Shown here: piece by piece, positions 1 to 58,665 of the stretch
Position numbering within the stretch: position 1 is the stretch's first letter
Layout: every line of letters begins with the position of its first letter
The notes under the pieces: model-generated
The model's database searches: none
What the model saw: only the letters and a program-made list of their open reading frames with translations
Told to the model about the DNA's origin: nothing
IMG/VR virus record: IMGVR_UViG_3300032242_001675
Coordinates: 1-58,665 of that record
Direction: 5' to 3' (one strand)
Source: a virus
Lineage: Duplodnaviria; Caudoviricetes
DNA length: 58,665 nucleotides
Position numbers and translations under genes: made by a program

Positions 1-123
1 AAATTTGAAGACCCCCGCACCGAGCCCTACGACCGCTACTCCCCCAAACTCCCTAACCGCTGCAACGCGCTGCTTCAGGAGTGGGTGGATGTCTTGGCGT
101 TTGCGGCGTTTAAGGTGATTATT
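1..123. repeat. 123-bp direct repeat identical to 58543-58665 (circular assembly overlap)
   Basis: Exact identity from aaatttgaagacccccgc to taaggtgattatt at both ends; lies inside a continuous reading frame. Confidence 0.97.
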
Positions 124-297
124 AAGAAGTCGGACGCCGGGTTCAACAACACCAAAACCCGCGGCGTGACCACCGGCGAGCGCCTGCTACACTTTGTGGA
201 GAACCCCGCCTACAACGCTAAAAACCGCTACAGCTGCCCGGAAGACATCGAGATGACAATCGATAACATTAAGAAACTTTTACCCATTCAAGAGTAG
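1..297 (+). CDS. 3' part of the Sak4-like AAA ATPase (the ORF-track 85..297 is only its tail)
   Basis: KFEDPRTEPYDRYSPKL...EWVDVLAFA...AKNRY, in frame with the 58102 ORF through the overlap. Confidence 0.88.
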   Translation, partial: KFEDPRTEPYDRYSPKLPNRCNALLQEWVDVLAFAAFKVIIKKSDAGFNNTKTRGVTTGERLLHFVENPAYNAKNRYSCPEDIEMTIDNIKKLLPIQE

Positions 298-326
298 TTA
301 ACCCTTTTTTCACTAGGAGAAGTAAC

Positions 327-836
327 ATGGCAAAATTTGGATTCGACCCCACCGAGTTTGAACAGAACGGCAGCGGCGGCGGCAACTTTGAAATCATGCC
401 CGAGGGCGAGTACACGCTGAAGGCGATCGAGGCCGAGCAGAAAGAAACCAAGAAAGGCGACGGGGCGTACTTAGCCGTCACTTTTGAGGTCGTGAAGGGC
501 GAGCACACCGGACGCCGCGTGTGGCAGAACTTCAACGTCCATAACCCGAGCGAGAAAGCGCAGCAGATCGGTCGCGAGCAGGTGTCGGCCTGGAGCCGCG
601 CCGCCGGCAAGCCGAACGCCCAGGACTCCGACGAACTGCTCGAGCGCAGCTTTCAGTGCAAACTCGGGATTGAGAAAGGTACAGGCGGCTACTCGGATAA
701 GAACATTATTAAACTGTTCCTCACCCCGAACGCAACCCCTAGCGACGCCGCCGCGCCCAAGGCCGAAAAGCCTAAACCCGCTCCCGCAGCAGCAGCGACT
801 CCCGCGGGCGATAAAAAGAAGAACCCCTGGGATTAA
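327..836 (+). CDS. Single-stranded DNA-binding protein (DUF669-like)
   Basis: MPEGEY..I..AE.K, flexible Ala/Pro-rich tail ending NPWD; AGGAG RBS; next to the Sak4-like ATPase. Confidence 0.8.
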   Translation: MAKFGFDPTEFEQNGSGGGNFEIMPEGEYTLKAIEAEQKETKKGDGAYLAVTFEVVKGEHTGRRVWQNFNVHNPSEKAQQIGREQVSAWSRAAGKPNAQDSDELLERSFQCKLGIEKGTGGYSDKNIIKLFLTPNATPSDAAAPKAEKPKPAPAAAATPAGDKKKNPWD

Positions 837-937
837 ACCGCCCTCGCGCTCGGTTCTTTTTTACTCAGGCCGCCGGTGCGCCTGTACCCGAAGCCCGGCA
901 CTTTTTTCCGTTTTAACAAAAAAGGACTCGACAGATT

Positions 938-1789
938 ATGGTAGCGTTGCCCAAACCCGAGACTCAAATAATTGAGAAGATTTACGAGGCCATCGAGCAG
1001 CACGAAAAGCAGCCGTTCCGGCTCTCCCGCATCGGGGCTTCGGGGCTCGGCGGGGAATGCCTGAGGGCGGTGTGGTTGGCCTGGCGGGGGTATGCGGAGT
1101 CGCAGTTCAGCGGGCGCATGCGTAGGCTGTTCCGCACCGGCCACTTGCAGGAGGAGCGCATTATAGAAGACCTCCGGCGCGCGGGGTTGGAGGTCTGGTC
1201 GCACCAAGCCGACGGCGAACAGTTCACCTACACCGACCCCACGGGACACTTTGTCGCCAAGCTCGACGGCGTAGTTAAGAACGTACCGGGTGCCGAGAAA
1301 ACCCCCCACAACCTTGAAATCAAAACCCACAACAAGAAGAGCTTTGAGGAGCTACAGAAGAAAGGCGTACAAACCGCTAAACCCCTGCACTACACGCAGG
1401 TGCAGGCGGGGATGATGCTCTCCGGACTCACCCGCACGCTCTACGTAGCGCTGTGCAAAGACGACGAGCAGTTCTACGTGGAACGGATTAAGCCCGACGA
1501 GTACGCCATGGCTACCGTTCAGGCGCAGGTGACGCGGCTGCTCGCCGCCGAACTGATTCCCGCGGGCATAAGCGAAACCGGCAGCTCCTTCCCTTGCCGT
1601 TGGTGTGACATGCGTAAAGCGTGTGTAGGTGAAGAGCAGCCCATCAAAACGTGCCGCTCCTGCCTGAACGTGCGGGTGGTGACCGAGGGTGGAGGCTGGG
1701 TGTGTTCGCTCACTGAGGAGCCTCTGAGTGCTGCGGCGCAGCTGGCGGCCTGCGGTAGTTATGAGGCTCGCGCGGTGGCCAGGCTATGA
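938..1789 (+). CDS. Cas4-like PD-(D/E)XK exonuclease
   Basis: IGASGLGGEC, GHLQE, KLDG, LEIKT, QVQ motifs; C-terminal CRWC/CRSC cysteines. Confidence 0.85.
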   Translation: MVALPKPETQIIEKIYEAIEQHEKQPFRLSRIGASGLGGECLRAVWLAWRGYAESQFSGRMRRLFRTGHLQEERIIEDLRRAGLEVWSHQADGEQFTYTDPTGHFVAKLDGVVKNVPGAEKTPHNLEIKTHNKKSFEELQKKGVQTAKPLHYTQVQAGMMLSGLTRTLYVALCKDDEQFYVERIKPDEYAMATVQAQVTRLLAAELIPAGISETGSSFPCRWCDMRKACVGEEQPIKTCRSCLNVRVVTEGGGWVCSLTEEPLSAAAQLAACGSYEARAVARL

Positions 1790-2301
1790 TCACCCTCGGC
1801 GTGGACCCCGGCCTGACGGGAGCGGTGGCGGTGTTGCGCGACGGAGCCGAGCTGCTGAGTTTGTTCGACATGCCCGTCATGCAGTCCGGCGCGGGCGGCA
1901 GCCGTGTGCAGAAAATAGTAGACGCTAAGGCGCTGCATGAGCTGCTCAGCGGGTGTTGTTTTTATTTCCGTTTTGAGTACAACAAAGAGCCCGCGGCGGA
2001 GCCGGTTTACGCCCTCGTTGAGCGCACGACAGCTATGCCGGGGCAGGGGGTCTCGTCAATGTACAGCATGGGGCACTCGCGCGGGGTGGTGGAGGGCGTG
2101 CTGGGCTCGTTCCCTCAGGTTGAAACCAGCCTGGTGCCCGCGGCGGTGTGGAAACGCCACATGGGCTACACCGCAGACAAAGAGCCTATCCGCGCGGAGA
2201 TGCAGCGGGTGTTCCCCGCCGCGGAGCTCAGGTTAAAGAAACACGCCGACCGCGCGGAGGCATTAGCGATGGCTTTGTATTTATACCGTCAGAAAAAATA
2301 A
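1786..2301 (+). CDS. RuvC-like Holliday junction resolvase
   Basis: LGVDPGLTGAVA, VE, PAAVWK, DRAEALAMA motifs. Confidence 0.85.
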   Translation: MITLGVDPGLTGAVAVLRDGAELLSLFDMPVMQSGAGGSRVQKIVDAKALHELLSGCCFYFRFEYNKEPAAEPVYALVERTTAMPGQGVSSMYSMGHSRGVVEGVLGSFPQVETSLVPAAVWKRHMGYTADKEPIRAEMQRVFPAAELRLKKHADRAEALAMALYLYRQKK

Positions 2302-2315
2302 TTTTTTAAAACCAC

Positions 2316-2344
2316 TTGCCTTTTCTTAAAATATAAACTAAACT
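2316..2344 (+). promoter_or_regulatory. Sigma70-like promoter TTGCCT-N17-TAAACT driving the accessory island
   Basis: -35 at 2316-2321, -10 at 2339-2344; near-identical architecture at 48937-48965. Confidence 0.7.
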
Positions 2345-2381
2345 ATTTTTGCGTTACATAACTTTATAACTTAGGACTAAC

Positions 2382-2636
2382 ATGAAAAACCTGACCCGAT
2401 ACGAAGCCCTCATCAGCGCCCGCGTCTCCGGAATACCCTGTTTAATCGGGGTACTGAGCTACGAGCGCGTTAAGGGTAGCTTTAATTACAACGATGTCTC
2501 CGACCTCGACTACAGCGGCTACGTGCAGACGGACTGGGAGCTGCTTGACCGCCGGGGCTACACCGCGCCGTGGCTCGCGCGTAAAGCCACGCCCGAGGAA
2601 ATCGAAACCGTTATCGCTAACCACTTTCAGGAGTAA
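2382..2636 (+). CDS. Hypothetical phage protein
   Basis: AGGA RBS, downstream of promoter; GIPC.I.V...G / LDRRGY.A.WL pattern common in phage hypotheticals. Confidence 0.75.
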   Translation: MKNLTRYEALISARVSGIPCLIGVLSYERVKGSFNYNDVSDLDYSGYVQTDWELLDRRGYTAPWLARKATPEEIETVIANHFQE

Positions 2637-2643
2637 CCCGAAC

Positions 2644-2775
2644 ATGATTCCCGTTGACACTCGCTCCGCCGCACAGCATCGTTTCTGGCGTTACGCGGGG
2701 TTTATTTTTAAAACAGTGTTTTCGTGCTCCGGCGCGGTGTTTGCTTATTATTTAATCTACAAGGGGTTCTTATGA
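2644..2775 (+). CDS. Small hydrophobic hypothetical protein
   Basis: AGGAG RBS before ATG 2644; ATGA overlap with next gene. Confidence 0.5.
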   Translation: MIPVDTRSAAQHRFWRYAGFIFKTVFSCSGAVFAYYLIYKGFL

Positions 2776-2966
2776 GCGCGAAGTGGGAGCAGGCCTACGA
2801 GGACTGGGCGCGGCTGTTGGAGTCGGCGCGCGCGGAGGACCTGCTGAGGGACCCGCGGGCGGTGTGGGATGAGGCCTGGAGGCAGGCCGTGATGACCGCG
2901 GCGGGGGTCGCAGCAGTCGCGGACAGCGATAAAGTTGTTAAAAAACTTGAGGAGTTACTGAAATGA
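2772..2966 (+). CDS. Hypothetical protein (paralog of 9308-9442)
   Basis: ATG 2772 after AAGGGG; W..LL....E.LL.DP...W.EAW pattern. Confidence 0.7.
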   Translation: MSAKWEQAYEDWARLLESARAEDLLRDPRAVWDEAWRQAVMTAAGVAAVADSDKVVKKLEELLK

Positions 2967-3157
2967 GCGATGAAATGGTTTTAGCCGCCGAGCACCGGCC
3001 TTATGCCCGAGCCTCGGCGACCAATGTGCAGCGGACTTGGAAAAAGCACGGCTGGGTGCCACCCTCTAAAGACCCCGCGGTGGTCGCGAAGTGGGACTAC
3101 TTTAAAGCGATTGCGCTGCTCTCCGAGCAGGCTTTTGAACGGGACTGCAAACCATGA
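2963..3157 (+). CDS. Hypothetical protein
   Basis: GAGGAG RBS, ATGA coupling; TNVQRTWKKHGWVPPS. Confidence 0.7.
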   Translation: MSDEMVLAAEHRPYARASATNVQRTWKKHGWVPPSKDPAVVAKWDYFKAIALLSEQAFERDCKP

Positions 3158-3318
3158 TCAGCCGTCTTGAGGTCGCCGCAATGGTATTGCAGGGCATGTG
3201 CGCGGGGGATTGGATATTTGATGTACCCGAGGGCAGCACGTGGGACGACGTTGCTATCCCCCGCGCGTTTGAGCTCGCAGACAAACTAATCGCAGAGGGG
3301 GCGAGCGATGAACATTAA
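3154..3318 (+). CDS. Hypothetical protein (54 aa, not in ORF track)
   Basis: MISRLEVAAMVLQGMCAGDW...AFELADKLIAEG; ATGA coupling. Confidence 0.6.
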   Translation: MISRLEVAAMVLQGMCAGDWIFDVPEGSTWDDVAIPRAFELADKLIAEGASDEH

Positions 3319-3544
3319 AGCCGCGTTGCAAAAAGACATTGAGGAGAAAGAGAAGATTATTGAGAATCTTCAACGCCTGCTCACCGTGAAGATGAACGTC
3401 GTGCGCGATGAGAGTCGCGTAGCCCTCGCTGATGAAATTAAACTCGACGCACGCCGTTACGCTTGGTTGCGTAAGCACATGGTGGAGCTCTTTATCACGG
3501 GTAGCAAACTGGACAAAGAAATCGATAAAAGGATGAAGAAATGA
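3308..3544 (+). CDS. Hypothetical protein
   Basis: Coiled-coil followed by DARRYAWLR, a recurrent phage accessory motif. Confidence 0.7.
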   Translation: MNIKAALQKDIEEKEKIIENLQRLLTVKMNVVRDESRVALADEIKLDARRYAWLRKHMVELFITGSKLDKEIDKRMKK

Positions 3545-3966
3545 AACACAAACATGCAGAGTTAATTAAGAAATGGGCAGACGGTGCTGAGATTGAATAC
3601 TCTTTTGAGGGAAAATACTGGCGTTTTATTGATAATCCAAGCTGGGATGAAAAATATAACTATCGCCTCAAACGCCCCGACTGGCAACGAAAACTGATCG
3701 ATGCAGCGAAGGAAGGCAAAGAAGTGCAACTTAGGTTTTATGACAGTTGGGAAAAATCGACAGTGAATTACGAGTTGGATGATTATGACTTTGCCGAATT
3801 CACAGAAGATTTTTACCGCATCAAGACAGAACCTAAGCCTGACATTGAACTTTTTTACTACGTTTTGGAGGGCGACATCACTAAATGGTATTCCCACGAG
3901 GCGCATTTCAAAGTCATCGTTGACGGCGAAACTGGCGAGTACAAAGGCGTGGAGTCATTAAAATGA
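3541..3966 (+). CDS. Hypothetical protein with an internal duplicated module
   Basis: KHAELIKKWADGAEIE...YRLK repeated as AAKEGKEVQ...YRIK. Confidence 0.7.
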   Translation: MKHKHAELIKKWADGAEIEYSFEGKYWRFIDNPSWDEKYNYRLKRPDWQRKLIDAAKEGKEVQLRFYDSWEKSTVNYELDDYDFAEFTEDFYRIKTEPKPDIELFYYVLEGDITKWYSHEAHFKVIVDGETGEYKGVESLK

Positions 3967-4163
3967 AAGACTTCTTTAAACGAGAAAAGCAGAAACTTGA
4001 TACCCACAAAGAAAAGTTGTCGAGTGATTTGGTTAAGCTGTCCTTGGCATACAAGACCTCGGATGGGGGCATCTTTGAAAATGAAACAGATGCAATCAGA
4101 AGGCAAGACACGCTAAATAATCGAAAACTTTACGGTGAGTTTTACGATTCTATATATATATGA
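3963..4163 (+). CDS. Hypothetical protein (possibly frameshifted with 4160-4279)
   Basis: ORF in coupled chain; AYKTSDG.IFE motif; ends in a (TA)5 tract. Confidence 0.55.
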   Translation: MKDFFKREKQKLDTHKEKLSSDLVKLSLAYKTSDGGIFENETDAIRRQDTLNNRKLYGEFYDSIYI

Positions 4164-4275
4164 ATCCGCTTGCTAACAATGCTTTGATGGCGTATGACAA
4201 GCCATCGAGAGATATTATTTACGGACTACTTGAGCAATGGCATCAATACATTGAATTTAGACTTGAGGTGCTGAA

Positions 4276-4503
4276 ATGAAAAAACGCGGCTCATCAATAG
4301 CTGGGTTTGCTGACGCTCCAATAAAGGGTGAGGGGCAAAGCGTGGGTGGTCAGTATGGATTCCCAGAGCATTACAAACCAGTTTCTCCTGAGGTTATTAC
4401 GACATGGGTAGAGCGAAGGGTACCCCAAGAGTTGGAAGCGGAGTTTCATATATTGATTGATAGCTGGTTGCGCATTAAAGGGTTTAATCCGGAGGATATA
4501 TGA
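4276..4503 (+). CDS. Hypothetical protein
   Basis: GAGG RBS, ATGA coupling. Confidence 0.6.
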   Translation: MKKRGSSIAGFADAPIKGEGQSVGGQYGFPEHYKPVSPEVITTWVERRVPQELEAEFHILIDSWLRIKGFNPEDI

Positions 4504-4664
4504 GCAAGCCAATAACTGCTAAAGAGATGGTGAAAGATATGCTGAAAATGCTAGATGATGTTGTTGCTGATGTTCCGCCAGAAGAACGAGAGGAAGCGAA
4601 GGCAAAGATTTTGGGTGCATTTAGTCAACAAATGTTTTCAATGCAAATGAAGGAAAAAGAATGA
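4500..4664 (+). CDS. Hypothetical protein (not in ORF track)
   Basis: GGAGG RBS; MSKPITAKEMVKDMLKML...; ATGA overlaps at both ends. Confidence 0.6.
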   Translation: MSKPITAKEMVKDMLKMLDDVVADVPPEEREEAKAKILGAFSQQMFSMQMKEKE

Positions 4665-4939
4665 ACGAGCGACTAAAAGAACTTGCTATACGAGCTGATT
4701 TTTATGTAAATGATTCGGCAAAGCTAGGTCATGTCTGGTGTAGCGACCAATTGCCAATAGATGAAAACCTTGAGGAATTCGCCAAGTTAGTCAGGCAGGA
4801 TGAGCGTGAAGAAATCGCTAAATGGTTAAACACAGGTGTTGATTTTAAGGCGCTTGAAAAAGATCCGTTTCTTTTGCAATTTGCTTTTTCTATGATTGCG
4901 GGTATTTCAGAAATGATCACAGCAAGGGGTAAGAAATGA
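4661..4939 (+). CDS. Hypothetical protein, MNERLKELAIRA family
   Basis: Tandem paralog of 4936-5178. Confidence 0.7.
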   Translation: MNERLKELAIRADFYVNDSAKLGHVWCSDQLPIDENLEEFAKLVRQDEREEIAKWLNTGVDFKALEKDPFLLQFAFSMIAGISEMITARGKK

Positions 4940-5178
4940 ACGAGAAAATTAAACAACTTGCTATACGGGCAGGGTTGACATGCACTCAAGACGGCTGGGT
5001 GTCTACCCAAAAGAAACACGCAGAGGGTGTGGAAGATGAATACTTGGAACACTTTGCCGCCCTAGTCCGTGACGATGCGCTAGAAGAAGCGGCTAGAGCT
5101 ATGCAGCCAATGCTGCGAGATATGATAAGCCGAGGAAATGCAGCTGACATTATTAGACAACTAAAGGATAGGCCATGA
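4936..5178 (+). CDS. Hypothetical protein, MNEKIKQLAIRA family
   Basis: Shares N-terminus and LE.FA.LVR.D..EE with 4661-4939. Confidence 0.7.
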   Translation: MNEKIKQLAIRAGLTCTQDGWVSTQKKHAEGVEDEYLEHFAALVRDDALEEAARAMQPMLRDMISRGNAADIIRQLKDRP

Positions 5179-5372
5179 GTTTTTCGGTAAAAATTGAAAC
5201 AACAAAAGAGGGAAAGTACAGGGTGCGTGCGGCTCACTCTTTCGCCCCGTCTGTTGAGCGGGTATTCGATACGATGGAGGAGTGTCGTAAGTTTGCGGAT
5301 GAATGGTTTTCCAAAACGTATTTTGTAGATCCGTTTAGTCATTTAACCTCCCGAAAAAATCACACCATTTAA
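5175..5372 (+). CDS. Hypothetical protein
   Basis: AAGGA RBS, ATGA coupling. Confidence 0.55.
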   Translation: MSFSVKIETTKEGKYRVRAAHSFAPSVERVFDTMEECRKFADEWFSKTYFVDPFSHLTSRKNHTI

Positions 5373-5381
5373 GGATAAACC

Positions 5382-5693
5382 ATGAAACCATTTGATTTAG
5401 AACGTGCAAAAGCTGGTGATCCTGTTTACGACACAGTATTAAGTGAGATTGCTCATTTTGTGGGCGTTGGTATTAACAGCGAACTTGTTATTGAGGCAAG
5501 GGGTGCTGTTTGTAAACGATGGGAAGATGAACTCCGCATGGCTCCAAAAAAGCGCACCGTGTGGGTAAATTTGTATGAGAACCAGAATTACTTTTCCATA
5601 GCGTACTACACCGAAGAAGAGGCGGACGCTGATAAATGGGACTTCCCCAAACGTCTTGGTGGTAAAGCGCACCCAATCGTGATCGAGGAATAA
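5382..5693 (+). CDS. Hypothetical protein
   Basis: AAGGA RBS; MKPFDLERAKAG...L.MAPKKRTVWVNLY, a recurrent phage motif. Confidence 0.7.
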   Translation: MKPFDLERAKAGDPVYDTVLSEIAHFVGVGINSELVIEARGAVCKRWEDELRMAPKKRTVWVNLYENQNYFSIAYYTEEEADADKWDFPKRLGGKAHPIVIEE

Positions 5694-5820
5694 CCATGAA
5701 ACATCTTTGGAACATTGGGGGTTTTGCGCTTATTTATATTGGCGGATATTCACTAGGCATCGTAGAGTACCTGCTTGTTACGGCTGGCGCATTTTGTTTA
5801 ATTGTTTATGGGGCATCAAT

Positions 5821-6162
5821 ATGACTGACCAAGAACTATTAGAGTATGCGGCTAAGGCGGCAGGTCTTGAAATCAATAAAAGCTTAACAGGAACATTGTT
5901 TGTACTTAAAGGTGTGTCGCAATGGTGTGATTGGAATCCACTAATCGACGACGGCGATGCGTTGAGGCTGGCGGTGAAGATGGGCATGGAGGTTTATATA
6001 GACACTCACCCAGAAGGTTGCGATTGTACTGAGGTTTGGAGTGTTACTTACGATCAGCCAAAGAAACATGAAAGGTGTGTTAGTCACGGCGATGACCCAT
6101 GCGCCGCAACCCGCCGAGCAATTGTTATGTGCGCCGCTAGTATTGGTAAGGAGATGATATGA
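5821..6162 (+). CDS. Hypothetical protein
   Basis: MTDQELLEYAAKAAG...WNPLIDDGDALRLAV...ATRRAIV; likely start 5821 rather than 5707. Confidence 0.75.
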   Translation: MTDQELLEYAAKAAGLEINKSLTGTLFVLKGVSQWCDWNPLIDDGDALRLAVKMGMEVYIDTHPEGCDCTEVWSVTYDQPKKHERCVSHGDDPCAATRRAIVMCAASIGKEMI

Positions 6163-6276
6163 CTGACGATGATGTTTTTGTTTGGGTGGCGGCGTTAATT
6201 TTATTTGTTAACAATTTCATACTTGGTTGGCTAGTAGTGGATATGTTTTATCTTACGAATAAAACAGGAGAATCAA

Positions 6277-6459
6277 ATGACACCAACAAATAAACTGCGC
6301 TGGCTTAACAAGTTTGAAACCGTAGAGCCTTACGAGTGTAGCGGAGGCAAACGCCCAGTTAAAGTGCTTCAACAATGGTGGGTAGCCCCAACCCACGATA
6401 CTTATTATGTTGACGGCAACTACGGCGAATGGCGTGATGTGGAGGTTGAAAATGAGTAG
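6277..6459 (+). CDS. Hypothetical protein
   Basis: AGGAG RBS; MTPTNKLRW...VLQQWW...GEWRDV. Confidence 0.7.
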   Translation: MTPTNKLRWLNKFETVEPYECSGGKRPVKVLQQWWVAPTHDTYYVDGNYGEWRDVEVENE

Positions 6460-6730
6460 AGAATTAGTACAAAGAATCACAGATTATTTATCTGGCGGTG
6501 GTCTTGTTAATCCTGAATTAGCAAATCATAAAGAAGTGCGTGACCTGTTGATTGATTGCCGTAGCGAACTAGGCAAGCCTGAGCCAGCACCTGAACCTGT
6601 CGTTTCATTTCAAGATAGTGAAGAAGGTTTGTGGATTACCCTTGAATTTTACGGAGCTTACTTTTGTGAAAATTTAAGCGAAAGAAAACCCGCTAGGTAT
6701 TTTATTGACGCTTATAGGAGAAGAAAATGA
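6452..6730 (+). CDS. Hypothetical mosaic protein
   Basis: GGAGG RBS; RITDYLSGGGLVNPELANH module followed by an ELGKPEP linker. Confidence 0.65.
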   Translation: MSRELVQRITDYLSGGGLVNPELANHKEVRDLLIDCRSELGKPEPAPEPVVSFQDSEEGLWITLEFYGAYFCENLSERKPARYFIDAYRRRK

Positions 6731-6948
6731 ATAATGAAGTAGCGATCAATCACGCTGGGGCAGTAGCCACTATCAGGTGGTCACGCGATGAATTTCATAT
6801 AACCAAAGAAAGTAAATTCAACGAAGAACTTGCTAGTACGCTCGAAATAATCCCCTATGGCGAGGCAGTTACCACTCTTGGCGAAGACCGACGCAAATGG
6901 ATGCACGATAAATTAGACGCATGGATAAATGGAGAACTTGATGAATAA
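6727..6948 (+). CDS. Hypothetical protein
   Basis: AGGAG RBS, ATGA coupling. Confidence 0.6.
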   Translation: MNNEVAINHAGAVATIRWSRDEFHITKESKFNEELASTLEIIPYGEAVTTLGEDRRKWMHDKLDAWINGELDE

Positions 6949-7900
6949 AGAACTATTACAGCAGGCATTAGAATTGTTGGTTGCTTATCGAGACTACACA
7001 GGGGATTTTCGTATAGCGAACAAATGCGGATCGACAATCCAAGCACTTGAGGCAGAGTTAGCAAAGCCTGAATTGCCAAGGGTTTTCAGGGAAGTTCCGA
7101 TTGGCGATAATTATGTCCTGCGCTTTTACCCGTCGGATACAGGCTGGATGTGCGGGATTAGCAATGAGATGATGGATGCGATTGAAGAGTTATCCAAGCC
7201 TGAGCAAGAACCTGAACCTAAGTCTATTAAAGCAGAAGACCTTTTAGTTGAGTCCTATTATCCGCGCACAGGTACAAGTGATCGAGGGATAAAAATTACG
7301 CACACACCAACAGGCTTAATTGTTTATTGTGAGTCAGAGTACAGTCAGCACGCCAACAAAAAATTAGCTTTGCAAAAGTTAGAAGCAAAGTTAGCCAAGC
7401 CTGAGCAAGACTGGGATTTACTTGCAAAAACTCAAGAGTCCCTTCGTGAACATATGGCACGGATTAAAGAGTTGGAAGCACAGCTAGCCAAGCAAAAAGC
7501 ATTGGACAAGAAAGCCGACAACGCCCGTGATTTGGGGCTGGATTATGAGCCTGAGCAAACGCCTGTGGCGTGGGCAACATTTGATGGCGAAGGTAATTAC
7601 GATTATAGGAATTACGAGGATAACAAAAATTATCGTGACGAGTTTATTGAGCGCAACGGTACAAAGTATGCTAGTTGGGTAATGCCTCTTTACGCCGCAC
7701 CACAAAAGTATTGCCCGTCAGAAAACAATGCGACTTACGAAAAAGGTTTTGTTGACGGCATGGCAAAGCAAATGCACTCAAGCGTTGATCGTGCGGTGAA
7801 TGCGATGGATAAAAAATGCGATGTACATGAGTGCCGCAGGAAGGTACGAGAGGCAGACGATGACGCTAGCCTAGCAGGTGCAATTATTTACAGGAGATAG
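6941..7900 (+). CDS. Mosaic multi-module protein with repeated (E/K)LAKPEQ linkers and a release-factor-like domain
   Basis: GGAG before ATG 6941; linkers ELAKPE, ELSKPEQEPEP, KLAKPEQ, QLAKQ, YEPEQTPVAW; IKITHTPTGLIVYCESEYSQHANK. Confidence 0.7.
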   Translation: MNKELLQQALELLVAYRDYTGDFRIANKCGSTIQALEAELAKPELPRVFREVPIGDNYVLRFYPSDTGWMCGISNEMMDAIEELSKPEQEPEPKSIKAEDLLVESYYPRTGTSDRGIKITHTPTGLIVYCESEYSQHANKKLALQKLEAKLAKPEQDWDLLAKTQESLREHMARIKELEAQLAKQKALDKKADNARDLGLDYEPEQTPVAWATFDGEGNYDYRNYEDNKNYRDEFIERNGTKYASWVMPLYAAPQKYCPSENNATYEKGFVDGMAKQMHSSVDRAVNAMDKKCDVHECRRKVREADDDASLAGAIIYRR

Positions 7901-7902
7901 CA

Positions 7903-8127
7903 ATGCCGTTTAAACAACACCCAACTGACCCAACAAAGGTTATTTACAAAACAAACGAGTATTGTGTACCCAAGCCGTGGGTGGGTCTGACGGATAAAAA
8001 CATTGAAGAGGTTTATGAAATAACAAGCCAACAAACCCTACGCCCTCAAGATAGGCATATGGTACTCGCTTTTGCTCAGGCAGTTGAAGCTAAACTCAAG
8101 GATAAGAACGATGCAACATATACCTGA
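7903..8127 (+). CDS. Hypothetical protein with WVGLT module
   Basis: AGGAG RBS; KPWVGLTD...FAQAVEAKLKDKN. Confidence 0.7.
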   Translation: MPFKQHPTDPTKVIYKTNEYCVPKPWVGLTDKNIEEVYEITSQQTLRPQDRHMVLAFAQAVEAKLKDKNDATYT

Positions 8128-8350
8128 TTTGTACGCTGATGTTGATTTGCAAATGCTTAAAAAGAAAATTCAGGCGATTGAATCAGCAATTACTAATCCT
8201 AAGCGTGAATGGGTAGGTCTGACACCTGAGGAAATAGAATCAATAGTTGATGCAAACACAACGGATAGTGGAGGTTTTGATATATGGTGTGATGGTTTTG
8301 GTGTTGCCCGCGCAGTTATGGAAAAACTTAAGGAGATGAACAATGGATGA
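8111..8350 (+). CDS. Hypothetical protein with WVGLT module
   Basis: KREWVGLTPEEI...VARAVMEKLKEMN; paralogous to the preceding gene. Confidence 0.65.
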   Translation: MQHIPDLYADVDLQMLKKKIQAIESAITNPKREWVGLTPEEIESIVDANTTDSGGFDIWCDGFGVARAVMEKLKEMNNG

Positions 8351-8555
8351 GCAAGAATTGATTAGACGGTCGCAGGTTGCTTGGTATGACAATACGGGCA
8401 AATATATTTATGTACCCGTTTATTCTGCAAGTGGGGTTTTGATGCGGGAAATTGCTTTTCGCAAAGAAGACGGAGAATGGGTCGGCAAGTTAATCCACGC
8501 AGACATGGTTGAGTTGATTAAATACGCTGAAGCAAATAGGGTGAAGAAAGCATGA
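8343..8555 (+). CDS. Hypothetical protein
   Basis: AAGGAG RBS; overlapping chain. Confidence 0.55.
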   Translation: MDEQELIRRSQVAWYDNTGKYIYVPVYSASGVLMREIAFRKEDGEWVGKLIHADMVELIKYAEANRVKKA

Positions 8556-8827
8556 ACGATTTTCAAAAATCATTTTTAGCACGGGGCACGGGGTCAACAC
8601 TCTACACACAAAAAGAATTTGATGACCAACTAGCCATAGCCAAGGCCCAGATCATGCAGGTTGCGATCGAAACAACCAAGACGGCGATTGCAATTGAGCG
8701 GGGAGAATGTGCCAAGATAGCATCTAATATGGCGTCAGAATGGGCAGATAACCCAGAGGCGCCTATGAGTTTACCGATTGCGCTAGAAGCGTGCGCTGAT
8801 AAAATTCGCAATCGGTTAATAAAATGA
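8552..8827 (+). CDS. Hypothetical protein
   Basis: ERGECAKIA...CADKIRNR motif typical of phage accessory ORFs. Confidence 0.65.
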   Translation: MNDFQKSFLARGTGSTLYTQKEFDDQLAIAKAQIMQVAIETTKTAIAIERGECAKIASNMASEWADNPEAPMSLPIALEACADKIRNRLIK

Positions 8828-8902
8828 GCGATATTCCAGATTGGTTTTTTGTGGCATATATTGCGTGGTGTGGAATCTTATTGATAATAAAGGGGTGGTT
8901 AC

Positions 8903-9100
8903 ATGAATGAAGAAGAAGAAGAAGCAGCGTGGGCAGAAATAGAACGTAAACAAAAAATTCAACAAATTAAATTAGGCGATGATTATTACGAAGCCGTTCT
9001 AGCCGCCCAATTATTTGTTGAAAATACAAGCGCCAATGAGTTGGCGATCATGACGCTCAGAAAAGCATTTGAGCTCGGTTTTAGGCAAGGACGTATGTAA
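8903..9100 (+). CDS. Hypothetical protein
   Basis: ORF with RBS; TAATG overlap with next gene. Confidence 0.55.
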   Translation: MNEEEEEAAWAEIERKQKIQQIKLGDDYYEAVLAAQLFVENTSANELAIMTLRKAFELGFRQGRM

Positions 9101-9333
9101 TGTCAGGTTACTCACTATCGCTTGTTAGACGCATTACTAGTAAGCAATACAGACCCTTTACACAGCTCGCTTTAAAAGCCATTGAGCGAAACGTGAGCAT
9201 TGTTGAAATTGCTACGTATTTAGGCGTTTCACGCACAGCCGTCTACGCTTGGTTTTTGGGTAAGTACGAACCAAGCGAAGACAAGTTTAATAAACTGGAG
9301 AAATATCTTGGATCAATGCAAAAAAGAATTTGA
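9100..9333 (+). CDS. Helix-turn-helix DNA-binding protein (Cro/XRE-like)
   Basis: SIVEIATYLGVSRTAVYAWFLGKYEP HTH signature. Confidence 0.8.
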   Translation: MSGYSLSLVRRITSKQYRPFTQLALKAIERNVSIVEIATYLGVSRTAVYAWFLGKYEPSEDKFNKLEKYLGSMQKRI

Positions 9334-9442
9334 TGAATGGGTAGCGTTACTTAAAGAACTTAAGCGTGAAGAATTATTGCTAGATCCTTACACCATTTGG
9401 TTAGAAGCGTGGCACGTTGCTAATATGGTTAAAAAAAACTAA
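9308..9442 (+). CDS. Hypothetical protein (44 aa, TTG start, not in ORF track; paralog of 2772-2966)
   Basis: GGAG 7 nt before TTG; MDQCKKEFDEWVALLKELKREELLLDPYTIWLEAWHVANMVKKN. Confidence 0.65.
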   Translation: MDQCKKEFDEWVALLKELKREELLLDPYTIWLEAWHVANMVKKN

Positions 9443-10761
9443 TAGGATTGAGAGCCAATAGCTAATTGTTGGTTAAATTCTTTTTGTTTTTCAGGTGGTA
9501 AAGACATGTAGTAATCGTACATGTCTTTGCCGATGCCCCCTGCAGTAAGGGCGGCGCCAGCACCAAAAGTAATTGGATTAGGAACCATCATCAAAGCCCC
9601 ACCCAATCCGCTTGCATAGTTGCTTACCGCACCAGAGGTATCACCCGCTTGTTGCGCTTGATAACCCTTGTAAATATCGTGACCAGCAAGCGCTCCGCCC
9701 AACGGGCCAAGGAATGGTCGGGCTTTAGAAAGTAATTTTGCAATCGGCGACTCTAATGCTGACTCTACACCTGCCGCCGAATGACCGCCCAAACTTTTAA
9801 AATTTTTCTCTGACTCAAGCGCCGCACGTTCCAACGGAACAACTTGAGATTCTTTACTATTCATGTGCTCAAGTAATTTTGCTTCAGCTGATTTTTTGGC
9901 AGTAGCCGCGCTACTAGCGGCGGTTTTTTGTTCCTGATAAAGATCTTTGAGCATTGCCAATTTTTGTTCTTGGGGAATGCTAGATTCAATAATCTTTTTA
10001 TAAGCAAGATCAAATTCTGTTTGCATAGGCGCCGGAGCTAATACGCCCATAGGACTTGATGCGGTAATGCCGGGAAACTCCAAAGTAATACCGCCGGGTT
10101 TAACCAGCCCTTGCGTTTGTAATGCTTGCAATCCAGATTTACCTGCGGCACCATGCTCGGCAATCTCTTGTGTTCGTGCTTGATAACCCGTTTGATTTGC
10201 TCGTCCTGTATTTGGATTAGGCGCCTCGCTACCTTGACCTTGTATCTGACGAGTGTGCTCATCGGGCAAAATAATTTTTTGCGTGACTTCATTTAATGGC
10301 GTTTTAGCTTTTATTTTTTCTTCAATATAAGCGTTACGAGCTTTTTCAAGCTCATTCTTTTCCATCAAATGTAACTGAGCGAGGTCGTCCGATTGACGTT
10401 TCAAGGCGTCAAATTTTAATTCATAATCCTGCAACCCACCTTGATGTGCGGCTTGATTTTTTAACCACTCATCTCGAGCAATTTGAGCAGGATTTGGTTT
10501 AACTTCAGGCGCAACGTAGTCAGGAAAAGATTTAGCAACTGATCTACCAACGCCCGCACCAATGCCAGTAGCTAATATTTTTTCTGCCGTATTAGGTGAG
10601 TTATACAGATCTTTAACAATTGAGCCAGTAGGCTTTTGTTCCTTGTTATCGACAGACTGGTATGGTTGCTCAAGCGTGGGCAATTCAAACTTGCCTGTAT
10701 CTTTATTGACAAACTCAGGCAGTATGCTTGACAACTCGGATTGAACTTCTTGCTCAGCCAT
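9439..10761 (-). CDS. Putative internal virion (ejection) protein
   Basis: Last gene of the virion arm; coiled coils plus Gly/Ala hydrophobic C-terminal helices. Confidence 0.55.
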   Translation of the reverse strand: MAEQEVQSELSSILPEFVNKDTGKFELPTLEQPYQSVDNKEQKPTGSIVKDLYNSPNTAEKILATGIGAGVGRSVAKSFPDYVAPEVKPNPAQIARDEWLKNQAAHQGGLQDYELKFDALKRQSDDLAQLHLMEKNELEKARNAYIEEKIKAKTPLNEVTQKIILPDEHTRQIQGQGSEAPNPNTGRANQTGYQARTQEIAEHGAAGKSGLQALQTQGLVKPGGITLEFPGITASSPMGVLAPAPMQTEFDLAYKKIIESSIPQEQKLAMLKDLYQEQKTAASSAATAKKSAEAKLLEHMNSKESQVVPLERAALESEKNFKSLGGHSAAGVESALESPIAKLLSKARPFLGPLGGALAGHDIYKGYQAQQAGDTSGAVSNYASGLGGALMMVPNPITFGAGAALTAGGIGKDMYDYYMSLPPEKQKEFNQQLAIGSQSY

Positions 10762-10763
10762 GG

Positions 10764-12416
10764 TTATTCCTTAGTTGCGTAAGGCGAGTGTTTAACTAAA
10801 TCCGCATACGTGGTATGGAATCGTTTAACAACGTCTTTATATTCGGGCGATGAAAAGAAAGAAGAAGTTGCTGCATTAGGATTTTTTTCAAAATATTGTG
10901 CTTGTTTTTCAGCCATTTCGCCCATGTACTTGTTAGTAACTATATTTTTACTACCCAAATACATGATAAAAGAAGCCGGATCTGTTTCTTTAAACCCCGG
11001 TTTAGCCATTTGTTGCGCATCAAACGTGGAAATCTGAGGGCCATATATAGACTTGCCCGCTTTCATTACGTCTTGATTTAAAGTGTAAATTAACTGAGCA
11101 ATATTTCTAGCAACGGCTTGTTTTTCAGGCAACAAATTTAACTTGTTAATAGCTTCACTAACTGGAACCGAAGCGCTTCCCCATGGCGTATTGACGCCGC
11201 TTTCCGCCAACTGAAGTAATGCGGTCATCGGCCCTTGATGAACCAATTGACCCACCACGTCTTTATTGTTTTTAACCAGATCAATAAGTTCTCGTGTTTT
11301 AACGTCATTCATCGCAACTGTATTTTGGTCATACCCAGCAAGCGTATTATGTTTTTCAACATAAGGGGTCATACGTTTTTCTCGCTCTGCTTTTAATGCT
11401 TCAATATCCGCCTCGCCTTGTTTTTTCAATAGATCTTGTTTCGTTGCCAAACTTGATTGCGTATTGTTTGAAGCTAAAACACCTGCGCCGTTTTCTTGTT
11501 TAAAAATTCCCGTAGCAATTGCGTTCCTTACTAGCGGGTTGCTCATGTCTAATGGCTGGTCAGGCTTCACCCCCATTGTTTGAGCAACCTGCGCAATGTA
11601 CGCAGGCGTTGGGTTATTATCTGAGGCAGGTGCCCACTTGCTAATAACGCCAGCGATTGTGTTAATTCCTTGATCGCCATAGGCTTTTAACAAATTGTCG
11701 GTAGCTTTTATACCCTCGTCTAATGAACTGAAAGCAACCAATTTGCCATCTTTCATAATAGCGCCGGGGTTATTGTTTCTTAACGGCGCAGGAATATTGC
11801 TACTTTGATTGGCGGGTATAACGCCTTGATCTTTTAAAACAGCTTCAAAACCGTTTCCGTATTTAGCCAATTCTTTTGACACGTCAATACCTTGGCTTCT
11901 TAATGTCAACAAGTTTTTAATTGTTTCATTTTGCATACCTGCCGCGTTTTTAATTCCTTCAGCTAATTTTGGATCATAACGAGAAATGGCGATCATCAAT
12001 TCAGGCGTAAATTTATTAACAACGCCAGCTGGTATATTGCCTGACGCAATGGCTTGAGATGCAGTATTTGGGTCAGTGCCCATAATATTTGCAACCATGT
12101 CTATTGCTTTATTTTGTTTAGCAACTTCAAACTTCTGCCCCGCTAGCTGAGCACGCATCTGCGCAATAGCGGGGGCGCGGGTTTCTTGTTCTTCCTGCTG
12201 TTTACCGACGACGGAGGCGGCGTTGCCGAGCGCCTCGCCAAAGCTCCCCGTGCGCCCCGGCGCGAGGAACGCTCCCGCCACGTTCAGCATATTGGGCTCG
12301 TTACGACGCTCAAGCGACTGGAGCGCTTGGTTTAACGCGTCAAAGTATTCTTTCTGGTACTCGGGGTCGGTCGACGCGCCGGGTGCGATGTTAGGTAATG
12401 CGCCAGCTGTTGCCAT
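10764..12416 (-). CDS. Internal virion/ejection protein with a lysozyme-like (RNNNPG) peptidoglycan-hydrolase-type domain
   Basis: LRNNNPGAI...FSSLDEGIKA...TIAGVISKWAPASDNNPTPAYIAQVA...GVKPDQPLD. Confidence 0.65.
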   Translation of the reverse strand: MATAGALPNIAPGASTDPEYQKEYFDALNQALQSLERRNEPNMLNVAGAFLAPGRTGSFGEALGNAASVVGKQQEEQETRAPAIAQMRAQLAGQKFEVAKQNKAIDMVANIMGTDPNTASQAIASGNIPAGVVNKFTPELMIAISRYDPKLAEGIKNAAGMQNETIKNLLTLRSQGIDVSKELAKYGNGFEAVLKDQGVIPANQSSNIPAPLRNNNPGAIMKDGKLVAFSSLDEGIKATDNLLKAYGDQGINTIAGVISKWAPASDNNPTPAYIAQVAQTMGVKPDQPLDMSNPLVRNAIATGIFKQENGAGVLASNNTQSSLATKQDLLKKQGEADIEALKAEREKRMTPYVEKHNTLAGYDQNTVAMNDVKTRELIDLVKNNKDVVGQLVHQGPMTALLQLAESGVNTPWGSASVPVSEAINKLNLLPEKQAVARNIAQLIYTLNQDVMKAGKSIYGPQISTFDAQQMAKPGFKETDPASFIMYLGSKNIVTNKYMGEMAEKQAQYFEKNPNAATSSFFSSPEYKDVVKRFHTTYADLVKHSPYATKE

Positions 12417-12421
12417 GATTA

Positions 12422-13690
12422 TTATGTACCTCCGATTTGTCCGGTTTGTCCGGTTTGCGCAGCTATAAGCGAACCGAGCGGATCACTAGATGCGTTTGCA
12501 GCGTTTAAAGTGGCTTGGCTAGGGTTTCCGTTATTACTACCAAACAAATTCCCAATACTACTCATCAATGTTTGACCTTGCGTTGAGCCCAACAGCGAGC
12601 CGATACCGGCGATCTGGGACAAAGGCGCGGATTGGTACGCACCGGGTATCGGTCCCGAATACTGATTCTGCACAGATGTTGGAATCGTGTAGCCGCGCAA
12701 AATGTTTGCTTGCGCCGCCGCGGTCTGCAACGGAAACAGTTGCTGGTTCTGCGCAATCTGTTGTTGCTGGCCGCCTAGCGTGGAGAGCGCGTTTACGTCG
12801 TTTAAGCCGAGTTGCTGGGTTTGTGCGGCAAGGTTACCACCCGCAATCCCTGCGTTAATCAGGTTCTGTTGCTCTTGCGACGCCATGTTACCCTGAATGT
12901 TACCAATGTTCGCCTCGTTTGCTTGTTGCGTGTTGGTCAGCTGACCGAGCGTAGAGCCTGCGCTCAGTTGGTTCTGCGCACCGTAGTTAGCTAATGTACC
13001 TGCGGTTTGCCCCAGCTGACCTTGCAACGCCGCTTGCGCCTGCGCTTGGTTCATAGCGTTCTGGTAGCCGGTGTTCAGCGCGTTCGTCTGCGCGGCGGTC
13101 GTTTGTTGACCGTACTGACCTAGCGTGTTGGCCAACGCCTGCGCTCCGCGTTGCGAGCCGAACTGCCCCGAACCTACTAACCCCGCGGTGGTTTGCGGGG
13201 CTACGTTTTGCATGATGTTCTGCTCGGCCAGATCGCCGATCTGAGAAACCACGTCATTAACGTAAGGGTTCATGTAGTTCTGAACCGTGTTGTAGGTCGG
13301 GTTAGCAGCGGAGTTAAGGTAGGGTTGCGCCGCCCCGAGCACGTTTGTGCTCGCGCCCTGCTGGAGGTAAGGTTGCGCCGCACCAACGGCGTTCTGCCCG
13401 AGCGCCATGTTTAGCGCCCCCGCTGAGGCTTGTGTAGGGTCGTAGTTGGTGACTTGGCTCAGGTCGCCCTGCGCCGTGCTTAACGTAGGCTGGTAGTTAC
13501 CGACGTTCTGTTGCGCTAGGCTATACGCCTGATTCTGCATCGGCGTAGCGCCCACGTACTGCGCGTTGCCGCCTGCGGTGCCCGCCTGAGCGAGGTTGTT
13601 AAGGTAGTCGGTGTAGAACGCAGGTGCGGTCGTTGACTGCGTTTGCGTGGTGTCAATGCTCGGTAGTGCGCCGCCTTGGGTGAGTGACAT
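12422..13690 (-). CDS. Gln/Ala/Gly-rich DNA ejection (pilot-like) protein
   Basis: YMNPYVNDVV, GQFGSQRG, LGGQQQQIAQ patterns typical of podoviral internal proteins; position. Confidence 0.65.
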   Translation of the reverse strand: MSLTQGGALPSIDTTQTQSTTAPAFYTDYLNNLAQAGTAGGNAQYVGATPMQNQAYSLAQQNVGNYQPTLSTAQGDLSQVTNYDPTQASAGALNMALGQNAVGAAQPYLQQGASTNVLGAAQPYLNSAANPTYNTVQNYMNPYVNDVVSQIGDLAEQNIMQNVAPQTTAGLVGSGQFGSQRGAQALANTLGQYGQQTTAAQTNALNTGYQNAMNQAQAQAALQGQLGQTAGTLANYGAQNQLSAGSTLGQLTNTQQANEANIGNIQGNMASQEQQNLINAGIAGGNLAAQTQQLGLNDVNALSTLGGQQQQIAQNQQLFPLQTAAAQANILRGYTIPTSVQNQYSGPIPGAYQSAPLSQIAGIGSLLGSTQGQTLMSSIGNLFGSNNGNPSQATLNAANASSDPLGSLIAAQTGQTGQIGGT

Positions 13691-13692
13691 GA

Positions 13693-15264
13693 TTATTTCC
13701 TTCCTGCGCGGTGAAGCGCCTGTTTCATATATTGGAGGGGCGAGGCTTTGGGGGGTATTTTATCGGTGGGAGCCGCCCGTTTATGCTCCCTCAGTGACTT
13801 TCTAAACTCATCCAGCAGGTGCGCGCCGGCATCGCTCGAGCCGTCGCCGAGCTGAGCGACGGTGTCCGCGTCAAACACGAACTCGCCGTCTGCGAGCATC
13901 GCTGGAATTTCATCCGACTGCCCAGTACCTTTACCTTTAACATAATGCCCCGTAGCACCCGTGATGAACTCAGGTACGTGTACGTCGCCCCCGTGAGCGT
14001 AGCCCGATAACGGCGCGCCGTTGATGAGCGCCAACGCCTGCTGAGTTGCAGACCCGCTCGTGGGCGCGGAGGGTTGTTGCCCGCTAACGGGAATGTTAGG
14101 GCTAGGTTTGCCCATCTGCCCGCCCATGAACTGCGTGGGTAGCCCGTTTGACTCCGAGCCGTAAGTGAAGAATGACGACTTGGGCTTACCCGCTAGCATT
14201 TGAAACAACTTGGGGTGTACGTCTTGGAGCTGCGCCAAGTCCGTTACGCTCCCACCCGAGGCGGCGTGTACGGTGTTTTCTGGCGCCATCGCTAAGTTGT
14301 ATCCGATCTGCTGGTACTTGTCCTCGTTCGCAAACGGGTCAGTGTTATTGACTTGTCCTCCCGCTAGTGCTGTGGGCGATAAGTTGCCGGGCAACGCCCC
14401 GCCCGCTGACGTGCCACCGCTAGGTACGAGGTTTGATGCTGACGTACCGTTTGTCCCTGAACTTGTCCCAGACTTACCTAAACTAGACAATCCATTGATT
14501 AAACCGAGCGCGCCAGAACCGAGCTTTAACCCGTTTGCAATTTCAGCGGCTGATAATCCCGCCCCAGTCGCTGCACCAGCACCAGCCCCCAGAGCACCCA
14601 ACTCCGTACCCGGTATTAAACTACCACCGGTTACTGGAAAAGCCTCAGCACCCGCCGCCGTACCGCCTAGAGCAGGGGCTAGCGCCGCCGCACCCGCCAA
14701 TCCTAGCGCCCCTAGCCCAAACAGCTTGGCGTTTGACCAATCCTGCGGGGTCTGTTCGGTAGCGTTCATAGCCGACACGCCCTCGGGCAATGCGCTAGCG
14801 TCCATCCACGCCGCGCTACTCGCATCGCGCCCGTTGTTCGTGTTGCCGTAAATGAACTTCTGACCGTTAAGAACCCAAGTGGTCGGTACGCCTTGGTAGC
14901 TTGGAGATTTCGGGTCGGGCGTGGCGCCCATGTTTTGCAGGGCGGCGGCTCCGCTCGCCATGGTCGAGTCGCTACCCATCGTGTTAGGTATACCCAGCGC
15001 ATCGGCGGCGCTTGAGGTCGCTTTGCTGTAGCCGAGGTCTTGCAACACCTTCGTGACGTCACCGCCGTTGTAGGTTTCTTGCGTCTGTTTCAACCAGTCC
15101 GCAGTCGGTGCGGAGCCGTAAACTTGTTGGTAGGCGGCGGTCAGGTTATCGGGCGTGAGCGCCTGCTGGGCGTCGTAGGCGCCCGAGTCAGCCGTCGACT
15201 GCCCCGTTGTGCTGTCGGTATATGTGTTAGCCCCGCTCGGGTCAAACCCTCGTGATATCGTCAT
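13693..15264 (-). CDS. Internal virion protein with C-terminal GxGTGQSDEIPAMLADGEFV domain
   Basis: Low-complexity body, AASGG and YAHGG motifs, then a conserved-looking C-terminal domain. Confidence 0.65.
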   Translation of the reverse strand: MTISRGFDPSGANTYTDSTTGQSTADSGAYDAQQALTPDNLTAAYQQVYGSAPTADWLKQTQETYNGGDVTKVLQDLGYSKATSSAADALGIPNTMGSDSTMASGAAALQNMGATPDPKSPSYQGVPTTWVLNGQKFIYGNTNNGRDASSAAWMDASALPEGVSAMNATEQTPQDWSNAKLFGLGALGLAGAAALAPALGGTAAGAEAFPVTGGSLIPGTELGALGAGAGAATGAGLSAAEIANGLKLGSGALGLINGLSSLGKSGTSSGTNGTSASNLVPSGGTSAGGALPGNLSPTALAGGQVNNTDPFANEDKYQQIGYNLAMAPENTVHAASGGSVTDLAQLQDVHPKLFQMLAGKPKSSFFTYGSESNGLPTQFMGGQMGKPSPNIPVSGQQPSAPTSGSATQQALALINGAPLSGYAHGGDVHVPEFITGATGHYVKGKGTGQSDEIPAMLADGEFVFDADTVAQLGDGSSDAGAHLLDEFRKSLREHKRAAPTDKIPPKASPLQYMKQALHRAGRK

Positions 15265-15494
15265 GGCTCTATGCTCATTATGCCGACTAGGCTCTGCGCC
15301 CAGTCCTGCCAGTGATTAAAATTCCTCGTGTCAGGTACCGCGGAGTTACCAAAATAACCGATACCCGCTACTGCGGTGCCCCACTCCTGCCATCGGTCCT
15401 CGGGCAATACCCCTAACTGATTGCTAGCGAACTGCTCATTGAGTAGCGAGCACCAAGAGTCCCACGAATGCTCACGAGGGTCGTAAACAACCAT
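15261..15494 (-). CDS. Small Trp-rich virion-module protein
   Basis: MVVYDPREHSWDSWCSLL...WQEWG...PDTRNFNHWQDWA; start 15494 follows stop of the upstream gene. Confidence 0.7.
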   Translation of the reverse strand: MVVYDPREHSWDSWCSLLNEQFASNQLGVLPEDRWQEWGTAVAGIGYFGNSAVPDTRNFNHWQDWAQSLVGIMSIEP

Positions 15495-15495
15495 G

Positions 15496-17271
15496 TTATG
15501 GGTTCCCTGTGCCGCGCACGTCGCGAATTTCGGCGGAGATAAGCACGCTACCCATCTGGTAGTCTCCCCCCACCGTGTTGCTCTCGAACCGTAGCCGAGG
15601 CTCGCGGCGTTGCTCGCGCAAGTCAATTTTTAAAGTCGTGGGGTCGAACGGGAACGGTCCCGCCACCACGTCGCTGTCATCGGCGTAGCTACGCCCCGTG
15701 ACGTATAGGTTCATCGTACCTGTTTGAATGAAGTCCGGCTCCACCCGCTCGATACCCATCCAGTTGTTTTGACCCTGCATGGTTTGCTTGCTCATGTTCG
15801 GACCACCCGTCACCCAGCCCAGATTGTTTGTCTCAAAGTAGCTGTCAATTGCGGTTTGGGTGTTTTGGTAGATCTGATCCACCCCTGTCTCGTGTTGCCA
15901 GAGAATCGTGTTGCCGCTTGTGTCGACGTCATTTCCTGACCAGATAGGAAACCGAAAGACCTCGGTAAAAGTTCCCGCCGAGCGTCGTGCCCCGAGCGCT
16001 TGTCCCGCGTCGTACCATACTTTCTCGCGCACGTTGTAGATAATGGCATCCGTGCACTCGGTGGCGTTACCTTTGGGGTAGAACCACCAGATCTCGCCCC
16101 AACGGGGAACCTTGGACACCCACACCTTTTGGCGTTGCGCGTAGTTCAGGTTATCAAAGAAGTAGTTCATGTTCTGCGTATTCGGCACTTCCTGCACAAC
16201 GCCGTTGTACATGAGGAATCGATCGGTACCGCACCAGTAGAACAACCCGTCGTACTCAATGATGGAGTTGGACGACAGCAATGATGACTGCGTGGATATC
16301 TGATCATAGCGCCAATACGTCGTGCTCGTGCCCACCGTCTGGGGCGTGTACGACACGCGGATAAGACTGTCCAGCGACCAAAAAAGACCGGAGGGGGAGG
16401 TGGTTCCACCGCGCACGGGGAGACCTTTAACGATCTTGCCCGTCGCCACGTTGTTGGCGTTAGCGTCCGCACCTACCCAGTTCTGGAAGTTACCCGCGGA
16501 GGAGTTCTGGATGAGCCCATTATTACCATACACGAACAGGTAGGGGTAAATAATGCAACACCCACCCGACACGTTGATCTGGTTGTCAAACGTCAACGTC
16601 TGGGTGCCTGTGGTGCCCGTGTACGCGAGCGAAAGCGTCACGTCGGTGTTACCGCCGGTCACCACGGATTGAGTGACGGTGGTACCCGTAGGGATGCCTG
16701 TACCGGTGACGAGTTGACCCGGGTAGACGAGCGCATTCACGCCCGTAATCACACCCGCGGTTGAGCCGTTGGTGAGCGCTACCGATGCCGTAAACTGCCC
16801 CACGGGCGATAAAGCGCCGCCGGGGAACGTGCCGTAGAGCACAGGGCTGTTGGTCGTGCTACTGATGTCGCTCAGGTCTTGCGCGGGGTGCGCAACGATC
16901 GTGGTCGCCCCGCCGCCGTTTGAGTCGTATCCGATGTCAAACTGCCAGAGGTTGTTGGTGCTCGAAGTGAACCCAGTCATAGTGATTGAGTACGGACCCG
17001 AACCCACCCCGCCCTGATTGCTTGTTGACCAGTATTGCAGACCTGCGCTGTACCCCGAGTACACGTAGTTGACGTTGTTGTACGCGCTCATGATCATGCC
17101 GCGCGATACTCCCGTGGCGTTCTGGAACACCGCGTTGTAACCACCTATCTTACGCGGACGCCCGCGCTGGAAACGCACCCAAGACCCATCGACATAAGAC
17201 GGTGCATCGAGCAACGTCCCATCTCGCTGGATCCCCGGCGGCACCTTCAGCGCAAGCACTTGTTTGGTCAA
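15496..17271 (-). CDS. Putative tail nozzle/stabilisation protein (podoviral, beta-propeller-like)
   Basis: VRFQRGRPRKIGG N-terminus, EIWWFYP, IIYNVREKVWY; size and position. Confidence 0.65.
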   Translation of the reverse strand: MTKQVLALKVPPGIQRDGTLLDAPSYVDGSWVRFQRGRPRKIGGYNAVFQNATGVSRGMIMSAYNNVNYVYSGYSAGLQYWSTSNQGGVGSGPYSITMTGFTSSTNNLWQFDIGYDSNGGGATTIVAHPAQDLSDISSTTNSPVLYGTFPGGALSPVGQFTASVALTNGSTAGVITGVNALVYPGQLVTGTGIPTGTTVTQSVVTGGNTDVTLSLAYTGTTGTQTLTFDNQINVSGGCCIIYPYLFVYGNNGLIQNSSAGNFQNWVGADANANNVATGKIVKGLPVRGGTTSPSGLFWSLDSLIRVSYTPQTVGTSTTYWRYDQISTQSSLLSSNSIIEYDGLFYWCGTDRFLMYNGVVQEVPNTQNMNYFFDNLNYAQRQKVWVSKVPRWGEIWWFYPKGNATECTDAIIYNVREKVWYDAGQALGARRSAGTFTEVFRFPIWSGNDVDTSGNTILWQHETGVDQIYQNTQTAIDSYFETNNLGWVTGGPNMSKQTMQGQNNWMGIERVEPDFIQTGTMNLYVTGRSYADDSDVVAGPFPFDPTTLKIDLREQRREPRLRFESNTVGGDYQMGSVLISAEIRDVRGTGNP

Positions 17272-18503
17272 AATACGCCCCCGTTAATACCGTTAACCAC
17301 CGTCAAACCCGAGCTGTTAAGCGTCATAGCGTTTGCACCCGCCAACGCCCAAGCAACCTGCCCCGAGCCCGGCGAGTACATCCCCGTGGTCGTCCAGCCG
17401 CTGAAGTTAAGCGAGGGGTTGGTCGCCGAGCCGGGGTTGATCGTGAGCGTGGTCAGCGAACTCGCCGCCGCGCTCGAGGCGTTGTACACGTTCGTGCCGT
17501 CGCAAATAATAGCGAGGGTTTGCCCTTGTGGTACGCTCACCGTGGTGCCCGTGCTGGAGGACGTCTTAAAGGTGAGCGAGTAAGACCCGCTCGTTGAGTT
17601 CTGCACGTAATAGATCTGTACGGTGGAGGGCAACACCACGATCTGGTTTGAGGTTAGCGTTCCCGTGTACGCCTGAACGACGTTAGCGTACTGCGTGGCG
17701 GACAACGTCAACGTACCGCCCGTGACGCCAATTACCAGCTGGGTGTAGATAAAGTTGTTGTTTCGCCCATAAGCGAAGGTGTACCAGCCGTTAACGCCGT
17801 TGGAGACGATCACCAACGACTCGGTCGGGTTCAGTTGCTTGTTTGAGTTCCCGTCAATCGTGTCGGTGCCCGCGGGGGTTAACGTCAACGTCCCCGTGCC
17901 ACCGTTACGCACCGCTATATACCAGCCGTTGCCGACGCTAGATGCCGCGCTGGAGGGGAGCGTAATTGACCCCGCACCGCCCGTCCAGACTAAGAACTGT
18001 GACTGATAAGAGGCGGTGAGCGTGGTGCTGGAGGCGATCGTACCCTCAGAGAACACCGTGTTCAACGTGTTGCTGACTGCCTGCAAGCCGTACCCCGCCA
18101 ACCCCGCCGCGGTTCCCGTTGAACCCGTGGTGTTGAAGGAAATCGTTGACCACACCCCGTTCACCGTCGAGTTGTCGGTGAGGAACACGTACTGCGCAAT
18201 CGTTGAGTTAATAACGATAATCGTGTTGCCCGAGTTATCGGTCACGGTGAACGCAAGCGTGCCTACGTTCTCAACGAGCACCGCCTGCCCCGTGGACACC
18301 TGATTAGCGGGGGGTAGTTGCAGTTGCAAACCGGAAGCCGTCGCCGTTACCTGCATAATTGCGGCAACGACAGGCGTGGAAGTCGTGTACGAGCTGTTGA
18401 TTGGCCACTGGAGCGAGGTGTTAGCGGTGATCGTCAGCGCCTCGTAACCGACGGTGCTCGGCGAAATCGTTTGGCCAGTCAGCGGATTTACATAGTTGGT
18501 CAT
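17268..18503 (-). CDS. Tail structural protein
   Basis: Thr/Ser-rich beta repeats (LQLPPA...GQAVLVEN; ITLPS...GWYIAVRN); between tail genes. Confidence 0.6.
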   Translation of the reverse strand: MTNYVNPLTGQTISPSTVGYEALTITANTSLQWPINSSYTTSTPVVAAIMQVTATASGLQLQLPPANQVSTGQAVLVENVGTLAFTVTDNSGNTIIVINSTIAQYVFLTDNSTVNGVWSTISFNTTGSTGTAAGLAGYGLQAVSNTLNTVFSEGTIASSTTLTASYQSQFLVWTGGAGSITLPSSAASSVGNGWYIAVRNGGTGTLTLTPAGTDTIDGNSNKQLNPTESLVIVSNGVNGWYTFAYGRNNNFIYTQLVIGVTGGTLTLSATQYANVVQAYTGTLTSNQIVVLPSTVQIYYVQNSTSGSYSLTFKTSSSTGTTVSVPQGQTLAIICDGTNVYNASSAAASSLTTLTINPGSATNPSLNFSGWTTTGMYSPGSGQVAWALAGANAMTLNSSGLTVVNGINGGVF

Positions 18504-18516
18504 GTTCTCGTTACCT

Positions 18517-19152
18517 TTAGGAGTCTATCGCCACCGCCGAGCGGTCACCAGTGCGCGCCACGTCCTCGGCTTTTAACGCCTGCATGGCGGTGTCGTACTT
18601 CTGCTGAAATAGCTGCAGTCTTGCGTCATTGGTGATGTAGATAGAGGCTTGCAAAAGGGTGCCAAACAGCATAGCGTTCGGTGCGTTGTTGGTGAGCCAG
18701 TTCGTCTGGTTCGTTGAGGACAGCGGTTGAAGCCGCTGATAGACGAGCACCTCGAACTGGTAGGCGGCGTCGGGTATTGGCGACACGTACCAGTTATCGT
18801 AGTCATAATCGCCGTAGTAAAGCGGTAGCCCCGAGGAGCTTTGGGCGTTATAATTGGTCAGGTATTCGTATTTACGCAATAGCACGGGTTTTCTATCCCC
18901 CGTGGAGTCAATTACGCTCATTGAAACCGTTTTGCGCCAACGCGCGGGCTTTGGAATCACGGGGTTGCCCGTTTGCATATTACCCTGCGCTACCTCAATC
19001 TGACCGAGCGTCTTGATCTGCTGAGCGATCTCAAACTCTGCGAGCGTGATAAAGGTAGGGATCTGATTCACCACCGAGGCGTCACTACGCTCTAGGTACT
19101 GCTCAACGGCAGTCACTAGGGTATCGTACGTCAGGGCGAAGGATGAGGTCAT
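18517..19152 (-). CDS. Head-tail adaptor / tail tubular protein
   Basis: TYDTLVTAVEQYLER, IPTFITLAE, P.PDAAY, TNWLTNNAPNAMLFGTL. Confidence 0.7.
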   Translation of the reverse strand: MTSSFALTYDTLVTAVEQYLERSDASVVNQIPTFITLAEFEIAQQIKTLGQIEVAQGNMQTGNPVIPKPARWRKTVSMSVIDSTGDRKPVLLRKYEYLTNYNAQSSSGLPLYYGDYDYDNWYVSPIPDAAYQFEVLVYQRLQPLSSTNQTNWLTNNAPNAMLFGTLLQASIYITNDARLQLFQQKYDTAMQALKAEDVARTGDRSAVAIDS

Positions 19153-19213
19153 GTCTGTAATCCCAAATGAGAAGGCTTCCGTTTGTCACAAACAGACACC
19201 CCTATATTTTAAC

Positions 19214-19726
19214 TTATTCTCGCATTTTTAAAGCATTTTCTTTAGCCGTATCTACTCGAGCAAGCCAGCCTTTACCAAACGTCGGAAAGGTCGGTAGGGA
19301 CTCATAAAATTTAACCTTTTCGTCCGAAAATTTAAAAATGATTACGTCAACGGGGAAGTTTGAAACCGCGCCGAGCGTATTTTTACCTACCTGTCCATCC
19401 ACCGCCGCATCCACACAACTTTGCAAAGTCTTAACAGCGCGGCCAACCCCAGCATTAACAGCAAAGTCAAATACAAGATAGTCCACACCGTCCGGCAACA
19501 GGTCACAATCACACGCATCCCAATACTTCCTTTTGTAAAGCGGGGTCACGTCTTCAATGGACAGGTTCCGCATCTCTTTCTCGCTAGACACCCGCCCTAC
19601 CCACGACTCCCAGACCGACTGGGTAACGCCGTGGTTAGTCCGTCCGCCTGAGTCCTTCGGGTCATCGCTGTACCCGCCCTCAGATTGGAGAACAAAGCTC
19701 AACGATTTTTGCCAGTTGTCGATCAT
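19214..19726 (-). CDS. Endolysin, glycoside hydrolase family 108 with PG-binding domain
   Basis: EGGYSDDPKDSGGRTNHGVT, FDFAVNAG, FGKGWLAR. Confidence 0.92.
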   Translation of the reverse strand: MIDNWQKSLSFVLQSEGGYSDDPKDSGGRTNHGVTQSVWESWVGRVSSEKEMRNLSIEDVTPLYKRKYWDACDCDLLPDGVDYLVFDFAVNAGVGRAVKTLQSCVDAAVDGQVGKNTLGAVSNFPVDVIIFKFSDEKVKFYESLPTFPTFGKGWLARVDTAKENALKMRE

Positions 19727-20124
19727 TTAGAGGCAACCCCTTTGGCTTTGTCATAAGAGCGCATACCTGCGAGTCCCAACATACCCATCAGCACTTGCAT
19801 GGTGATCGTGGTGTCAATTACTGGGAACGCGCTGGTGTAGCCTAGCATAGTGGCCGTGAACCGTGCGACGGGTTCGATGAAAGACGAGTAAAGCAATCCG
19901 AGCCCACACACCCAACCGATAGCGGGGCGCCAGCCGGAGACGAAGACGGAACTTGATGACGCCTCGACCTTGTTAATGTCCAGTTGCCCAGTAATCTGCG
20001 CCAGCTCGCCCGACATCTGCATCTTGGTCAGCTCTAGGTTGGCTTGCGCCGCCTGCGCTGGGTCAGGGAATAAACGGGTGATCAGTTGCGAGCCTACCGT
20101 GACGATTGCGGTAATCGGATCCAT
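19723..20124 (-). CDS. Holin (3TM, GTA-type)
   Basis: NKVEASS.S.FVSGWRPAIGWVCG...LMGMLGLAGMRSYDK. Confidence 0.85.
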   Translation of the reverse strand: MDPITAIVTVGSQLITRLFPDPAQAAQANLELTKMQMSGELAQITGQLDINKVEASSSSVFVSGWRPAIGWVCGLGLLYSSFIEPVARFTATMLGYTSAFPVIDTTITMQVLMGMLGLAGMRSYDKAKGVASK

Positions 20125-20125
20125 G

Positions 20126-20383
20126 TCATTTATCCTGTTTAGAGTCGAGTTTGTCGGAGAGTCGCTCGATCATGGCTTCAATTCTGTCGAACCGTTTGTC
20201 CATGTCGGTTTTAAGCAACTCCAGCTCGGTCTTTTTAACGTACCGCTCGGAGATGCTCAATTCCAGATGACTGATGTCCTCTTTGAGCTTTTGTACGGCT
20301 TCCCATAGCTGACGAGCAAACCATCCAATAACGGATAAGAGCGCACCGAGACCTATGTTGATGATTTGCTGCCAGTCTTCCAT
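20126..20383 (-). CDS. Single-TM coiled-coil lysis-cassette protein
   Basis: N-terminal TM helix (INIGLGALLSVIGWF), then YVKK..L...RFDRIE..I.RL..KLD. Confidence 0.6.
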   Translation of the reverse strand: MEDWQQIINIGLGALLSVIGWFARQLWEAVQKLKEDISHLELSISERYVKKTELELLKTDMDKRFDRIEAMIERLSDKLDSKQDK

Positions 20384-20385
20384 GA

Positions 20386-20664
20386 TTACCCCTCTACCGC
20401 AGGAGGTACAGGGTCAACAGGAGCATCTTCCACTTGTGTTTCCACAGGAGCAGGAGCAGGTTCCACAGGAGCCACAGCGGAAGCAACGGTAGCAGGAGTA
20501 AAAGTAGGAGCAACTTCAACATAGCTAGTCTCCGGCGGCGCTACCACGGGGGCGCTAGGTGGTTGGTACTTGCTGTAAAGCCAGTCGATGAACTCGTGGA
20601 TTTCGGCTTTCGCCTCGGTTTCGTAGTTATCCAGATGTGCGCGGATTTCATTCAGGAATTGCAT
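20386..20664 (-). CDS. Hypothetical protein with Pro/Ala/Val-rich tail
   Basis: AAGGAG RBS before ATG 20664. Confidence 0.6.
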   Translation of the reverse strand: MQFLNEIRAHLDNYETEAKAEIHEFIDWLYSKYQPPSAPVVAPPETSYVEVAPTFTPATVASAVAPVEPAPAPVETQVEDAPVDPVPPAVEG

Positions 20665-20803
20665 CTTGTGGCTCCTTAGGTGGTTGTTCAACGGTTTTTG
20701 CCGCTTCAGATTGAATAGAATTGATTAATTGAGCCACTTCAGCGTAAGGTTTCGTACCGAGATAGCCAAGGACAGCGTTGATAAGTTCAAGAGAGATATT
20801 CAA
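20648..20803 (-). CDS. Small hypothetical protein (51 aa, TTG start, not in ORF track)
   Basis: MNISLELINAVLGYLGTKPYAEVAQLINSIQSEA...; fills the gap and overlaps both neighbours. Confidence 0.6.
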   Translation of the reverse strand: MNISLELINAVLGYLGTKPYAEVAQLINSIQSEAAKTVEQPPKEPQDAIPE

Positions 20804-21393
20804 GAGAGGCTCCGGAAGGGGTTAATATAAATGGCTACAAATTTTTTACCAAGGATACTGTCACCCATGAGCTTGTACCCAAGGTTTACTTCTACATAAC
20901 GGGTTGGGGTGAAATAAAACTCCGCCTTCCAGTTCCAGCCGATTTCGCCACGGGGGTTGGTGACTTTGTAAAACAAGTTGCAGGGCTTACCACTTCTCCA
21001 CAGTGGGTCGTCACTCAGGGTTGGTAGGTAACTAAATCCCCAGTCAGCGCCGAATCCATACGCCGCATTTCTCCACAACCACACCACCCTGCACAAATAA
21101 CGTAGCCATGCGCTGTTGTCGTAGTCGGTCTGAGTCTTGCCTGTCTTAGGCCAGCCTTGATAATCCCCGTACCAGAATTCATCAGCGGGTGTGTCGGGTG
21201 TCTGCCAGATACGGAAAGCGGGAATCAGAAATGCCCGTGGTGTACCGGGTAACAAAGAAGGTTGCCCCGTGATTGAATACTCTTCGGCATAGACAATAAA
21301 CAACGCCAAAAACGGAGCCAGCGGGAAAGCCAGCACCGTCAAAAAAGCAAGTGCTATGGCTTTAGGTATCCAGAGGAGGACAGATTTAAGCAT
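20800..21393 (-). CDS. Hypothetical membrane-associated protein
   Basis: N-terminal TM; WQTPD, WLWRNAAYGF, NLGYKL. Confidence 0.7.
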   Translation of the reverse strand: MLKSVLLWIPKAIALAFLTVLAFPLAPFLALFIVYAEEYSITGQPSLLPGTPRAFLIPAFRIWQTPDTPADEFWYGDYQGWPKTGKTQTDYDNSAWLRYLCRVVWLWRNAAYGFGADWGFSYLPTLSDDPLWRSGKPCNLFYKVTNPRGEIGWNWKAEFYFTPTRYVEVNLGYKLMGDSILGKKFVAIYINPFRSLS

Positions 21394-22336
21394 TGTAAGT
21401 GCCTGACGAAGTAAAGGTATGGATAGTGTAGCCGCCCGAAGATGTTACTGTTCCGCCCGTGCCACGTTGTGAGCCAGCGTAACTGATGATTACAATACCT
21501 GAACCGCCATTACCGCCATTTGGGTATGATCCAGAGTTTGCGCCACCACCACCACCGCCGCCACCTAAATTTGCAGTTCCATTTGAACTTGCCGCAGTAG
21601 CCGATCCGCCAGCTCCTCCGCCCCCTGCACCGCCAGCCCCAGCATAAGCCTGAGAAGAGTTTGTACCGCCACCACCACCACCTGCGTAAGTTACAGATGC
21701 GCCAGAGATAGAATATGACGCACCCGCACCACCAACCCCCGCCTGTGGCGCGCTTGAAGCATTTCCACCAACAGCACTTGCTCCGCCACCGCCGCCACCT
21801 TGATTGTTTGTTGCAGCAGTTCCACTTCCCCCGGCATTACCTTGGCCTACAGTTCCAGATGCACCGCTGGTATTGTTATAACTTCCGCCACCACCAGACC
21901 CACCAGAAACGCTATTGTATCCACCAGTTGAGCCACCGCCGCCTCCGATTGCCGTTGCCAAACCACTTATACTGGAATTTGAGCCATTTGCGCCGGAAGC
22001 TGCTTGAGTTGCGTTGCCAGCCCCACCTGACCCAATTGTAATGGTGTACGCTGTACCAGAAGATAGGCTAATAGATGAACTTAATACCCCTCCCGCACCA
22101 CCACCTCCTCCATCAACACTACCACCACCACCTCCACCAGCAACAACAAGGTAATTAACCGAATACCCAGCAGGTTGTGAAAATTGAAGCCATGAGGACG
22201 TAGTTGTGTCGTACCATTCTGGGTTAGCTGTAGTAGAGTTCATTCTGACCATGCCCTGAGCTGGTGTCGCAGGTCTTTGCGCCGTAGTACCCACGGGCAA
22301 TTTCAAATAGTCTGTACCCTGTACGTCAAGAGCCAT
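21386..22336 (-). CDS. Glycine-rich (polyglycine) receptor-binding/tail fibre protein 1
   Basis: LPVGTTAQRP N-terminal module; YLVVAGGGGG...GGSGIVIISY...YTIHTFTSSG. Confidence 0.75.
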   Translation of the reverse strand: MALDVQGTDYLKLPVGTTAQRPATPAQGMVRMNSTTANPEWYDTTTSSWLQFSQPAGYSVNYLVVAGGGGGGSVDGGGGGAGGVLSSSISLSSGTAYTITIGSGGAGNATQAASGANGSNSSISGLATAIGGGGGSTGGYNSVSGGSGGGGSYNNTSGASGTVGQGNAGGSGTAATNNQGGGGGGASAVGGNASSAPQAGVGGAGASYSISGASVTYAGGGGGGTNSSQAYAGAGGAGGGGAGGSATAASSNGTANLGGGGGGGGANSGSYPNGGNGGSGIVIISYAGSQRGTGGTVTSSGGYTIHTFTSSGTYNA

Positions 22337-22348
22337 GATATGTTTCCT

Positions 22349-22696
22349 TTAAACAGTTACTGCGTCCCACGCTTTCGTGGTTTCATTCCATACATAAGGC
22401 TTGCCGTCTGTCGGCATTGCTACTGGCGGGTTCCACAAACAAGTCGTGTCGTCCAATGTCCAGCTTGGGAATGGTTGTGGCGCATAAAAAGCGTCTTTGG
22501 TAGCGTCGTAGTGGTAGCCTACACCTGCGTAATTTTTCCTTAATGGAGTGCCGCCTGTCTTGTGTACGCCGCCGTGAGTATTATATGAAGTTTGGATCCA
22601 CTCGCCGGGGCTAGTGTCCACGAATGTTTTGAAAAAATCCTCTTCGGCTACGATCACGCTAGTGACTACGCCGTTTACAACTTTTGCGAAGTGCAT
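22349..22696 (-). CDS. Tail-fibre-associated (chaperone-like) protein
   Basis: MHFAKVVNGVVTSVIVA...WIQTSYNT...RKNYAGVGY...FYAPQPFPSW; lies between the Gly-rich fibres. Confidence 0.65.
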   Translation of the reverse strand: MHFAKVVNGVVTSVIVAEEDFFKTFVDTSPGEWIQTSYNTHGGVHKTGGTPLRKNYAGVGYHYDATKDAFYAPQPFPSWTLDDTTCLWNPPVAMPTDGKPYVWNETTKAWDAVTV

Positions 22697-22715
22697 ATCA
22701 AATACTCCTTAATGT

Positions 22716-23672
22716 TTACGCAGTGTATGTACCGCTTGATGTAAATGTATGAATGTAGTAACCACCTGATGTTGTTACCGTACCGCCTGATCCGCGCTGT
22801 GTAGCTGATGCGTAGCTGATAATGACGATACCTGAACCACCTGAACCGGATGTTAATGAGCCACCTGTACCACCACCTGTACCGCCACCACCACCGCCTG
22901 TATTGGCTGTACCTGCAACACCATTTGCATTTGATGCACCGCCAGAACCGCCACCCCCTGACCCACCAGTACCAGCAGTTGTTGCAGAAGAAGAAGCACC
23001 TGCACCACCACCGCCGCCATAAGTAACTGCCGATCCAGATATTGATGAGGAAGTTCCTGCGCCGCCCACACCATTTACACCAGATGAACCAGCGCCGCCT
23101 ACGGCACTTGCACCGCCACCACCGCCTGCTGTACCAGTACCAGAACCGCCAGCACCACCAGCGTAACCCTGCCCAGACGTACCAGCACCACCAGTAGAAC
23201 TTGCGCCTCCGCCACCACCAGAACCACCTGCACCGCCAGCTAAACCGTTGCTATTGCCGTAACCACCGCCTAATGCTGTAACGATAGAAGAAATAGATGA
23301 GCTATTTCCCACGTTGCCCGGAGCATTTGTGCTACCGCTAACACCAGCCCCCCCGCTACCCACTGTAATGGTATACGCTGCACCAGAAGTTACCGCAGTT
23401 GAAGAGGCTAGTACCCCACCAGCGCCCCCACCACCAGCACCTACGTTACTGTTTCCCGCTTGGTTTGCCCCAGACCCGCCGCCAGCAACTACAAGATAAT
23501 TGATTGTATAAAGAGTTGAGGTGATAGCTTGCCACTGCGAGCCTGTCCAGCTTTCCAATTGCCCAAGCGTCGTATTCCACCCTAACTGTCCATTCTGAGG
23601 GCTGGAGGGTCTACCTGATGTTGTCCATTGCGCTGGGGCTACGCCTGTGGTGCCGCCTATGTAACTAGTCAT
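22716..23672 (-). CDS. Glycine-rich receptor-binding/tail fibre protein 2 (paralog of 21386-22336)
   Basis: WTTSGRPSSP..GQLGWNTT; same YLVVAGGG...IHTFTSSGTY framework. Confidence 0.75.
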   Translation of the reverse strand: MTSYIGGTTGVAPAQWTTSGRPSSPQNGQLGWNTTLGQLESWTGSQWQAITSTLYTINYLVVAGGGSGANQAGNSNVGAGGGGAGGVLASSTAVTSGAAYTITVGSGGAGVSGSTNAPGNVGNSSSISSIVTALGGGYGNSNGLAGGAGGSGGGGGASSTGGAGTSGQGYAGGAGGSGTGTAGGGGGASAVGGAGSSGVNGVGGAGTSSSISGSAVTYGGGGGAGASSSATTAGTGGSGGGGSGGASNANGVAGTANTGGGGGGTGGGTGGSLTSGSGGSGIVIISYASATQRGSGGTVTTSGGYYIHTFTSSGTYTA

Positions 23673-23681
23673 AAATATTCC

Positions 23682-23954
23682 TTAATATGATCCGTCGGTT
23701 GCTTTCCAAGCCGACCCGTTGTAATACTCTAACTTTACGGTTGTTGTATTAAAACGAAGTTGCCCCGTTGTTGGAGTAGAAGGTTGTTGTGCGGTCGTAC
23801 CAGCAGGTAAATATGCCCCGCCCGTAGCGCTATCTTCAGCTACAAGCACACCCGTCACCGCAGGGACGGTCAACGTAAAATTACTCGCAGTCGATGCCGC
23901 AGTAACCGTAATCGTGCCACCGCCTGTAGATACTAACCCTACGTTGCCAGCCAT
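23682..23954 (-). CDS. Small tail-fibre adaptor protein
   Basis: YLPAGTTAQQPSTPTTGQLRFNTT...EYYNGSAW. Confidence 0.65.
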   Translation of the reverse strand: MAGNVGLVSTGGGTITVTAASTASNFTLTVPAVTGVLVAEDSATGGAYLPAGTTAQQPSTPTTGQLRFNTTTVKLEYYNGSAWKATDGSY

Positions 23955-23963
23955 AATTTATCC

Positions 23964-24218
23964 TTAATTCTGAATCCAAGCAGTGCCGTTCCAATACTCA
24001 AGTTTAACTAGATCACTATTGAATCTGACTTGTCCTGTAGTTGGGCTTGAAGGGCGCTGAGCTGTAGTACCAACAGGCAAATAAGCACCGCCCGTACTCG
24101 CATCACCACTCAACGCCACACCTTTAATTGCAGGAACGGTCATTGTAAAGTTTGACGCAGTAACGGCTGGGAATAACTCAACCGTACCTAAGCCCGTGGA
24201 TTTAAGCCGCCAGCCCAT
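23964..24218 (-). CDS. Small tail-fibre adaptor protein (paralog of 23682-23954)
   Basis: YLPVGTTAQRPSSPTTGQVRFNSD...EYWNGTAW. Confidence 0.65.
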   Translation of the reverse strand: MGWRLKSTGLGTVELFPAVTASNFTMTVPAIKGVALSGDASTGGAYLPVGTTAQRPSSPTTGQVRFNSDLVKLEYWNGTAWIQN

Positions 24219-24544
24219 CAGATAATCGCCCAGACACTGTTTGCAGGGATTGTTACCGTTGCTCCTGAAGCGATGGCAATTGGTCCCGTACTCATTGCGT
24301 TCTGACCACTCGGTATCGTGTAGCTTGTGGTAACGGTTTGTCCGTTATTCACAAACACCTGATCCGTACCGCCGCCCGTGGCGCCACCGCTGATGCTATA
24401 AATGCTCGTACCGTCGGTGATGTAGAGCTTTTTATCAGCGACGTTGACCGCAATCTCACCGACCGCAAGGTTTGCCGTCGTCGGTACGTTGCCCGACGTC
24501 GTGCTGTGGTAGTTGATAAGAGGCGTAAATCCCGTTTGTGCCAT
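24218..24544 (-). CDS. Tail-fibre connector protein
   Basis: N-terminal VPTTANLAVGEIAVNVADKKLY (like long-tail-fibre N-termini); C-terminal YTIPSGQNAMSTGPI...SVWAII. Confidence 0.6.
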   Translation of the reverse strand: MAQTGFTPLINYHSTTSGNVPTTANLAVGEIAVNVADKKLYITDGTSIYSISGGATGGGTDQVFVNNGQTVTTSYTIPSGQNAMSTGPIAIASGATVTIPANSVWAII

Positions 24545-24553
24545 GACGCGTCC

Positions 24554-24871
24554 TTAAACGATTACCCAAACCGACGTGGCGGGAACAGTCACCGTTACCC
24601 CACTGTTCACGGTAATGGGTCCTGCGCTTACTGCATTATTTCCCGCTGTAATCGTATAGTTAGCACTGATTACACTTGCATTTTCATACAAACCAAGCGT
24701 CGTAATATTGCCGCTCGATGGTGTAGAGCTAACCCACCCAGTACCGTTGGACGTTAGTACGTTTCCGCTAGTACCGGGCGAAGTTAAGCCTGTACCACCA
24801 CCTGCGGGTTGTAACACCCCAGATGAGCTTACATTCTCAGCAAGAATGGACAGGTTACGGTTGATTGTCAT
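24554..24871 (-). CDS. Tail-fibre connector protein
   Basis: MTINRNLS; GGTG knot; C-terminal YTITAGNNAVSAGPI...SVWVIV, paralogous to 24218-24544. Confidence 0.6.
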   Translation of the reverse strand: MTINRNLSILAENVSSSGVLQPAGGGTGLTSPGTSGNVLTSNGTGWVSSTPSSGNITTLGLYENASVISANYTITAGNNAVSAGPITVNSGVTVTVPATSVWVIV

Positions 24872-25512
24872 TATGCAGGAATCTCAGCCCAGATCAATGA
24901 ACCGTCGAACGAACCAGCGGTCGTTGCAACAGTATTACCCCAAGCCAAATAAGTACCGGGAGAAACAATGATTGCGCCTTTCAATTCCTCAGACAGAGCC
25001 TGCACGTTGGTTACAGCAGTAGCAGCAGTCAAACCAATTGAAACGCTTGGCGCAACGAAAGTTGAAGCCAAAGCTGCTGTGTTTGCCGTGTTAACCATTG
25101 CATAAGCGGCAGAGCCCGTACTGGCTTGCGAGTACATATTGCGAGCCTGAGTCTGTGTGCCTGTAACAGCAACACCGCCTTGGTTAACCTGCCAAAAGCC
25201 CCAGTCCGTTGCAACAGCGGCAGTACCAGTAGTACGGATACCGAGTTTTGCAAACAGGATAACAATATCAACACCCGATGTGGCTGGGTTGTAAATACCG
25301 ATAGCTGGCGAACCAGCGGCAGCACCAATAAAGGCGGCAGGGGTTGCGGCAGTGAAACCGACTGAAAACACCTTACCTGCTTTGATAAGCGAGTAGTAGT
25401 TAGGTGCTAGTTCTGAAACAAATGCTTCACCGAAAGTACCACCGGGGTTGTTAGGTGTACCAGCGGTTTGACGAGCTGAAGGCAATGAGCCTACTTGGTT
25501 CTGGATAATCAT
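24871..25512 (-). CDS. Putative virion structural protein
   Basis: Beta-rich ORF inside the tail-fibre locus; AAGGA RBS. Confidence 0.55.
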   Translation of the reverse strand: MIIQNQVGSLPSARQTAGTPNNPGGTFGEAFVSELAPNYYSLIKAGKVFSVGFTAATPAAFIGAAAGSPAIGIYNPATSGVDIVILFAKLGIRTTGTAAVATDWGFWQVNQGGVAVTGTQTQARNMYSQASTGSAAYAMVNTANTAALASTFVAPSVSIGLTAATAVTNVQALSEELKGAIIVSPGTYLAWGNTVATTAGSFDGSLIWAEIPA

Positions 25513-25522
25513 AATTGATCCT

Positions 25523-26695
25523 TTAGTTAGTCATGTTAATAAGGGTTGAAGCAGGGTTAAGATAGTCCGCTAACATCGTGTCAGGCTCGTCAGCGGTAGA
25601 ACGGAAGCCTGCTAATAGTTGTTCTTCGTATACATAATGGGTCAGTACACGAAGAACGCCTAAAATCTGAGAAAGTAAATCTTCAATCGACTGTTGTGAC
25701 GGTGTAGCAGGAGCGCCCCGCATTAACACAGCACCGAACATATCTGTTTGTAAACGACGAGCCGCACCCGTGTTATCTGTACCGCCTATCATCACAGGGT
25801 TGACGGAAGATAGGGTAGAAGTAATTGGGTTAGTTGATGCCGTTGTAGACGTGTAAGTGACGTTATAAGTACCGACCTGATAACCGACTGGTAACTGACC
25901 CACAACCTGCGCATTACCGTTGGTATCAGTTTGAACCCGACGAACCACGCCGTTATAGTCTGCTCCAGCAACAGATACAGGGTTGCCTGAAGCCGCCGTA
26001 CCAGCCGCAATGTTACCTAGTGCGGTCATGGTAGACGTACCCGCCGACAGCATATATGAAGCAAAAGGCGTTTGTCTAAAATAAACAATTACCGATGTTT
26101 GCGTAGCCGCCGTAAACCGCATAAACCGAGCGGCAACAGGGAAAGCATAAATTAACTGTGCCGTGGCGGTCGTACTGGCACTCAATGCCGCCGACGTACC
26201 TGTTAACACCGTACCCAAAACAGGCTGGAAGTTAACACCATCATTAGAATGAGCAACAGTAATTGCCACCGCCGCTGTCTGTTGAAAAATAACGGTTTGA
26301 TAACCCGTTGTATCAATCGTTTGGGGGCTGTTAACGCCTAAATACAACGTAGCGGCTGGCGGCGCGTCGGATGGAATAGCGGCATTGTTGGCGTCTAACT
26401 TAGGCGGATTAAGTGTACGGGTGTTAATTGCCAAACCCGTGCCATCGGTGACAACCTGTTCAAGAATATTGATACCAGCAAAGTCACCGTTTGGGTCACC
26501 AGCAATAGACACGCTAATTGGTGCGTCAGTAGATTGCGCACCCTGAAGCGTTTGATCTAGGGTTGGTAAGGGGTTGGTTGTACCCGCTTGTTGCGTGGTG
26601 CCGCCGTTATTAAATCCAACAACATCACTTGCCGCAGGCGCAGCTTGTCCATTAGTGCCTGTGCTTACCGTTACGTTAGGTCCAAGATAAGACAT
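25523..26695 (-). CDS. Putative tail-associated structural protein
   Basis: Thr/Ala-rich; internal repeat NPV.(V/I)(A/G)G.D..G..RR.QTD..G. Confidence 0.55.
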   Translation of the reverse strand: MSYLGPNVTVSTGTNGQAAPAASDVVGFNNGGTTQQAGTTNPLPTLDQTLQGAQSTDAPISVSIAGDPNGDFAGINILEQVVTDGTGLAINTRTLNPPKLDANNAAIPSDAPPAATLYLGVNSPQTIDTTGYQTVIFQQTAAVAITVAHSNDGVNFQPVLGTVLTGTSAALSASTTATAQLIYAFPVAARFMRFTAATQTSVIVYFRQTPFASYMLSAGTSTMTALGNIAAGTAASGNPVSVAGADYNGVVRRVQTDTNGNAQVVGQLPVGYQVGTYNVTYTSTTASTNPITSTLSSVNPVMIGGTDNTGAARRLQTDMFGAVLMRGAPATPSQQSIEDLLSQILGVLRVLTHYVYEEQLLAGFRSTADEPDTMLADYLNPASTLINMTN

Positions 26696-27018
26696 TATGA
26701 GGACTCCGAAGCCGAAAGTGTTACATCCACAGCACCAGTAGAGGTCACCGCCACGACATAGTTGTAGAGCACGTTAATCTTTGCCGATTGAACAAAGTCC
26801 AACGTGTTACCCGCCTGTATCTGTACGTTGTAAACGATATAAGTAGTCACCGTTGCCCCCGCATTAGCAAGGGTCACTGACACGTTAACCGTTGATGCCG
26901 TTTTATTGCAGATCAACCCGCCCGTGATAGTCGCCTGCACACCGGCGGTCGTCGGGTTATACACCGTTGTTGTCGATGTTACGTTTGAGGCTTGAGCAAC
27001 AACAAAGTTAATTCCCAT
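26695..27018 (-). CDS. Small tail-fibre-associated beta protein
   Basis: Follows the main fibre; ICNKTASTVNVSV...YIVYNVQIQAGNTL. Confidence 0.55.
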   Translation of the reverse strand: MGINFVVAQASNVTSTTTVYNPTTAGVQATITGGLICNKTASTVNVSVTLANAGATVTTYIVYNVQIQAGNTLDFVQSAKINVLYNYVVAVTSTGAVDVTLSASESS

Positions 27019-30000
27019 TTACATTACCATCCCTAAATAATACGCAATCTTGGCCACTGAAGTTGCGGCACCCGAAGGACCAAACGGGATGTTTAAATCG
27101 CTTCCCGTGAAAGTGAAAGTTGAAGATGCACCCAGCGCACCGCTGTTATTATATTGGACTTGCGTGTTAGAACCAGCGGCTGTACCCACTGCCGTAGTGG
27201 TAAATGCGATAAATGTCAGTATGTCACCTGCGTTCGCCGCAGTAGCCAAGACCACCGTTGTGCCAGTGCTTGCCGTGTAATCGACCGCCTCTAAAAGAAC
27301 ACCGTTCAGATACACTTGAATGTACGGTGCGGTATAGCTTACGGTAAACGTCGTTTGCGCGGCAGTAGCGGTTTGCGTAGTTCTTGTGTACGCATTGGTA
27401 GCCCCGCTAGAAACCGTTGTCCAAGTAGGAGGTGCAGATGATCCTGCTGTGGTGAGAACCTGCCCGCTCGTGCCGTAAGAGCCGTTAACTGCAATAGCGC
27501 CTGAAGAATTGACTGTGACCGCATCCGTTGCAGAACTGTTAACCACAAAGTGAATTGAATTCGCCGTCGTTGTACCGATCGCTAAATCGGTACTTGTTGA
27601 GGTCAAATATACGTTGTTTGCACCATTTAACGACCCAGTACCACTAAATGCACTGGAGTTCATCCCATAGTCGCCGTAATACGTCGATGCCGTACCCAAG
27701 TTGTTACTGACAACAAAGTCGGTCGAGGCAGATGTTCCGTTGCTTGTATTCTGTAAAATTATCTGACTGTACGAGTTAACAGCCGACGTATACGATGCGA
27801 AAATATTTGTATCAGAATAAGACAACGTACCGTAGTTAAAAGCACCAGAGGCAGCCGCACCCGTTATGGTTGCAGTCGCGGCATAGTATGGCGAAGAAAG
27901 TATATTATTGGTTGAGTTGTAGTTAAACCCAGAATACGATGCTAATGCGCCTGTGCCATTACCGTAAGGAATATATCCAGCGGTAAGCGATGTTAAGCCT
28001 GTACCGCCGTTACTAACCACCAACGTGCCACCAAGCGTAATTGCGCCTGTGGTAGCCGTTGCAGGTGTTAATCCCGTTGTGCCGGCAGAGAAAGTTGTGA
28101 CACCCCCTGCCGAGCCACTAGAAGCCGCTGTGATGCGCCCTTGAGCATCAACCGTGATATTGGTATTGGTGTACGAGCCAGCCGTTACAGTCGTGTTTGC
28201 CAACGCTATCGTGACCCCAGCGGAGCCGTTATAACTTGTGCCTGATAATCCGGTACTAATCGTCAATGCATTTAGATTTGAACCGAGCGACACACCGGAA
28301 ATCGTTGAATTGGCAAGCCCAGCGTTCGGGATGGTCAACGACGCGGTAGCGTTGCCCGAACCGTTGGCGTACATGTAGCCCGTCAGCCCCGTCACCGCTA
28401 AGTTGGTGGTGGTCAGGTTGGTGAACGACTCGGAGGATGAGCCGGGGACTTTCTCCCAGACCCCGCCCGTAAAGATCGCCCAATCCCCGACGTTCCAGCC
28501 GCTAACGCCGTTCAGTGTCGTGTTGCCAGCAACAGATACCACATAATAGTAGCTCTGGGTGCCTACCGAAGAAGTAAGCGTCGGCGTATTCGTCGATGCG
28601 TTCCATGTGCCTTGGTAGGTCGGTGCATTGATCGGCTGTGTGCTGACAGAGGTCAACTGTCCCTGCGCGTTCACCGTAATAACGGGAATGACGGAAGACG
28701 AACCGTAAGTATTCGCCGACACGCCTGTGTTGGAGATAGCGATGGTGACGGGTGACGAGCCATTAAAGCTCGTACCTGACAAACCTGTGCCAATCGTTAG
28801 CGCGTTTGTTGTACTGGCCGTGACCGTAGTCGACCCGCCTAAACTCACCGCGTTGCCGTTAATCGTAATCGAAGAGTTAGCCAGCTGTGCGTTGGTGACG
28901 GTGCCGGACAGCGCCGTGGTAGGTACGGTCAGGGATGCGGTCATTGCGCCCGTACCATTACCGTAAACGTAACCCGTGAGCGTCGCCGCCCCTGTGCCAC
29001 CGTTCGCTACGTTAAGGATACCCGCGAGCGTCACCGCTCCCGTCGTCGCCGTTGAAGGGGTAAAGCCAGTCGTACCCGCGGAGAATGAAGTCACACCGCC
29101 CGTGGAGTTTGCCCATGCCGGAACGCCGCCCACCACCGTCAGCACCTGATTGGTGGAACCGATTGGTAGGCGCGCGGCGACTCCCGCCGACTGCTCATAA
29201 ACCAAGTCACCCGTGGTCGTTAAGGGTGTAATCGCATTGTAGGCACCCGCGGCAGTAGTAGCTCCTGTACCGCCTGAAGCCACCCCGAGCGTGCCTGCGA
29301 GCGTTACTGCGCCCGTTGTACTAGAGCTCGGAGTCAACCCAGACAATGAAGTCTGAAAGGAACTCACGCCCGCGGCAGTAGCACTAGTCGGGAACGATTG
29401 CCAAGTGCCGCTAGCAAACCCCTCGAACAGGTTCGTAGTGGTGTTAAAACGGATCTCTCCGCTCGTTCCTGCGTCCCGCTGAGCTGTGGTACCCGAAGGC
29501 AAGAGCATTGAGGCGGTGCCGGGGATAACGGGGTTTGAAGCCAACCCGATAGTAGGCGTGCCCGCTCCGTTACCGTTGGTAATAGAAATTTGGCTACTGA
29601 CCCCAGTAATGGTCACGGGGCTGAGCGTGGTGCCGTTTAATGCCAAAAGACCGATACCCGACGCATTGGCGAGCGCAAGTGGCAATCCGGTGAGTGTAAA
29701 CGTGGGGTTGCCCGCCACACCGCTACCGTTGGTGACCGAAAGCCCGTTACCGCTAGTGGAGAGCGTCACCGCGCCGATCGTGTTGGCGGCGGTCTTGGCG
29801 ACAATACCGTACCCAGCGGTTTCTAACGACCCGCTCGTGCCGTTCAGCTGTATGGTGTAAGCGCCCTGCGCCCCGCCATCGGTGATGCCGATGCCCACAC
29901 CCGTTGAAAAATACCGACTGTTCGGTAATCCCGTTTGCTGACCGACTGTTAAAAATGTTTGAGTGAGCGAAGGGCTCTGGGTAATAGCGGAAACAGTCGT

Positions 30001-30093
30001 CTGCACCGTCAGTCCGTTCTGGACGACAGGTACCAGCTCAGAGCCAGTTATGGTCTGAGCGGTGGGCAGGGAGCTGATACGTATATTAGCCAT
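27019..30093 (-). CDS. Main tail fibre protein with internal repeats
   Basis: MANIRISSLP N-terminus; 3x GV(S/T)(S/T)F....G.TP...TTGA(V/I)TL.G.L.V..GGTG; 2x NALTI.TGLSGTS.NGS..VTIA; LPSGTTAQR module. Confidence 0.8.
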   Translation of the reverse strand: MANIRISSLPTAQTITGSELVPVVQNGLTVQTTVSAITQSPSLTQTFLTVGQQTGLPNSRYFSTGVGIGITDGGAQGAYTIQLNGTSGSLETAGYGIVAKTAANTIGAVTLSTSGNGLSVTNGSGVAGNPTFTLTGLPLALANASGIGLLALNGTTLSPVTITGVSSQISITNGNGAGTPTIGLASNPVIPGTASMLLPSGTTAQRDAGTSGEIRFNTTTNLFEGFASGTWQSFPTSATAAGVSSFQTSLSGLTPSSSTTGAVTLAGTLGVASGGTGATTAAGAYNAITPLTTTGDLVYEQSAGVAARLPIGSTNQVLTVVGGVPAWANSTGGVTSFSAGTTGFTPSTATTGAVTLAGILNVANGGTGAATLTGYVYGNGTGAMTASLTVPTTALSGTVTNAQLANSSITINGNAVSLGGSTTVTASTTNALTIGTGLSGTSFNGSSPVTIAISNTGVSANTYGSSSVIPVITVNAQGQLTSVSTQPINAPTYQGTWNASTNTPTLTSSVGTQSYYYVVSVAGNTTLNGVSGWNVGDWAIFTGGVWEKVPGSSSESFTNLTTTNLAVTGLTGYMYANGSGNATASLTIPNAGLANSTISGVSLGSNLNALTISTGLSGTSYNGSAGVTIALANTTVTAGSYTNTNITVDAQGRITAASSGSAGGVTTFSAGTTGLTPATATTGAITLGGTLVVSNGGTGLTSLTAGYIPYGNGTGALASYSGFNYNSTNNILSSPYYAATATITGAAASGAFNYGTLSYSDTNIFASYTSAVNSYSQIILQNTSNGTSASTDFVVSNNLGTASTYYGDYGMNSSAFSGTGSLNGANNVYLTSTSTDLAIGTTTANSIHFVVNSSATDAVTVNSSGAIAVNGSYGTSGQVLTTAGSSAPPTWTTVSSGATNAYTRTTQTATAAQTTFTVSYTAPYIQVYLNGVLLEAVDYTASTGTTVVLATAANAGDILTFIAFTTTAVGTAAGSNTQVQYNNSGALGASSTFTFTGSDLNIPFGPSGAATSVAKIAYYLGMVM

Positions 30094-30099
30094 GAGGGT

Positions 30100-30471
30100 C
30101 TAGGGTGATAAGTTGTCAAGGTTGCCGTCAAGATCGTCCTGAGCCGTTTCGGGCGCAATCCCGAACTCGCCCTCAGTGGTATGCTGGGGTGTTTGGTTCG
30201 GGTCAAGCGCCACGTTCGGGTCAGTCGTCAAAGCATCATCCTGTTGAGAAACATCCGCATCGGGTCTAGGGAATCGAATTGTAATCTTTTCAGGTTGCCT
30301 TGCCGGCAATCTATAGGGGTCCCACTGGTCACTGCAACTTTCACTACAGACCTTAATCGCGGGGATATTCCCGTCGGGTCTCATATCGCTATACGGTCTC
30401 TTCATATGGCAACGGTCGCATATGAATACGCTCAGTGTGCTGTTGCCCGTGGTGTCAAGAAACCTAGACAT
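30100..30471 (-). CDS. Cys-rich (Zn-ribbon-like) virion-module protein
   Basis: ICDRC...VCSESCSD.WDP...FPRPD. Confidence 0.65.
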   Translation of the reverse strand: MSRFLDTTGNSTLSVFICDRCHMKRPYSDMRPDGNIPAIKVCSESCSDQWDPYRLPARQPEKITIRFPRPDADVSQQDDALTTDPNVALDPNQTPQHTTEGEFGIAPETAQDDLDGNLDNLSP

Positions 30472-30484
30472 AATTTTAACTCAT

Positions 30485-31543
30485 TTACCGCGTGTAATAA
30501 GAAATATTTGGCGCAAACATGATCGGAGACTTGTCTCGGTTTTCCTCTTGCGCCATGTGGTAGTGTTTTTCCCACTGCGCCTCGCAGTACGCAATCCGCG
30601 CGGGGTCAACCTGAGGTAACTCGCACGCCATCTGGTGCGCCAAGCCCCACTGAATCGCCATGTAAAAGTATTGCGGTATCTCCAGCTGGCCGCTCAAATC
30701 GCCCACGTCCTGAATGTAGCGACTCAGCCAGAGCTCGATCTGCGGGCTGATGTTGTTCGGCACAGGCCAGACCTGCATGTTCGGTTGTGAAATCGTACGG
30801 TTTAACCAGTATTGCAACGGGCGCAATGCGGTGAACGAGCGGTTGGGCAGGTTGGAGTAATCGTCACGGTTCATGCGCGCCATGGGGATAGCGATCGGCA
30901 TCGTGCCGAACACCACCTGATAAAACCCCATGCTCACTCCCGACACCTGCTGTATGCGCCAAAAACCCGCTGTAGCCGAGGGGTCTAAGTCGTAATAAAT
31001 CCAAGTGCCCGCAACCCAGCTCACCGCTCCGGGCGCCTCAACCGTCACCCAAGTCGTGTTGTCATACGAATACTGCAGGTTCACCGTCACCGAACCCGTC
31101 ACGGCGGGTAAGATGCCGATCGTGCTGATATAAACAGGGCTCGAGGAGGACGGAGCGATACCGATCGCCCCCGTGTTTGTTGTCAGTTGGCAGATATTCG
31201 TACCCTCTCCGTCAAACGCATTGCTCGTCACGCCGGAGGTACTGTAGTAGTTCGTGCTGACGTTTGTCAGCGTGCGGTAGTTGGCGTTTAAAACGTCAAT
31301 GGTGCCGACCGGTAGGTAGTATTCGTACTGGTCGGGCGTCAACCCCAGCACGACTTTGTTAATCGCCCAGTAGTTAATGCCCATGTTTGCGGTGCTCGAG
31401 AGCAGGTAGTACAGGCTGTCTTTAGCGGACTGAACCTGCTCGACCGTTAACTCCTCGGCGAGCTTACCCGCGCGTCTTGCGCCGTGGTCGATGAGCTGCT
31501 GTACCGAGATCGTCGTCGTGCTGACCGTTCCGCTTGTTGACAT
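30485..31543 (-). CDS. Head-tail connector / tail tubular protein with inserted beta domain
   Basis: MSTSGTVS, A.DSLYYLLS..AN.GINYW, RDDYSNLPN, RP.QYW..R, WPVP, LEIPQYFY.AI.WGLA. Confidence 0.65.
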   Translation of the reverse strand: MSTSGTVSTTTISVQQLIDHGARRAGKLAEELTVEQVQSAKDSLYYLLSSTANMGINYWAINKVVLGLTPDQYEYYLPVGTIDVLNANYRTLTNVSTNYYSTSGVTSNAFDGEGTNICQLTTNTGAIGIAPSSSSPVYISTIGILPAVTGSVTVNLQYSYDNTTWVTVEAPGAVSWVAGTWIYYDLDPSATAGFWRIQQVSGVSMGFYQVVFGTMPIAIPMARMNRDDYSNLPNRSFTALRPLQYWLNRTISQPNMQVWPVPNNISPQIELWLSRYIQDVGDLSGQLEIPQYFYMAIQWGLAHQMACELPQVDPARIAYCEAQWEKHYHMAQEENRDKSPIMFAPNISYYTR

Positions 31544-31930
31544 CTACCACCCCGGGCATTTCCAGCGTTTTAACGAGGCTTTTGCGCGAGGCGCATCGCC
31601 GCTTGCGTGCTTGACTACACCGCTCATCCGAGCGCAAAACGATTTCTTACGAGGTCCGCCCTCGGGCTGTGGAGCTTTAAGGTGGCTCCCCGTTGCCGAG
31701 TTATACTTCTCTCGTCCTTTCTGGGTTAACCCAGCGCCCTGTTTAGTAGGGAGTTTTTCTCCCTTCTTAACGGAAAGAGAAACATCACCGCCATCTTTAA
31801 ACTTTTTACCCGTGTCGGCCTGAGCAAAGTCTTTACCCACCTTCTGGGGAATGCCCACTTTCTTGGCAAACGCCTTGGAGTGGGCAACGCCCTCCATCAA
31901 CCGGTGCTGGGCGGGAGACTTGCTAGGCAT
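31544..31930 (-). CDS. Basic virion-module protein with FKDGG motif
   Basis: MPSKSPAQHRLM..VAH..FAKKVGIPQ.VGKDF; GLTQKGR.KYN..TGS.LK; RKKSFCARM...SLKRWKC. Confidence 0.7.
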   Translation of the reverse strand: MPSKSPAQHRLMEGVAHSKAFAKKVGIPQKVGKDFAQADTGKKFKDGGDVSLSVKKGEKLPTKQGAGLTQKGREKYNSATGSHLKAPQPEGGPRKKSFCARMSGVVKHASGDAPRAKASLKRWKCPGW

Positions 31931-31932
31931 GA

Positions 31933-32712
31933 TTAAGTGCCTGACCCAGTTACGTTGTTGTTGTTTTGAATTAGTTTGCCCGTAATAATCACACCCGCCG
32001 CAATAGTTCCTGTACTAGTAGACAATTGCCATTGGATGTCGGTTTTTTCGGTGTACAAAAACGGGTCTGCCGAGCGCGATGCCGTATAAATTGAAACAAA
32101 CGGCTGTTGCAGTACGTTTAGCTTCACGCCTGTCACGTTATTGATCGCCTGCACTTTATAAGTGATAATCGTGCTACCGGTGTAGCTGTTTGAAGTGTTA
32201 ACTTCAGCCAAGTCCAAGAAAAAGCTATAACCCGCAGGGACGGTATAAACTGTGCTTTGTGACTTACCCACGCCCGCATTTATTTGCGCCAAAATATTGG
32301 AAGATTGTTTCAGCGTAATTGTGCCGACGTTCGTGGTTTGGCTAGTACCCGTTGACGTCATCAGCAAGCTGTTTATACGGAAGTAAGAGTTAACAGTCGT
32401 CACACCTGTTAAACCGTTCATTGCTAGCGTCTCAGAAATTGGGTTATAGCTTGCGTCCAATCCGCTGATTAAAATTTTTGCAGACGTATCATCCGATGCC
32501 GACGTACTCACCAGCGTTAAAGTGCTCGCTGATGTCGGATAAACGTAGGCCGTTGCATTTTCCCAAATAGGAATCGGGGTTGTCGTCACGGACGCTTGGT
32601 AACCAAATAAACTCACGACGCTGTGACCCGCAATTTGACCGCGAGACACTTGCAAATCAAACGGCTCGTAAGCCCCACCACGGGTTACTGACGCAACAAT
32701 GTTATTGCTCAT
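31933..32712 (-). CDS. Putative virion structural protein
   Basis: FDLQVSRGQIAGH, STSASD, YTVPAGY, EKTDI; AAGGA RBS. Confidence 0.65.
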   Translation of the reverse strand: MSNNIVASVTRGGAYEPFDLQVSRGQIAGHSVVSLFGYQASVTTTPIPIWENATAYVYPTSASTLTLVSTSASDDTSAKILISGLDASYNPISETLAMNGLTGVTTVNSYFRINSLLMTSTGTSQTTNVGTITLKQSSNILAQINAGVGKSQSTVYTVPAGYSFFLDLAEVNTSNSYTGSTIITYKVQAINNVTGVKLNVLQQPFVSIYTASRSADPFLYTEKTDIQWQLSTSTGTIAAGVIITGKLIQNNNNVTGSGT

Positions 32713-32723
32713 AATCTATCCTT

Positions 32724-32751
32724 AAAGGTGGGGGTGGCCTGCGCCGCCCCC
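32724..32751 (-). terminator. Possible intrinsic terminator after 32759-33484
   Basis: Minus strand GGGGGCGGC-GCAG-GCCACCCCC followed by a short U tract. Confidence 0.4.
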
Positions 32752-32758
32752 GTTCCTA

Positions 32759-33484
32759 TTAGTAGTTGCACTTACCGCCGTGTTTCTTGTGGCTGACGTG
32801 TCCACCTTTCTTCATTGGATGGCTGTCAATCTTGTCATGACCTGCCGAGAACTTACCGGCTAGTTCATGCATACGCATATGACCGCCTTCAGCCTTGTGC
32901 GTGACGTGACCGCCTTTTTTATAACCCGCGGGGTCTTGTTTAATTGAACCCGTACCCGCTTTTTTCGTAGGCATCTTAGGACCACCATGCATTTCGGTGT
33001 TCTCATAAGACTTAACCGAGCCGCCCTTGGCGTAGCCTTTGCCCTCAACGCCGCTAGTTTTAGAGGAAATTGATTTGCGCATCTTAGCACCGACGACTTT
33101 GGTTTTAGCCTCAGAAGCTACTGTCTCGCGCCCAATCTTTCCGCCTTCGGCTTTGTGGAGCTTGCCGCCGTGTTTGTAGCCCGGACCCTCAATTGAACCA
33201 CTCCCCCGTTTTGCGTCAGGGCGGGTTGCCTCAAGCCCCCCGAGTAGCCCGCCGAGGGTTGGTTTAGCGATACCGCCTTTCCTCAGCCCGTGGTGCGCTT
33301 TAGAGGCTTTTTCGTGTTCGTGATGCTTGAGCTCTTTCTTAATGCCCTTGATCTCACGCTCTTCTTTTGCCACTTTACCGCCTAGAGCCATGTGCTTTTT
33401 ATGCTCATGGCCGCCACTTTTCATTCTGACCTCATCCGCCGAAGGCTCGGTGGTTTTCATCTTTGGTTCGCGTTTGAAACTCAT
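32759..33484 (-). CDS. Lys/Gly/His-rich protein with about 10 xxxGG motifs
   Basis: MKSGG, MALGG, LRKGG, YKHGG, KAEGG (x2), YAKGG, YKKGG, MKKGG, KKHGG. Confidence 0.75.
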   Translation of the reverse strand: MSFKREPKMKTTEPSADEVRMKSGGHEHKKHMALGGKVAKEEREIKGIKKELKHHEHEKASKAHHGLRKGGIAKPTLGGLLGGLEATRPDAKRGSGSIEGPGYKHGGKLHKAEGGKIGRETVASEAKTKVVGAKMRKSISSKTSGVEGKGYAKGGSVKSYENTEMHGGPKMPTKKAGTGSIKQDPAGYKKGGHVTHKAEGGHMRMHELAGKFSAGHDKIDSHPMKKGGHVSHKKHGGKCNY

Positions 33485-33497
33485 GATCTACACCCCT

Positions 33498-34478
33498 TTA
33501 GGCTTGTGTGACGCCGAGAGCGCCAAGACGGGTTGCGTTAGGACCCGATGCGATACCGGAAACAAAAATGCCAACCACAAGACGTTTAGTTCCGTCAGCC
33601 GCCGAGGACGGTGTGAGCGTACCGCGCACGTCGCCCGTTGAGCTCGTGGCAGGGTTTGTTTGGTCAGCGACCACGGTCGTAGAGGCGTCTTCTGCGAGGG
33701 TGTTGTTCCAGCCCACGTTGTCAAGGTAGCCGCGGTCAATAAACCTAATTGGGCAACCCAGAACATCCGAAGTACCAATCGAGACAGTACCACCGACAGC
33801 ACCCGAGACGGTAGCTGAGCTGACTTGGTAAAACGCTTTTTTACCGTTGATTGTGGTTGACTGCGTGGTGCCGGTGGCAATGACCTCAGACATCGACTGA
33901 CCGTAGTAGTCAAAGCCGGAAATTGTCACGTTGCGGCTGGTGATCGTACCCGTGCCGATCGTGATGCTGATAGCGCGTGGGCAATCGAGTTGCACGACCG
34001 AGGTACCATCAGCGCGAACGACCGATTTGGTGTTGCCGGTTGCGGCTAATGTTGCAGAGCTTGCGGCTGCGTAAGTCGCGGCGGCAGAGACGTTAGAGGT
34101 AGATTTAGCTTCAGGCACAACGTCCCAAACGTAAATACGACCGAGCGGACCAACGCCTAAGTCCATATTAGTTGGGTCAAAAATTGCGCTATTGCCCGAG
34201 GCGGTAATCGTCGCGCTGGCTGCGGTTTGCGAGTTGGCGACCGTATAAGTCCCTATCCCGCCAGAGCCCGTGCCGAACGCTGTAATGTAAGTCGGGGTTG
34301 CGATGTTTGAGCCCGCAACCCATTGACCAACTTGAATCGGGTCACCAGAAAGCAAAGCGGTGACGGTCAACGTGGTTGTAGAGATAGAACCGGTGAAAAC
34401 CGATTGAACAGGATTGTAGCCAGTACCCATAAAGGTCTGAGCTGTACCTAAATATATATCGTCGCTAAATTGTGGCAT
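33498..34478 (-). CDS. Putative capsid-associated structural protein
   Basis: Immediately after the MCP; AGGAG RBS; GKKAFYQV, TGDVRGT. Confidence 0.65.
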   Translation of the reverse strand: MPQFSDDIYLGTAQTFMGTGYNPVQSVFTGSISTTTLTVTALLSGDPIQVGQWVAGSNIATPTYITAFGTGSGGIGTYTVANSQTAASATITASGNSAIFDPTNMDLGVGPLGRIYVWDVVPEAKSTSNVSAAATYAAASSATLAATGNTKSVVRADGTSVVQLDCPRAISITIGTGTITSRNVTISGFDYYGQSMSEVIATGTTQSTTINGKKAFYQVSSATVSGAVGGTVSIGTSDVLGCPIRFIDRGYLDNVGWNNTLAEDASTTVVADQTNPATSSTGDVRGTLTPSSAADGTKRLVVGIFVSGIASGPNATRLGALGVTQA

Positions 34479-34516
34479 TTTAAAACTCCTGTGGCTTGAA
34501 CCACTCGGGGTTAATC

Positions 34517-34541
34517 AAAAAAGGGTGGGTCACCCCACCCT
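34517..34541 (-). terminator. Intrinsic terminator downstream of the major capsid gene
   Basis: Minus strand AGGGTGGG-GTGA-CCCACCCT-TTTTT, about 15 nt after the MCP stop. Confidence 0.8.
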
Positions 34542-34555
34542 CCGGTCTAACTCGC

Positions 34556-35470
34556 TTAAACGCCCGGTGTGCCGTACATCGCACGCGGGTCAGTCCACGA
34601 CGGTATATAACGCTCGGTTGCTTTGTAGCGCATGGAGTCGGTTTCAAAGTCGCCTTCCATGGTCTTCTCAAGCGCCCGACGCATTAAGAGCTTCATACCC
34701 TCTGGTGCATCGGTCTGAACCCACCAGTTCGTGGCTGAGGTCAGACGGCTGATAACGCTAGCACCCTCAGGCAACAACCCGATTGACTTAACGGGGTTGA
34801 TGTCGTTGTTAGCGGTGCCAGTGCGCAGAACCGATTTCAGCAGGACTTCGGCTTGGAACACGTTGCCGGGGGCAACGACCAGCTTCAGCGGCTGAAGGCG
34901 GATCTTCTTACCGTTGTTGTCCACGGCTTGGCGAACCTGAATCAGCATCTGCTCGAGCGAGGTCTGCGACAGGTTGGCGGAGGTGGCCAATTGGTTGGAG
35001 AACGTACCGTTCACGATTGGGTGCGCGGTGTTGGTGAGCGAGACGCCGTCGCCGCCTGTGTAGCTGCTGTTGAACGCGCGGTTCAAGATGTTAGCGCACA
35101 GGAGCTCTTTAGTCTCAACCAACGACTGCGCCAAGTGCTTGGCGTAGACCTGACCGATACGGATGTGGTCGCCGTCCTCGACCAACACTTTCGTTAACGC
35201 AAATGCCAAACCGAACACTTGGTAAACGTAGCGCTGGAGGAACAGCACGCCGCCCTGCTGGTACGAGACGGGCGAACCGTCAGGTAGCTGGGGAGCCGCG
35301 CCAAAGCCGTACAGGACGGGTTCTTCGTGGTAGTTACGGGGGATGCCCATTTGTTCGCGGAAAACGGTAGACCATTCATCCGCACGTTGGTCATAGACGC
35401 CGTCAAAACACTCGTTGAGGATTGGCTCAACGATTGAGCGGAAGTCCGTACTTCTCATTGGAGCTGCCAT
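34556..35470 (-). CDS. Major capsid protein
   Basis: 304 aa after scaffold and decoration genes, followed by a terminator; LYGFGAAP, GGDGVSL....HP, GDFETDSMRYKATERY..SWTDPR..YG. Confidence 0.85.
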   Translation of the reverse strand: MAAPMRSTDFRSIVEPILNECFDGVYDQRADEWSTVFREQMGIPRNYHEEPVLYGFGAAPQLPDGSPVSYQQGGVLFLQRYVYQVFGLAFALTKVLVEDGDHIRIGQVYAKHLAQSLVETKELLCANILNRAFNSSYTGGDGVSLTNTAHPIVNGTFSNQLATSANLSQTSLEQMLIQVRQAVDNNGKKIRLQPLKLVVAPGNVFQAEVLLKSVLRTGTANNDINPVKSIGLLPEGASVISRLTSATNWWVQTDAPEGMKLLMRRALEKTMEGDFETDSMRYKATERYIPSWTDPRAMYGTPGV

Positions 35471-35483
35471 TTGTCATCTCCCC

Positions 35484-36065
35484 TTAAATAGCGTTAACGG
35501 TTGAAATAAACTGTGGCTTGCTGATCTGCACGCGAACGATCACGTACGAGTCACCCCAGTTGTTATCAACTTGTGGACCGATATCAACGATGCGGAACTG
35601 ACCCGACGAACCCGAACCCACCAGAGTGGATGAAAGGGTCATCTGCGAGAGTCCTGTGGTCGTAGAACCAGCGGTGAAGTTTGACAGGTTGGCTTCGTTA
35701 CCGATTGCGGTTTGCGCCATCGTGCCGTCGGTCTGGATTTCATACACGATCTGCTGATCGTTGTAGAAATAAGCAATAATCGCAGTGCCGGTCGTGCCCG
35801 CAGGCCAATAATTCGACACGCGACGACGACCCGTCGTGTCAGTCCACTCGACGCCCTGAAATGAGCCCGAAACGAGACCGCTGTTGGTGGTGGTGTCAAC
35901 TACCGGCACAATAACGCCAGCGTTGGGTGAATACTGAACGGCTTGACCCTTCAAAATGTTTGAAGAATAGCCGGAGGTGATGCCGTTAGCGAGCGCCTGA
36001 GCACGTTCCAACCCTGTTGGGAAAAATGCTGGACGCAGACCAAAGGGCGCAGAGGTTGCACTCAT
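35484..36065 (-). CDS. Capsid decoration/minor head protein
   Basis: SAPFGLRP N-terminus, GSFQGVEWTD, YEIQ; directly upstream of the MCP. Confidence 0.6.
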   Translation of the reverse strand: MSATSAPFGLRPAFFPTGLERAQALANGITSGYSSNILKGQAVQYSPNAGVIVPVVDTTTNSGLVSGSFQGVEWTDTTGRRRVSNYWPAGTTGTAIIAYFYNDQQIVYEIQTDGTMAQTAIGNEANLSNFTAGSTTTGLSQMTLSSTLVGSGSSGQFRIVDIGPQVDNNWGDSYVIVRVQISKPQFISTVNAI

Positions 36066-36210
36066 AGGATGCTCCTAAAAATCGGGTTAAATGAAAATTT
36101 TGGTTTCGGCTTTCTTCAAAGCGTCAGGCAAAATCACCAAACCTCGTGATTTTTAAGAACTTAATCTGTAAAACCGACCCGTTTTATGCAAAACGGGCGG
36201 GTTTTTCTAA

Positions 36211-36239
36211 ATTTTAATCAATAAAAACAAAAAAGTAAA
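36211..36239 (-). promoter_or_regulatory. Putative promoter TTTACT-N17-TAAAAT for the capsid operon
   Basis: Minus strand -35 at 36239-36234, -10 at 36216-36211, in an AT-rich intergenic gap. Confidence 0.5.
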
Positions 36240-36243
36240 TGGT

Positions 36244-36771
36244 TTAGTAAAAATCGGGCACCGGAGTACCACTTTCATCAGGAATTCCACCCTCAATGCT
36301 AGCGAGTTGGCGACCTTTCACGCGGCTTTGCTCCACCAACTGCTCCTGCTGGATCTTAATCTTCTCAGATTCATCCATCGGTAGCCAGTGGTGGTTCTCG
36401 GCCATGATGTCTTGGTAGATGTCCATCGGCATCTTACACAGCAACATCTCGTTGCACATGATTTTGCCTGTGTTTTCACCGTCTTTCACTTTGTACGTCT
36501 CGTAGCCCGGCATCTCGGAGGCCTCGACGGGCATGTAGCCCATCTGGAACCGGCGGTGGAGCGGGTCGTACTGGTTGTTAGACGCCAACCAGCACAGGTG
36601 AAAGCCGGGAATATCGGGCATATTCGGCAGGATCTGCTGCGTGAACTCGCTACGGCTACGGCGGCGCTCCTTAGTCAGGGGGAAGTTCTCCTCAGGGGAG
36701 ACGCGGTTAGGGTTTTGGGCGTTGCGCCCTTCGCGGTTTGCACCGGGGTTCTTTTTCAGACGATCATCCAT
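36244..36771 (-). CDS. Conserved head-module hypothetical protein
   Basis: LP.MPDIPGFHLCWL, GY.PV, EMLLCKMP; between scaffold and capsid genes. Confidence 0.7.
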   Translation of the reverse strand: MDDRLKKNPGANREGRNAQNPNRVSPEENFPLTKERRRSRSEFTQQILPNMPDIPGFHLCWLASNNQYDPLHRRFQMGYMPVEASEMPGYETYKVKDGENTGKIMCNEMLLCKMPMDIYQDIMAENHHWLPMDESEKIKIQQEQLVEQSRVKGRQLASIEGGIPDESGTPVPDFY

Positions 36772-37726
36772 GTTTATTTTCCTTATCCCATTTAACATAA
36801 TTTTTAATTGCACGAGCCCGAGCTTCGGGGTTATCCCAGACGCCCGCCTCTTTCATTGCCGCTACCCGCTCGGCGCTAATTCTAAACCCACCCCCGCTAC
36901 CGCCCGAAGCCGTGGCCTCGCGCCCCGAGCTGGTTTGTAGGGACTTCACTTTCTTTTTCTCGGTTTTCTTCATGGATGACTCCGTGCGGTGGGGTAGGTA
37001 CTTCTGTACGCGGGAGTCGAGCTCTTCCCAATAGTCCTCGGAGGACGGGTCGTAGCCCTCTTCGGTTAGCTTTTTATCGAGCCGCTGAGCGATTTCCGAG
37101 TCCAAGTCTTTGGCCTGCGGGTCGTACCACGGGTTTCGCTCCATCCAGTCCGCCGCGTTCTTCTGCACCCGAACGTCAGGCACGTTGACCGCTTGCTTTT
37201 GGGGCTGGGACATCTGGCGGGTCGCTTGGTCTTTAATCGACTTCAACGACTCCAGCTTGCGTTGCGACTCGTACATGAGCTCCTGCGCCCGCACGACCGC
37301 ATCGCCGTCTTGGCTCGTGACCGCCTCGCGCATCTTCATCTTAGCGTACTCGACCTGCACCGCAGTGTCGTCAATCGCTTTGTCAACCCGCGCCAGCTCA
37401 GCGCCCGAAGTCCTTTGCTCAAGGCGGGCGAGTTGCTCCGCCATCAACTGGTTTTGCTTTTTAAGCGCATTGATGAGGTGGTTGGACTCCTTCGCCTTCT
37501 CGCGGTGGATGCCTTTTTTCAGTCGGCGCTCCTCGCGTCGGGCGGCGCGAATCGCTTCGCGGTCGGGGTCTTCGTCTAGACCGTCGTCGGTCGGCTTAGG
37601 CTCAGAGACCTCGCCGCCTTCGGCGAGTTCCTCAACGGGGGCTTCCTCACCCTCGGGGAGCTGAACCAGCGCCGAGCCGTCCTGCTCCTCAGCGATCTGC
37701 ATTTCCATTTTTTCGGTAGGGTTCAT
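36764..37726 (-). CDS. Putative capsid scaffolding protein
   Basis: Acidic N-terminus, long coiled coil, W..RNPWY, EGYDPSSEDYWEELD; contains LAEGG. Confidence 0.65.
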   Translation of the reverse strand: MNPTEKMEMQIAEEQDGSALVQLPEGEEAPVEELAEGGEVSEPKPTDDGLDEDPDREAIRAARREERRLKKGIHREKAKESNHLINALKKQNQLMAEQLARLEQRTSGAELARVDKAIDDTAVQVEYAKMKMREAVTSQDGDAVVRAQELMYESQRKLESLKSIKDQATRQMSQPQKQAVNVPDVRVQKNAADWMERNPWYDPQAKDLDSEIAQRLDKKLTEEGYDPSSEDYWEELDSRVQKYLPHRTESSMKKTEKKKVKSLQTSSGREATASGGSGGGFRISAERVAAMKEAGVWDNPEARARAIKNYVKWDKENKHG

Positions 37727-37917
37727 AGGTTATCCTTTTTAAGAGCGCGGTACAGATTGTTGATTTGAGCGCGGAGAAGTTCGTTCTCAGCGGTTAACCT
37801 GACGACATGGGAGTTATACCAGTTAACACTATCGAGCAAGGACTCTGACTGCTCTTTGAAATAGGTTTCCCAATCGAACGATCCGTCGGTTTTGAAAAGT
37901 CGTTTAGCGGGGGTCAT
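37723..37917 (-). CDS. Hypothetical protein
   Basis: AAGGAG RBS; ATGA coupling. Confidence 0.55.
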   Translation of the reverse strand: MTPAKRLFKTDGSFDWETYFKEQSESLLDSVNWYNSHVVRLTAENELLRAQINNLYRALKKDNL

Positions 37918-37929
37918 GTTTGGTTCTCC

Positions 37930-38352
37930 TTAAACGACGAACTGACGCATGTCAAGCACGCGGTCGGCGTTTACTTTGCAAAACAACTCAAAGTCGTTCA
38001 TGATTTGAAACGCAACGGTGTCTTCGGGGTCATCAGGGTGAGGAACCTCAAAACGATCGCCCGACCAACGCGGCACGCGACAAAAATCACCCACTTGAAC
38101 CCAAGTACCCTCAGGCCAATCTTGCGCAGTATCACGGTTTTTAAAACACAACGAGCCCATGCTGATTACTTTTGCTACTAGGGACTGCGCTTTTTCGGTT
38201 TCCCTCGTTTCATTAACCAGAAGTATCCCACCTTTAGAGGCGCGCTTTACGCTTTTAAGCTGTAAAAGAATTCTTGCGCCAAGCGGGGTAACACCGGGGT
38301 CAACGCTTGGGAATGCTTCCTCAAGTGTGGAAAAATCACGTTCAATAGTCAT
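37930..38352 (-). CDS. GroES/Cpn10-like co-chaperonin
   Basis: TPLGARILL...SKGGILL...AKVISMG...WVQVGD...IMNDFEL. Confidence 0.85.
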   Translation of the reverse strand: MTIERDFSTLEEAFPSVDPGVTPLGARILLQLKSVKRASKGGILLVNETRETEKAQSLVAKVISMGSLCFKNRDTAQDWPEGTWVQVGDFCRVPRWSGDRFEVPHPDDPEDTVAFQIMNDFELFCKVNADRVLDMRQFVV

Positions 38353-38361
38353 GTACTGCTC

Positions 38362-38910
38362 CTATGCTGAAACCTTTACGGCTTCGGGTTGAAAAACACT
38401 GTCAATGAGTTTGTTAAGATATTTCATTTCTTGCACACCGCGTCGCGCCTCAGACCAAGGTCCCCGAGGACCGCGCAAAGCTAGTTTATTCTTTTCGGAT
38501 AAAGGTTTTCCTTTTTTGGACAAGCTAACAGATTCGTTCCACTCTGGCGAATGAATCACGTTTTTCTGTCTTTTTGATTTTGCTAAACGCTCGCTTTCAG
38601 AATGCGTCCAGCCGCCCTTACGGTGCTCTTCCGATCGTTTTATTTTGGCGACTTCATACAGACGAGAGTTTGATATCTGGCATTGCTTTGCCATCAATAC
38701 CACAGCGTACCACTGCCTACCCCCGTGCATTCTAGCTAAACAGTTATGCGCAATAAAATGCTCGCGGGCTGTTAGCTCAACGAGATTGGAGGCGTGGTCG
38801 GTGCCCCCCATTGACTTCGGCACTATGTGGTGACGCTCTTTATAACCGGCAACAGTTTTGCGCAGTAACGCTTTAACGATTAACTGCTCATAAACTTTGT
38901 GATAATTCAT
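38362..38910 (-). CDS. Free-standing HNH homing endonuclease
   Basis: MNYHKVYEQLI...ERHHIVPKSMGGTDHASNLVELTAREHFIAH; basic NUMOD-like C-terminus. Confidence 0.9.
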   Translation of the reverse strand: MNYHKVYEQLIVKALLRKTVAGYKERHHIVPKSMGGTDHASNLVELTAREHFIAHNCLARMHGGRQWYAVVLMAKQCQISNSRLYEVAKIKRSEEHRKGGWTHSESERLAKSKRQKNVIHSPEWNESVSLSKKGKPLSEKNKLALRGPRGPWSEARRGVQEMKYLNKLIDSVFQPEAVKVSA

Positions 38911-38954
38911 TTCTTTCTCCCAAAGAAATTATTTAATATCTAATTTTAAATCTT

Positions 38955-39236
38955 TTACCAACTCTTAATCTTCTTAATCCCACCCGCTTTACGCAGGTCA
39001 TGGCTGTGGAGTTTCTTGCCCACGGACTTAGGCACTTCGCCCGCGGCCTCGGCGACCTTCGCCGCCTTTTTACGTTTAACAATCTTCCCGTTGCTCAGCT
39101 CAAACTCGTGCTGAGCGCCGTGGGCTTTTTTACCCGCGCGGGCGATTAGCTCGTCGTGCGACCAAGCCTTGCTCGGCGCCACGATCACCTTCCCCGACTT
39201 CTCCTTAATTGCGGGCACCTTAACTTTAAGCGTCAT
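38955..39236 (-). CDS. Basic hypothetical protein
   Basis: PAIK..SGKV...H, FELSNGKIVKRKKA, LHSHDL. Confidence 0.6.
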   Translation of the reverse strand: MTLKVKVPAIKEKSGKVIVAPSKAWSHDELIARAGKKAHGAQHEFELSNGKIVKRKKAAKVAEAAGEVPKSVGKKLHSHDLRKAGGIKKIKSW

Positions 39237-39417
39237 CGTCTTTCTCTTTTAGGAGGTCATCAATCATGTCGAGCGCCTCGCCGAGGCCTTGGTACGTGCC
39301 CACGAGGCGCTGGTAGCTCTCAATGTTAATGGCGTGACCGTCGGCGAGCGCAAGAGCGATTGCGTTACGGCGCTCCTTTACCAACCCGATCAGGTCACCC
39401 AGCGCATTAACGCCCAC
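39226..39417 (-). CDS. Small conserved portal-adjacent protein
   Basis: LADG....ESYQRLVGTYQGL.EA...I. Confidence 0.7.
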   Translation of the reverse strand: MGVNALGDLIGLVKERRNAIALALADGHAINIESYQRLVGTYQGLGEALDMIDDLLKEKDDDA

Positions 39418-39673
39418 GAGCCGCCGCCTTACGCATAGGCTTAGGGGTCTGCCCGCCTTTCTTCATCGTGGCGATCTTACCGGCCTCGCCCGCCGCAGGG
39501 CGCCGCAACGGGGGCGGTTCGGAGCCCTTAGCGGGTAGGCGGTCGACGCCTTTCTCAGGCATGACTTTGCCGCCCTCGGCGTACTTCTTAACCTTACCGC
39601 CTTTCTTCAGGTGGTTGGCTTCGCCCTCGCCGCCCATGGCGATCCGTTTATGCATGTTGATTGCTTCACTCAT
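39407..39673 (-). CDS. Lys/Gly-rich protein with four xxxGG motifs
   Basis: AAGGAG before ATG 39673; IAMGG, LKKGG, YAEGG, MKKGG. Confidence 0.7.
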   Translation of the reverse strand: MSEAINMHKRIAMGGEGEANHLKKGGKVKKYAEGGKVMPEKGVDRLPAKGSEPPPLRRPAAGEAGKIATMKKGGQTPKPMRKAAARGR

Positions 39674-42194
39674 TTGGTGCTCCTTGCTGTGGTGGTTGGG
39701 TTGGTACTTGCTGTTGTTGAGCCATTGCGGCGGCTTGTTCCTGCTGAGCCTGTTGCATCTTAAACTGTTGCTCAAGGGTCAAAGTGTTAACGTCGTGGGT
39801 AATATCGGCGGCTTTTTCCTGCTCAGACGCCACGATGTCCATCTCCTTGAACTTAGCGTCCTGAGCGAGCTTAGCGGCGTCGAGTTGCGCGCGTTGATGG
39901 TCGTACTGGGTCTTGCGCTGAGTCTCAGCCATTTGCGTCTGCACGAGCGCGGCGACGCTAGGGTCTTGGGGTTGTTGCTGTTGACGTAATTGCTGGATCA
40001 TACCGATCATTTGCTGCATAACAGGCGCAACACCCGAGAACTGCTGTGCCACGTCCATGAAGACGTGCCGAGAGGACACCGCTAAGAGCTGTTGCGCCTC
40101 CTTGATGATCGGCTCTTCCTTGAGGACATTGAACCTGCGCCCGAGGGACTGGCTCGCGTAGTTGTCCATCTGATCTAGGTACCATAGCGTGAGGTGTTGC
40201 TTCAGGTGTTCAAGGGCGGCGGGCAGGAAGACCGGTGCAATGACCGGATTGCCACCGTACATTGGGTCTTTTGCGTAGTCGAGCAGGACTTGGATGTGGG
40301 CGAGGTGATCTTGACCGGGGAACGCGCCGACAGGTTTACCGAGCGTCATCGCCACGTTCTCCAGCGCGGGGTTCATCTGCTTAACGTCCGCCGGATCAGG
40401 TAACACTTCGCTGATATCAGGAATCTTGATCTGCTTAAGAATGCGCTTCTCAACAGCCAAGAGGTTATAAAGCGTTGGGTTCGCCTGCGCTCGGGCGGCG
40501 AGAGTCTGAATTTGCGCATACCGCTGGGTCTCCGCGAAGATATGGGGGTCGGACACGGGCACGATGTCGGAGTTCTTGCTGAAGTCCTCCGAGCTCACCC
40601 CGAGCTCCTCCGAGGTCTCGTTGGGGTAGTCGTCCAAGTACCACCGGTTCAGTCGCCCGATAATCTTCAGCACCCGCGCTTGGCTCGCGTGCAACCGCGC
40701 GTGGATGCTCGAGAACACCGCCGCGCCCTGCTCAATCAGGGCTTGGGTGGTGCCCACGGGGGAGTTGGAGGTCACGTCCGCAATCTTCTCTTCGCTCGTC
40801 GTGACGACCCCTTTGGCGGCATCGGTCAGCCAGCCGAGCAGCTGGAAGAGCACTGGCGAGGGCTGGTTGAACGGCATCGGCATCGCGATCTTTCGGATAT
40901 CGTCTACGCCCAGCGCGCCCTCAATCTCCGTAACCTGAGTTGGTTCAATCGTTTGGCTTTGGCCGGATACCTTTCCACCCTTGAGCTTGAGCATGGTCGG
41001 GGCGGTGTTAATGTGTGCCGAATCCAGCAGAGCACGCAGAGCGCCTGTGAGGGCGGCAGACAAACCACCAATGAGATGAGGTAACCCGATAGCATACGCT
41101 CCCCGCCATGGTATGAACTTGAACTCGACGATCCAGTCGAGCTTGGACATCTTTGCGTCGCCGTCCTCCCAGTTACGGTAGAGCCCGACGACCTCGGTTG
41201 CGGTCTCGTCTATCATCACGATGTAGGGCGCGCGCTTGCCCTTGCTCATCTTGTCGTCCTCGAGCTCCATCCAGGTGTAGACGTGGTACACGCGGCGCAC
41301 GCCGTCAATGTTCATCGCCTCGGACTTCTTACCCTCAATCTTGTTGTTCGCCTTCTCGGGCTTAGACTCCTCGGGCTCTTGGCTCGTGCGGAAGATATCG
41401 ATGTCGCGGTAAAGACCCGACTCCACGCGGATGTCGAACTCTTCCTCGGTGATGTCGTTCACCTCGGTCACCCGCGAGGCGGTGTAGAAATTCGCCGCCG
41501 CAAACGGCAGGTACACGTTGTCAATCGGCAGGAACTCGGCGCAGGGGCGCTCTTTCTGCTCGTCGTACCAGATCTTCATGTACTGCGAGCCGCCGAGCGG
41601 GAGCTGGGTGAGCATCTGCTCCTCCTCGTCGCGGTACTCCTCAATCTGCTCCGTGAGCTGGTAGTTCATGTAGTCGCGCTTGCGCTCGGCGAGTTCGGTT
41701 TTCTTGTCATCGGCCTCGCCAATGATCTTCGTCCTCACTGGTCCGTCAGGCGGAAATAGCTCCTTGATTGCGCGAGCAGCGAAGTCAACGCAACCTTCTG
41801 CCATGATGGGGTGAACGACTTTGCTGGCTCCCGTGAAGGTCGCACCCCCGGGGGCGTCGTGCCCGAGCCCAGTCCTACGCAATCCCTCTTCATACTGTTT
41901 GTCTCGTTCTTCACGCGCCTGTTTGTCCTTTTCTATGAGCTCTACGTACTTCAGTGCAATCTTGCTTAAGTCCCAGCTGTTTAATTCGTCAGCGAGGTTT
42001 TGGTAGAAATCGGGCGACTCCTCGGGTCCTTGCAGGTCCTCATCAAATTTCACGAACGCCGAGCCGTCTTCTAGCTCCTGCACGTCCTCGTTAAAGAGGT
42101 CGACCTCCGGCACGTCAACGAAGTCCTCTTCCTCGTCCTGTTGCGGGTCGATGAACCGGTTATAGTCCTGCGGTATCGGGAATTCAGTAGCCAT
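39666..42194 (-). CDS. Portal protein
   Basis: 842 aa downstream of TerL; GASKVVHP, ELFPPDGPVRTKIIG, YMNYQLTE, LPLGGSQYMK, Gln-rich C-terminus. Confidence 0.85.
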   Translation of the reverse strand: MATEFPIPQDYNRFIDPQQDEEEDFVDVPEVDLFNEDVQELEDGSAFVKFDEDLQGPEESPDFYQNLADELNSWDLSKIALKYVELIEKDKQAREERDKQYEEGLRRTGLGHDAPGGATFTGASKVVHPIMAEGCVDFAARAIKELFPPDGPVRTKIIGEADDKKTELAERKRDYMNYQLTEQIEEYRDEEEQMLTQLPLGGSQYMKIWYDEQKERPCAEFLPIDNVYLPFAAANFYTASRVTEVNDITEEEFDIRVESGLYRDIDIFRTSQEPEESKPEKANNKIEGKKSEAMNIDGVRRVYHVYTWMELEDDKMSKGKRAPYIVMIDETATEVVGLYRNWEDGDAKMSKLDWIVEFKFIPWRGAYAIGLPHLIGGLSAALTGALRALLDSAHINTAPTMLKLKGGKVSGQSQTIEPTQVTEIEGALGVDDIRKIAMPMPFNQPSPVLFQLLGWLTDAAKGVVTTSEEKIADVTSNSPVGTTQALIEQGAAVFSSIHARLHASQARVLKIIGRLNRWYLDDYPNETSEELGVSSEDFSKNSDIVPVSDPHIFAETQRYAQIQTLAARAQANPTLYNLLAVEKRILKQIKIPDISEVLPDPADVKQMNPALENVAMTLGKPVGAFPGQDHLAHIQVLLDYAKDPMYGGNPVIAPVFLPAALEHLKQHLTLWYLDQMDNYASQSLGRRFNVLKEEPIIKEAQQLLAVSSRHVFMDVAQQFSGVAPVMQQMIGMIQQLRQQQQPQDPSVAALVQTQMAETQRKTQYDHQRAQLDAAKLAQDAKFKEMDIVASEQEKAADITHDVNTLTLEQQFKMQQAQQEQAAAMAQQQQVPTQPPQQGAPNE

Positions 42195-43000
42195 TATTTA
42201 TTCCTAGTTAGTTCGTGGCGCATAGCGTCTAGGCTATCCGCAAAAGATATCTGCCCGCCGGTAGCTTTCTGGGGCGCAAAGATATGAAAATGCGGGTCTT
42301 GCCTTGCTGAAGGAATTTCAAACCCCTCATATCCTAACAAACGAGCCACTCCGTTTAACGCGTGGTAGTTTCCGTTGTTATCCCTGAGTGACTCAACTAG
42401 TTCGGCTTCTGTCATCGGGGCGTGGGCGGGTAGCTTGCTGTAGGCCTTTTTTGCCCGCTCGAGTTCTTCTATTGAAACCTGCCGAGTGCCGTCTCGGGTT
42501 AAAAAGCGGTTTACATCGTAGCCCGCTTTTTCAAGCTCTGAGCGCGGCAGCTTTGCGCCAAACTCTAACACCTTTGTAGCCATACCGAGCGACCCTGCGG
42601 GCGCAGGCGCAGCGTGGCTCAGCCCTAACCCACCGCCCGCAGTGTTCAGGGCGAAGTTGGCGGCTTCCTCACCGGGGTGGAAGTCCCGTTCAGTCGCCGA
42701 CCGCGCCGGAGCGGTAAAGGCGTTATAAGCACCCGCTACTACACCGGGCAACCCCCACTCGCGTTGGTTCACCACCGAGCCGGGCACGGTATCCCGATAC
42801 GGTAAGAACGTCGCTCGGCCTTCCATGGGCAGCGCGGTGCTGTCAGACTTCGGCTGCACCACTGTACCGTCATCGTTCCAAACCACTCCACCGTCCGCCC
42901 GGTGCACCGCTCCGCCCCGCCGCAACCCTGCGCCGTCGTTAGCCATTAGCGCATAGCGCATTGCATCGGGGTCGTTCAGCTTGTAGTCTATCGGGTTCAT
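42194..43000 (-). CDS. Hypothetical protein between TerL and portal, with GG-motif-flanked interior
   Basis: DPDAMRYAL...LRRGGAVHRADGG at the N-terminus; KATGG...SLDAMRHEL at the C-terminus. Confidence 0.65.
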   Translation of the reverse strand: MNPIDYKLNDPDAMRYALMANDGAGLRRGGAVHRADGGVVWNDDGTVVQPKSDSTALPMEGRATFLPYRDTVPGSVVNQREWGLPGVVAGAYNAFTAPARSATERDFHPGEEAANFALNTAGGGLGLSHAAPAPAGSLGMATKVLEFGAKLPRSELEKAGYDVNRFLTRDGTRQVSIEELERAKKAYSKLPAHAPMTEAELVESLRDNNGNYHALNGVARLLGYEGFEIPSARQDPHFHIFAPQKATGGQISFADSLDAMRHELTRNK

Positions 43001-43011
43001 CAGGGCTCGCC

Positions 43012-44436
43012 TCAGACTGCGTAAGGGTTAACGCGCGGGGGGCGCTGGTCGTCGGTGTAGTCGTCTTCGACCTGCACGGGGTCGATACCGACCATGCCCA
43101 TGTCGCGCAGCACGCGGAGCGCCTGGCTGAGCGCGTCCACGTAGTCGTCGTGCGTCGCGAGCGGGAACGAGCAGACCTGCGTGACCATCGGGTCGCACCA
43201 GAGCCGCGGCTGCCCGGGGCGCTGCTCCGACTCCGGCAGGTACACTCTTCCGCGCATGATGAGCGGGGCGACCAGGTTCAGGCGCATCGTTTTATCCGCG
43301 CGACCGGGGTTGTACGAGCGTACTGGTAGCCCGGCGCGCTGGAGGTCTTGAATGAGCGAGATACCTGCCGACTTGTCCTCAATCAGCACCAGGTCGACCT
43401 TCTTCCCGCTGCCGAACTCGTCCTCATCGCCGTAGATGCTACCGTACTCCTCTAGCACTTTAGGGCGCAGGTCCGGGTACTGCATGTGCTCCGACCAACA
43501 GTCAATAAGCATAACGCTCATCGGCGAGTCGGGTCCGGGGCGGAACACCCCGAGCACCACGCAGGCCGTCGGGTCGTTGATAGTCTTATCCGAGGTCGCG
43601 CAGTCGTAGGACTGCACCACGTACTGGAACTGCGGTAGTGGCCTGTCCGCTGGCCAGAGCTTAAACCACGAGCGCTTAACAATCCCGCCCTCCTCGGGGT
43701 CGAGGATTTCGGCGTGGATCTCCTGCCGACCGAGGTTAGTGCCCTCGTACTGCGAGAGTTCATCGATGAACGAGGCCGCAAGGTTCTCGCGGTTCTCGTA
43801 CGTGCTGCCCGTGGTGATGAGGGTGGAGCTTTCGTCGTCTAAGCCCTCGCTCACGAGCCGACGCACGAGGTCGATAGGCTTAGGGGTCGTGGTCACGATC
43901 ACCTTAGGCGCCTCCCCGAGCCGCAGCCCGAACTTCATCATCGACCAGGCCTCCTCCGGGTACTGCCAGGCCGCCAGCTCATCGCACCAAGCCATATGGT
44001 GCTGCGGTCCGCGTAGCCGCTCGTAGGCGTCCCCGCCGAAGCCGCGTATAATCGAACCGTTCTTAAAGACTATCTCCAACAACGACTTGTTGTACGACTC
44101 GATTAACACATCCGGTATGACCGCCATCAGCCCCGACTGCCCCTCAATGCACACCGCGCGCACGTCATTCAGCGTAGGCGCAATCACCGCGCAGCGGGAG
44201 TTCGGGTGGCTGGCGGCGAAGTCACCGAGCGCCTGCGCGCCGAGCAGGGTCTTGCCGAAGCCGCGCCCCGCAATCACTGCCCACGTCGTCCACCAATCCC
44301 CGGACGGCATCAGCTGCTTCTCCCGTGCCTGCGCGCGCCACTGCAACTTCCACGCAATCAGCGCGAGGTCCTCCACCGGCAGCTGCGCCATCGCGTTCTG
44401 CAACGCGGTCAGCTCGGCCGGGGCGAGCCCGCTCAT
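43012..44436 (-). CDS. terL: Terminase large subunit
   Basis: AGRGFGKT Walker A, LRGPQ, WCDELAAW Walker B, VTTTP, QSYDCA, IEDKSAG, HDDYVDA. Confidence 0.95.
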   Translation of the reverse strand: MSGLAPAELTALQNAMAQLPVEDLALIAWKLQWRAQAREKQLMPSGDWWTTWAVIAGRGFGKTLLGAQALGDFAASHPNSRCAVIAPTLNDVRAVCIEGQSGLMAVIPDVLIESYNKSLLEIVFKNGSIIRGFGGDAYERLRGPQHHMAWCDELAAWQYPEEAWSMMKFGLRLGEAPKVIVTTTPKPIDLVRRLVSEGLDDESSTLITTGSTYENRENLAASFIDELSQYEGTNLGRQEIHAEILDPEEGGIVKRSWFKLWPADRPLPQFQYVVQSYDCATSDKTINDPTACVVLGVFRPGPDSPMSVMLIDCWSEHMQYPDLRPKVLEEYGSIYGDEDEFGSGKKVDLVLIEDKSAGISLIQDLQRAGLPVRSYNPGRADKTMRLNLVAPLIMRGRVYLPESEQRPGQPRLWCDPMVTQVCSFPLATHDDYVDALSQALRVLRDMGMVGIDPVQVEDDYTDDQRPPRVNPYAV

Positions 44437-44789
44437 TTGCTAGCCAACTTTTCAAAGGCCGAGGTGATCTGCCCGATCAGCTCCAACCTCACATCCACCG
44501 CGAGCGGATCGCCGTTCGGTCCGCTTATCTCCAGGGCTTTCCTTTTAGCATAGCCGTATTGTACTAAATCTTTCATAGAGTTATGTCTTACGGTTATATC
44601 GTTCTCTGGATTAAAAGCCATGTCGGCCAATGCCATCAAAGGGTCGCCGTACTTTTCAACCACCCGCGCAAAGGTCTCCTGCGTGTCCAGGGCGCGTTTG
44701 GTCTTCTGGCCTTTCTGCATGCCAGACCCCTCGGGGCGCTTCATCCCCTTCACCCAGTTAGGATTACCCGTAGCCACTTTCAACCCCAC
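44433..44789 (-). CDS. Putative terminase small subunit
   Basis: Directly upstream of terL; RPEGSG.QKG.K N-terminus, DPL..L, EISGPNGDPL. Confidence 0.6.
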   Translation of the reverse strand: MGLKVATGNPNWVKGMKRPEGSGMQKGQKTKRALDTQETFARVVEKYGDPLMALADMAFNPENDITVRHNSMKDLVQYGYAKRKALEISGPNGDPLAVDVRLELIGQITSAFEKLASK

Positions 44790-44810
44790 AACAAAAGTCG
44801 ATATACGTTT

Positions 44811-44840
44811 ATTTTAACCGCTGAACCGTTAAAAAGGCAA
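44811..44840 (-). promoter_or_regulatory. Putative promoter TTGCCT-N18-TAAAAT for the packaging/virion operon
   Basis: Same TTGCCTTTT element as the other three promoters; about 20 nt upstream of terS. Confidence 0.5.
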
Positions 44841-44873
44841 CCCAAACCCGTCCGCCCACCTGCCCCCAGCCAG

Positions 44874-45134
44874 AAAACCGCATACCGAACCCACCTACGT
44901 ATTCAATACCTCTGCGCTAAGCGGTTTCATGCGGTTTTATGCGGTTTTCTTAAATCCGAAATCTCTGAAAACTGCTTAGCGCGCTCCCAAAAAGCGCTAA
45001 GCGGTTTTACCGGTTTTTCTATTATGGAAATTTTTAGGTTTTAAAACCGCTTAGCTTTTGGTTTTTTGAGCCGCAGAATTTCTGCAATTTTCGGGTGTTT
45101 TCCTGCTCATTTTAAAAACCGGAAAACCGCTTAG
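44874..45134. repeat. Cluster of AAAACCGC(TTAG) / (CTAA)GCGGTTTT repeats in both orientations; candidate replication origin
   Basis: Copies near 44874, 44916-44948 (three tandem 10-mers), 44968, 44996-45018, 45043, 45115-45134; noncoding, downstream of the primase-helicase. Confidence 0.65.
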
Positions 45135-47260
45135 GTTTTCGGCCTACGCGCGACGCAGCCGCCTTGGTGTTGGATGTGGCGTTTTTTAATGTCCTTGACG
45201 TAGTCGATGTACCCGTCCTTAATCCACTTATCGACTGCGGCGAGCTGCGTTGACTTTGTCTTAAGGTAGCTGTCGTTCGCCTTAATCCAGTCGCAGAGTT
45301 CGTTCTTGGTCATGTACTCGCCCGCGCTCAGGCTCTCCAGGTGGCGTACGACCTTCTTACGTGCGTTGTTGAGCAGCATCCCTATCGACTGCTCATCTAT
45401 GGCTTGTTTCTCCTCCTCCTTGGCCTGTTTAATTGCCTCTAGGCCACCGTCACCCATTGCCCTCGGCACGCCATGGAGCACCGTCTCGTATACCCAGTTA
45501 CCGAGCTGGTCGAGCACTTTGCGCCCGTTGCTGGAGCAACCGAACACGATACCCTCGGCTTTCTCGACGAAGCGGTGCTTCGCCTGCTTCACCTCCAGCC
45601 AGCGGGTGTTGTCGTCCTCCCGCGTCAGGTAGAGCACCTGGTTCGCGTCGGCCTCCCAGGCGCCCGCGCCGCGCGCGCTCAGGTCGGCGATTTCCGCGCG
45701 CTTGAGCGCCTTTGCTAGGTGCCCGACGATTATAATCGGCAGCCCTGCGAATTTCTGTTTAAGCGTGGCCATCGCCGCGCCGACCTCCGCGTTATCGCTT
45801 TCGTTCTCCAGGCTAAAGCTCGCGTTGGCGGTGTCAAACACGACCACTGGCGCGGCGCGGAACACCACTCCGGTTTCTGGGTTTACGTTTTCGGTGTAGA
45901 AGTTTTTGTAGTCCTCCGCAGCCTGCACGATGTACTTTGGCGTAATGCGGGCGGCCTCCACCAGCTTAAAGCGGGCGTTGACGTCGGCGCTCGGGCAGTC
46001 CGCGAGCTCGCCGCTGAGGCGCAGGCTGCTGATGATCCGCTTCACCTGGCGCGGGTCTTCGCTGATGTAGATTATTTTACGCTGGAGCAGGGGCTTAAGG
46101 GCGTCTCCCGGGGGGCAGAGGTGCGCTACTCTGAACATCAGCGGTACGAGCTGGGTGGTCTTGCCCGCGCCGGTCGACCCCGCGAGCATCACCACCCCGG
46201 CCTCGATTATGCCGTCCAGCAGGTACTCAATCGCGACCGGTGCGCCCTCCACGTCGGGGTCGTAGCGGTTGTAGGGGTGGGTGTCTTCCTCCGCCTCCGC
46301 TCCCCCGCCCGTAACCCCCGCAACACCACCCCAGCGGTCAAAGCTGAGCGCGATGGCGTCGTTCGCGTCGCCCCGCACCACGCCCGCCTCCCCCGCGACA
46401 AAGTCCGCGGCGAGCCGCCGCAGGTTGCTTAAGTCCACCGGGTGCGCGCGGTCGACGTACTTCTCCGCGAGCGCGTGGACCTCCTCCATTATCCGCTCAA
46501 CCCCTAACCCCGCGCGGGCGCGCTCGCTAATGTAACGCTTAAACAGCTCGCGCCGCCCGTCGCCGTCGACCAGCCGCCGCTTGAGCTGCGTGCAGCGCTC
46601 CTGAAACGCCCACTCCCCCCGCGCGTTCGGCTCGCTCGGGGCGTCGTCGCCCGCGGTCGCCGTAGCGGCGGTCTTAAGTCTCCGCCCGATCGCCCCCTCA
46701 TTTAAGTCCGCGCGGGAGTCCACGTAGTCGCCCTCCACCCGGATGAACGGGTGCTCGTGCCCGCCCTTAACATAACCGAAGTAGAACGCCTGGCTCGCCG
46801 TAAAGCTCTCCCCCGCTAACACCCCGCCTAACACCCCATTAATGCGCGCGAGGTACAACGCCCGCCGCGCGACGGCCTCCTCCCCCGGCACCGCCGCGCC
46901 GAGCGGGGCGAGCAGCCGCCACTTCGGCTTTTCCGCGCTCCAGCTGGGCGAGGCATACAGCGCGCACTTCACCCGCGCGCTCCGCAGCCGCTCCGCGGCC
47001 TCCTCTAGGCTCATCTCGCCGGCATCGTAGTCGCCCTCCACGCCGAAGAGCTCCTCAATGTTCTCGTTGCTGCGCAGGCTGCCTTTCTCGGTCGCCCGGC
47101 TGCCGAAGCGCGCGAGCTTAAGCAACGGGCACTCCGCCTTTGCCGCGTAGCCGTTGGTGGATTCGAGCGCATCGAGCATGGCCTCCCAGGGCTGCTCTAT
47201 AAACCGCGCGGTGCGGGCGTTGACGTGTTTAAATGCTGTCCAACCGAATTTGCTGTTCAT
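45131..47260 (-). CDS. Primase-helicase (N-terminal primase/polymerase-like domain, C-terminal AAA_25/RecA-family helicase)
   Basis: GVEGDYD, YASPS, KWRLLAPL, ESFTASQAFY; GSTGAGKTT, YISED, VVFDT, ENESDN, IVGH..K, ARGAGAW. Confidence 0.8.
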   Translation of the reverse strand: MNSKFGWTAFKHVNARTARFIEQPWEAMLDALESTNGYAAKAECPLLKLARFGSRATEKGSLRSNENIEELFGVEGDYDAGEMSLEEAAERLRSARVKCALYASPSWSAEKPKWRLLAPLGAAVPGEEAVARRALYLARINGVLGGVLAGESFTASQAFYFGYVKGGHEHPFIRVEGDYVDSRADLNEGAIGRRLKTAATATAGDDAPSEPNARGEWAFQERCTQLKRRLVDGDGRRELFKRYISERARAGLGVERIMEEVHALAEKYVDRAHPVDLSNLRRLAADFVAGEAGVVRGDANDAIALSFDRWGGVAGVTGGGAEAEEDTHPYNRYDPDVEGAPVAIEYLLDGIIEAGVVMLAGSTGAGKTTQLVPLMFRVAHLCPPGDALKPLLQRKIIYISEDPRQVKRIISSLRLSGELADCPSADVNARFKLVEAARITPKYIVQAAEDYKNFYTENVNPETGVVFRAAPVVVFDTANASFSLENESDNAEVGAAMATLKQKFAGLPIIIVGHLAKALKRAEIADLSARGAGAWEADANQVLYLTREDDNTRWLEVKQAKHRFVEKAEGIVFGCSSNGRKVLDQLGNWVYETVLHGVPRAMGDGGLEAIKQAKEEEKQAIDEQSIGMLLNNARKKVVRHLESLSAGEYMTKNELCDWIKANDSYLKTKSTQLAAVDKWIKDGYIDYVKDIKKRHIQHQGGCVARRPKT

Positions 47261-47262
47261 TT

Positions 47263-48789
47263 TTAAAATATTTCCCCAATCACGTTCATCCAGTTCCCGG
47301 TGCGGCGGACTTTAACCGTCCGCGGGCACGGCAACCCCCGCGCCACCGTCTTTGCTTTCTCGGCCGAGCGCGGGAAGCTCCCGCACCCCCGGCGCGCGAA
47401 CCAGCCCGCGGCCTGCTGGTAGGCGTAGCCGTCGTACTCGGTGCAGACGAACTGCTTCGCGCTGAACCGCAGCCCGTTGCGCTCGCAGTCGTACGCGACC
47501 ATCAGCAACTTGCGCCCCGTCAGGGTCTTGCTCGGCAGCACGACGTAGCTGACGTCGCGGACTTCGGCGTCTGCGCCCGCGGAGCGCGCGAACATCGGGT
47601 CGAGCTCCGTCAGCTCGCTCACCTGCTGCACTCGCTTAACCGTGGCAATCAGCTCCGGGCGGGGCGCGGCGCTCACCTTAACGGGGGGCTGCCCCGGCGA
47701 GGGCGGCTCATCAAAGGCCTCCCGCACGCCCGCGGCAATACCCCCGTGCACCAGCAGGTTGCCCGCGTAGTCGAGCACCAAGCAGTTCTTCTTGCCCGCG
47801 GCGCGGCGCGTACCCCGCCCGAGCATCTGCACCCATAGCCCCTGCGAGGCCGTCGGGCGCAGGCAGACTATGCAGTCCAGCGCGGGGAAGTTAAACCCCG
47901 TGGTGAGCACGTTCACCGAGCACATCACGCGACACCCCCCGGCTTTCCAGGCCTCCAACTTACCGCTCCGGTCCTCGGTGTCCCCCACGACGTAGTCCGC
48001 GGAGCAGCCCTTCTCGCGGAACACCTCGGTGGCGAGAGCTGCAGTCTCCACGCTGGGGCAGAACACCGCGATGTGCTTACGCTCCGCGGCGAGCGCTAAT
48101 ACGGAGGGGACAACGCGGTTGAGCCACTCGCGGTCTTCTTGTAGGGTCACGGCTTTCATCTCGAACTCGCCCGCGACTTTCTTGAGCTCGCTGCGGTCGA
48201 CGCGGATGAGCGTGTTAACGCCGACCAGCGGCGCGAGGTAACCGAGGTTAACGAGGTCCAGCACGTTGGCCTCATACGCCAGCTCCGTGAAGTACCCGTC
48301 CCGTCCGTACACCTCTCCGTCTAAGCGGTAAGGCGTGGCGCTCAGTCCCACCCTGCGCGCCTCCGGGAAGGCATCAAACACCATCGGGTAAAACTTTGCG
48401 CCGGACTTCTTATCCGCTACGAGGTGACACTCATCCACCACTATGATATCAAACGCGGGTATCTCCCGTCGCTGCGCGGGACGGTAGAGCGACTGCACGG
48501 AGGCGAACAGCACATCATCCGCGGTGTCCCGGCGCTCTAACCCCGCGCACAGCACCCCCGGCTTTATGCCCGTCAGCCGCTCAAACTCCGCAGCGTTCGC
48601 CTCCACGAGCTCCTGCACGTGCGTCACGCTCAGCACGCGCTGCCCCGCGGCGAGCGCCTGCCGTGCGATTTCCGCGAGCACCAACGACTTGCCGCTCCCG
48701 GTGGGCAGGCTCAACACCGGGTGCCCGCCCGCCTTAATTACATTAACAGCGGCGCTGACAGCGTCCCGCTGATAGGGTCTCAGTTCCAT
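47263..48789 (-). CDS. Superfamily 2 DNA helicase (RadD/YejH-like)
   Basis: LRPYQ, PTGSGKS, DECH, SATP, LTTGFN, QMLGRGTR. Confidence 0.92.
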   Translation of the reverse strand: MELRPYQRDAVSAAVNVIKAGGHPVLSLPTGSGKSLVLAEIARQALAAGQRVLSVTHVQELVEANAAEFERLTGIKPGVLCAGLERRDTADDVLFASVQSLYRPAQRREIPAFDIIVVDECHLVADKKSGAKFYPMVFDAFPEARRVGLSATPYRLDGEVYGRDGYFTELAYEANVLDLVNLGYLAPLVGVNTLIRVDRSELKKVAGEFEMKAVTLQEDREWLNRVVPSVLALAAERKHIAVFCPSVETAALATEVFREKGCSADYVVGDTEDRSGKLEAWKAGGCRVMCSVNVLTTGFNFPALDCIVCLRPTASQGLWVQMLGRGTRRAAGKKNCLVLDYAGNLLVHGGIAAGVREAFDEPPSPGQPPVKVSAAPRPELIATVKRVQQVSELTELDPMFARSAGADAEVRDVSYVVLPSKTLTGRKLLMVAYDCERNGLRFSAKQFVCTEYDGYAYQQAAGWFARRGCGSFPRSAEKAKTVARGLPCPRTVKVRRTGNWMNVIGEIF

Positions 48790-48834
48790 TCGGCTTCCCT
48801 GAATAATTAACAGTTATTTGTGAGTTATATTTTT

Positions 48835-48863
48835 AGTATGCCTCATTTTTCAACAAAAGGCAA
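48835..48863 (-). promoter_or_regulatory. Leftward promoter TTGCCT-N17-CATACT
   Basis: Minus strand -35 at 48863-48858, -10 at 48840-48835, upstream of the helicase. Confidence 0.65.
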
Positions 48864-48936
48864 GTCGTTTTTAAGGGGTTTTGCAAAACAAAAGACCCCC
48901 TTTTAAAATTAAAAACAATCATTTTTAAATTTCCGT

Positions 48937-48965
48937 TTGCCTTTTGTATAAAAATGAACTAAACT
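48937..48965 (+). promoter_or_regulatory. Rightward promoter TTGCCT-N17-TAAACT
   Basis: Matches 2316-2344 (TTGCCTTTT...AACTAAACT). Confidence 0.7.
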
Positions 48966-49043
48966 TTTTTACAGCGCTGATAAAAACAGCGTGCCCTGGT
49001 GAGGGCAATTTTATAACTTTATAACTTTCAGGAGTATTTTATC

Positions 49044-49355
49044 ATGTCGAATACCACACAAACTCAGGTCGCTACCCAAGAGCTTTCTAAAATCGACCAG
49101 CTCGGCTTTTTGAACGAGCAGATCAAGGACTTAACCGAGCAGGCCGAGGCGCTGAAAACCGCGCTTAAGGCTGAGGCCGCCGCGAGCGGTGCGACCACTC
49201 TGATTGGCGAGCTGTTTGTTGCGAGCTACAAGAAGTCTGAGCGCTCGACCTTTGACCACAAGAAGCTGATCTCCGACTACAACATGACGGAGGCCGACTG
49301 CGCCCCGTTCATGAAGGTCACCTGCGTCACCTCGCTCACTGTTCAAAAAATCTAA
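49044..49355 (+). CDS. First early gene, coiled-coil hypothetical protein
   Basis: AGGAG RBS; IDQLGFLNEQIKDLTEQAEALK. Confidence 0.75.
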   Translation: MSNTTQTQVATQELSKIDQLGFLNEQIKDLTEQAEALKTALKAEAAASGATTLIGELFVASYKKSERSTFDHKKLISDYNMTEADCAPFMKVTCVTSLTVQKI

Positions 49356-49394
49356 ACACCCTGGCTGCCCCCTGCGGGGGGCTGAGGAATAATC

Positions 49395-49610
49395 ATGAAA
49401 CTCTGCATCGATTGTAAGCACCACTTTTTAAAATACGACGACCACCGCTGCAACGCGCCCGCGAACGGCGCTAACCCGGTCACTGGCGAGGTCATTCAGC
49501 GCAGCTGCGATATCCAACGGAGCGTCACGGCGGCAGTCCTGCCTGGTTACTGTGGCGGGGACGCGCTGTTTTTTCAAGGGATTGAGGTCGTGTCGGAGGT
49601 GACGCAATGA
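49395..49610 (+). CDS. Small Cys-rich hypothetical protein
   Basis: MKLCIDCKH...C...C...CG. Confidence 0.7.
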   Translation: MKLCIDCKHHFLKYDDHRCNAPANGANPVTGEVIQRSCDIQRSVTAAVLPGYCGGDALFFQGIEVVSEVTQ

Positions 49611-49789
49611 AAGTCGTCGTTGCAACTCAAGAGGCTATCAGGATTGCGGAGCATGACTGCTCGGCTGCCGCAGACCCTTGGTTCGAGGCCTACCAATGGC
49701 TGGATGAGTATTGCCCTAAAAATCGCCTCGCAGTTGTTGACAAGCACATCGGCACAGACCTCCTTTACGTATGGGTGAAGAAAGTATGA
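49607..49789 (+). CDS. Hypothetical protein
   Basis: GGAGG RBS; ATGA coupling on both sides. Confidence 0.55.
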   Translation: MKVVVATQEAIRIAEHDCSAAADPWFEAYQWLDEYCPKNRLAVVDKHIGTDLLYVWVKKV

Positions 49790-50748
49790 GTCGCTCTATT
49801 TTTGAGACTCTGTCCGTCGACCGCACGGTGATCAGGTGGGAGGACCACCTGCGCACCCTCACCCCGGTGGAGAACCACCGTGGCGTCTGGTTCAAGCGCG
49901 AGGACTACTTTGCTCCGCTCGGCTACGGCGGACCGAACGGCTCTAAGATGCGCCAGCTGATCTGGGTGATGAGCAGCCGCCGCGCGGGCAAGACCCACGT
50001 GCTCTCGGGCGCTTCCGTGAGGTCGCCCCAGCTGAGCATGTCTGCAATTGTCGGCGCGCACTACGGCCTGCAGACTCGGCTCGTGGTGGGGGCTACAAAG
50101 CCCGCCACTCTTAAGCGCCACCCGAACCCCTACGTTGCGCTCGGGTTCGGCGCGCACTTTGAGTACATTAACGTCGCTTATAACCCGGCGCTCCAGCGGG
50201 AGGTCGCGCGCCTGACCCAGCCCGAGTCCTTGGTGGTGGAGTACGGCATTACGCTCGACCACAAGAAACACGACAGCGCGCAGGTCTACGGGTTCCACGA
50301 CGTCGGCGCACACCAGGTCACTAACATACCCCCCGAGGTGCGCACGTTGGTGGTGCCCGCGGGGTCTTGTAATTCCCTGGGTAGTGTGCTGCTCGGCCTG
50401 AGCCGGGACTCCAAGAACGTGTCCACGCTGTTCACGCTCGGAATCGGTCCGAGCAAGCAGTCCTGGCTACGCGACCGGATGAACAGCATCGGCGTGGACG
50501 TTGACCGGCTGCCGTTTGCCTGGAAACATTTCTCGCTCCACGACACCGGCTACTCGACTTACCAGGACATGGTCAAGGAGTCCTTTGACGGCATAGAGTT
50601 CCACCCGACCTACGAGGCCAAGTGCATAAGATGGCTTAAGGAGAAAGGCTGGGTGAATGAGGACGACACGAGTATGTTTTGGATCGTAGGCAGCGAGCCT
50701 AAAATACCGCTGATTAAGCCCTATTTCACCCACCAGGTGGAGTCATGA
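49786..50748 (+). CDS. PLP-dependent enzyme (fold type II), putative DNA-base amino-acid decarboxylase
   Basis: LTPVE...WFKREDY...GGPNGSKMRQ (PLP lysine), VPAGSCNS, FHPTYEAK, FWIVG; first gene of the modification cluster. Confidence 0.8.
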   Translation: MSRSIFETLSVDRTVIRWEDHLRTLTPVENHRGVWFKREDYFAPLGYGGPNGSKMRQLIWVMSSRRAGKTHVLSGASVRSPQLSMSAIVGAHYGLQTRLVVGATKPATLKRHPNPYVALGFGAHFEYINVAYNPALQREVARLTQPESLVVEYGITLDHKKHDSAQVYGFHDVGAHQVTNIPPEVRTLVVPAGSCNSLGSVLLGLSRDSKNVSTLFTLGIGPSKQSWLRDRMNSIGVDVDRLPFAWKHFSLHDTGYSTYQDMVKESFDGIEFHPTYEAKCIRWLKEKGWVNEDDTSMFWIVGSEPKIPLIKPYFTHQVES

Positions 50749-51755
50749 TGAGCCGACCCGACTACCGACTGCCCGAGCAGCGCCTCGGTTATTTCACGCA
50801 GCTGTATTATGCAACTTTAAAATACAAAGTATCTCCCGGACTGGTATACTTATTTATGCCTGAATTAGCCTCTCGTTACAACTGGTCTGTAGACCAAAAA
50901 CTTTGGTTTTCATTTATAAACGGGATGACTCAAAACCCTATAACTTCTATGCGCATAATGGAAGCCTCTCCATTTATTCCCCAGTCAAAAGAAGAGTTCA
51001 AGCGTTTGGACGAATGGTTTAACCGCGAATGGGACAAATTAAGTTTTGATACAGATAGAAGAAAGCAAAAACGCGATACTTTAAAAGCGATTTGGTCTTA
51101 TTCTGAATTAGTAAAAGAACACGGCTCTCAAGAAACTACCTGGAAACAAAAAACACCTTATTCAGTTTTATGGGAAAGAGCTAATGGTAAAATATACAGC
51201 TTTGGCAGGCTGAGCGCGTTCAGTTATTTAGAATATGTTAAGATAATGGGGTATGGAAACGACTGTTCTAGCCTTATGTTTGAAGAAAAAGAAGGAAGTC
51301 GTTCTCATCGAAATGGAGCTTTACTTTTACTAGGTCACGATGAAATTGTTTGGGACAAACGTATTGGCAACGGTTTTAATGGGCGGTATGAAAACTTTGA
51401 AAAAATATGCGAATATTTAACTAAAGCCGCTGATGATTTTTTAAAAGACTTTAACGCCAGGTACCCCGAGATTAAAGGAGATTACTACACTTTAGAAAGC
51501 TGTTTGTGTACGTTTAAAAACTCTTTTTTCTCTCGTAGGTATTTTGGAGTTTACGCCGATATGTCTTGGGACAGAATAAAATGGTATGATGATAAGGGTA
51601 TGTCCAAATATACAGAAATATTTAAAGACATTCGTTCTCAAAATTTACCGGAATGGTTAAGAGAAGAGTGCGAAAATAAACCAGTTTCTCGCTCTATAAA
51701 AGCTAGCAAATTTGCACTAACCGGTATTCCGTATCGAAGCGAGTTTTTTCTATGA
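50745..51755 (+). CDS. Amino acid:DNA transferase (aGPT-Pplase2-type, HhH-glycosylase-like fold)
   Basis: FDTDRRK, SFGRLSAFSYLE, SRSHRNG, YTLESCLCTFK..F...RY.GVY; context next to PLP enzyme and kinase. Confidence 0.75.
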   Translation: MMSRPDYRLPEQRLGYFTQLYYATLKYKVSPGLVYLFMPELASRYNWSVDQKLWFSFINGMTQNPITSMRIMEASPFIPQSKEEFKRLDEWFNREWDKLSFDTDRRKQKRDTLKAIWSYSELVKEHGSQETTWKQKTPYSVLWERANGKIYSFGRLSAFSYLEYVKIMGYGNDCSSLMFEEKEGSRSHRNGALLLLGHDEIVWDKRIGNGFNGRYENFEKICEYLTKAADDFLKDFNARYPEIKGDYYTLESCLCTFKNSFFSRRYFGVYADMSWDRIKWYDDKGMSKYTEIFKDIRSQNLPEWLREECENKPVSRSIKASKFALTGIPYRSEFFL

Positions 51756-52399
51756 ACTATCAACGTATATATGAAAGTTTAATTTTTAAAGCGCAAGAAA
51801 GACCTCCCCTCACCGGCTACACGGAAAAACATCATATAGTTCCACGATGTTTAGGGGGAAAAGAAGAGCATTCTAATTTGGTCATTCTGAGCGCTGAAGA
51901 ACATTTTTTAGCTCATCAGTTACTCGTTAAAATTTATCCGAAACATGACGGACTAGCTTATGCTGCCAAACTTATGACTATGTCAAAAGGTAAAGGTAGA
52001 GTGGGTAATAAATTATACGGATGGTTAAAAAAGCGCGCTTCAATCGCACAGTCTAATCAGTCTTCTAAGCAGAATAAATTAAATAACCCGTCTAATAAAC
52101 CTGAAGTTAAAGCGATGCGCAGAGAACAGCTTTTAAAAAACAACCCTATGAAAATAGATAGTATTAAGCAGAAAGCTACTTCTAAATCAATCGCAAAAAC
52201 TAAAGAAAGAATGAAAAACCCAAGTCTTAGAAACGCATGGGTTGAAATCGTAACAAAAGCTAAAGTAGAGCAAAACTCTTACGCAAAACAGGGTAAATCT
52301 TTGAGTGATAGATGGAAAGAGCCTGATTTTAAGCGTAAGATGGTAGCTTCGATTAAAGCGGGTAAAGAAAAAAGCAAATTTAAAGAGGTTTTAATATGA
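51752..52399 (+). CDS. Free-standing HNH homing endonuclease
   Basis: MNYQRIYESLI...YTEKHHIVPRCLGG....SNLVILSAEEHFLAHQLL; NNPS/NNPM repeats. Confidence 0.9.
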   Translation: MNYQRIYESLIFKAQERPPLTGYTEKHHIVPRCLGGKEEHSNLVILSAEEHFLAHQLLVKIYPKHDGLAYAAKLMTMSKGKGRVGNKLYGWLKKRASIAQSNQSSKQNKLNNPSNKPEVKAMRREQLLKNNPMKIDSIKQKATSKSIAKTKERMKNPSLRNAWVEIVTKAKVEQNSYAKQGKSLSDRWKEPDFKRKMVASIKAGKEKSKFKEVLI

Positions 52400-52974
52400 A
52401 CCGTATTATCAACATTCGCGGGACTAGCGGATCGGGTAAGTCTACCATCGCCCGCACGTTCCTGGAGCATTTACCGCACGAGCCCCTACCGGACTCCACG
52501 GGTAAAGTGAAAGGCTACCGCGTGGACGCCACCGCGGCGGGCTTAACGCAGCCGCTGTTTATTGTCGGGCGGTATGACATCGCCTGCGGCGGGGGCGACA
52601 CCCTACGCAGCGAGGAAGAAGCCGCGCAGCTTTGTGACTTCGCGCAGCAGCAAGGCCACGTGCTCCTGGAGCGCATGCTCACCAGCGGGAGCGGACCGAA
52701 AGGGCAGTTCGCCTCCACGTTCCTCGGCACGGGTAAAATCACTTACGCCATAATGGACACCCCGCTGGAGGTGTGCCTGGAGCGGGTGATGGGGCGGCGG
52801 GCTGAGCGCGGCGACGACCGCCCGTTTAACCCCGAGAACACCGTGGGCAAGTACCACGGCTCGCACCGCGCGGCGGAAAAACTGAAAACCGCTGGCGAGG
52901 ACGTCCGCCTGATTGACCACACCGACGCGTTTAAACAGGTGTTGGCTATTTACCTGGAGGCCGAGCAGCTATGA
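52396..52974 (+). CDS. P-loop nucleotide kinase of the modification cluster (candidate 5-hmdUMP/dNMP kinase)
   Basis: IINIRGTSGSGKST, GRY...CGGGD, DTPLEVCLERV..RR. Confidence 0.75.
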   Translation: MNRIINIRGTSGSGKSTIARTFLEHLPHEPLPDSTGKVKGYRVDATAAGLTQPLFIVGRYDIACGGGDTLRSEEEAAQLCDFAQQQGHVLLERMLTSGSGPKGQFASTFLGTGKITYAIMDTPLEVCLERVMGRRAERGDDRPFNPENTVGKYHGSHRAAEKLKTAGEDVRLIDHTDAFKQVLAIYLEAEQL

Positions 52975-53858
52975 GCAGCGTACAGACCGTGACCGTAGAC
53001 ATTGACCTGTTTTTAAACTTCGTGACCGAGCGCGAGTCGCTTCGGCTGCGGAAGGAGAGCGGCGAGCCCGCCCCCTGGACCGAGGACGCCACGCTCGCGC
53101 GGTATCGGTTTTGCAACATACGCCGCAAAGACGACCGCGTGACGCGGTGGCTACTGCGCGAGTACTATGCCAAGCTCCCGCCCGACGCGGATTACTGGTT
53201 CGCCGCGGCAATCGCGCGCCACCTGAACTGGCCGCCGGTGCTTAAGGTGCTGCTGCAAGATAAGATGATTCCCGCGCGGGCGGAGAAGTTCTGGCCAGGG
53301 GCGTTTGCCGCCCGGCTGGAGCAGCTGAAAAAGGAGATGGGCAAGGTGTACACCTCGGCCTATGTCGTTTACCCCGGTCACGACAAAGGTAAGACTAAGT
53401 CCCACAACATGGCGCATTTGATATTTGCCCCGCTCGCCGAGAGCGCTAAGCAGGTGCGCGCGGCGCTGCGCCAAGGGCGGCTCGAGCCCACGGTGAACGA
53501 GCTGGTTAAGTCCTACGGCATTAGTAACTTTATGGCGGGGCAGATCGCCGCGGATTTAAGCTACCTGCCGGGGCAGCTGAAAGACGCCTCCGACCTCTAC
53601 ACCTACGCGTCGCGGGGTCCGGGCTCGCAGCAAGGCCTGAACCGCCTGCGGGCGCTGCCGCTGACGCACCAAGACTCCGCGGAGGAGTTCTGCGGCCACC
53701 TGCGGCAGGTGCTCGAGACCATCACCGAGTGGACTCCGTTTAAAGACCTAACGCTGTACGATGTGCAAAACTGCTTTTGTGAGTTCGACAAATACTGCCG
53801 GGCGGTGCTGCTGGAAGGCCGCCCGCGCCAAGACTACCACCCCACCACGGAGTTTTAA
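52971..53858 (+). CDS. 5-hmdU DNA kinase-type protein (aGPT-Pplase1 / HMUDK helical family)
   Basis: ERESLR..KE.G.PAPWTED..L..YRFCNIRRKDDRVT, YTSAY, FMAGQIAADL, GPGS..GL, DVQNCFCEFDKY. Confidence 0.82.
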   Translation: MSSVQTVTVDIDLFLNFVTERESLRLRKESGEPAPWTEDATLARYRFCNIRRKDDRVTRWLLREYYAKLPPDADYWFAAAIARHLNWPPVLKVLLQDKMIPARAEKFWPGAFAARLEQLKKEMGKVYTSAYVVYPGHDKGKTKSHNMAHLIFAPLAESAKQVRAALRQGRLEPTVNELVKSYGISNFMAGQIAADLSYLPGQLKDASDLYTYASRGPGSQQGLNRLRALPLTHQDSAEEFCGHLRQVLETITEWTPFKDLTLYDVQNCFCEFDKYCRAVLLEGRPRQDYHPTTEF

Positions 53859-53866
53859 GAGAAACT

Positions 53867-54865
53867 ATGGAAATCATCGCACGTAATGTTAATGAGCTGT
53901 TCGCCGATATGCTCTGGCGGTTTAAAACGGAGTCCGTACTTACCCAGACCCGCAACGGACCCGCCCTGCGTATTCCCCGTCCGGTGCTCACCACGCTCTC
54001 AGCGCCCGAGGAGCGGGTGTTGTTTCACGCGGCGCGCGACGCTAACCCTATCTTCCACCTGATGGAGTCGATTTGGATGCTCGCGGGGCGGCGCGATGTC
54101 GAGTTCCTCGCGCTTTTTAACAGCCGCATCGCGCAGTACTCGGACGACGGTCGGGTGTTTAACGCGGCGTATGGCCACCGCATGCGCACCCACTTCCGCG
54201 TAGACCAGCTGATTGAGGCGATTACGCTCCTGCGGCGCGACCCCGAAACCCGGCGGTGCGTGGTGCAGCTGTGGGAGGCCGCCGACCTGACCAATCAGAA
54301 CTCCAAAGACCTCGCCTGCAACACGCAGATAGTCTTCGGGCGCGGGGTGCACGGCACGCTCGACGCACTAGTGACCAACCGCAGCAACGACGCGTGGTAC
54401 GGCTACGCCGGGGCTAACGCCGTGCACTTCACCGTCATTCAGGAGCTCGTGGCGCGGGCGCTCGGTTGGCCAATGGGTACGTACTCCACCGTCACCGCTA
54501 ATCTGCACCTTTACACCGAGCTCTATAACGCCCAGCACCACGTTGAGAACCCGCCCGTCAACGCCGACACTTTCGATTATTACTTCTTAAAGAACCTGAC
54601 GGCTTACCCGTTGATGGTTAACGCGAACTACCGCGGGTTCCTGGAGGACTGCGAGGCGTTCTGCCGCGACCCGTTTAACCAGACCGCGCGCTACCAGCAT
54701 CACTTCTTCCCCGCGGTGGCGCTCCCCATGGCTATGGTGAGCCACGTGCGCCGCACTAAACAGTCCGACGGCTATTACTGGGCGAGCCAGGTCGAGGCTC
54801 AGGATTGGAAAATAGCGACGCAGGAGTGGATTGCGCGGCGCGAGAAAAACTCAGCTATAATTTAA
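53867..54865 (+). CDS. Thymidylate-synthase-family dUMP hydroxymethylase
   Basis: TRNG, RDANPIFHLMESIWMLAGR, AYGHR, catalytic DLACN, RSNDAWYGYAGANAVHF (Asn at the specificity position points to dUMP), NLHLY. Confidence 0.85.
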   Translation: MEIIARNVNELFADMLWRFKTESVLTQTRNGPALRIPRPVLTTLSAPEERVLFHAARDANPIFHLMESIWMLAGRRDVEFLALFNSRIAQYSDDGRVFNAAYGHRMRTHFRVDQLIEAITLLRRDPETRRCVVQLWEAADLTNQNSKDLACNTQIVFGRGVHGTLDALVTNRSNDAWYGYAGANAVHFTVIQELVARALGWPMGTYSTVTANLHLYTELYNAQHHVENPPVNADTFDYYFLKNLTAYPLMVNANYRGFLEDCEAFCRDPFNQTARYQHHFFPAVALPMAMVSHVRRTKQSDGYYWASQVEAQDWKIATQEWIARREKNSAII

Positions 54866-54916
54866 ACGCGGTCTCTTTTTTATAACTTTTCTAACCTCAT
54901 AACTGGACTACTTCTC

Positions 54917-55405
54917 ATGAAAGACACTCTGGAGTTTACACAGGCGGGCGCGGACGTGAAGCGCTACCACACCCTGCTCACCCTGCAAAGCGAAACCGTG
55001 GGGCACCACTCCCACGGCGTGGCGATGCTCTGCCTACTGCTCGACCCCCAAGCGAGCCGCCCGTTGTTAATTGCGGCGCTCACCCACGACCTGGCCGAAC
55101 ACGTCACCGGCGACATCCCCTCCCCCGCTAAGCGCGAGTACGGCATCGGCGACCAAGTGAACGAGCTCGAGCAGCGGCTCCTCAACTCCGTCGGGCTCGG
55201 CGTGCCGATGCTCTACCACCACGAGGCGCGCATCCTTAAGCTCGCCGACATACTCCAGGGTATGCTGTTCTGCGCTCGTGAGCTGTCGCTGGGCAACCGG
55301 CGCATGCGCGCGGTGTTTAACAACTACGTGAGCTATGCCGAGGCGATGAAGCCGGTCGACCGGGAACGGGTTATTTTTGAAATCATCAAGGAGCAGGCAA
55401 AATGA
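54917..55405 (+). CDS. HD-domain nucleotide hydrolase (YfbR-like)
   Basis: VKRYH, ETVGHHS, LTHDLAEHVTGDIPSPAK, KLAD. Confidence 0.85.
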   Translation: MKDTLEFTQAGADVKRYHTLLTLQSETVGHHSHGVAMLCLLLDPQASRPLLIAALTHDLAEHVTGDIPSPAKREYGIGDQVNELEQRLLNSVGLGVPMLYHHEARILKLADILQGMLFCARELSLGNRRMRAVFNNYVSYAEAMKPVDRERVIFEIIKEQAK

Positions 55406-55854
55406 GCGCGAATGATAAACAGGTCGCAGGCACGCACTACCACACCACCACGGGCGCACTTCAGCACTGGGACTACTGCGACGCGAACGACGTGCCGTAC
55501 CTCGAGTCTGCCTGCACCAAGTACGTGCTGCGTTGGCGTAAAAAGAACGGCATTCAGGACCTACTCAAGGCGCAGCATTACCTCGAGAAAAGACTTGAGA
55601 ACCTAGCCGCGGGGGTGGGCGCTCCGCGCGGGGGCACGCTGAACCATACCGATTACCTGCGGTTCGCGCTCGCGCACAATCTAGACTCGCCCCAGCTCGC
55701 GCTGGAGTACGAGATAATCAGCTACGTGCTGCACTGGGGCAACGCGGGGGACTTGGAGTCCGCGCAGTTGGCGCTGGAGGAGCTCTTGTTGCTGGCGCAG
55801 GCGGAAGACGACCTCTCCGCCGATGCCGATTCGTCTTACGTAGACCAGGACTGA
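55402..55854 (+). CDS. DUF3310-like protein
   Basis: ANDKQVAGTHY...KYVLRWRKKNGIQDLLKAQHYLE. Confidence 0.8.
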   Translation: MSANDKQVAGTHYHTTTGALQHWDYCDANDVPYLESACTKYVLRWRKKNGIQDLLKAQHYLEKRLENLAAGVGAPRGGTLNHTDYLRFALAHNLDSPQLALEYEIISYVLHWGNAGDLESAQLALEELLLLAQAEDDLSADADSSYVDQD

Positions 55855-55868
55855 GAGCCCCGCCCCGT

Positions 55869-57719
55869 ATGAGCCACACTATAGTCCTAGACACCGAAGT
55901 AGCGCCGAACGGATTTCTCTTGTTAGGGAAAATCTTAGAACTCGGCACCTACTTTCATATCTGGCTGAGCGAGCCCGCAGCCCGGGAGCGTATTGCGGAG
56001 CTCATGGCTTCGGACAATACGCTCGTCACGTTCAATGGTAATCGTTACGACCTGCCGATGATTTCCGCCGTGATAAAAGGCTTCACGGGCGAGGGGCTTA
56101 AAGCCGTGTCGGATGCCATAATCGGGGGCAACCTTTCGGCCTGGGCAGCGCGTAAGCGGTTCGGCCTGCCGCAGGTCAAAGCCGACCACATCGACCTGGT
56201 CGAGGTCGCGCCGTCTTTTGTGGGGCTGAAGACCTACGGCGCGCGTATGAACATGCCTTGGCTTCAGGATTTGCCTTATCGCCACGATGAGCCCTGGACC
56301 GAGGCACGCCTGCCGCATGTCTTAGAGTACTGTCGTAATGACGTGGACACCACCGCGGAGCTGCTTAACCGGCTCGCGGAGCCCGTTATGCTCCGGTTGG
56401 CGATGTCTAAAGAGTACGGCGTGGACATGCGCAGCAAGTCGGACACCCAGATGGCGGAGACCGCTTTTATTAAGCGTTTGCGCCTACCGGACCACGACAT
56501 CCCCGTACCCCGCGCGCTGCGTTATAAAGTGCCGAGCTTTATTCACTTTGAACTCCCGCACCTTAAAAAGCTGGCGCGGGACATGGAGGATCACATCTAT
56601 GAAGTCAACCTTAAAACGGGACACGTCATACTACCTGAGTTCCTTGGGGGAACTACCGTCGCCGTGGGCGCGGGCGTTTACCAGATGGGCGTGGGCGGAA
56701 TACACTCTACACATGATAAGTCGGTCTGCCACGTCGCGGATGAGAATACGATCATTGCGGACATTGACGCAGCGAGTTTTTACCCGAGCATTCTCATCAA
56801 CGGCAACCTCGTGCCCGAGCGGCTCGGCAGCGCGTTTATCGAGGAGTACCGCAGCGTGTACGAGCGCCGCCTCCAGGCCAAACGCGCGGGCGACCGCGTC
56901 ACCGCTGAGACGTTAAAGATCTCGCTGAACGGCACTTTCGGCAAACTCGGCAGCCGGTGGTCGGCGCTGTACGCGCCGGAGATGATGCTCGCGATTACGC
57001 TCACCGGCCAGCTGACCCTGCTCAGCCTGATTGAGCGGCTGGAGGGGGTCGGCGCGCGGACGCTCTCCGCTAACACCGATGGCATCGCTATGGCTTACAC
57101 CCCGCAGGACGTGCACCGCGTGGAGAGCGTGGTTGCGGCGTTCTCGCGGGCGACGGGGTTCGCGTTTGAGTATACGCCTTACCGCGCGTTGGCAATTAAA
57201 GACGTCAATAATTACTTCGCGGTTAAGCTCGACCGCTCCGTTAAGGCGAAAGGCATCTACGCCCCGCCCGACCTGCGTAAGAACCCGACCGCGCCGATCT
57301 GCGCTCGCGCGGTATCGTTGTGGCTCGCGCGCGGAACCCCTTTACTTCAGACCATAAAGTCGGGTAAAATAGAGGAATACTTAAGCGCACGCAACGTCAC
57401 GGGTGGCGGCGTTCAGGGGCAGCTTTACCTCGGGAAAGTGGTGCGCTGGTATAACTCAACCGATAACTCCTTACCTCCGCTAACTTACGCATCTAACGGC
57501 AACCGCGTACCGAAGACCTCCGGCGTGCGCGCGCTGATGAGGATGGGGACCGACACGTACCACCCCGTCGACCTCGACTACGACTGGTACTACAAGGAGG
57601 CCATAAGAATTGCGGTAGACACGGGGTGTCGGGAGTTTTTAACGGAAGAGCAGATAGCCTTAATCGCACCCCCGCCTAAAGTTAAAAAAGTACGCAAAAC
57701 CAAGGAAAAAGCAACATGA
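55869..57719 (+). CDS. DNA polymerase, family B-like, with 3'-5' exonuclease domain
   Basis: DTE, FNG..YD, YC.ND exonuclease motifs; DAASFYPS, KISLNGTFGK, NTDG, DVNNY polymerase motifs. Confidence 0.9.
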   Translation: MSHTIVLDTEVAPNGFLLLGKILELGTYFHIWLSEPAARERIAELMASDNTLVTFNGNRYDLPMISAVIKGFTGEGLKAVSDAIIGGNLSAWAARKRFGLPQVKADHIDLVEVAPSFVGLKTYGARMNMPWLQDLPYRHDEPWTEARLPHVLEYCRNDVDTTAELLNRLAEPVMLRLAMSKEYGVDMRSKSDTQMAETAFIKRLRLPDHDIPVPRALRYKVPSFIHFELPHLKKLARDMEDHIYEVNLKTGHVILPEFLGGTTVAVGAGVYQMGVGGIHSTHDKSVCHVADENTIIADIDAASFYPSILINGNLVPERLGSAFIEEYRSVYERRLQAKRAGDRVTAETLKISLNGTFGKLGSRWSALYAPEMMLAITLTGQLTLLSLIERLEGVGARTLSANTDGIAMAYTPQDVHRVESVVAAFSRATGFAFEYTPYRALAIKDVNNYFAVKLDRSVKAKGIYAPPDLRKNPTAPICARAVSLWLARGTPLLQTIKSGKIEEYLSARNVTGGGVQGQLYLGKVVRWYNSTDNSLPPLTYASNGNRVPKTSGVRALMRMGTDTYHPVDLDYDWYYKEAIRIAVDTGCREFLTEEQIALIAPPPKVKKVRKTKEKAT

Positions 57720-58063
57720 CTGAGAAACTACAAAGACCGCCGGTGGTGTGGATCGTGCAAAATGATATCCGCAAAGACTTCACCCAGGCCGAAACCTACG
57801 GCACGCTCGCCGAGGTCTTTTACGGTACGAGCGATGTGGCCGAGCCCGATAAGCTCGTGGAGCATGCGCGGCGGCTCATGCGCAACTGGGAGCCGGGGGA
57901 TTACCTGCTGATGGTAGGTGACCCGAGCCTTTGTGCGCTTTGTTTAGCCGTGGCGGTAGAGTTCGACCCCACCGGGCGGGTGACGCTGCTCCGTTGGGAC
58001 AGGATCAAACGGGCGTATTCGGTGCTACCGTTAGATTTTAATACCAGTTCAGCACCACTATAA
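57716..58063 (+). CDS. Hypothetical protein
   Basis: VWIVQ...DF..A..YG, GDYLLMVGDP, LLRWDR; coupled to the polymerase gene. Confidence 0.7.
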   Translation: MTEKLQRPPVVWIVQNDIRKDFTQAETYGTLAEVFYGTSDVAEPDKLVEHARRLMRNWEPGDYLLMVGDPSLCALCLAVAVEFDPTGRVTLLRWDRIKRAYSVLPLDFNTSSAPL

Positions 58064-58101
58064 CCTTTTAACTCTTTATTTAACTCAGGAGCACTCTCAT
58101 T

Positions 58102-58665
58102 ATGTCTTGGACAGATAGCCTAGTGGTAGGCAAGCAGGCCAACCCCCCGCGCATTTGCATTTACGGCGGCCACGGTATCGGTAAGAGCACTTTGGCCTCA
58201 AAGTTTCCCGCCCCCATTTTCATCAGCACGGAGGACGGGCTGGATTCGCTCGACGTTACGTCCTTCCCCCGCGCACGGTCGATTCAGGAGGTCGTGGACA
58301 GCATTAAAACTCTCTTAAAAGAGGAGCATGAGTTTAAGACCGTGGTGATTGACTCGGTCGACTGGCTCGTCACGCCGCTGATTGAGGCAAACGTGGAGGC
58401 CTCGCACGATGCCAAGGAGCTCGCCTACGGCAAGGGGCAGATGCTCGTCGCCGAGGAGTTCCGCGAGATCCTGCAAGGGCTCGACGCGCTACGCCGTAAA
58501 AAAGCGATGAACGTCGTGCTGATTGCGCACGCCGCGGTGGTTAAATTTGAAGACCCCCGCACCGAGCCCTACGACCGCTACTCCCCCAAACTCCCTAACC
58601 GCTGCAACGCGCTGCTTCAGGAGTGGGTGGATGTCTTGGCGTTTGCGGCGTTTAAGGTGATTATT
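58102..58665 (+). CDS. Sak4-like/AAA_24 P-loop ATPase (recombination/annealing protein), 5' part; continues across the junction to 297
   Basis: Not in the ORF track. ATG at 58102 after AGGAG. Manual translation MSWTDSLVVGKQANPPRICIYGGHGIGKSTLAS (Walker A) ... TVVIDSVDW (Walker B) ... YGKG ... VVLIAH; precedes a DUF669-type SSB. Confidence 0.88.
   Translation, partial: MSWTDSLVVGKQANPPRICIYGGHGIGKSTLASKFPAPIFISTEDGLDSLDVTSFPRARSIQEVVDSIKTLLKEEHEFKTVVIDSVDWLVTPLIEANVEASHDAKELAYGKGQMLVAEEFREILQGLDALRRKKAMNVVLIAHAAVVKFEDPRTEPYDRYSPKLPNRCNALLQEWVDVLAFAAFKVII
58543..58665. repeat. Second copy of the 123-bp terminal overlap
   Basis: Identical to 1-123. Confidence 0.97.

Follow-up and report, generated by a model that had tools for sequence, protein, structure and literature searches.

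The complete genome of an uncultured phage in IMG/VR (about 58.5 kb) contains, at 49786-55854 on the plus strand and with the DNA polymerase gene next to it, a gene cluster that may encode a complete pathway of thymidine hypermodification based on 5-hmdU (Table 1). In our reading, to which we give an even chance with all its parts together, a core cassette of the M6 type is combined with a tailoring pair of the ViI type, formed by an amino acid:DNA transferase (AADT) and a PLP enzyme; the product would be 5-(2-aminoethoxy)methyl-dU, and AADT would have been imported together with a homing endonuclease gene (HEG). The reading is based on homology, on the retention of catalytic residues, on synteny and on the lack of alternative tailoring enzymes; from these we infer activities, donor and product. 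It would place a known anti-restriction type of chemistry in a widespread phage lineage without a cultured, studied member.

Table 1. Genes of the predicted modification cluster, the adjoining polymerase gene and the low-GC island.
Feature	Position	Strand	Match or evidence
PLP enzyme	49786..50748 (alternative upstream start 49771)	+	phrog_3650 1e-90; Pfam PALP weak, 0.0011
AADT (amino acid:DNA transferase)	50745..51755	+	PF18724 4.4e-16, above cut-off
HNH-type homing endonuclease (HEG), 215 aa	51752..52399	+	phrog_655 1.3e-49
P-loop 5-hmdU DNA kinase (KIN), predicted	52396..52974	+	Walker A GTSGSGKST; M6 gp54 profile match
PF18723 'HMUDK_hel' helical protein (HEL)	52971..53858	+	PF18723 2.7e-40
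Thymidylate-synthase-family hydroxymethylase (TS), predicted	53867..54865	+	PF00303 5e-17; phrog_5131 7e-98
HD/YfbR-like hydrolase	54917..55405	+	PF12917 3.4e-12
DUF3310 protein	55402..55854	+	PF11753 27 bits vs cut-off 24; phrog_5839 1.3e-26
PolB-type DNA polymerase (POL)	55869..57719	+	phrog_1252 2.4e-155
Low-GC island, 1.65 kb, exactly AADT + HEG	50745..52399		GC profile

An earlier note on this DNA had described seven contiguous, translationally coupled genes directly before the DNA polymerase. All seven were recovered at the same positions and on the same strand from ORFs, Pfam and PHROG matches, and the polymerase gene does follow them. The list was however incomplete, as an eighth ORF, the HEG, had been overlooked between AADT and the kinase, together with the foreign composition of AADT and the abundance of the cluster in metagenomes. 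Coupling holds at most joints, with ATGA stop/start overlaps at PLP/AADT, AADT/HEG, HEG/KIN, KIN/HEL, HD/DUF3310 and POL/next gene (and at u60/PLP, provided that the PLP start is 49786), but not at HEL/TS, TS/HD and DUF3310/POL, where the genes are separated by 8, 51 and 14 nt, respectively.

More than 565 matching stretches were found in IMG/VR, from which 81 related loci were fetched; the related genomes measure roughly 55-60 kb. AADT, KIN, HEL and TS occur together in 67 of the 81 loci, and in 65 of those 67 their order is the one found here, so that the arrangement is not due to chance. The HD gene lies between TS and DUF3310 in 45/64 related loci.

Judging from its sequence, the cluster combines known parts into a chimera, with a core of the M6 type in both order and sequence and with a PLP enzyme and a transferase of the ViI type. 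With M6/YuA (5-NedU) and PaMx11 (5-AcNmdU) it has in common the core kinase, the PF18723 protein, the hydroxymethylase, HD and DUF3310, followed by a polymerase, at 28-42% identity; KIN-HEL-TS-HD-DUF3310 corresponds in order to M6 gp54-55-58-59-61, and, as in those phages, kinase and helical protein are encoded by two neighbouring genes. Their transferases, however, are N-linking glycine enzymes from the opposite side of the AADT tree, their polymerase and all their virion genes are not in common with this phage, and M6 needs a radical-SAM isomerase, PaMx11 a flavin lyase and an acetyltransferase. ViI (a Salmonella phage of the Ackermannviridae; 5-NeOmdU) uses the kinases gp67 and gp243, the serine:DNA transferase gp247, the PLP decarboxylase gp226 and the clade-1 protein gp160 (Lee 2018, 2021). 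Our cluster resembles it in its enzyme classes, a homologous PLP enzyme, a ViI-side AADT with Cys and Glu, a PF18723 protein and a route for which the radical-SAM step is unneeded. On the other hand, the ViI genes lie dispersed in a myovirus genome of 157 kb instead of forming one operon, the hydroxymethylase found here resembles that of M6 more than that of ViI-like phages, the virion modules are not related, and no second kinase of the gp243 type is present (a PF18747 search returned only the P-loop, at 14 bits).

The pathway would start with the TS-family enzyme, a predicted dUMP 5-hydroxymethylase (catalytic C151, uracil-type N184) that would convert dUMP to 5-hmdUMP. Its best PDB match is the CMP 5-hydroxymethylase MilA (1.6e-22), thymidylate synthases following at 7.8e-9 or worse. 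Among phage relatives the M6/PaMx11-like enzymes rank first (40-42% identity), then the SPO1-like (36%) and those of Ackermannviridae (28-30%), all 5-hmdU lineages, and then ordinary thyA; the motifs KDxxCN and NRSND..GAN are present in this enzyme and in those of 5-hmdU lineages, and absent from T4 td. The dUMP-type Asn proposed in the earlier note is borne out, since N184 is aligned with the Asp of MilA and of T4 gp42, and the protein stands nearer to MilA and to the enzymes of 5-hmdU phages than to canonical ThyA, the grouping that would have spoken against the proposal. The HD protein (36% identity with M6 gp59) is a YfbR-like 5'-deoxynucleotidase homolog, which would help to deplete the dTMP/dTTP pool. 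The DUF3310 protein, 39% identical to M6 gp61, matches PF11753 only over the C-terminal half of the model and also matches 'nucleotide kinase' PHROGs; the nucleotide kinase gp1.7 of T7 carries DUF3310 at 4.5e-23. Very tentatively, it is possibly a nucleotide kinase that may help to phosphorylate 5-hmdUMP. The polymerase, which would introduce 5-hmdU into DNA instead of T and must accept 5-hmdUTP, is not homologous to that of M6 (no tblastn match in the M6 genome at 1e-3) and is 38-40% identical to those of Achromobacter phage AchV4 and of 9g/Seurat-like phages.

The next step would take place on replicated DNA, in which 5-hmdU would be converted to 5-phosphomethyl-dU by the P-loop kinase. This enzyme is, on the sequence evidence, a homolog of M6 gp54, which phosphorylates 5-hmdU in DNA (Lee 2021): the family profile matches gp54 over its full length (99.5% probability, E 1.3e-22) and tblastn gives 28% identity (E 1e-11). 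With PF18748 it scores only 21 bits, under the cut-off of 27, while M6 gp54 itself reaches 7.7e-18. The earlier note had listed a P-loop kinase next to a '5-hmdU DNA kinase-type' protein; both genes are there, but their roles have to be reassigned, as the former is the 5-hmdU DNA kinase homolog and the latter a separate helical protein. This second protein matches PF18723 and AADT matches PF18724, both formerly aGPT-Pplase families, as had been expected. PF18723 is now named '5-hmdU DNA kinase, helical domain' and was clade 1, whose members are tabulated by Lee 2018 (Table 3); PF18724, the AADT family, was clade 2. Homologs of the helical protein are M6 gp55 (30% identity, E 5e-33), which itself matches PF18723 at 8e-56, ViI gp160 and the C-terminal half of SP10 gp186. 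Its model (pLDDT 91) is all-helical and finds its best folds, weakly, in helix-hairpin-helix DNA glycosylases (MjOgg, E 0.13, probability 0.99, TM 0.41/0.53); this HhH-like protein may assist the kinase step.

AADT is predicted to replace the phosphate of 5-phosphomethyl-dU in DNA by a donor nucleophile. In an alignment of 27 AADTs, including M6 gp51, PaMx11 gp46, PhiW-14 gp109 and ViI gp247, residues E251, C255, K258 and Y266 are invariant; C255 is the catalytic Cys and E251 the neighbouring Glu, the two being essential in M6 gp51 and ViI gp247. Cys255 would attack C6 with expulsion of the phosphate, and a side-chain atom of the donor amino acid, most likely the serine hydroxyl, would then capture the exocyclic methylene, so that the alpha-amine would stay free. 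A phylogeny against Ser- and Gly-transferases had been suggested as a check, and in our ML tree AADT falls on the ViI gp247 (serine) side of the deepest split (100/100), apart from the N-linking Gly/putrescine enzymes. A GS[KR]SHRNG-type motif of AADT is common to the ViI side only, and the M6 and PaMx11 transferases are absent among the tblastn matches of this AADT.

Less probably, although the chance is appreciable, the same pathway uses another donor that keeps a free alpha-amine, such as threonine, homoserine, cysteine or a diamino acid joined via its side-chain amine, and would lead to a decarboxylated base not yet described. AADT belongs to a clade of its own (99/100, 16 of the 27 rows), separate from ViI gp247, whose branch is very long (3.57); the identity between the two is about 28-30%, which leaves the donor unproven. 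At E 3.7e-26 against the ViI genome, AADT would also stay unlinked to gp247 in the published similarity network, whose cut-off is 1e-50. According to Li et al. 2026, numerous Pplase2 clusters have yet to be characterised, the donor is determined by a few residues of the pocket, and two of these can switch it. The residue after the catalytic Cys, which by our own comparison would match the published donor-pocket position, is Thr here; ViI has Trp in this place, the Gly enzymes have Lys and PhiW-14 has Gly. A profile of the AADT family matched no solved Pplase2 structure. The protein database holds 595 homologs at E<=1e-5, and the nearest from isolates (34-37% identity) belong to phages of actinobacteria, among them Glutamicibacter phage Montesquieu and mycobacteriophages (34%). 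In Montesquieu a PLP gene ('ACC deaminase') comes directly after AADT, and kinases and a PF18723 gene are present. The mycobacteriophage clusters consist of ParB, T-dioxygenase, AADT and kinase, the dioxygenase making 5-hmdU on DNA, in contrast to the dUMP hydroxymethylase found here; no PLP gene was seen in the 8.7 kb viewed, so that a place on the ViI side need not mean serine. In favour of serine, the sole characterised enzyme on that side uses it and the sole characterised partner of this type of PLP enzyme acts on O-SerT. This AADT and that of ViI also have in common an Arg-Tyr pair C-terminal to the catalytic Cys (RRY here, TRY in ViI).

[quoted passage not shown] It is, by homology, a fold-type II PLP-dependent enzyme and a clear homolog of ViI gp226 (BLASTP, 35% identity, E 8e-73), its NGSK being aligned to K92 of gp226; hhalign also aligns it with M6 gp52 (95.7% probability, Lys at K36). 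Numbered from the start at 49771, the putative internal-aldimine Lys is K59; with the start at 49786 it becomes K54. By tblastn it matches 348 phage records, nearly all of ViI-like phages, at 33-40% identity. ViI gp226 decarboxylates O-serinyl-thymidine (O-SerT), while M6 gp52 is inactive on N-alpha-GlyT until the radical-SAM isomerase has acted (Lee 2021).

It is rather unlikely, in our estimation, that this enzyme instead catalyses beta-elimination or replacement, deamination, or a change of the free donor before transfer, in which case the final base would have another structure or be the undecarboxylated conjugate. The nearest solved folds of its AlphaFold model (pLDDT 92.2) are those of beta-eliminating lyases and deaminases, with D-cysteine desulfhydrase (Foldseek, 1.3e-11) and the ACC deaminase homologue 1j0a (1.5e-10) at the top and serine dehydratase besides, and no PDB sequence is matched at E<=0.1. 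Moreover, four complete relatives were examined for want of a PLP gene near AADT, and three of them hold no PLP homolog anywhere, so that this step is dispensable in the family; in other relatives the distance of the gene from AADT varies. Against this, the 1j0a template was likewise found for gp226, and both characterised phage members, gp226 and gp52, decarboxylate on DNA (Lee 2021); the alignment to both is full-length, with Lys conserved.

The earlier note had seen no radical-SAM, flavin oxidoreductase or acetyltransferase gene. Six-frame searches of the complete genome agree with it, having found no Radical_SAM, GNAT or DAO-type flavoenzyme (controls positive in 14/14 genomes), and none of these families appeared among 40 ORFs in a Pfam scan and 40 ORFs in a PHROGs scan. 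The hedged proposal of ViI-type 5-NeOmdU or another amino-acid-derived base gains support from the gp226-homologous PLP enzyme and from the position of AADT; the product is probably a side-chain-linked amino acid conjugate after decarboxylation, with 5-(2-aminoethoxy)methyl-dU as the likeliest identity.

The virion, described before as podovirus-like, would indeed be so on indirect evidence: this genome yielded no family of tail tube, sheath or tape-measure proteins, and its portal shares 33% identity with those of HTVC023P-type pelagiphages. With Roseobacter phages CRP-901/902 and Caulobacter phage RW included, portal identities range over 33-51%, a likeness limited to the virion module; PF18724 and PF18723 were both absent from the five records checked (RW, MW202545, HTVC027P, HTVC023P and CRP-901). 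According to a preprint, HTVC023P and HTVC027P have the morphology of podoviruses, and their replication genes are related to the ones found in Yuavirus siphophages.

The HEG is an insertion specific to this genome and outside the modification chemistry. It has an HH..N..H motif and no Pfam match; a second copy lies at 38362-38910, and the two share 49% identity over 77 aa. In relatives the kinase directly follows AADT, with a gap below 100 nt in 45 of the 65 ordered loci and of 100-500 nt in 15, and HEG-like matches occur in only 3/81 related loci, at other places. The GC content of AADT (0.377) and HEG (0.355) contrasts with 0.60-0.62 in neighbouring genes, as does GC3 (0.34 and 0.29 vs about 0.8 in flanking genes); in the 100-nt profile, GC stands at 0.54-0.64 before the island, falls to 0.32-0.40 around 50750-50800 and is back at 0.58-0.67 around 52400. 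The AADT-minus-TS difference in GC is -0.23 here and never below -0.09 in 67 relatives. Since a sharp low-GC island covers both genes, they look as if imported together from a low-GC relative, and the compositionally foreign AADT need not be co-adapted with the resident PLP enzyme. Such a recent import, with the HEG breaking an otherwise tight AADT-kinase junction, could suggest that AADT or another step is inactive and that the DNA holds 5-hmdU only or ordinary T. We consider this very improbable, as every ORF is intact with its catalytic residues kept, ATGA coupling survives across the inserted segment, and the same gene set is conserved in a large family whose GC ranges from 0.32 to 0.67.

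The seven genes that the earlier note had assigned to a thymidine hypermodification pathway are all intact, lie on one strand and belong to the families proposed for them; the cluster is real and the interpretation overall sound. The gene list was nevertheless incomplete, since an endonuclease gene following that of the amino acid:DNA transferase (AADT) had been overlooked. For the PLP enzyme we also kept the start proposed previously, at 49786, in preference to 49771, because it forms an ATGA overlap with the end of the preceding ORF, like other junctions. Junctions within the cluster are mostly ATGA overlaps; at three others, 8, 51 and 14 nt lie between the genes. When the cluster was used to search the phage collection at the DNA level, just short matches (3-4%) were obtained, inside the thymidylate-synthase (TS) family gene.

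Genes of the modification cluster and the polymerase gene that follows it
Feature	Position	Strand	Remark
PLP enzyme	49771/49786-50748	+	
AADT, PF18724	50745-51755	+	
HNH-type homing endonuclease, 215 aa	51752-52399		phrog_655 1.3e-49, motif
P-loop kinase	52396-52974	+	
PF18723 helical protein	52971-53858	+	
TS-family enzyme	53867-54865	+	
HD/YfbR-like hydrolase	54917-55405	+	
DUF3310 protein	55402-55854	+	
PolB-type polymerase	55869-57719		directly after cluster

The evidence points to the TS homolog being a pyrimidine hydroxymethylase that would act on dUMP and provide 5-hmdU. Its best PDB match is the CMP 5-hydroxymethylase MilA (1.6e-22), with thymidylate synthases appearing from 7.8e-9 on. 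Among phage enzymes the ranking is headed by those of M6/PaMx11-like phages (40-42% identity, 1e-66 to 1e-70), followed by SPO1-like Bacillus phages (36%, about 1e-36) and Ackermannviridae (28-30%, about 1e-25), and ordinary thyA comes last, at 1e-7 to 1e-11. The KDxxCN motif around the catalytic Cys151 and NRSND...GAN are common to the window enzyme and its relatives from 5-hmdU phages, and Asn184, of the uracil type, occupies the position of an Asp in MilA and T4 gp42. A tree of 17 rows places the protein with those relatives and apart from two canonical enzymes, with weak deep nodes (70/93). As branches in this tree are long, and T4 td was entered as exon 1 alone because its gene is intron-split, we gave more weight to the hierarchy of E-values and to the motifs.

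The kinase gene is predicted to encode a P-loop 5-hmdU DNA kinase. Its family profile matches M6 gp54, a 5-hmdU DNA kinase by experiment (Lee 2021), with 99.5% probability (E 1.3e-22), a Walker A motif is present and the gene is syntenic with that of gp54; as a single sequence it scores 21 bits on PF18748, under the Pfam cut-off of 27. No second kinase of the ViI gp243 type (PF18747) was found in the window, where the P-loop of the single kinase alone matches that family, at 14 bits and under the cut-off, compared with 561 bits for gp243 itself. The PF18723 family, formerly aGPT-Pplase clade 1, includes M6 gp55, ViI gp160 and the C-terminal half of SP10 gp186. The window member is modelled as an all-helical protein (pLDDT 91) for which a fold search gave nothing at E<=0.001, the resemblance to helix-hairpin-helix glycosylases being weak. 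M6 gp55 is dispensable in vitro (Lee 2021), and the window protein may be a DNA-handling partner of the kinase; a complex prediction for the two scored 0.00 and 0.00, which has no bearing on binding either way. The HD protein, which 19 of 64 relatives lack, is homologous to YfbR-like deoxynucleotidases and could contribute to dTMP/dTTP depletion, as the dTTPase activities reported from PhiW-14 and phage 15599 would suggest by analogy. The DUF3310 domain is carried by the T7 nucleotide kinase gp1.7, and the window protein, which matches half of the model alone, might at best be considered a candidate nucleotide kinase.

We then compared the cluster with known systems. The kinase, PF18723 protein, TS homolog, HD and DUF3310 proteins are 28%, 30%, 42%, 36% and 39% identical to M6 gp54, gp55, gp58, gp59 and gp61, respectively, and are encoded in the same order; the layout of PaMx11 is identical to the M6 cassette. 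An M6-type core cassette thus precedes the polymerase gene in the window. This likeness does not extend to the whole phage, as only six of the 87 window ORFs gave tblastn matches to the M6 genome, and the idea of an M6-like phage was rejected. Unlike the core, the PLP enzyme and AADT found no match in M6 at the tblastn threshold used; their relatives lie elsewhere, and ViI has a PLP enzyme of the same type (gp226), an AADT (gp247) on the same side of the AADT tree, and no need of radical-SAM, flavin lyase or acetyltransferase genes. One difference from ViI is the missing gp243-type kinase. Judged by sequence similarity, the cluster is a chimera: a single operon combines the M6-type core with the ViI-type pair of tailoring enzymes.

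The window AADT, a clade-2 aGPT-Pplase, scores 59.7 bits on PF18724 (cut-off 26.2). We aligned it with 26 further AADTs, namely nine of the 120 database matches listed, eleven from the 81 related IMG/VR loci that we fetched and six from isolates, among them the four characterised enzymes. In the window protein, Glu251 and Cys255 belong to an E-x3-C-x2-K motif and are invariant across the 27 sequences. The Cys and Glu of this motif are essential in M6 gp51 and ViI gp247 (Lee 2021); the window protein is thus predicted to carry the essential Cys and its neighbouring Glu. The deepest split of the maximum-likelihood tree (100/100) leaves on one side PhiW-14 gp109, M6 gp51 and PaMx11 gp46, all amine-linking, and on the other ViI gp247, Montesquieu gp42, a mycobacteriophage enzyme and the window clade. 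The latter is distinct. ViI gp247 has a long branch and is only 28-30% identical to the window AADT. The nearest isolate AADTs (34%) belong to mycobacteriophage clusters that make 5-hmdU by a ParB-dependent dioxygenase and in which no PLP gene occurs within the stretch viewed. Among the ten most frequent organisms of the 376 tblastn matches of the AADT there are no Pseudomonas phages. Against PDB, the AADT family profile returned a spurious poxvirus M11L at E 0.083 alone, and no solved Pplase2, the group to which these transferases belong.

The amino acid donor cannot be read from this tree, because a Pplase2 can be switched from diamine to glycine by changing just two pocket residues and many Pplase2 clusters are uncharacterised (Li et al. 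2026). It is the partner PLP enzyme that constrains the donor. PLP enzymes require a free primary amine. In M6, gp52 is inactive on N-alpha-GlyT before the radical-SAM isomerase has acted (Lee 2021). We searched the complete genome in six frames for PF04055 (Radical_SAM), PF01266 (DAO-type flavoenzyme) and PF00583 (GNAT) and found none, with positive controls in 14 of 14 genomes; ORF scans for radical-SAM, flavin lyase and acetyltransferase were negative as well, bearing out the absence of radical-SAM, flavin oxidoreductase and acetyltransferase genes noted before. Given the need for a free amine and the lack of these genes, the link to the donor most likely runs via one of its side-chain atoms, as it does for serine in ViI. 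The M6/YuA route to 5-NedU, which relies on a glycine:DNA transferase and a radical-SAM isomerase, was not found in the window: its AADT falls on the opposite side from M6 gp51 and PaMx11 gp46, and the Radical_SAM family is absent.

The PLP enzyme matched 348 phage records, nearly all of them ViI-like. It is 35% identical to ViI gp226 (E 8e-73), and the lysine of its NGSK motif aligns with gp226 K92, proposed as the internal aldimine residue (Lee 2021), and with K36 of M6 gp52. Its model (pLDDT 92.2) has the fold of type II PLP enzymes, with D-cysteine desulfhydrase and ACC-deaminase homologue 1j0a as the closest solved folds, and 1j0a was also reported as template for gp226 (Lee 2021); by sequence, PDB gave 0 matches at E<=0.1. 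The protein is hence a putative gp226-type decarboxylase with the aldimine lysine in place. The most likely product would be the ViI-type base 5-(2-aminoethoxy)methyl-dU (5-NeOmdU), a prediction in which our confidence is about evenly balanced, while a new amino-acid-derived base is a less probable outcome.

The AADT and the endonuclease gene that was overlooked differ from the rest of the cluster in composition. Their GC contents, 0.377 (GC3 0.34) and 0.355 (GC3 0.29), are the two lowest among the ORFs of at least 100 aa in the genome, the flanking genes have 0.60-0.62 (GC3 about 0.8), and the switch occurs within about 100 nt at either end of the pair. The difference in GC between AADT and TS genes is 0.23 in the window and never exceeds 0.09 in 67 relatives. 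In relatives the AADT abuts the kinase, and endonuclease-like sequences turn up in only three of 81 loci, never at this place and each time in a low-GC member. Most simply, the endonuclease gene and the neighbouring AADT gene would have come jointly from a low-GC member of the family; as to direction and mechanism, we infer an import by homing with co-conversion. In the tree, the imported AADT allele still falls within the AADT clade of the family. It is possible, if doubtful, that this clade uses a donor other than serine, giving an undescribed hypermodification, and that the AADT/HNH cassette has been traded within the family across GC contents. A second HNH homing endonuclease gene of the same type (phrog_655, 5e-45) was observed at 38362-38910 on the minus strand (GC 0.46), in the virion module; the two endonucleases are 49% identical over their first 77 residues.

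To evaluate how widespread the cluster is, an alignment-based search was used, as the AADT alone, taken as single-sequence locus query, gave one locus. In the protein collection there are 595 AADT homologs at E<=1e-5; the best 120 of these are 53-70% identical, and many lie on 50-60 kb contigs. In IMG/VR at least 565 stretches encode an AADT relative (565 of the 598 pattern matches listed). AADT, kinase, PF18723 protein and TS homolog are found together in 67 of the 81 fetched loci, with the order of the window in 65. Of the 63 loci in which at least 1.5 kb of sequence precedes the AADT, 39 carry a PLP homolog upstream of this gene and six downstream, and none was seen in 18. Whole records were searched for five of these 18: one has a PLP gene elsewhere, and no homolog was found in three complete genomes and one incomplete record. 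The three complete genomes (G002, G003 and G004, the records behind loci L021, L047 and L061) possess the AADT/kinase/TS cassette; in them, modification may end with the amino-acid conjugate, or the tailoring may proceed in another way. In L047, a stretch of about 2.1 kb (8039-10161) with small ORFs of 74-121 aa is inserted between AADT and kinase. In a more distant AADT group (loci L084 and L086-L090, 36-38% identity) the AADT comes first and the PLP gene follows it directly, and some of its members lie on 87-kb contigs with no M6-type cassette nearby. The window portal is common to five of five complete relatives (48-67% identity) and, together with the conserved cluster, it indicates a coherent viral family, whose host might, at a guess, be a proteobacterium from freshwater or soil. 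Literature searches with pathway terms, limited in coverage, found no publication describing this family.

Concerning the virion, the best isolate match of the portal is Caulobacter phage RW (51%), with Roseobacter phages CRP-901/902 at 37% and pelagiphages HTVC027P/023P at 33%. According to a preprint, HTVC023P-type pelagiphages are podoviruses by morphology and have Yuavirus-like replication genes. Neither PF18724 nor PF18723 was found in the five nearest portal-matched records checked. Scans for tail tube, sheath and tape-measure families were negative, and the SU10-adaptor match is weak (25.9 bits, cut-off 27). Presence of a tape measure would have spoken for a siphovirus. PHROG tape-measure matches on 13693-15264 are weak and span only about 60 residues, and the 1024-aa ORF at 27019-30093 was rejected for this role, as its matches are tail-fibre proteins. 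The virion may be podovirus-like, a reading we keep provisional because many virion ORFs match nothing. The virion module also contains a GroES-like co-chaperonin gene (37930-38352, minus strand; phrog_3188, 2.8e-9), adjoining the second endonuclease gene; a GroES gene is listed in a figure legend of the pelagiphage preprint too.

Thymidine hypermodifications shield the DNA of phages against restriction and are relevant to sequencing, cloning and the engineering of phages. To our knowledge, their chemistry has so far been worked out in a handful of cultured myo- and siphoviruses alone. Here a complete compact pathway is found in a lineage that is apparently common in environmental viromes and whose virion genes resemble those of abundant aquatic podoviruses; its AADT clade has hundreds of members in uncultured podovirus-like phages of about 55-60 kb and no cultured representative. 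Since all the enzyme families and the logic of the pathway are already published (Lee 2018, 2021; Li 2026), the finding extends known biology and opens no new kind. What is particular is the combination of M6 core and ViI tailoring pair in one operon of a widespread, uncultured, probably podoviral family, with an uncharacterised transferase clade and an endonuclease-linked import. Kinase, helical protein, AADT and PLP enzyme offer a clean four-gene set for in vitro reconstitution within that clade, and the window would be a natural example of an AADT gene swapped with a homing endonuclease, which bears on how phage DNA chemistry diversifies. If the donor were not serine, a widespread family would carry an undescribed thymidine hypermodification; if AADT/HNH cassettes are traded, phages would have a concrete means of reshuffling their DNA-modification chemistry in a "modular" way.

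As for the genome as a whole, positions 1-123 are repeated exactly at 58543-58665. This 123-nt terminal repeat looks as if the assembly of a circular or circularly permuted genome overlapped itself, so that the complete record of 58,665 bases corresponds to a genome of 58,542 bp, and the gene of an AAA_24 ATPase (58102 onward) spans the junction between end and start. Replication and nucleotide-metabolism genes occupy a plus-strand block from about 49044 through the end to about 9333, and lysis, virion, packaging, primase and helicase genes a minus-strand block (9439-48789). Between 3308 and 12416 there is a long block of low GC (0.37-0.47, versus about 0.55-0.66 elsewhere), made up of many small plus-strand ORFs and two large distal minus-strand genes (9439-12416), which suggests further mosaic imports. 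An ORF located there (6929-7900, plus strand, 323 aa) carries, at 3.1e-9, a domain of the RF-1 type (peptide chain release factor / peptidyl-tRNA hydrolase), a match barely over the Pfam cut-off and an unusual cargo in a phage.
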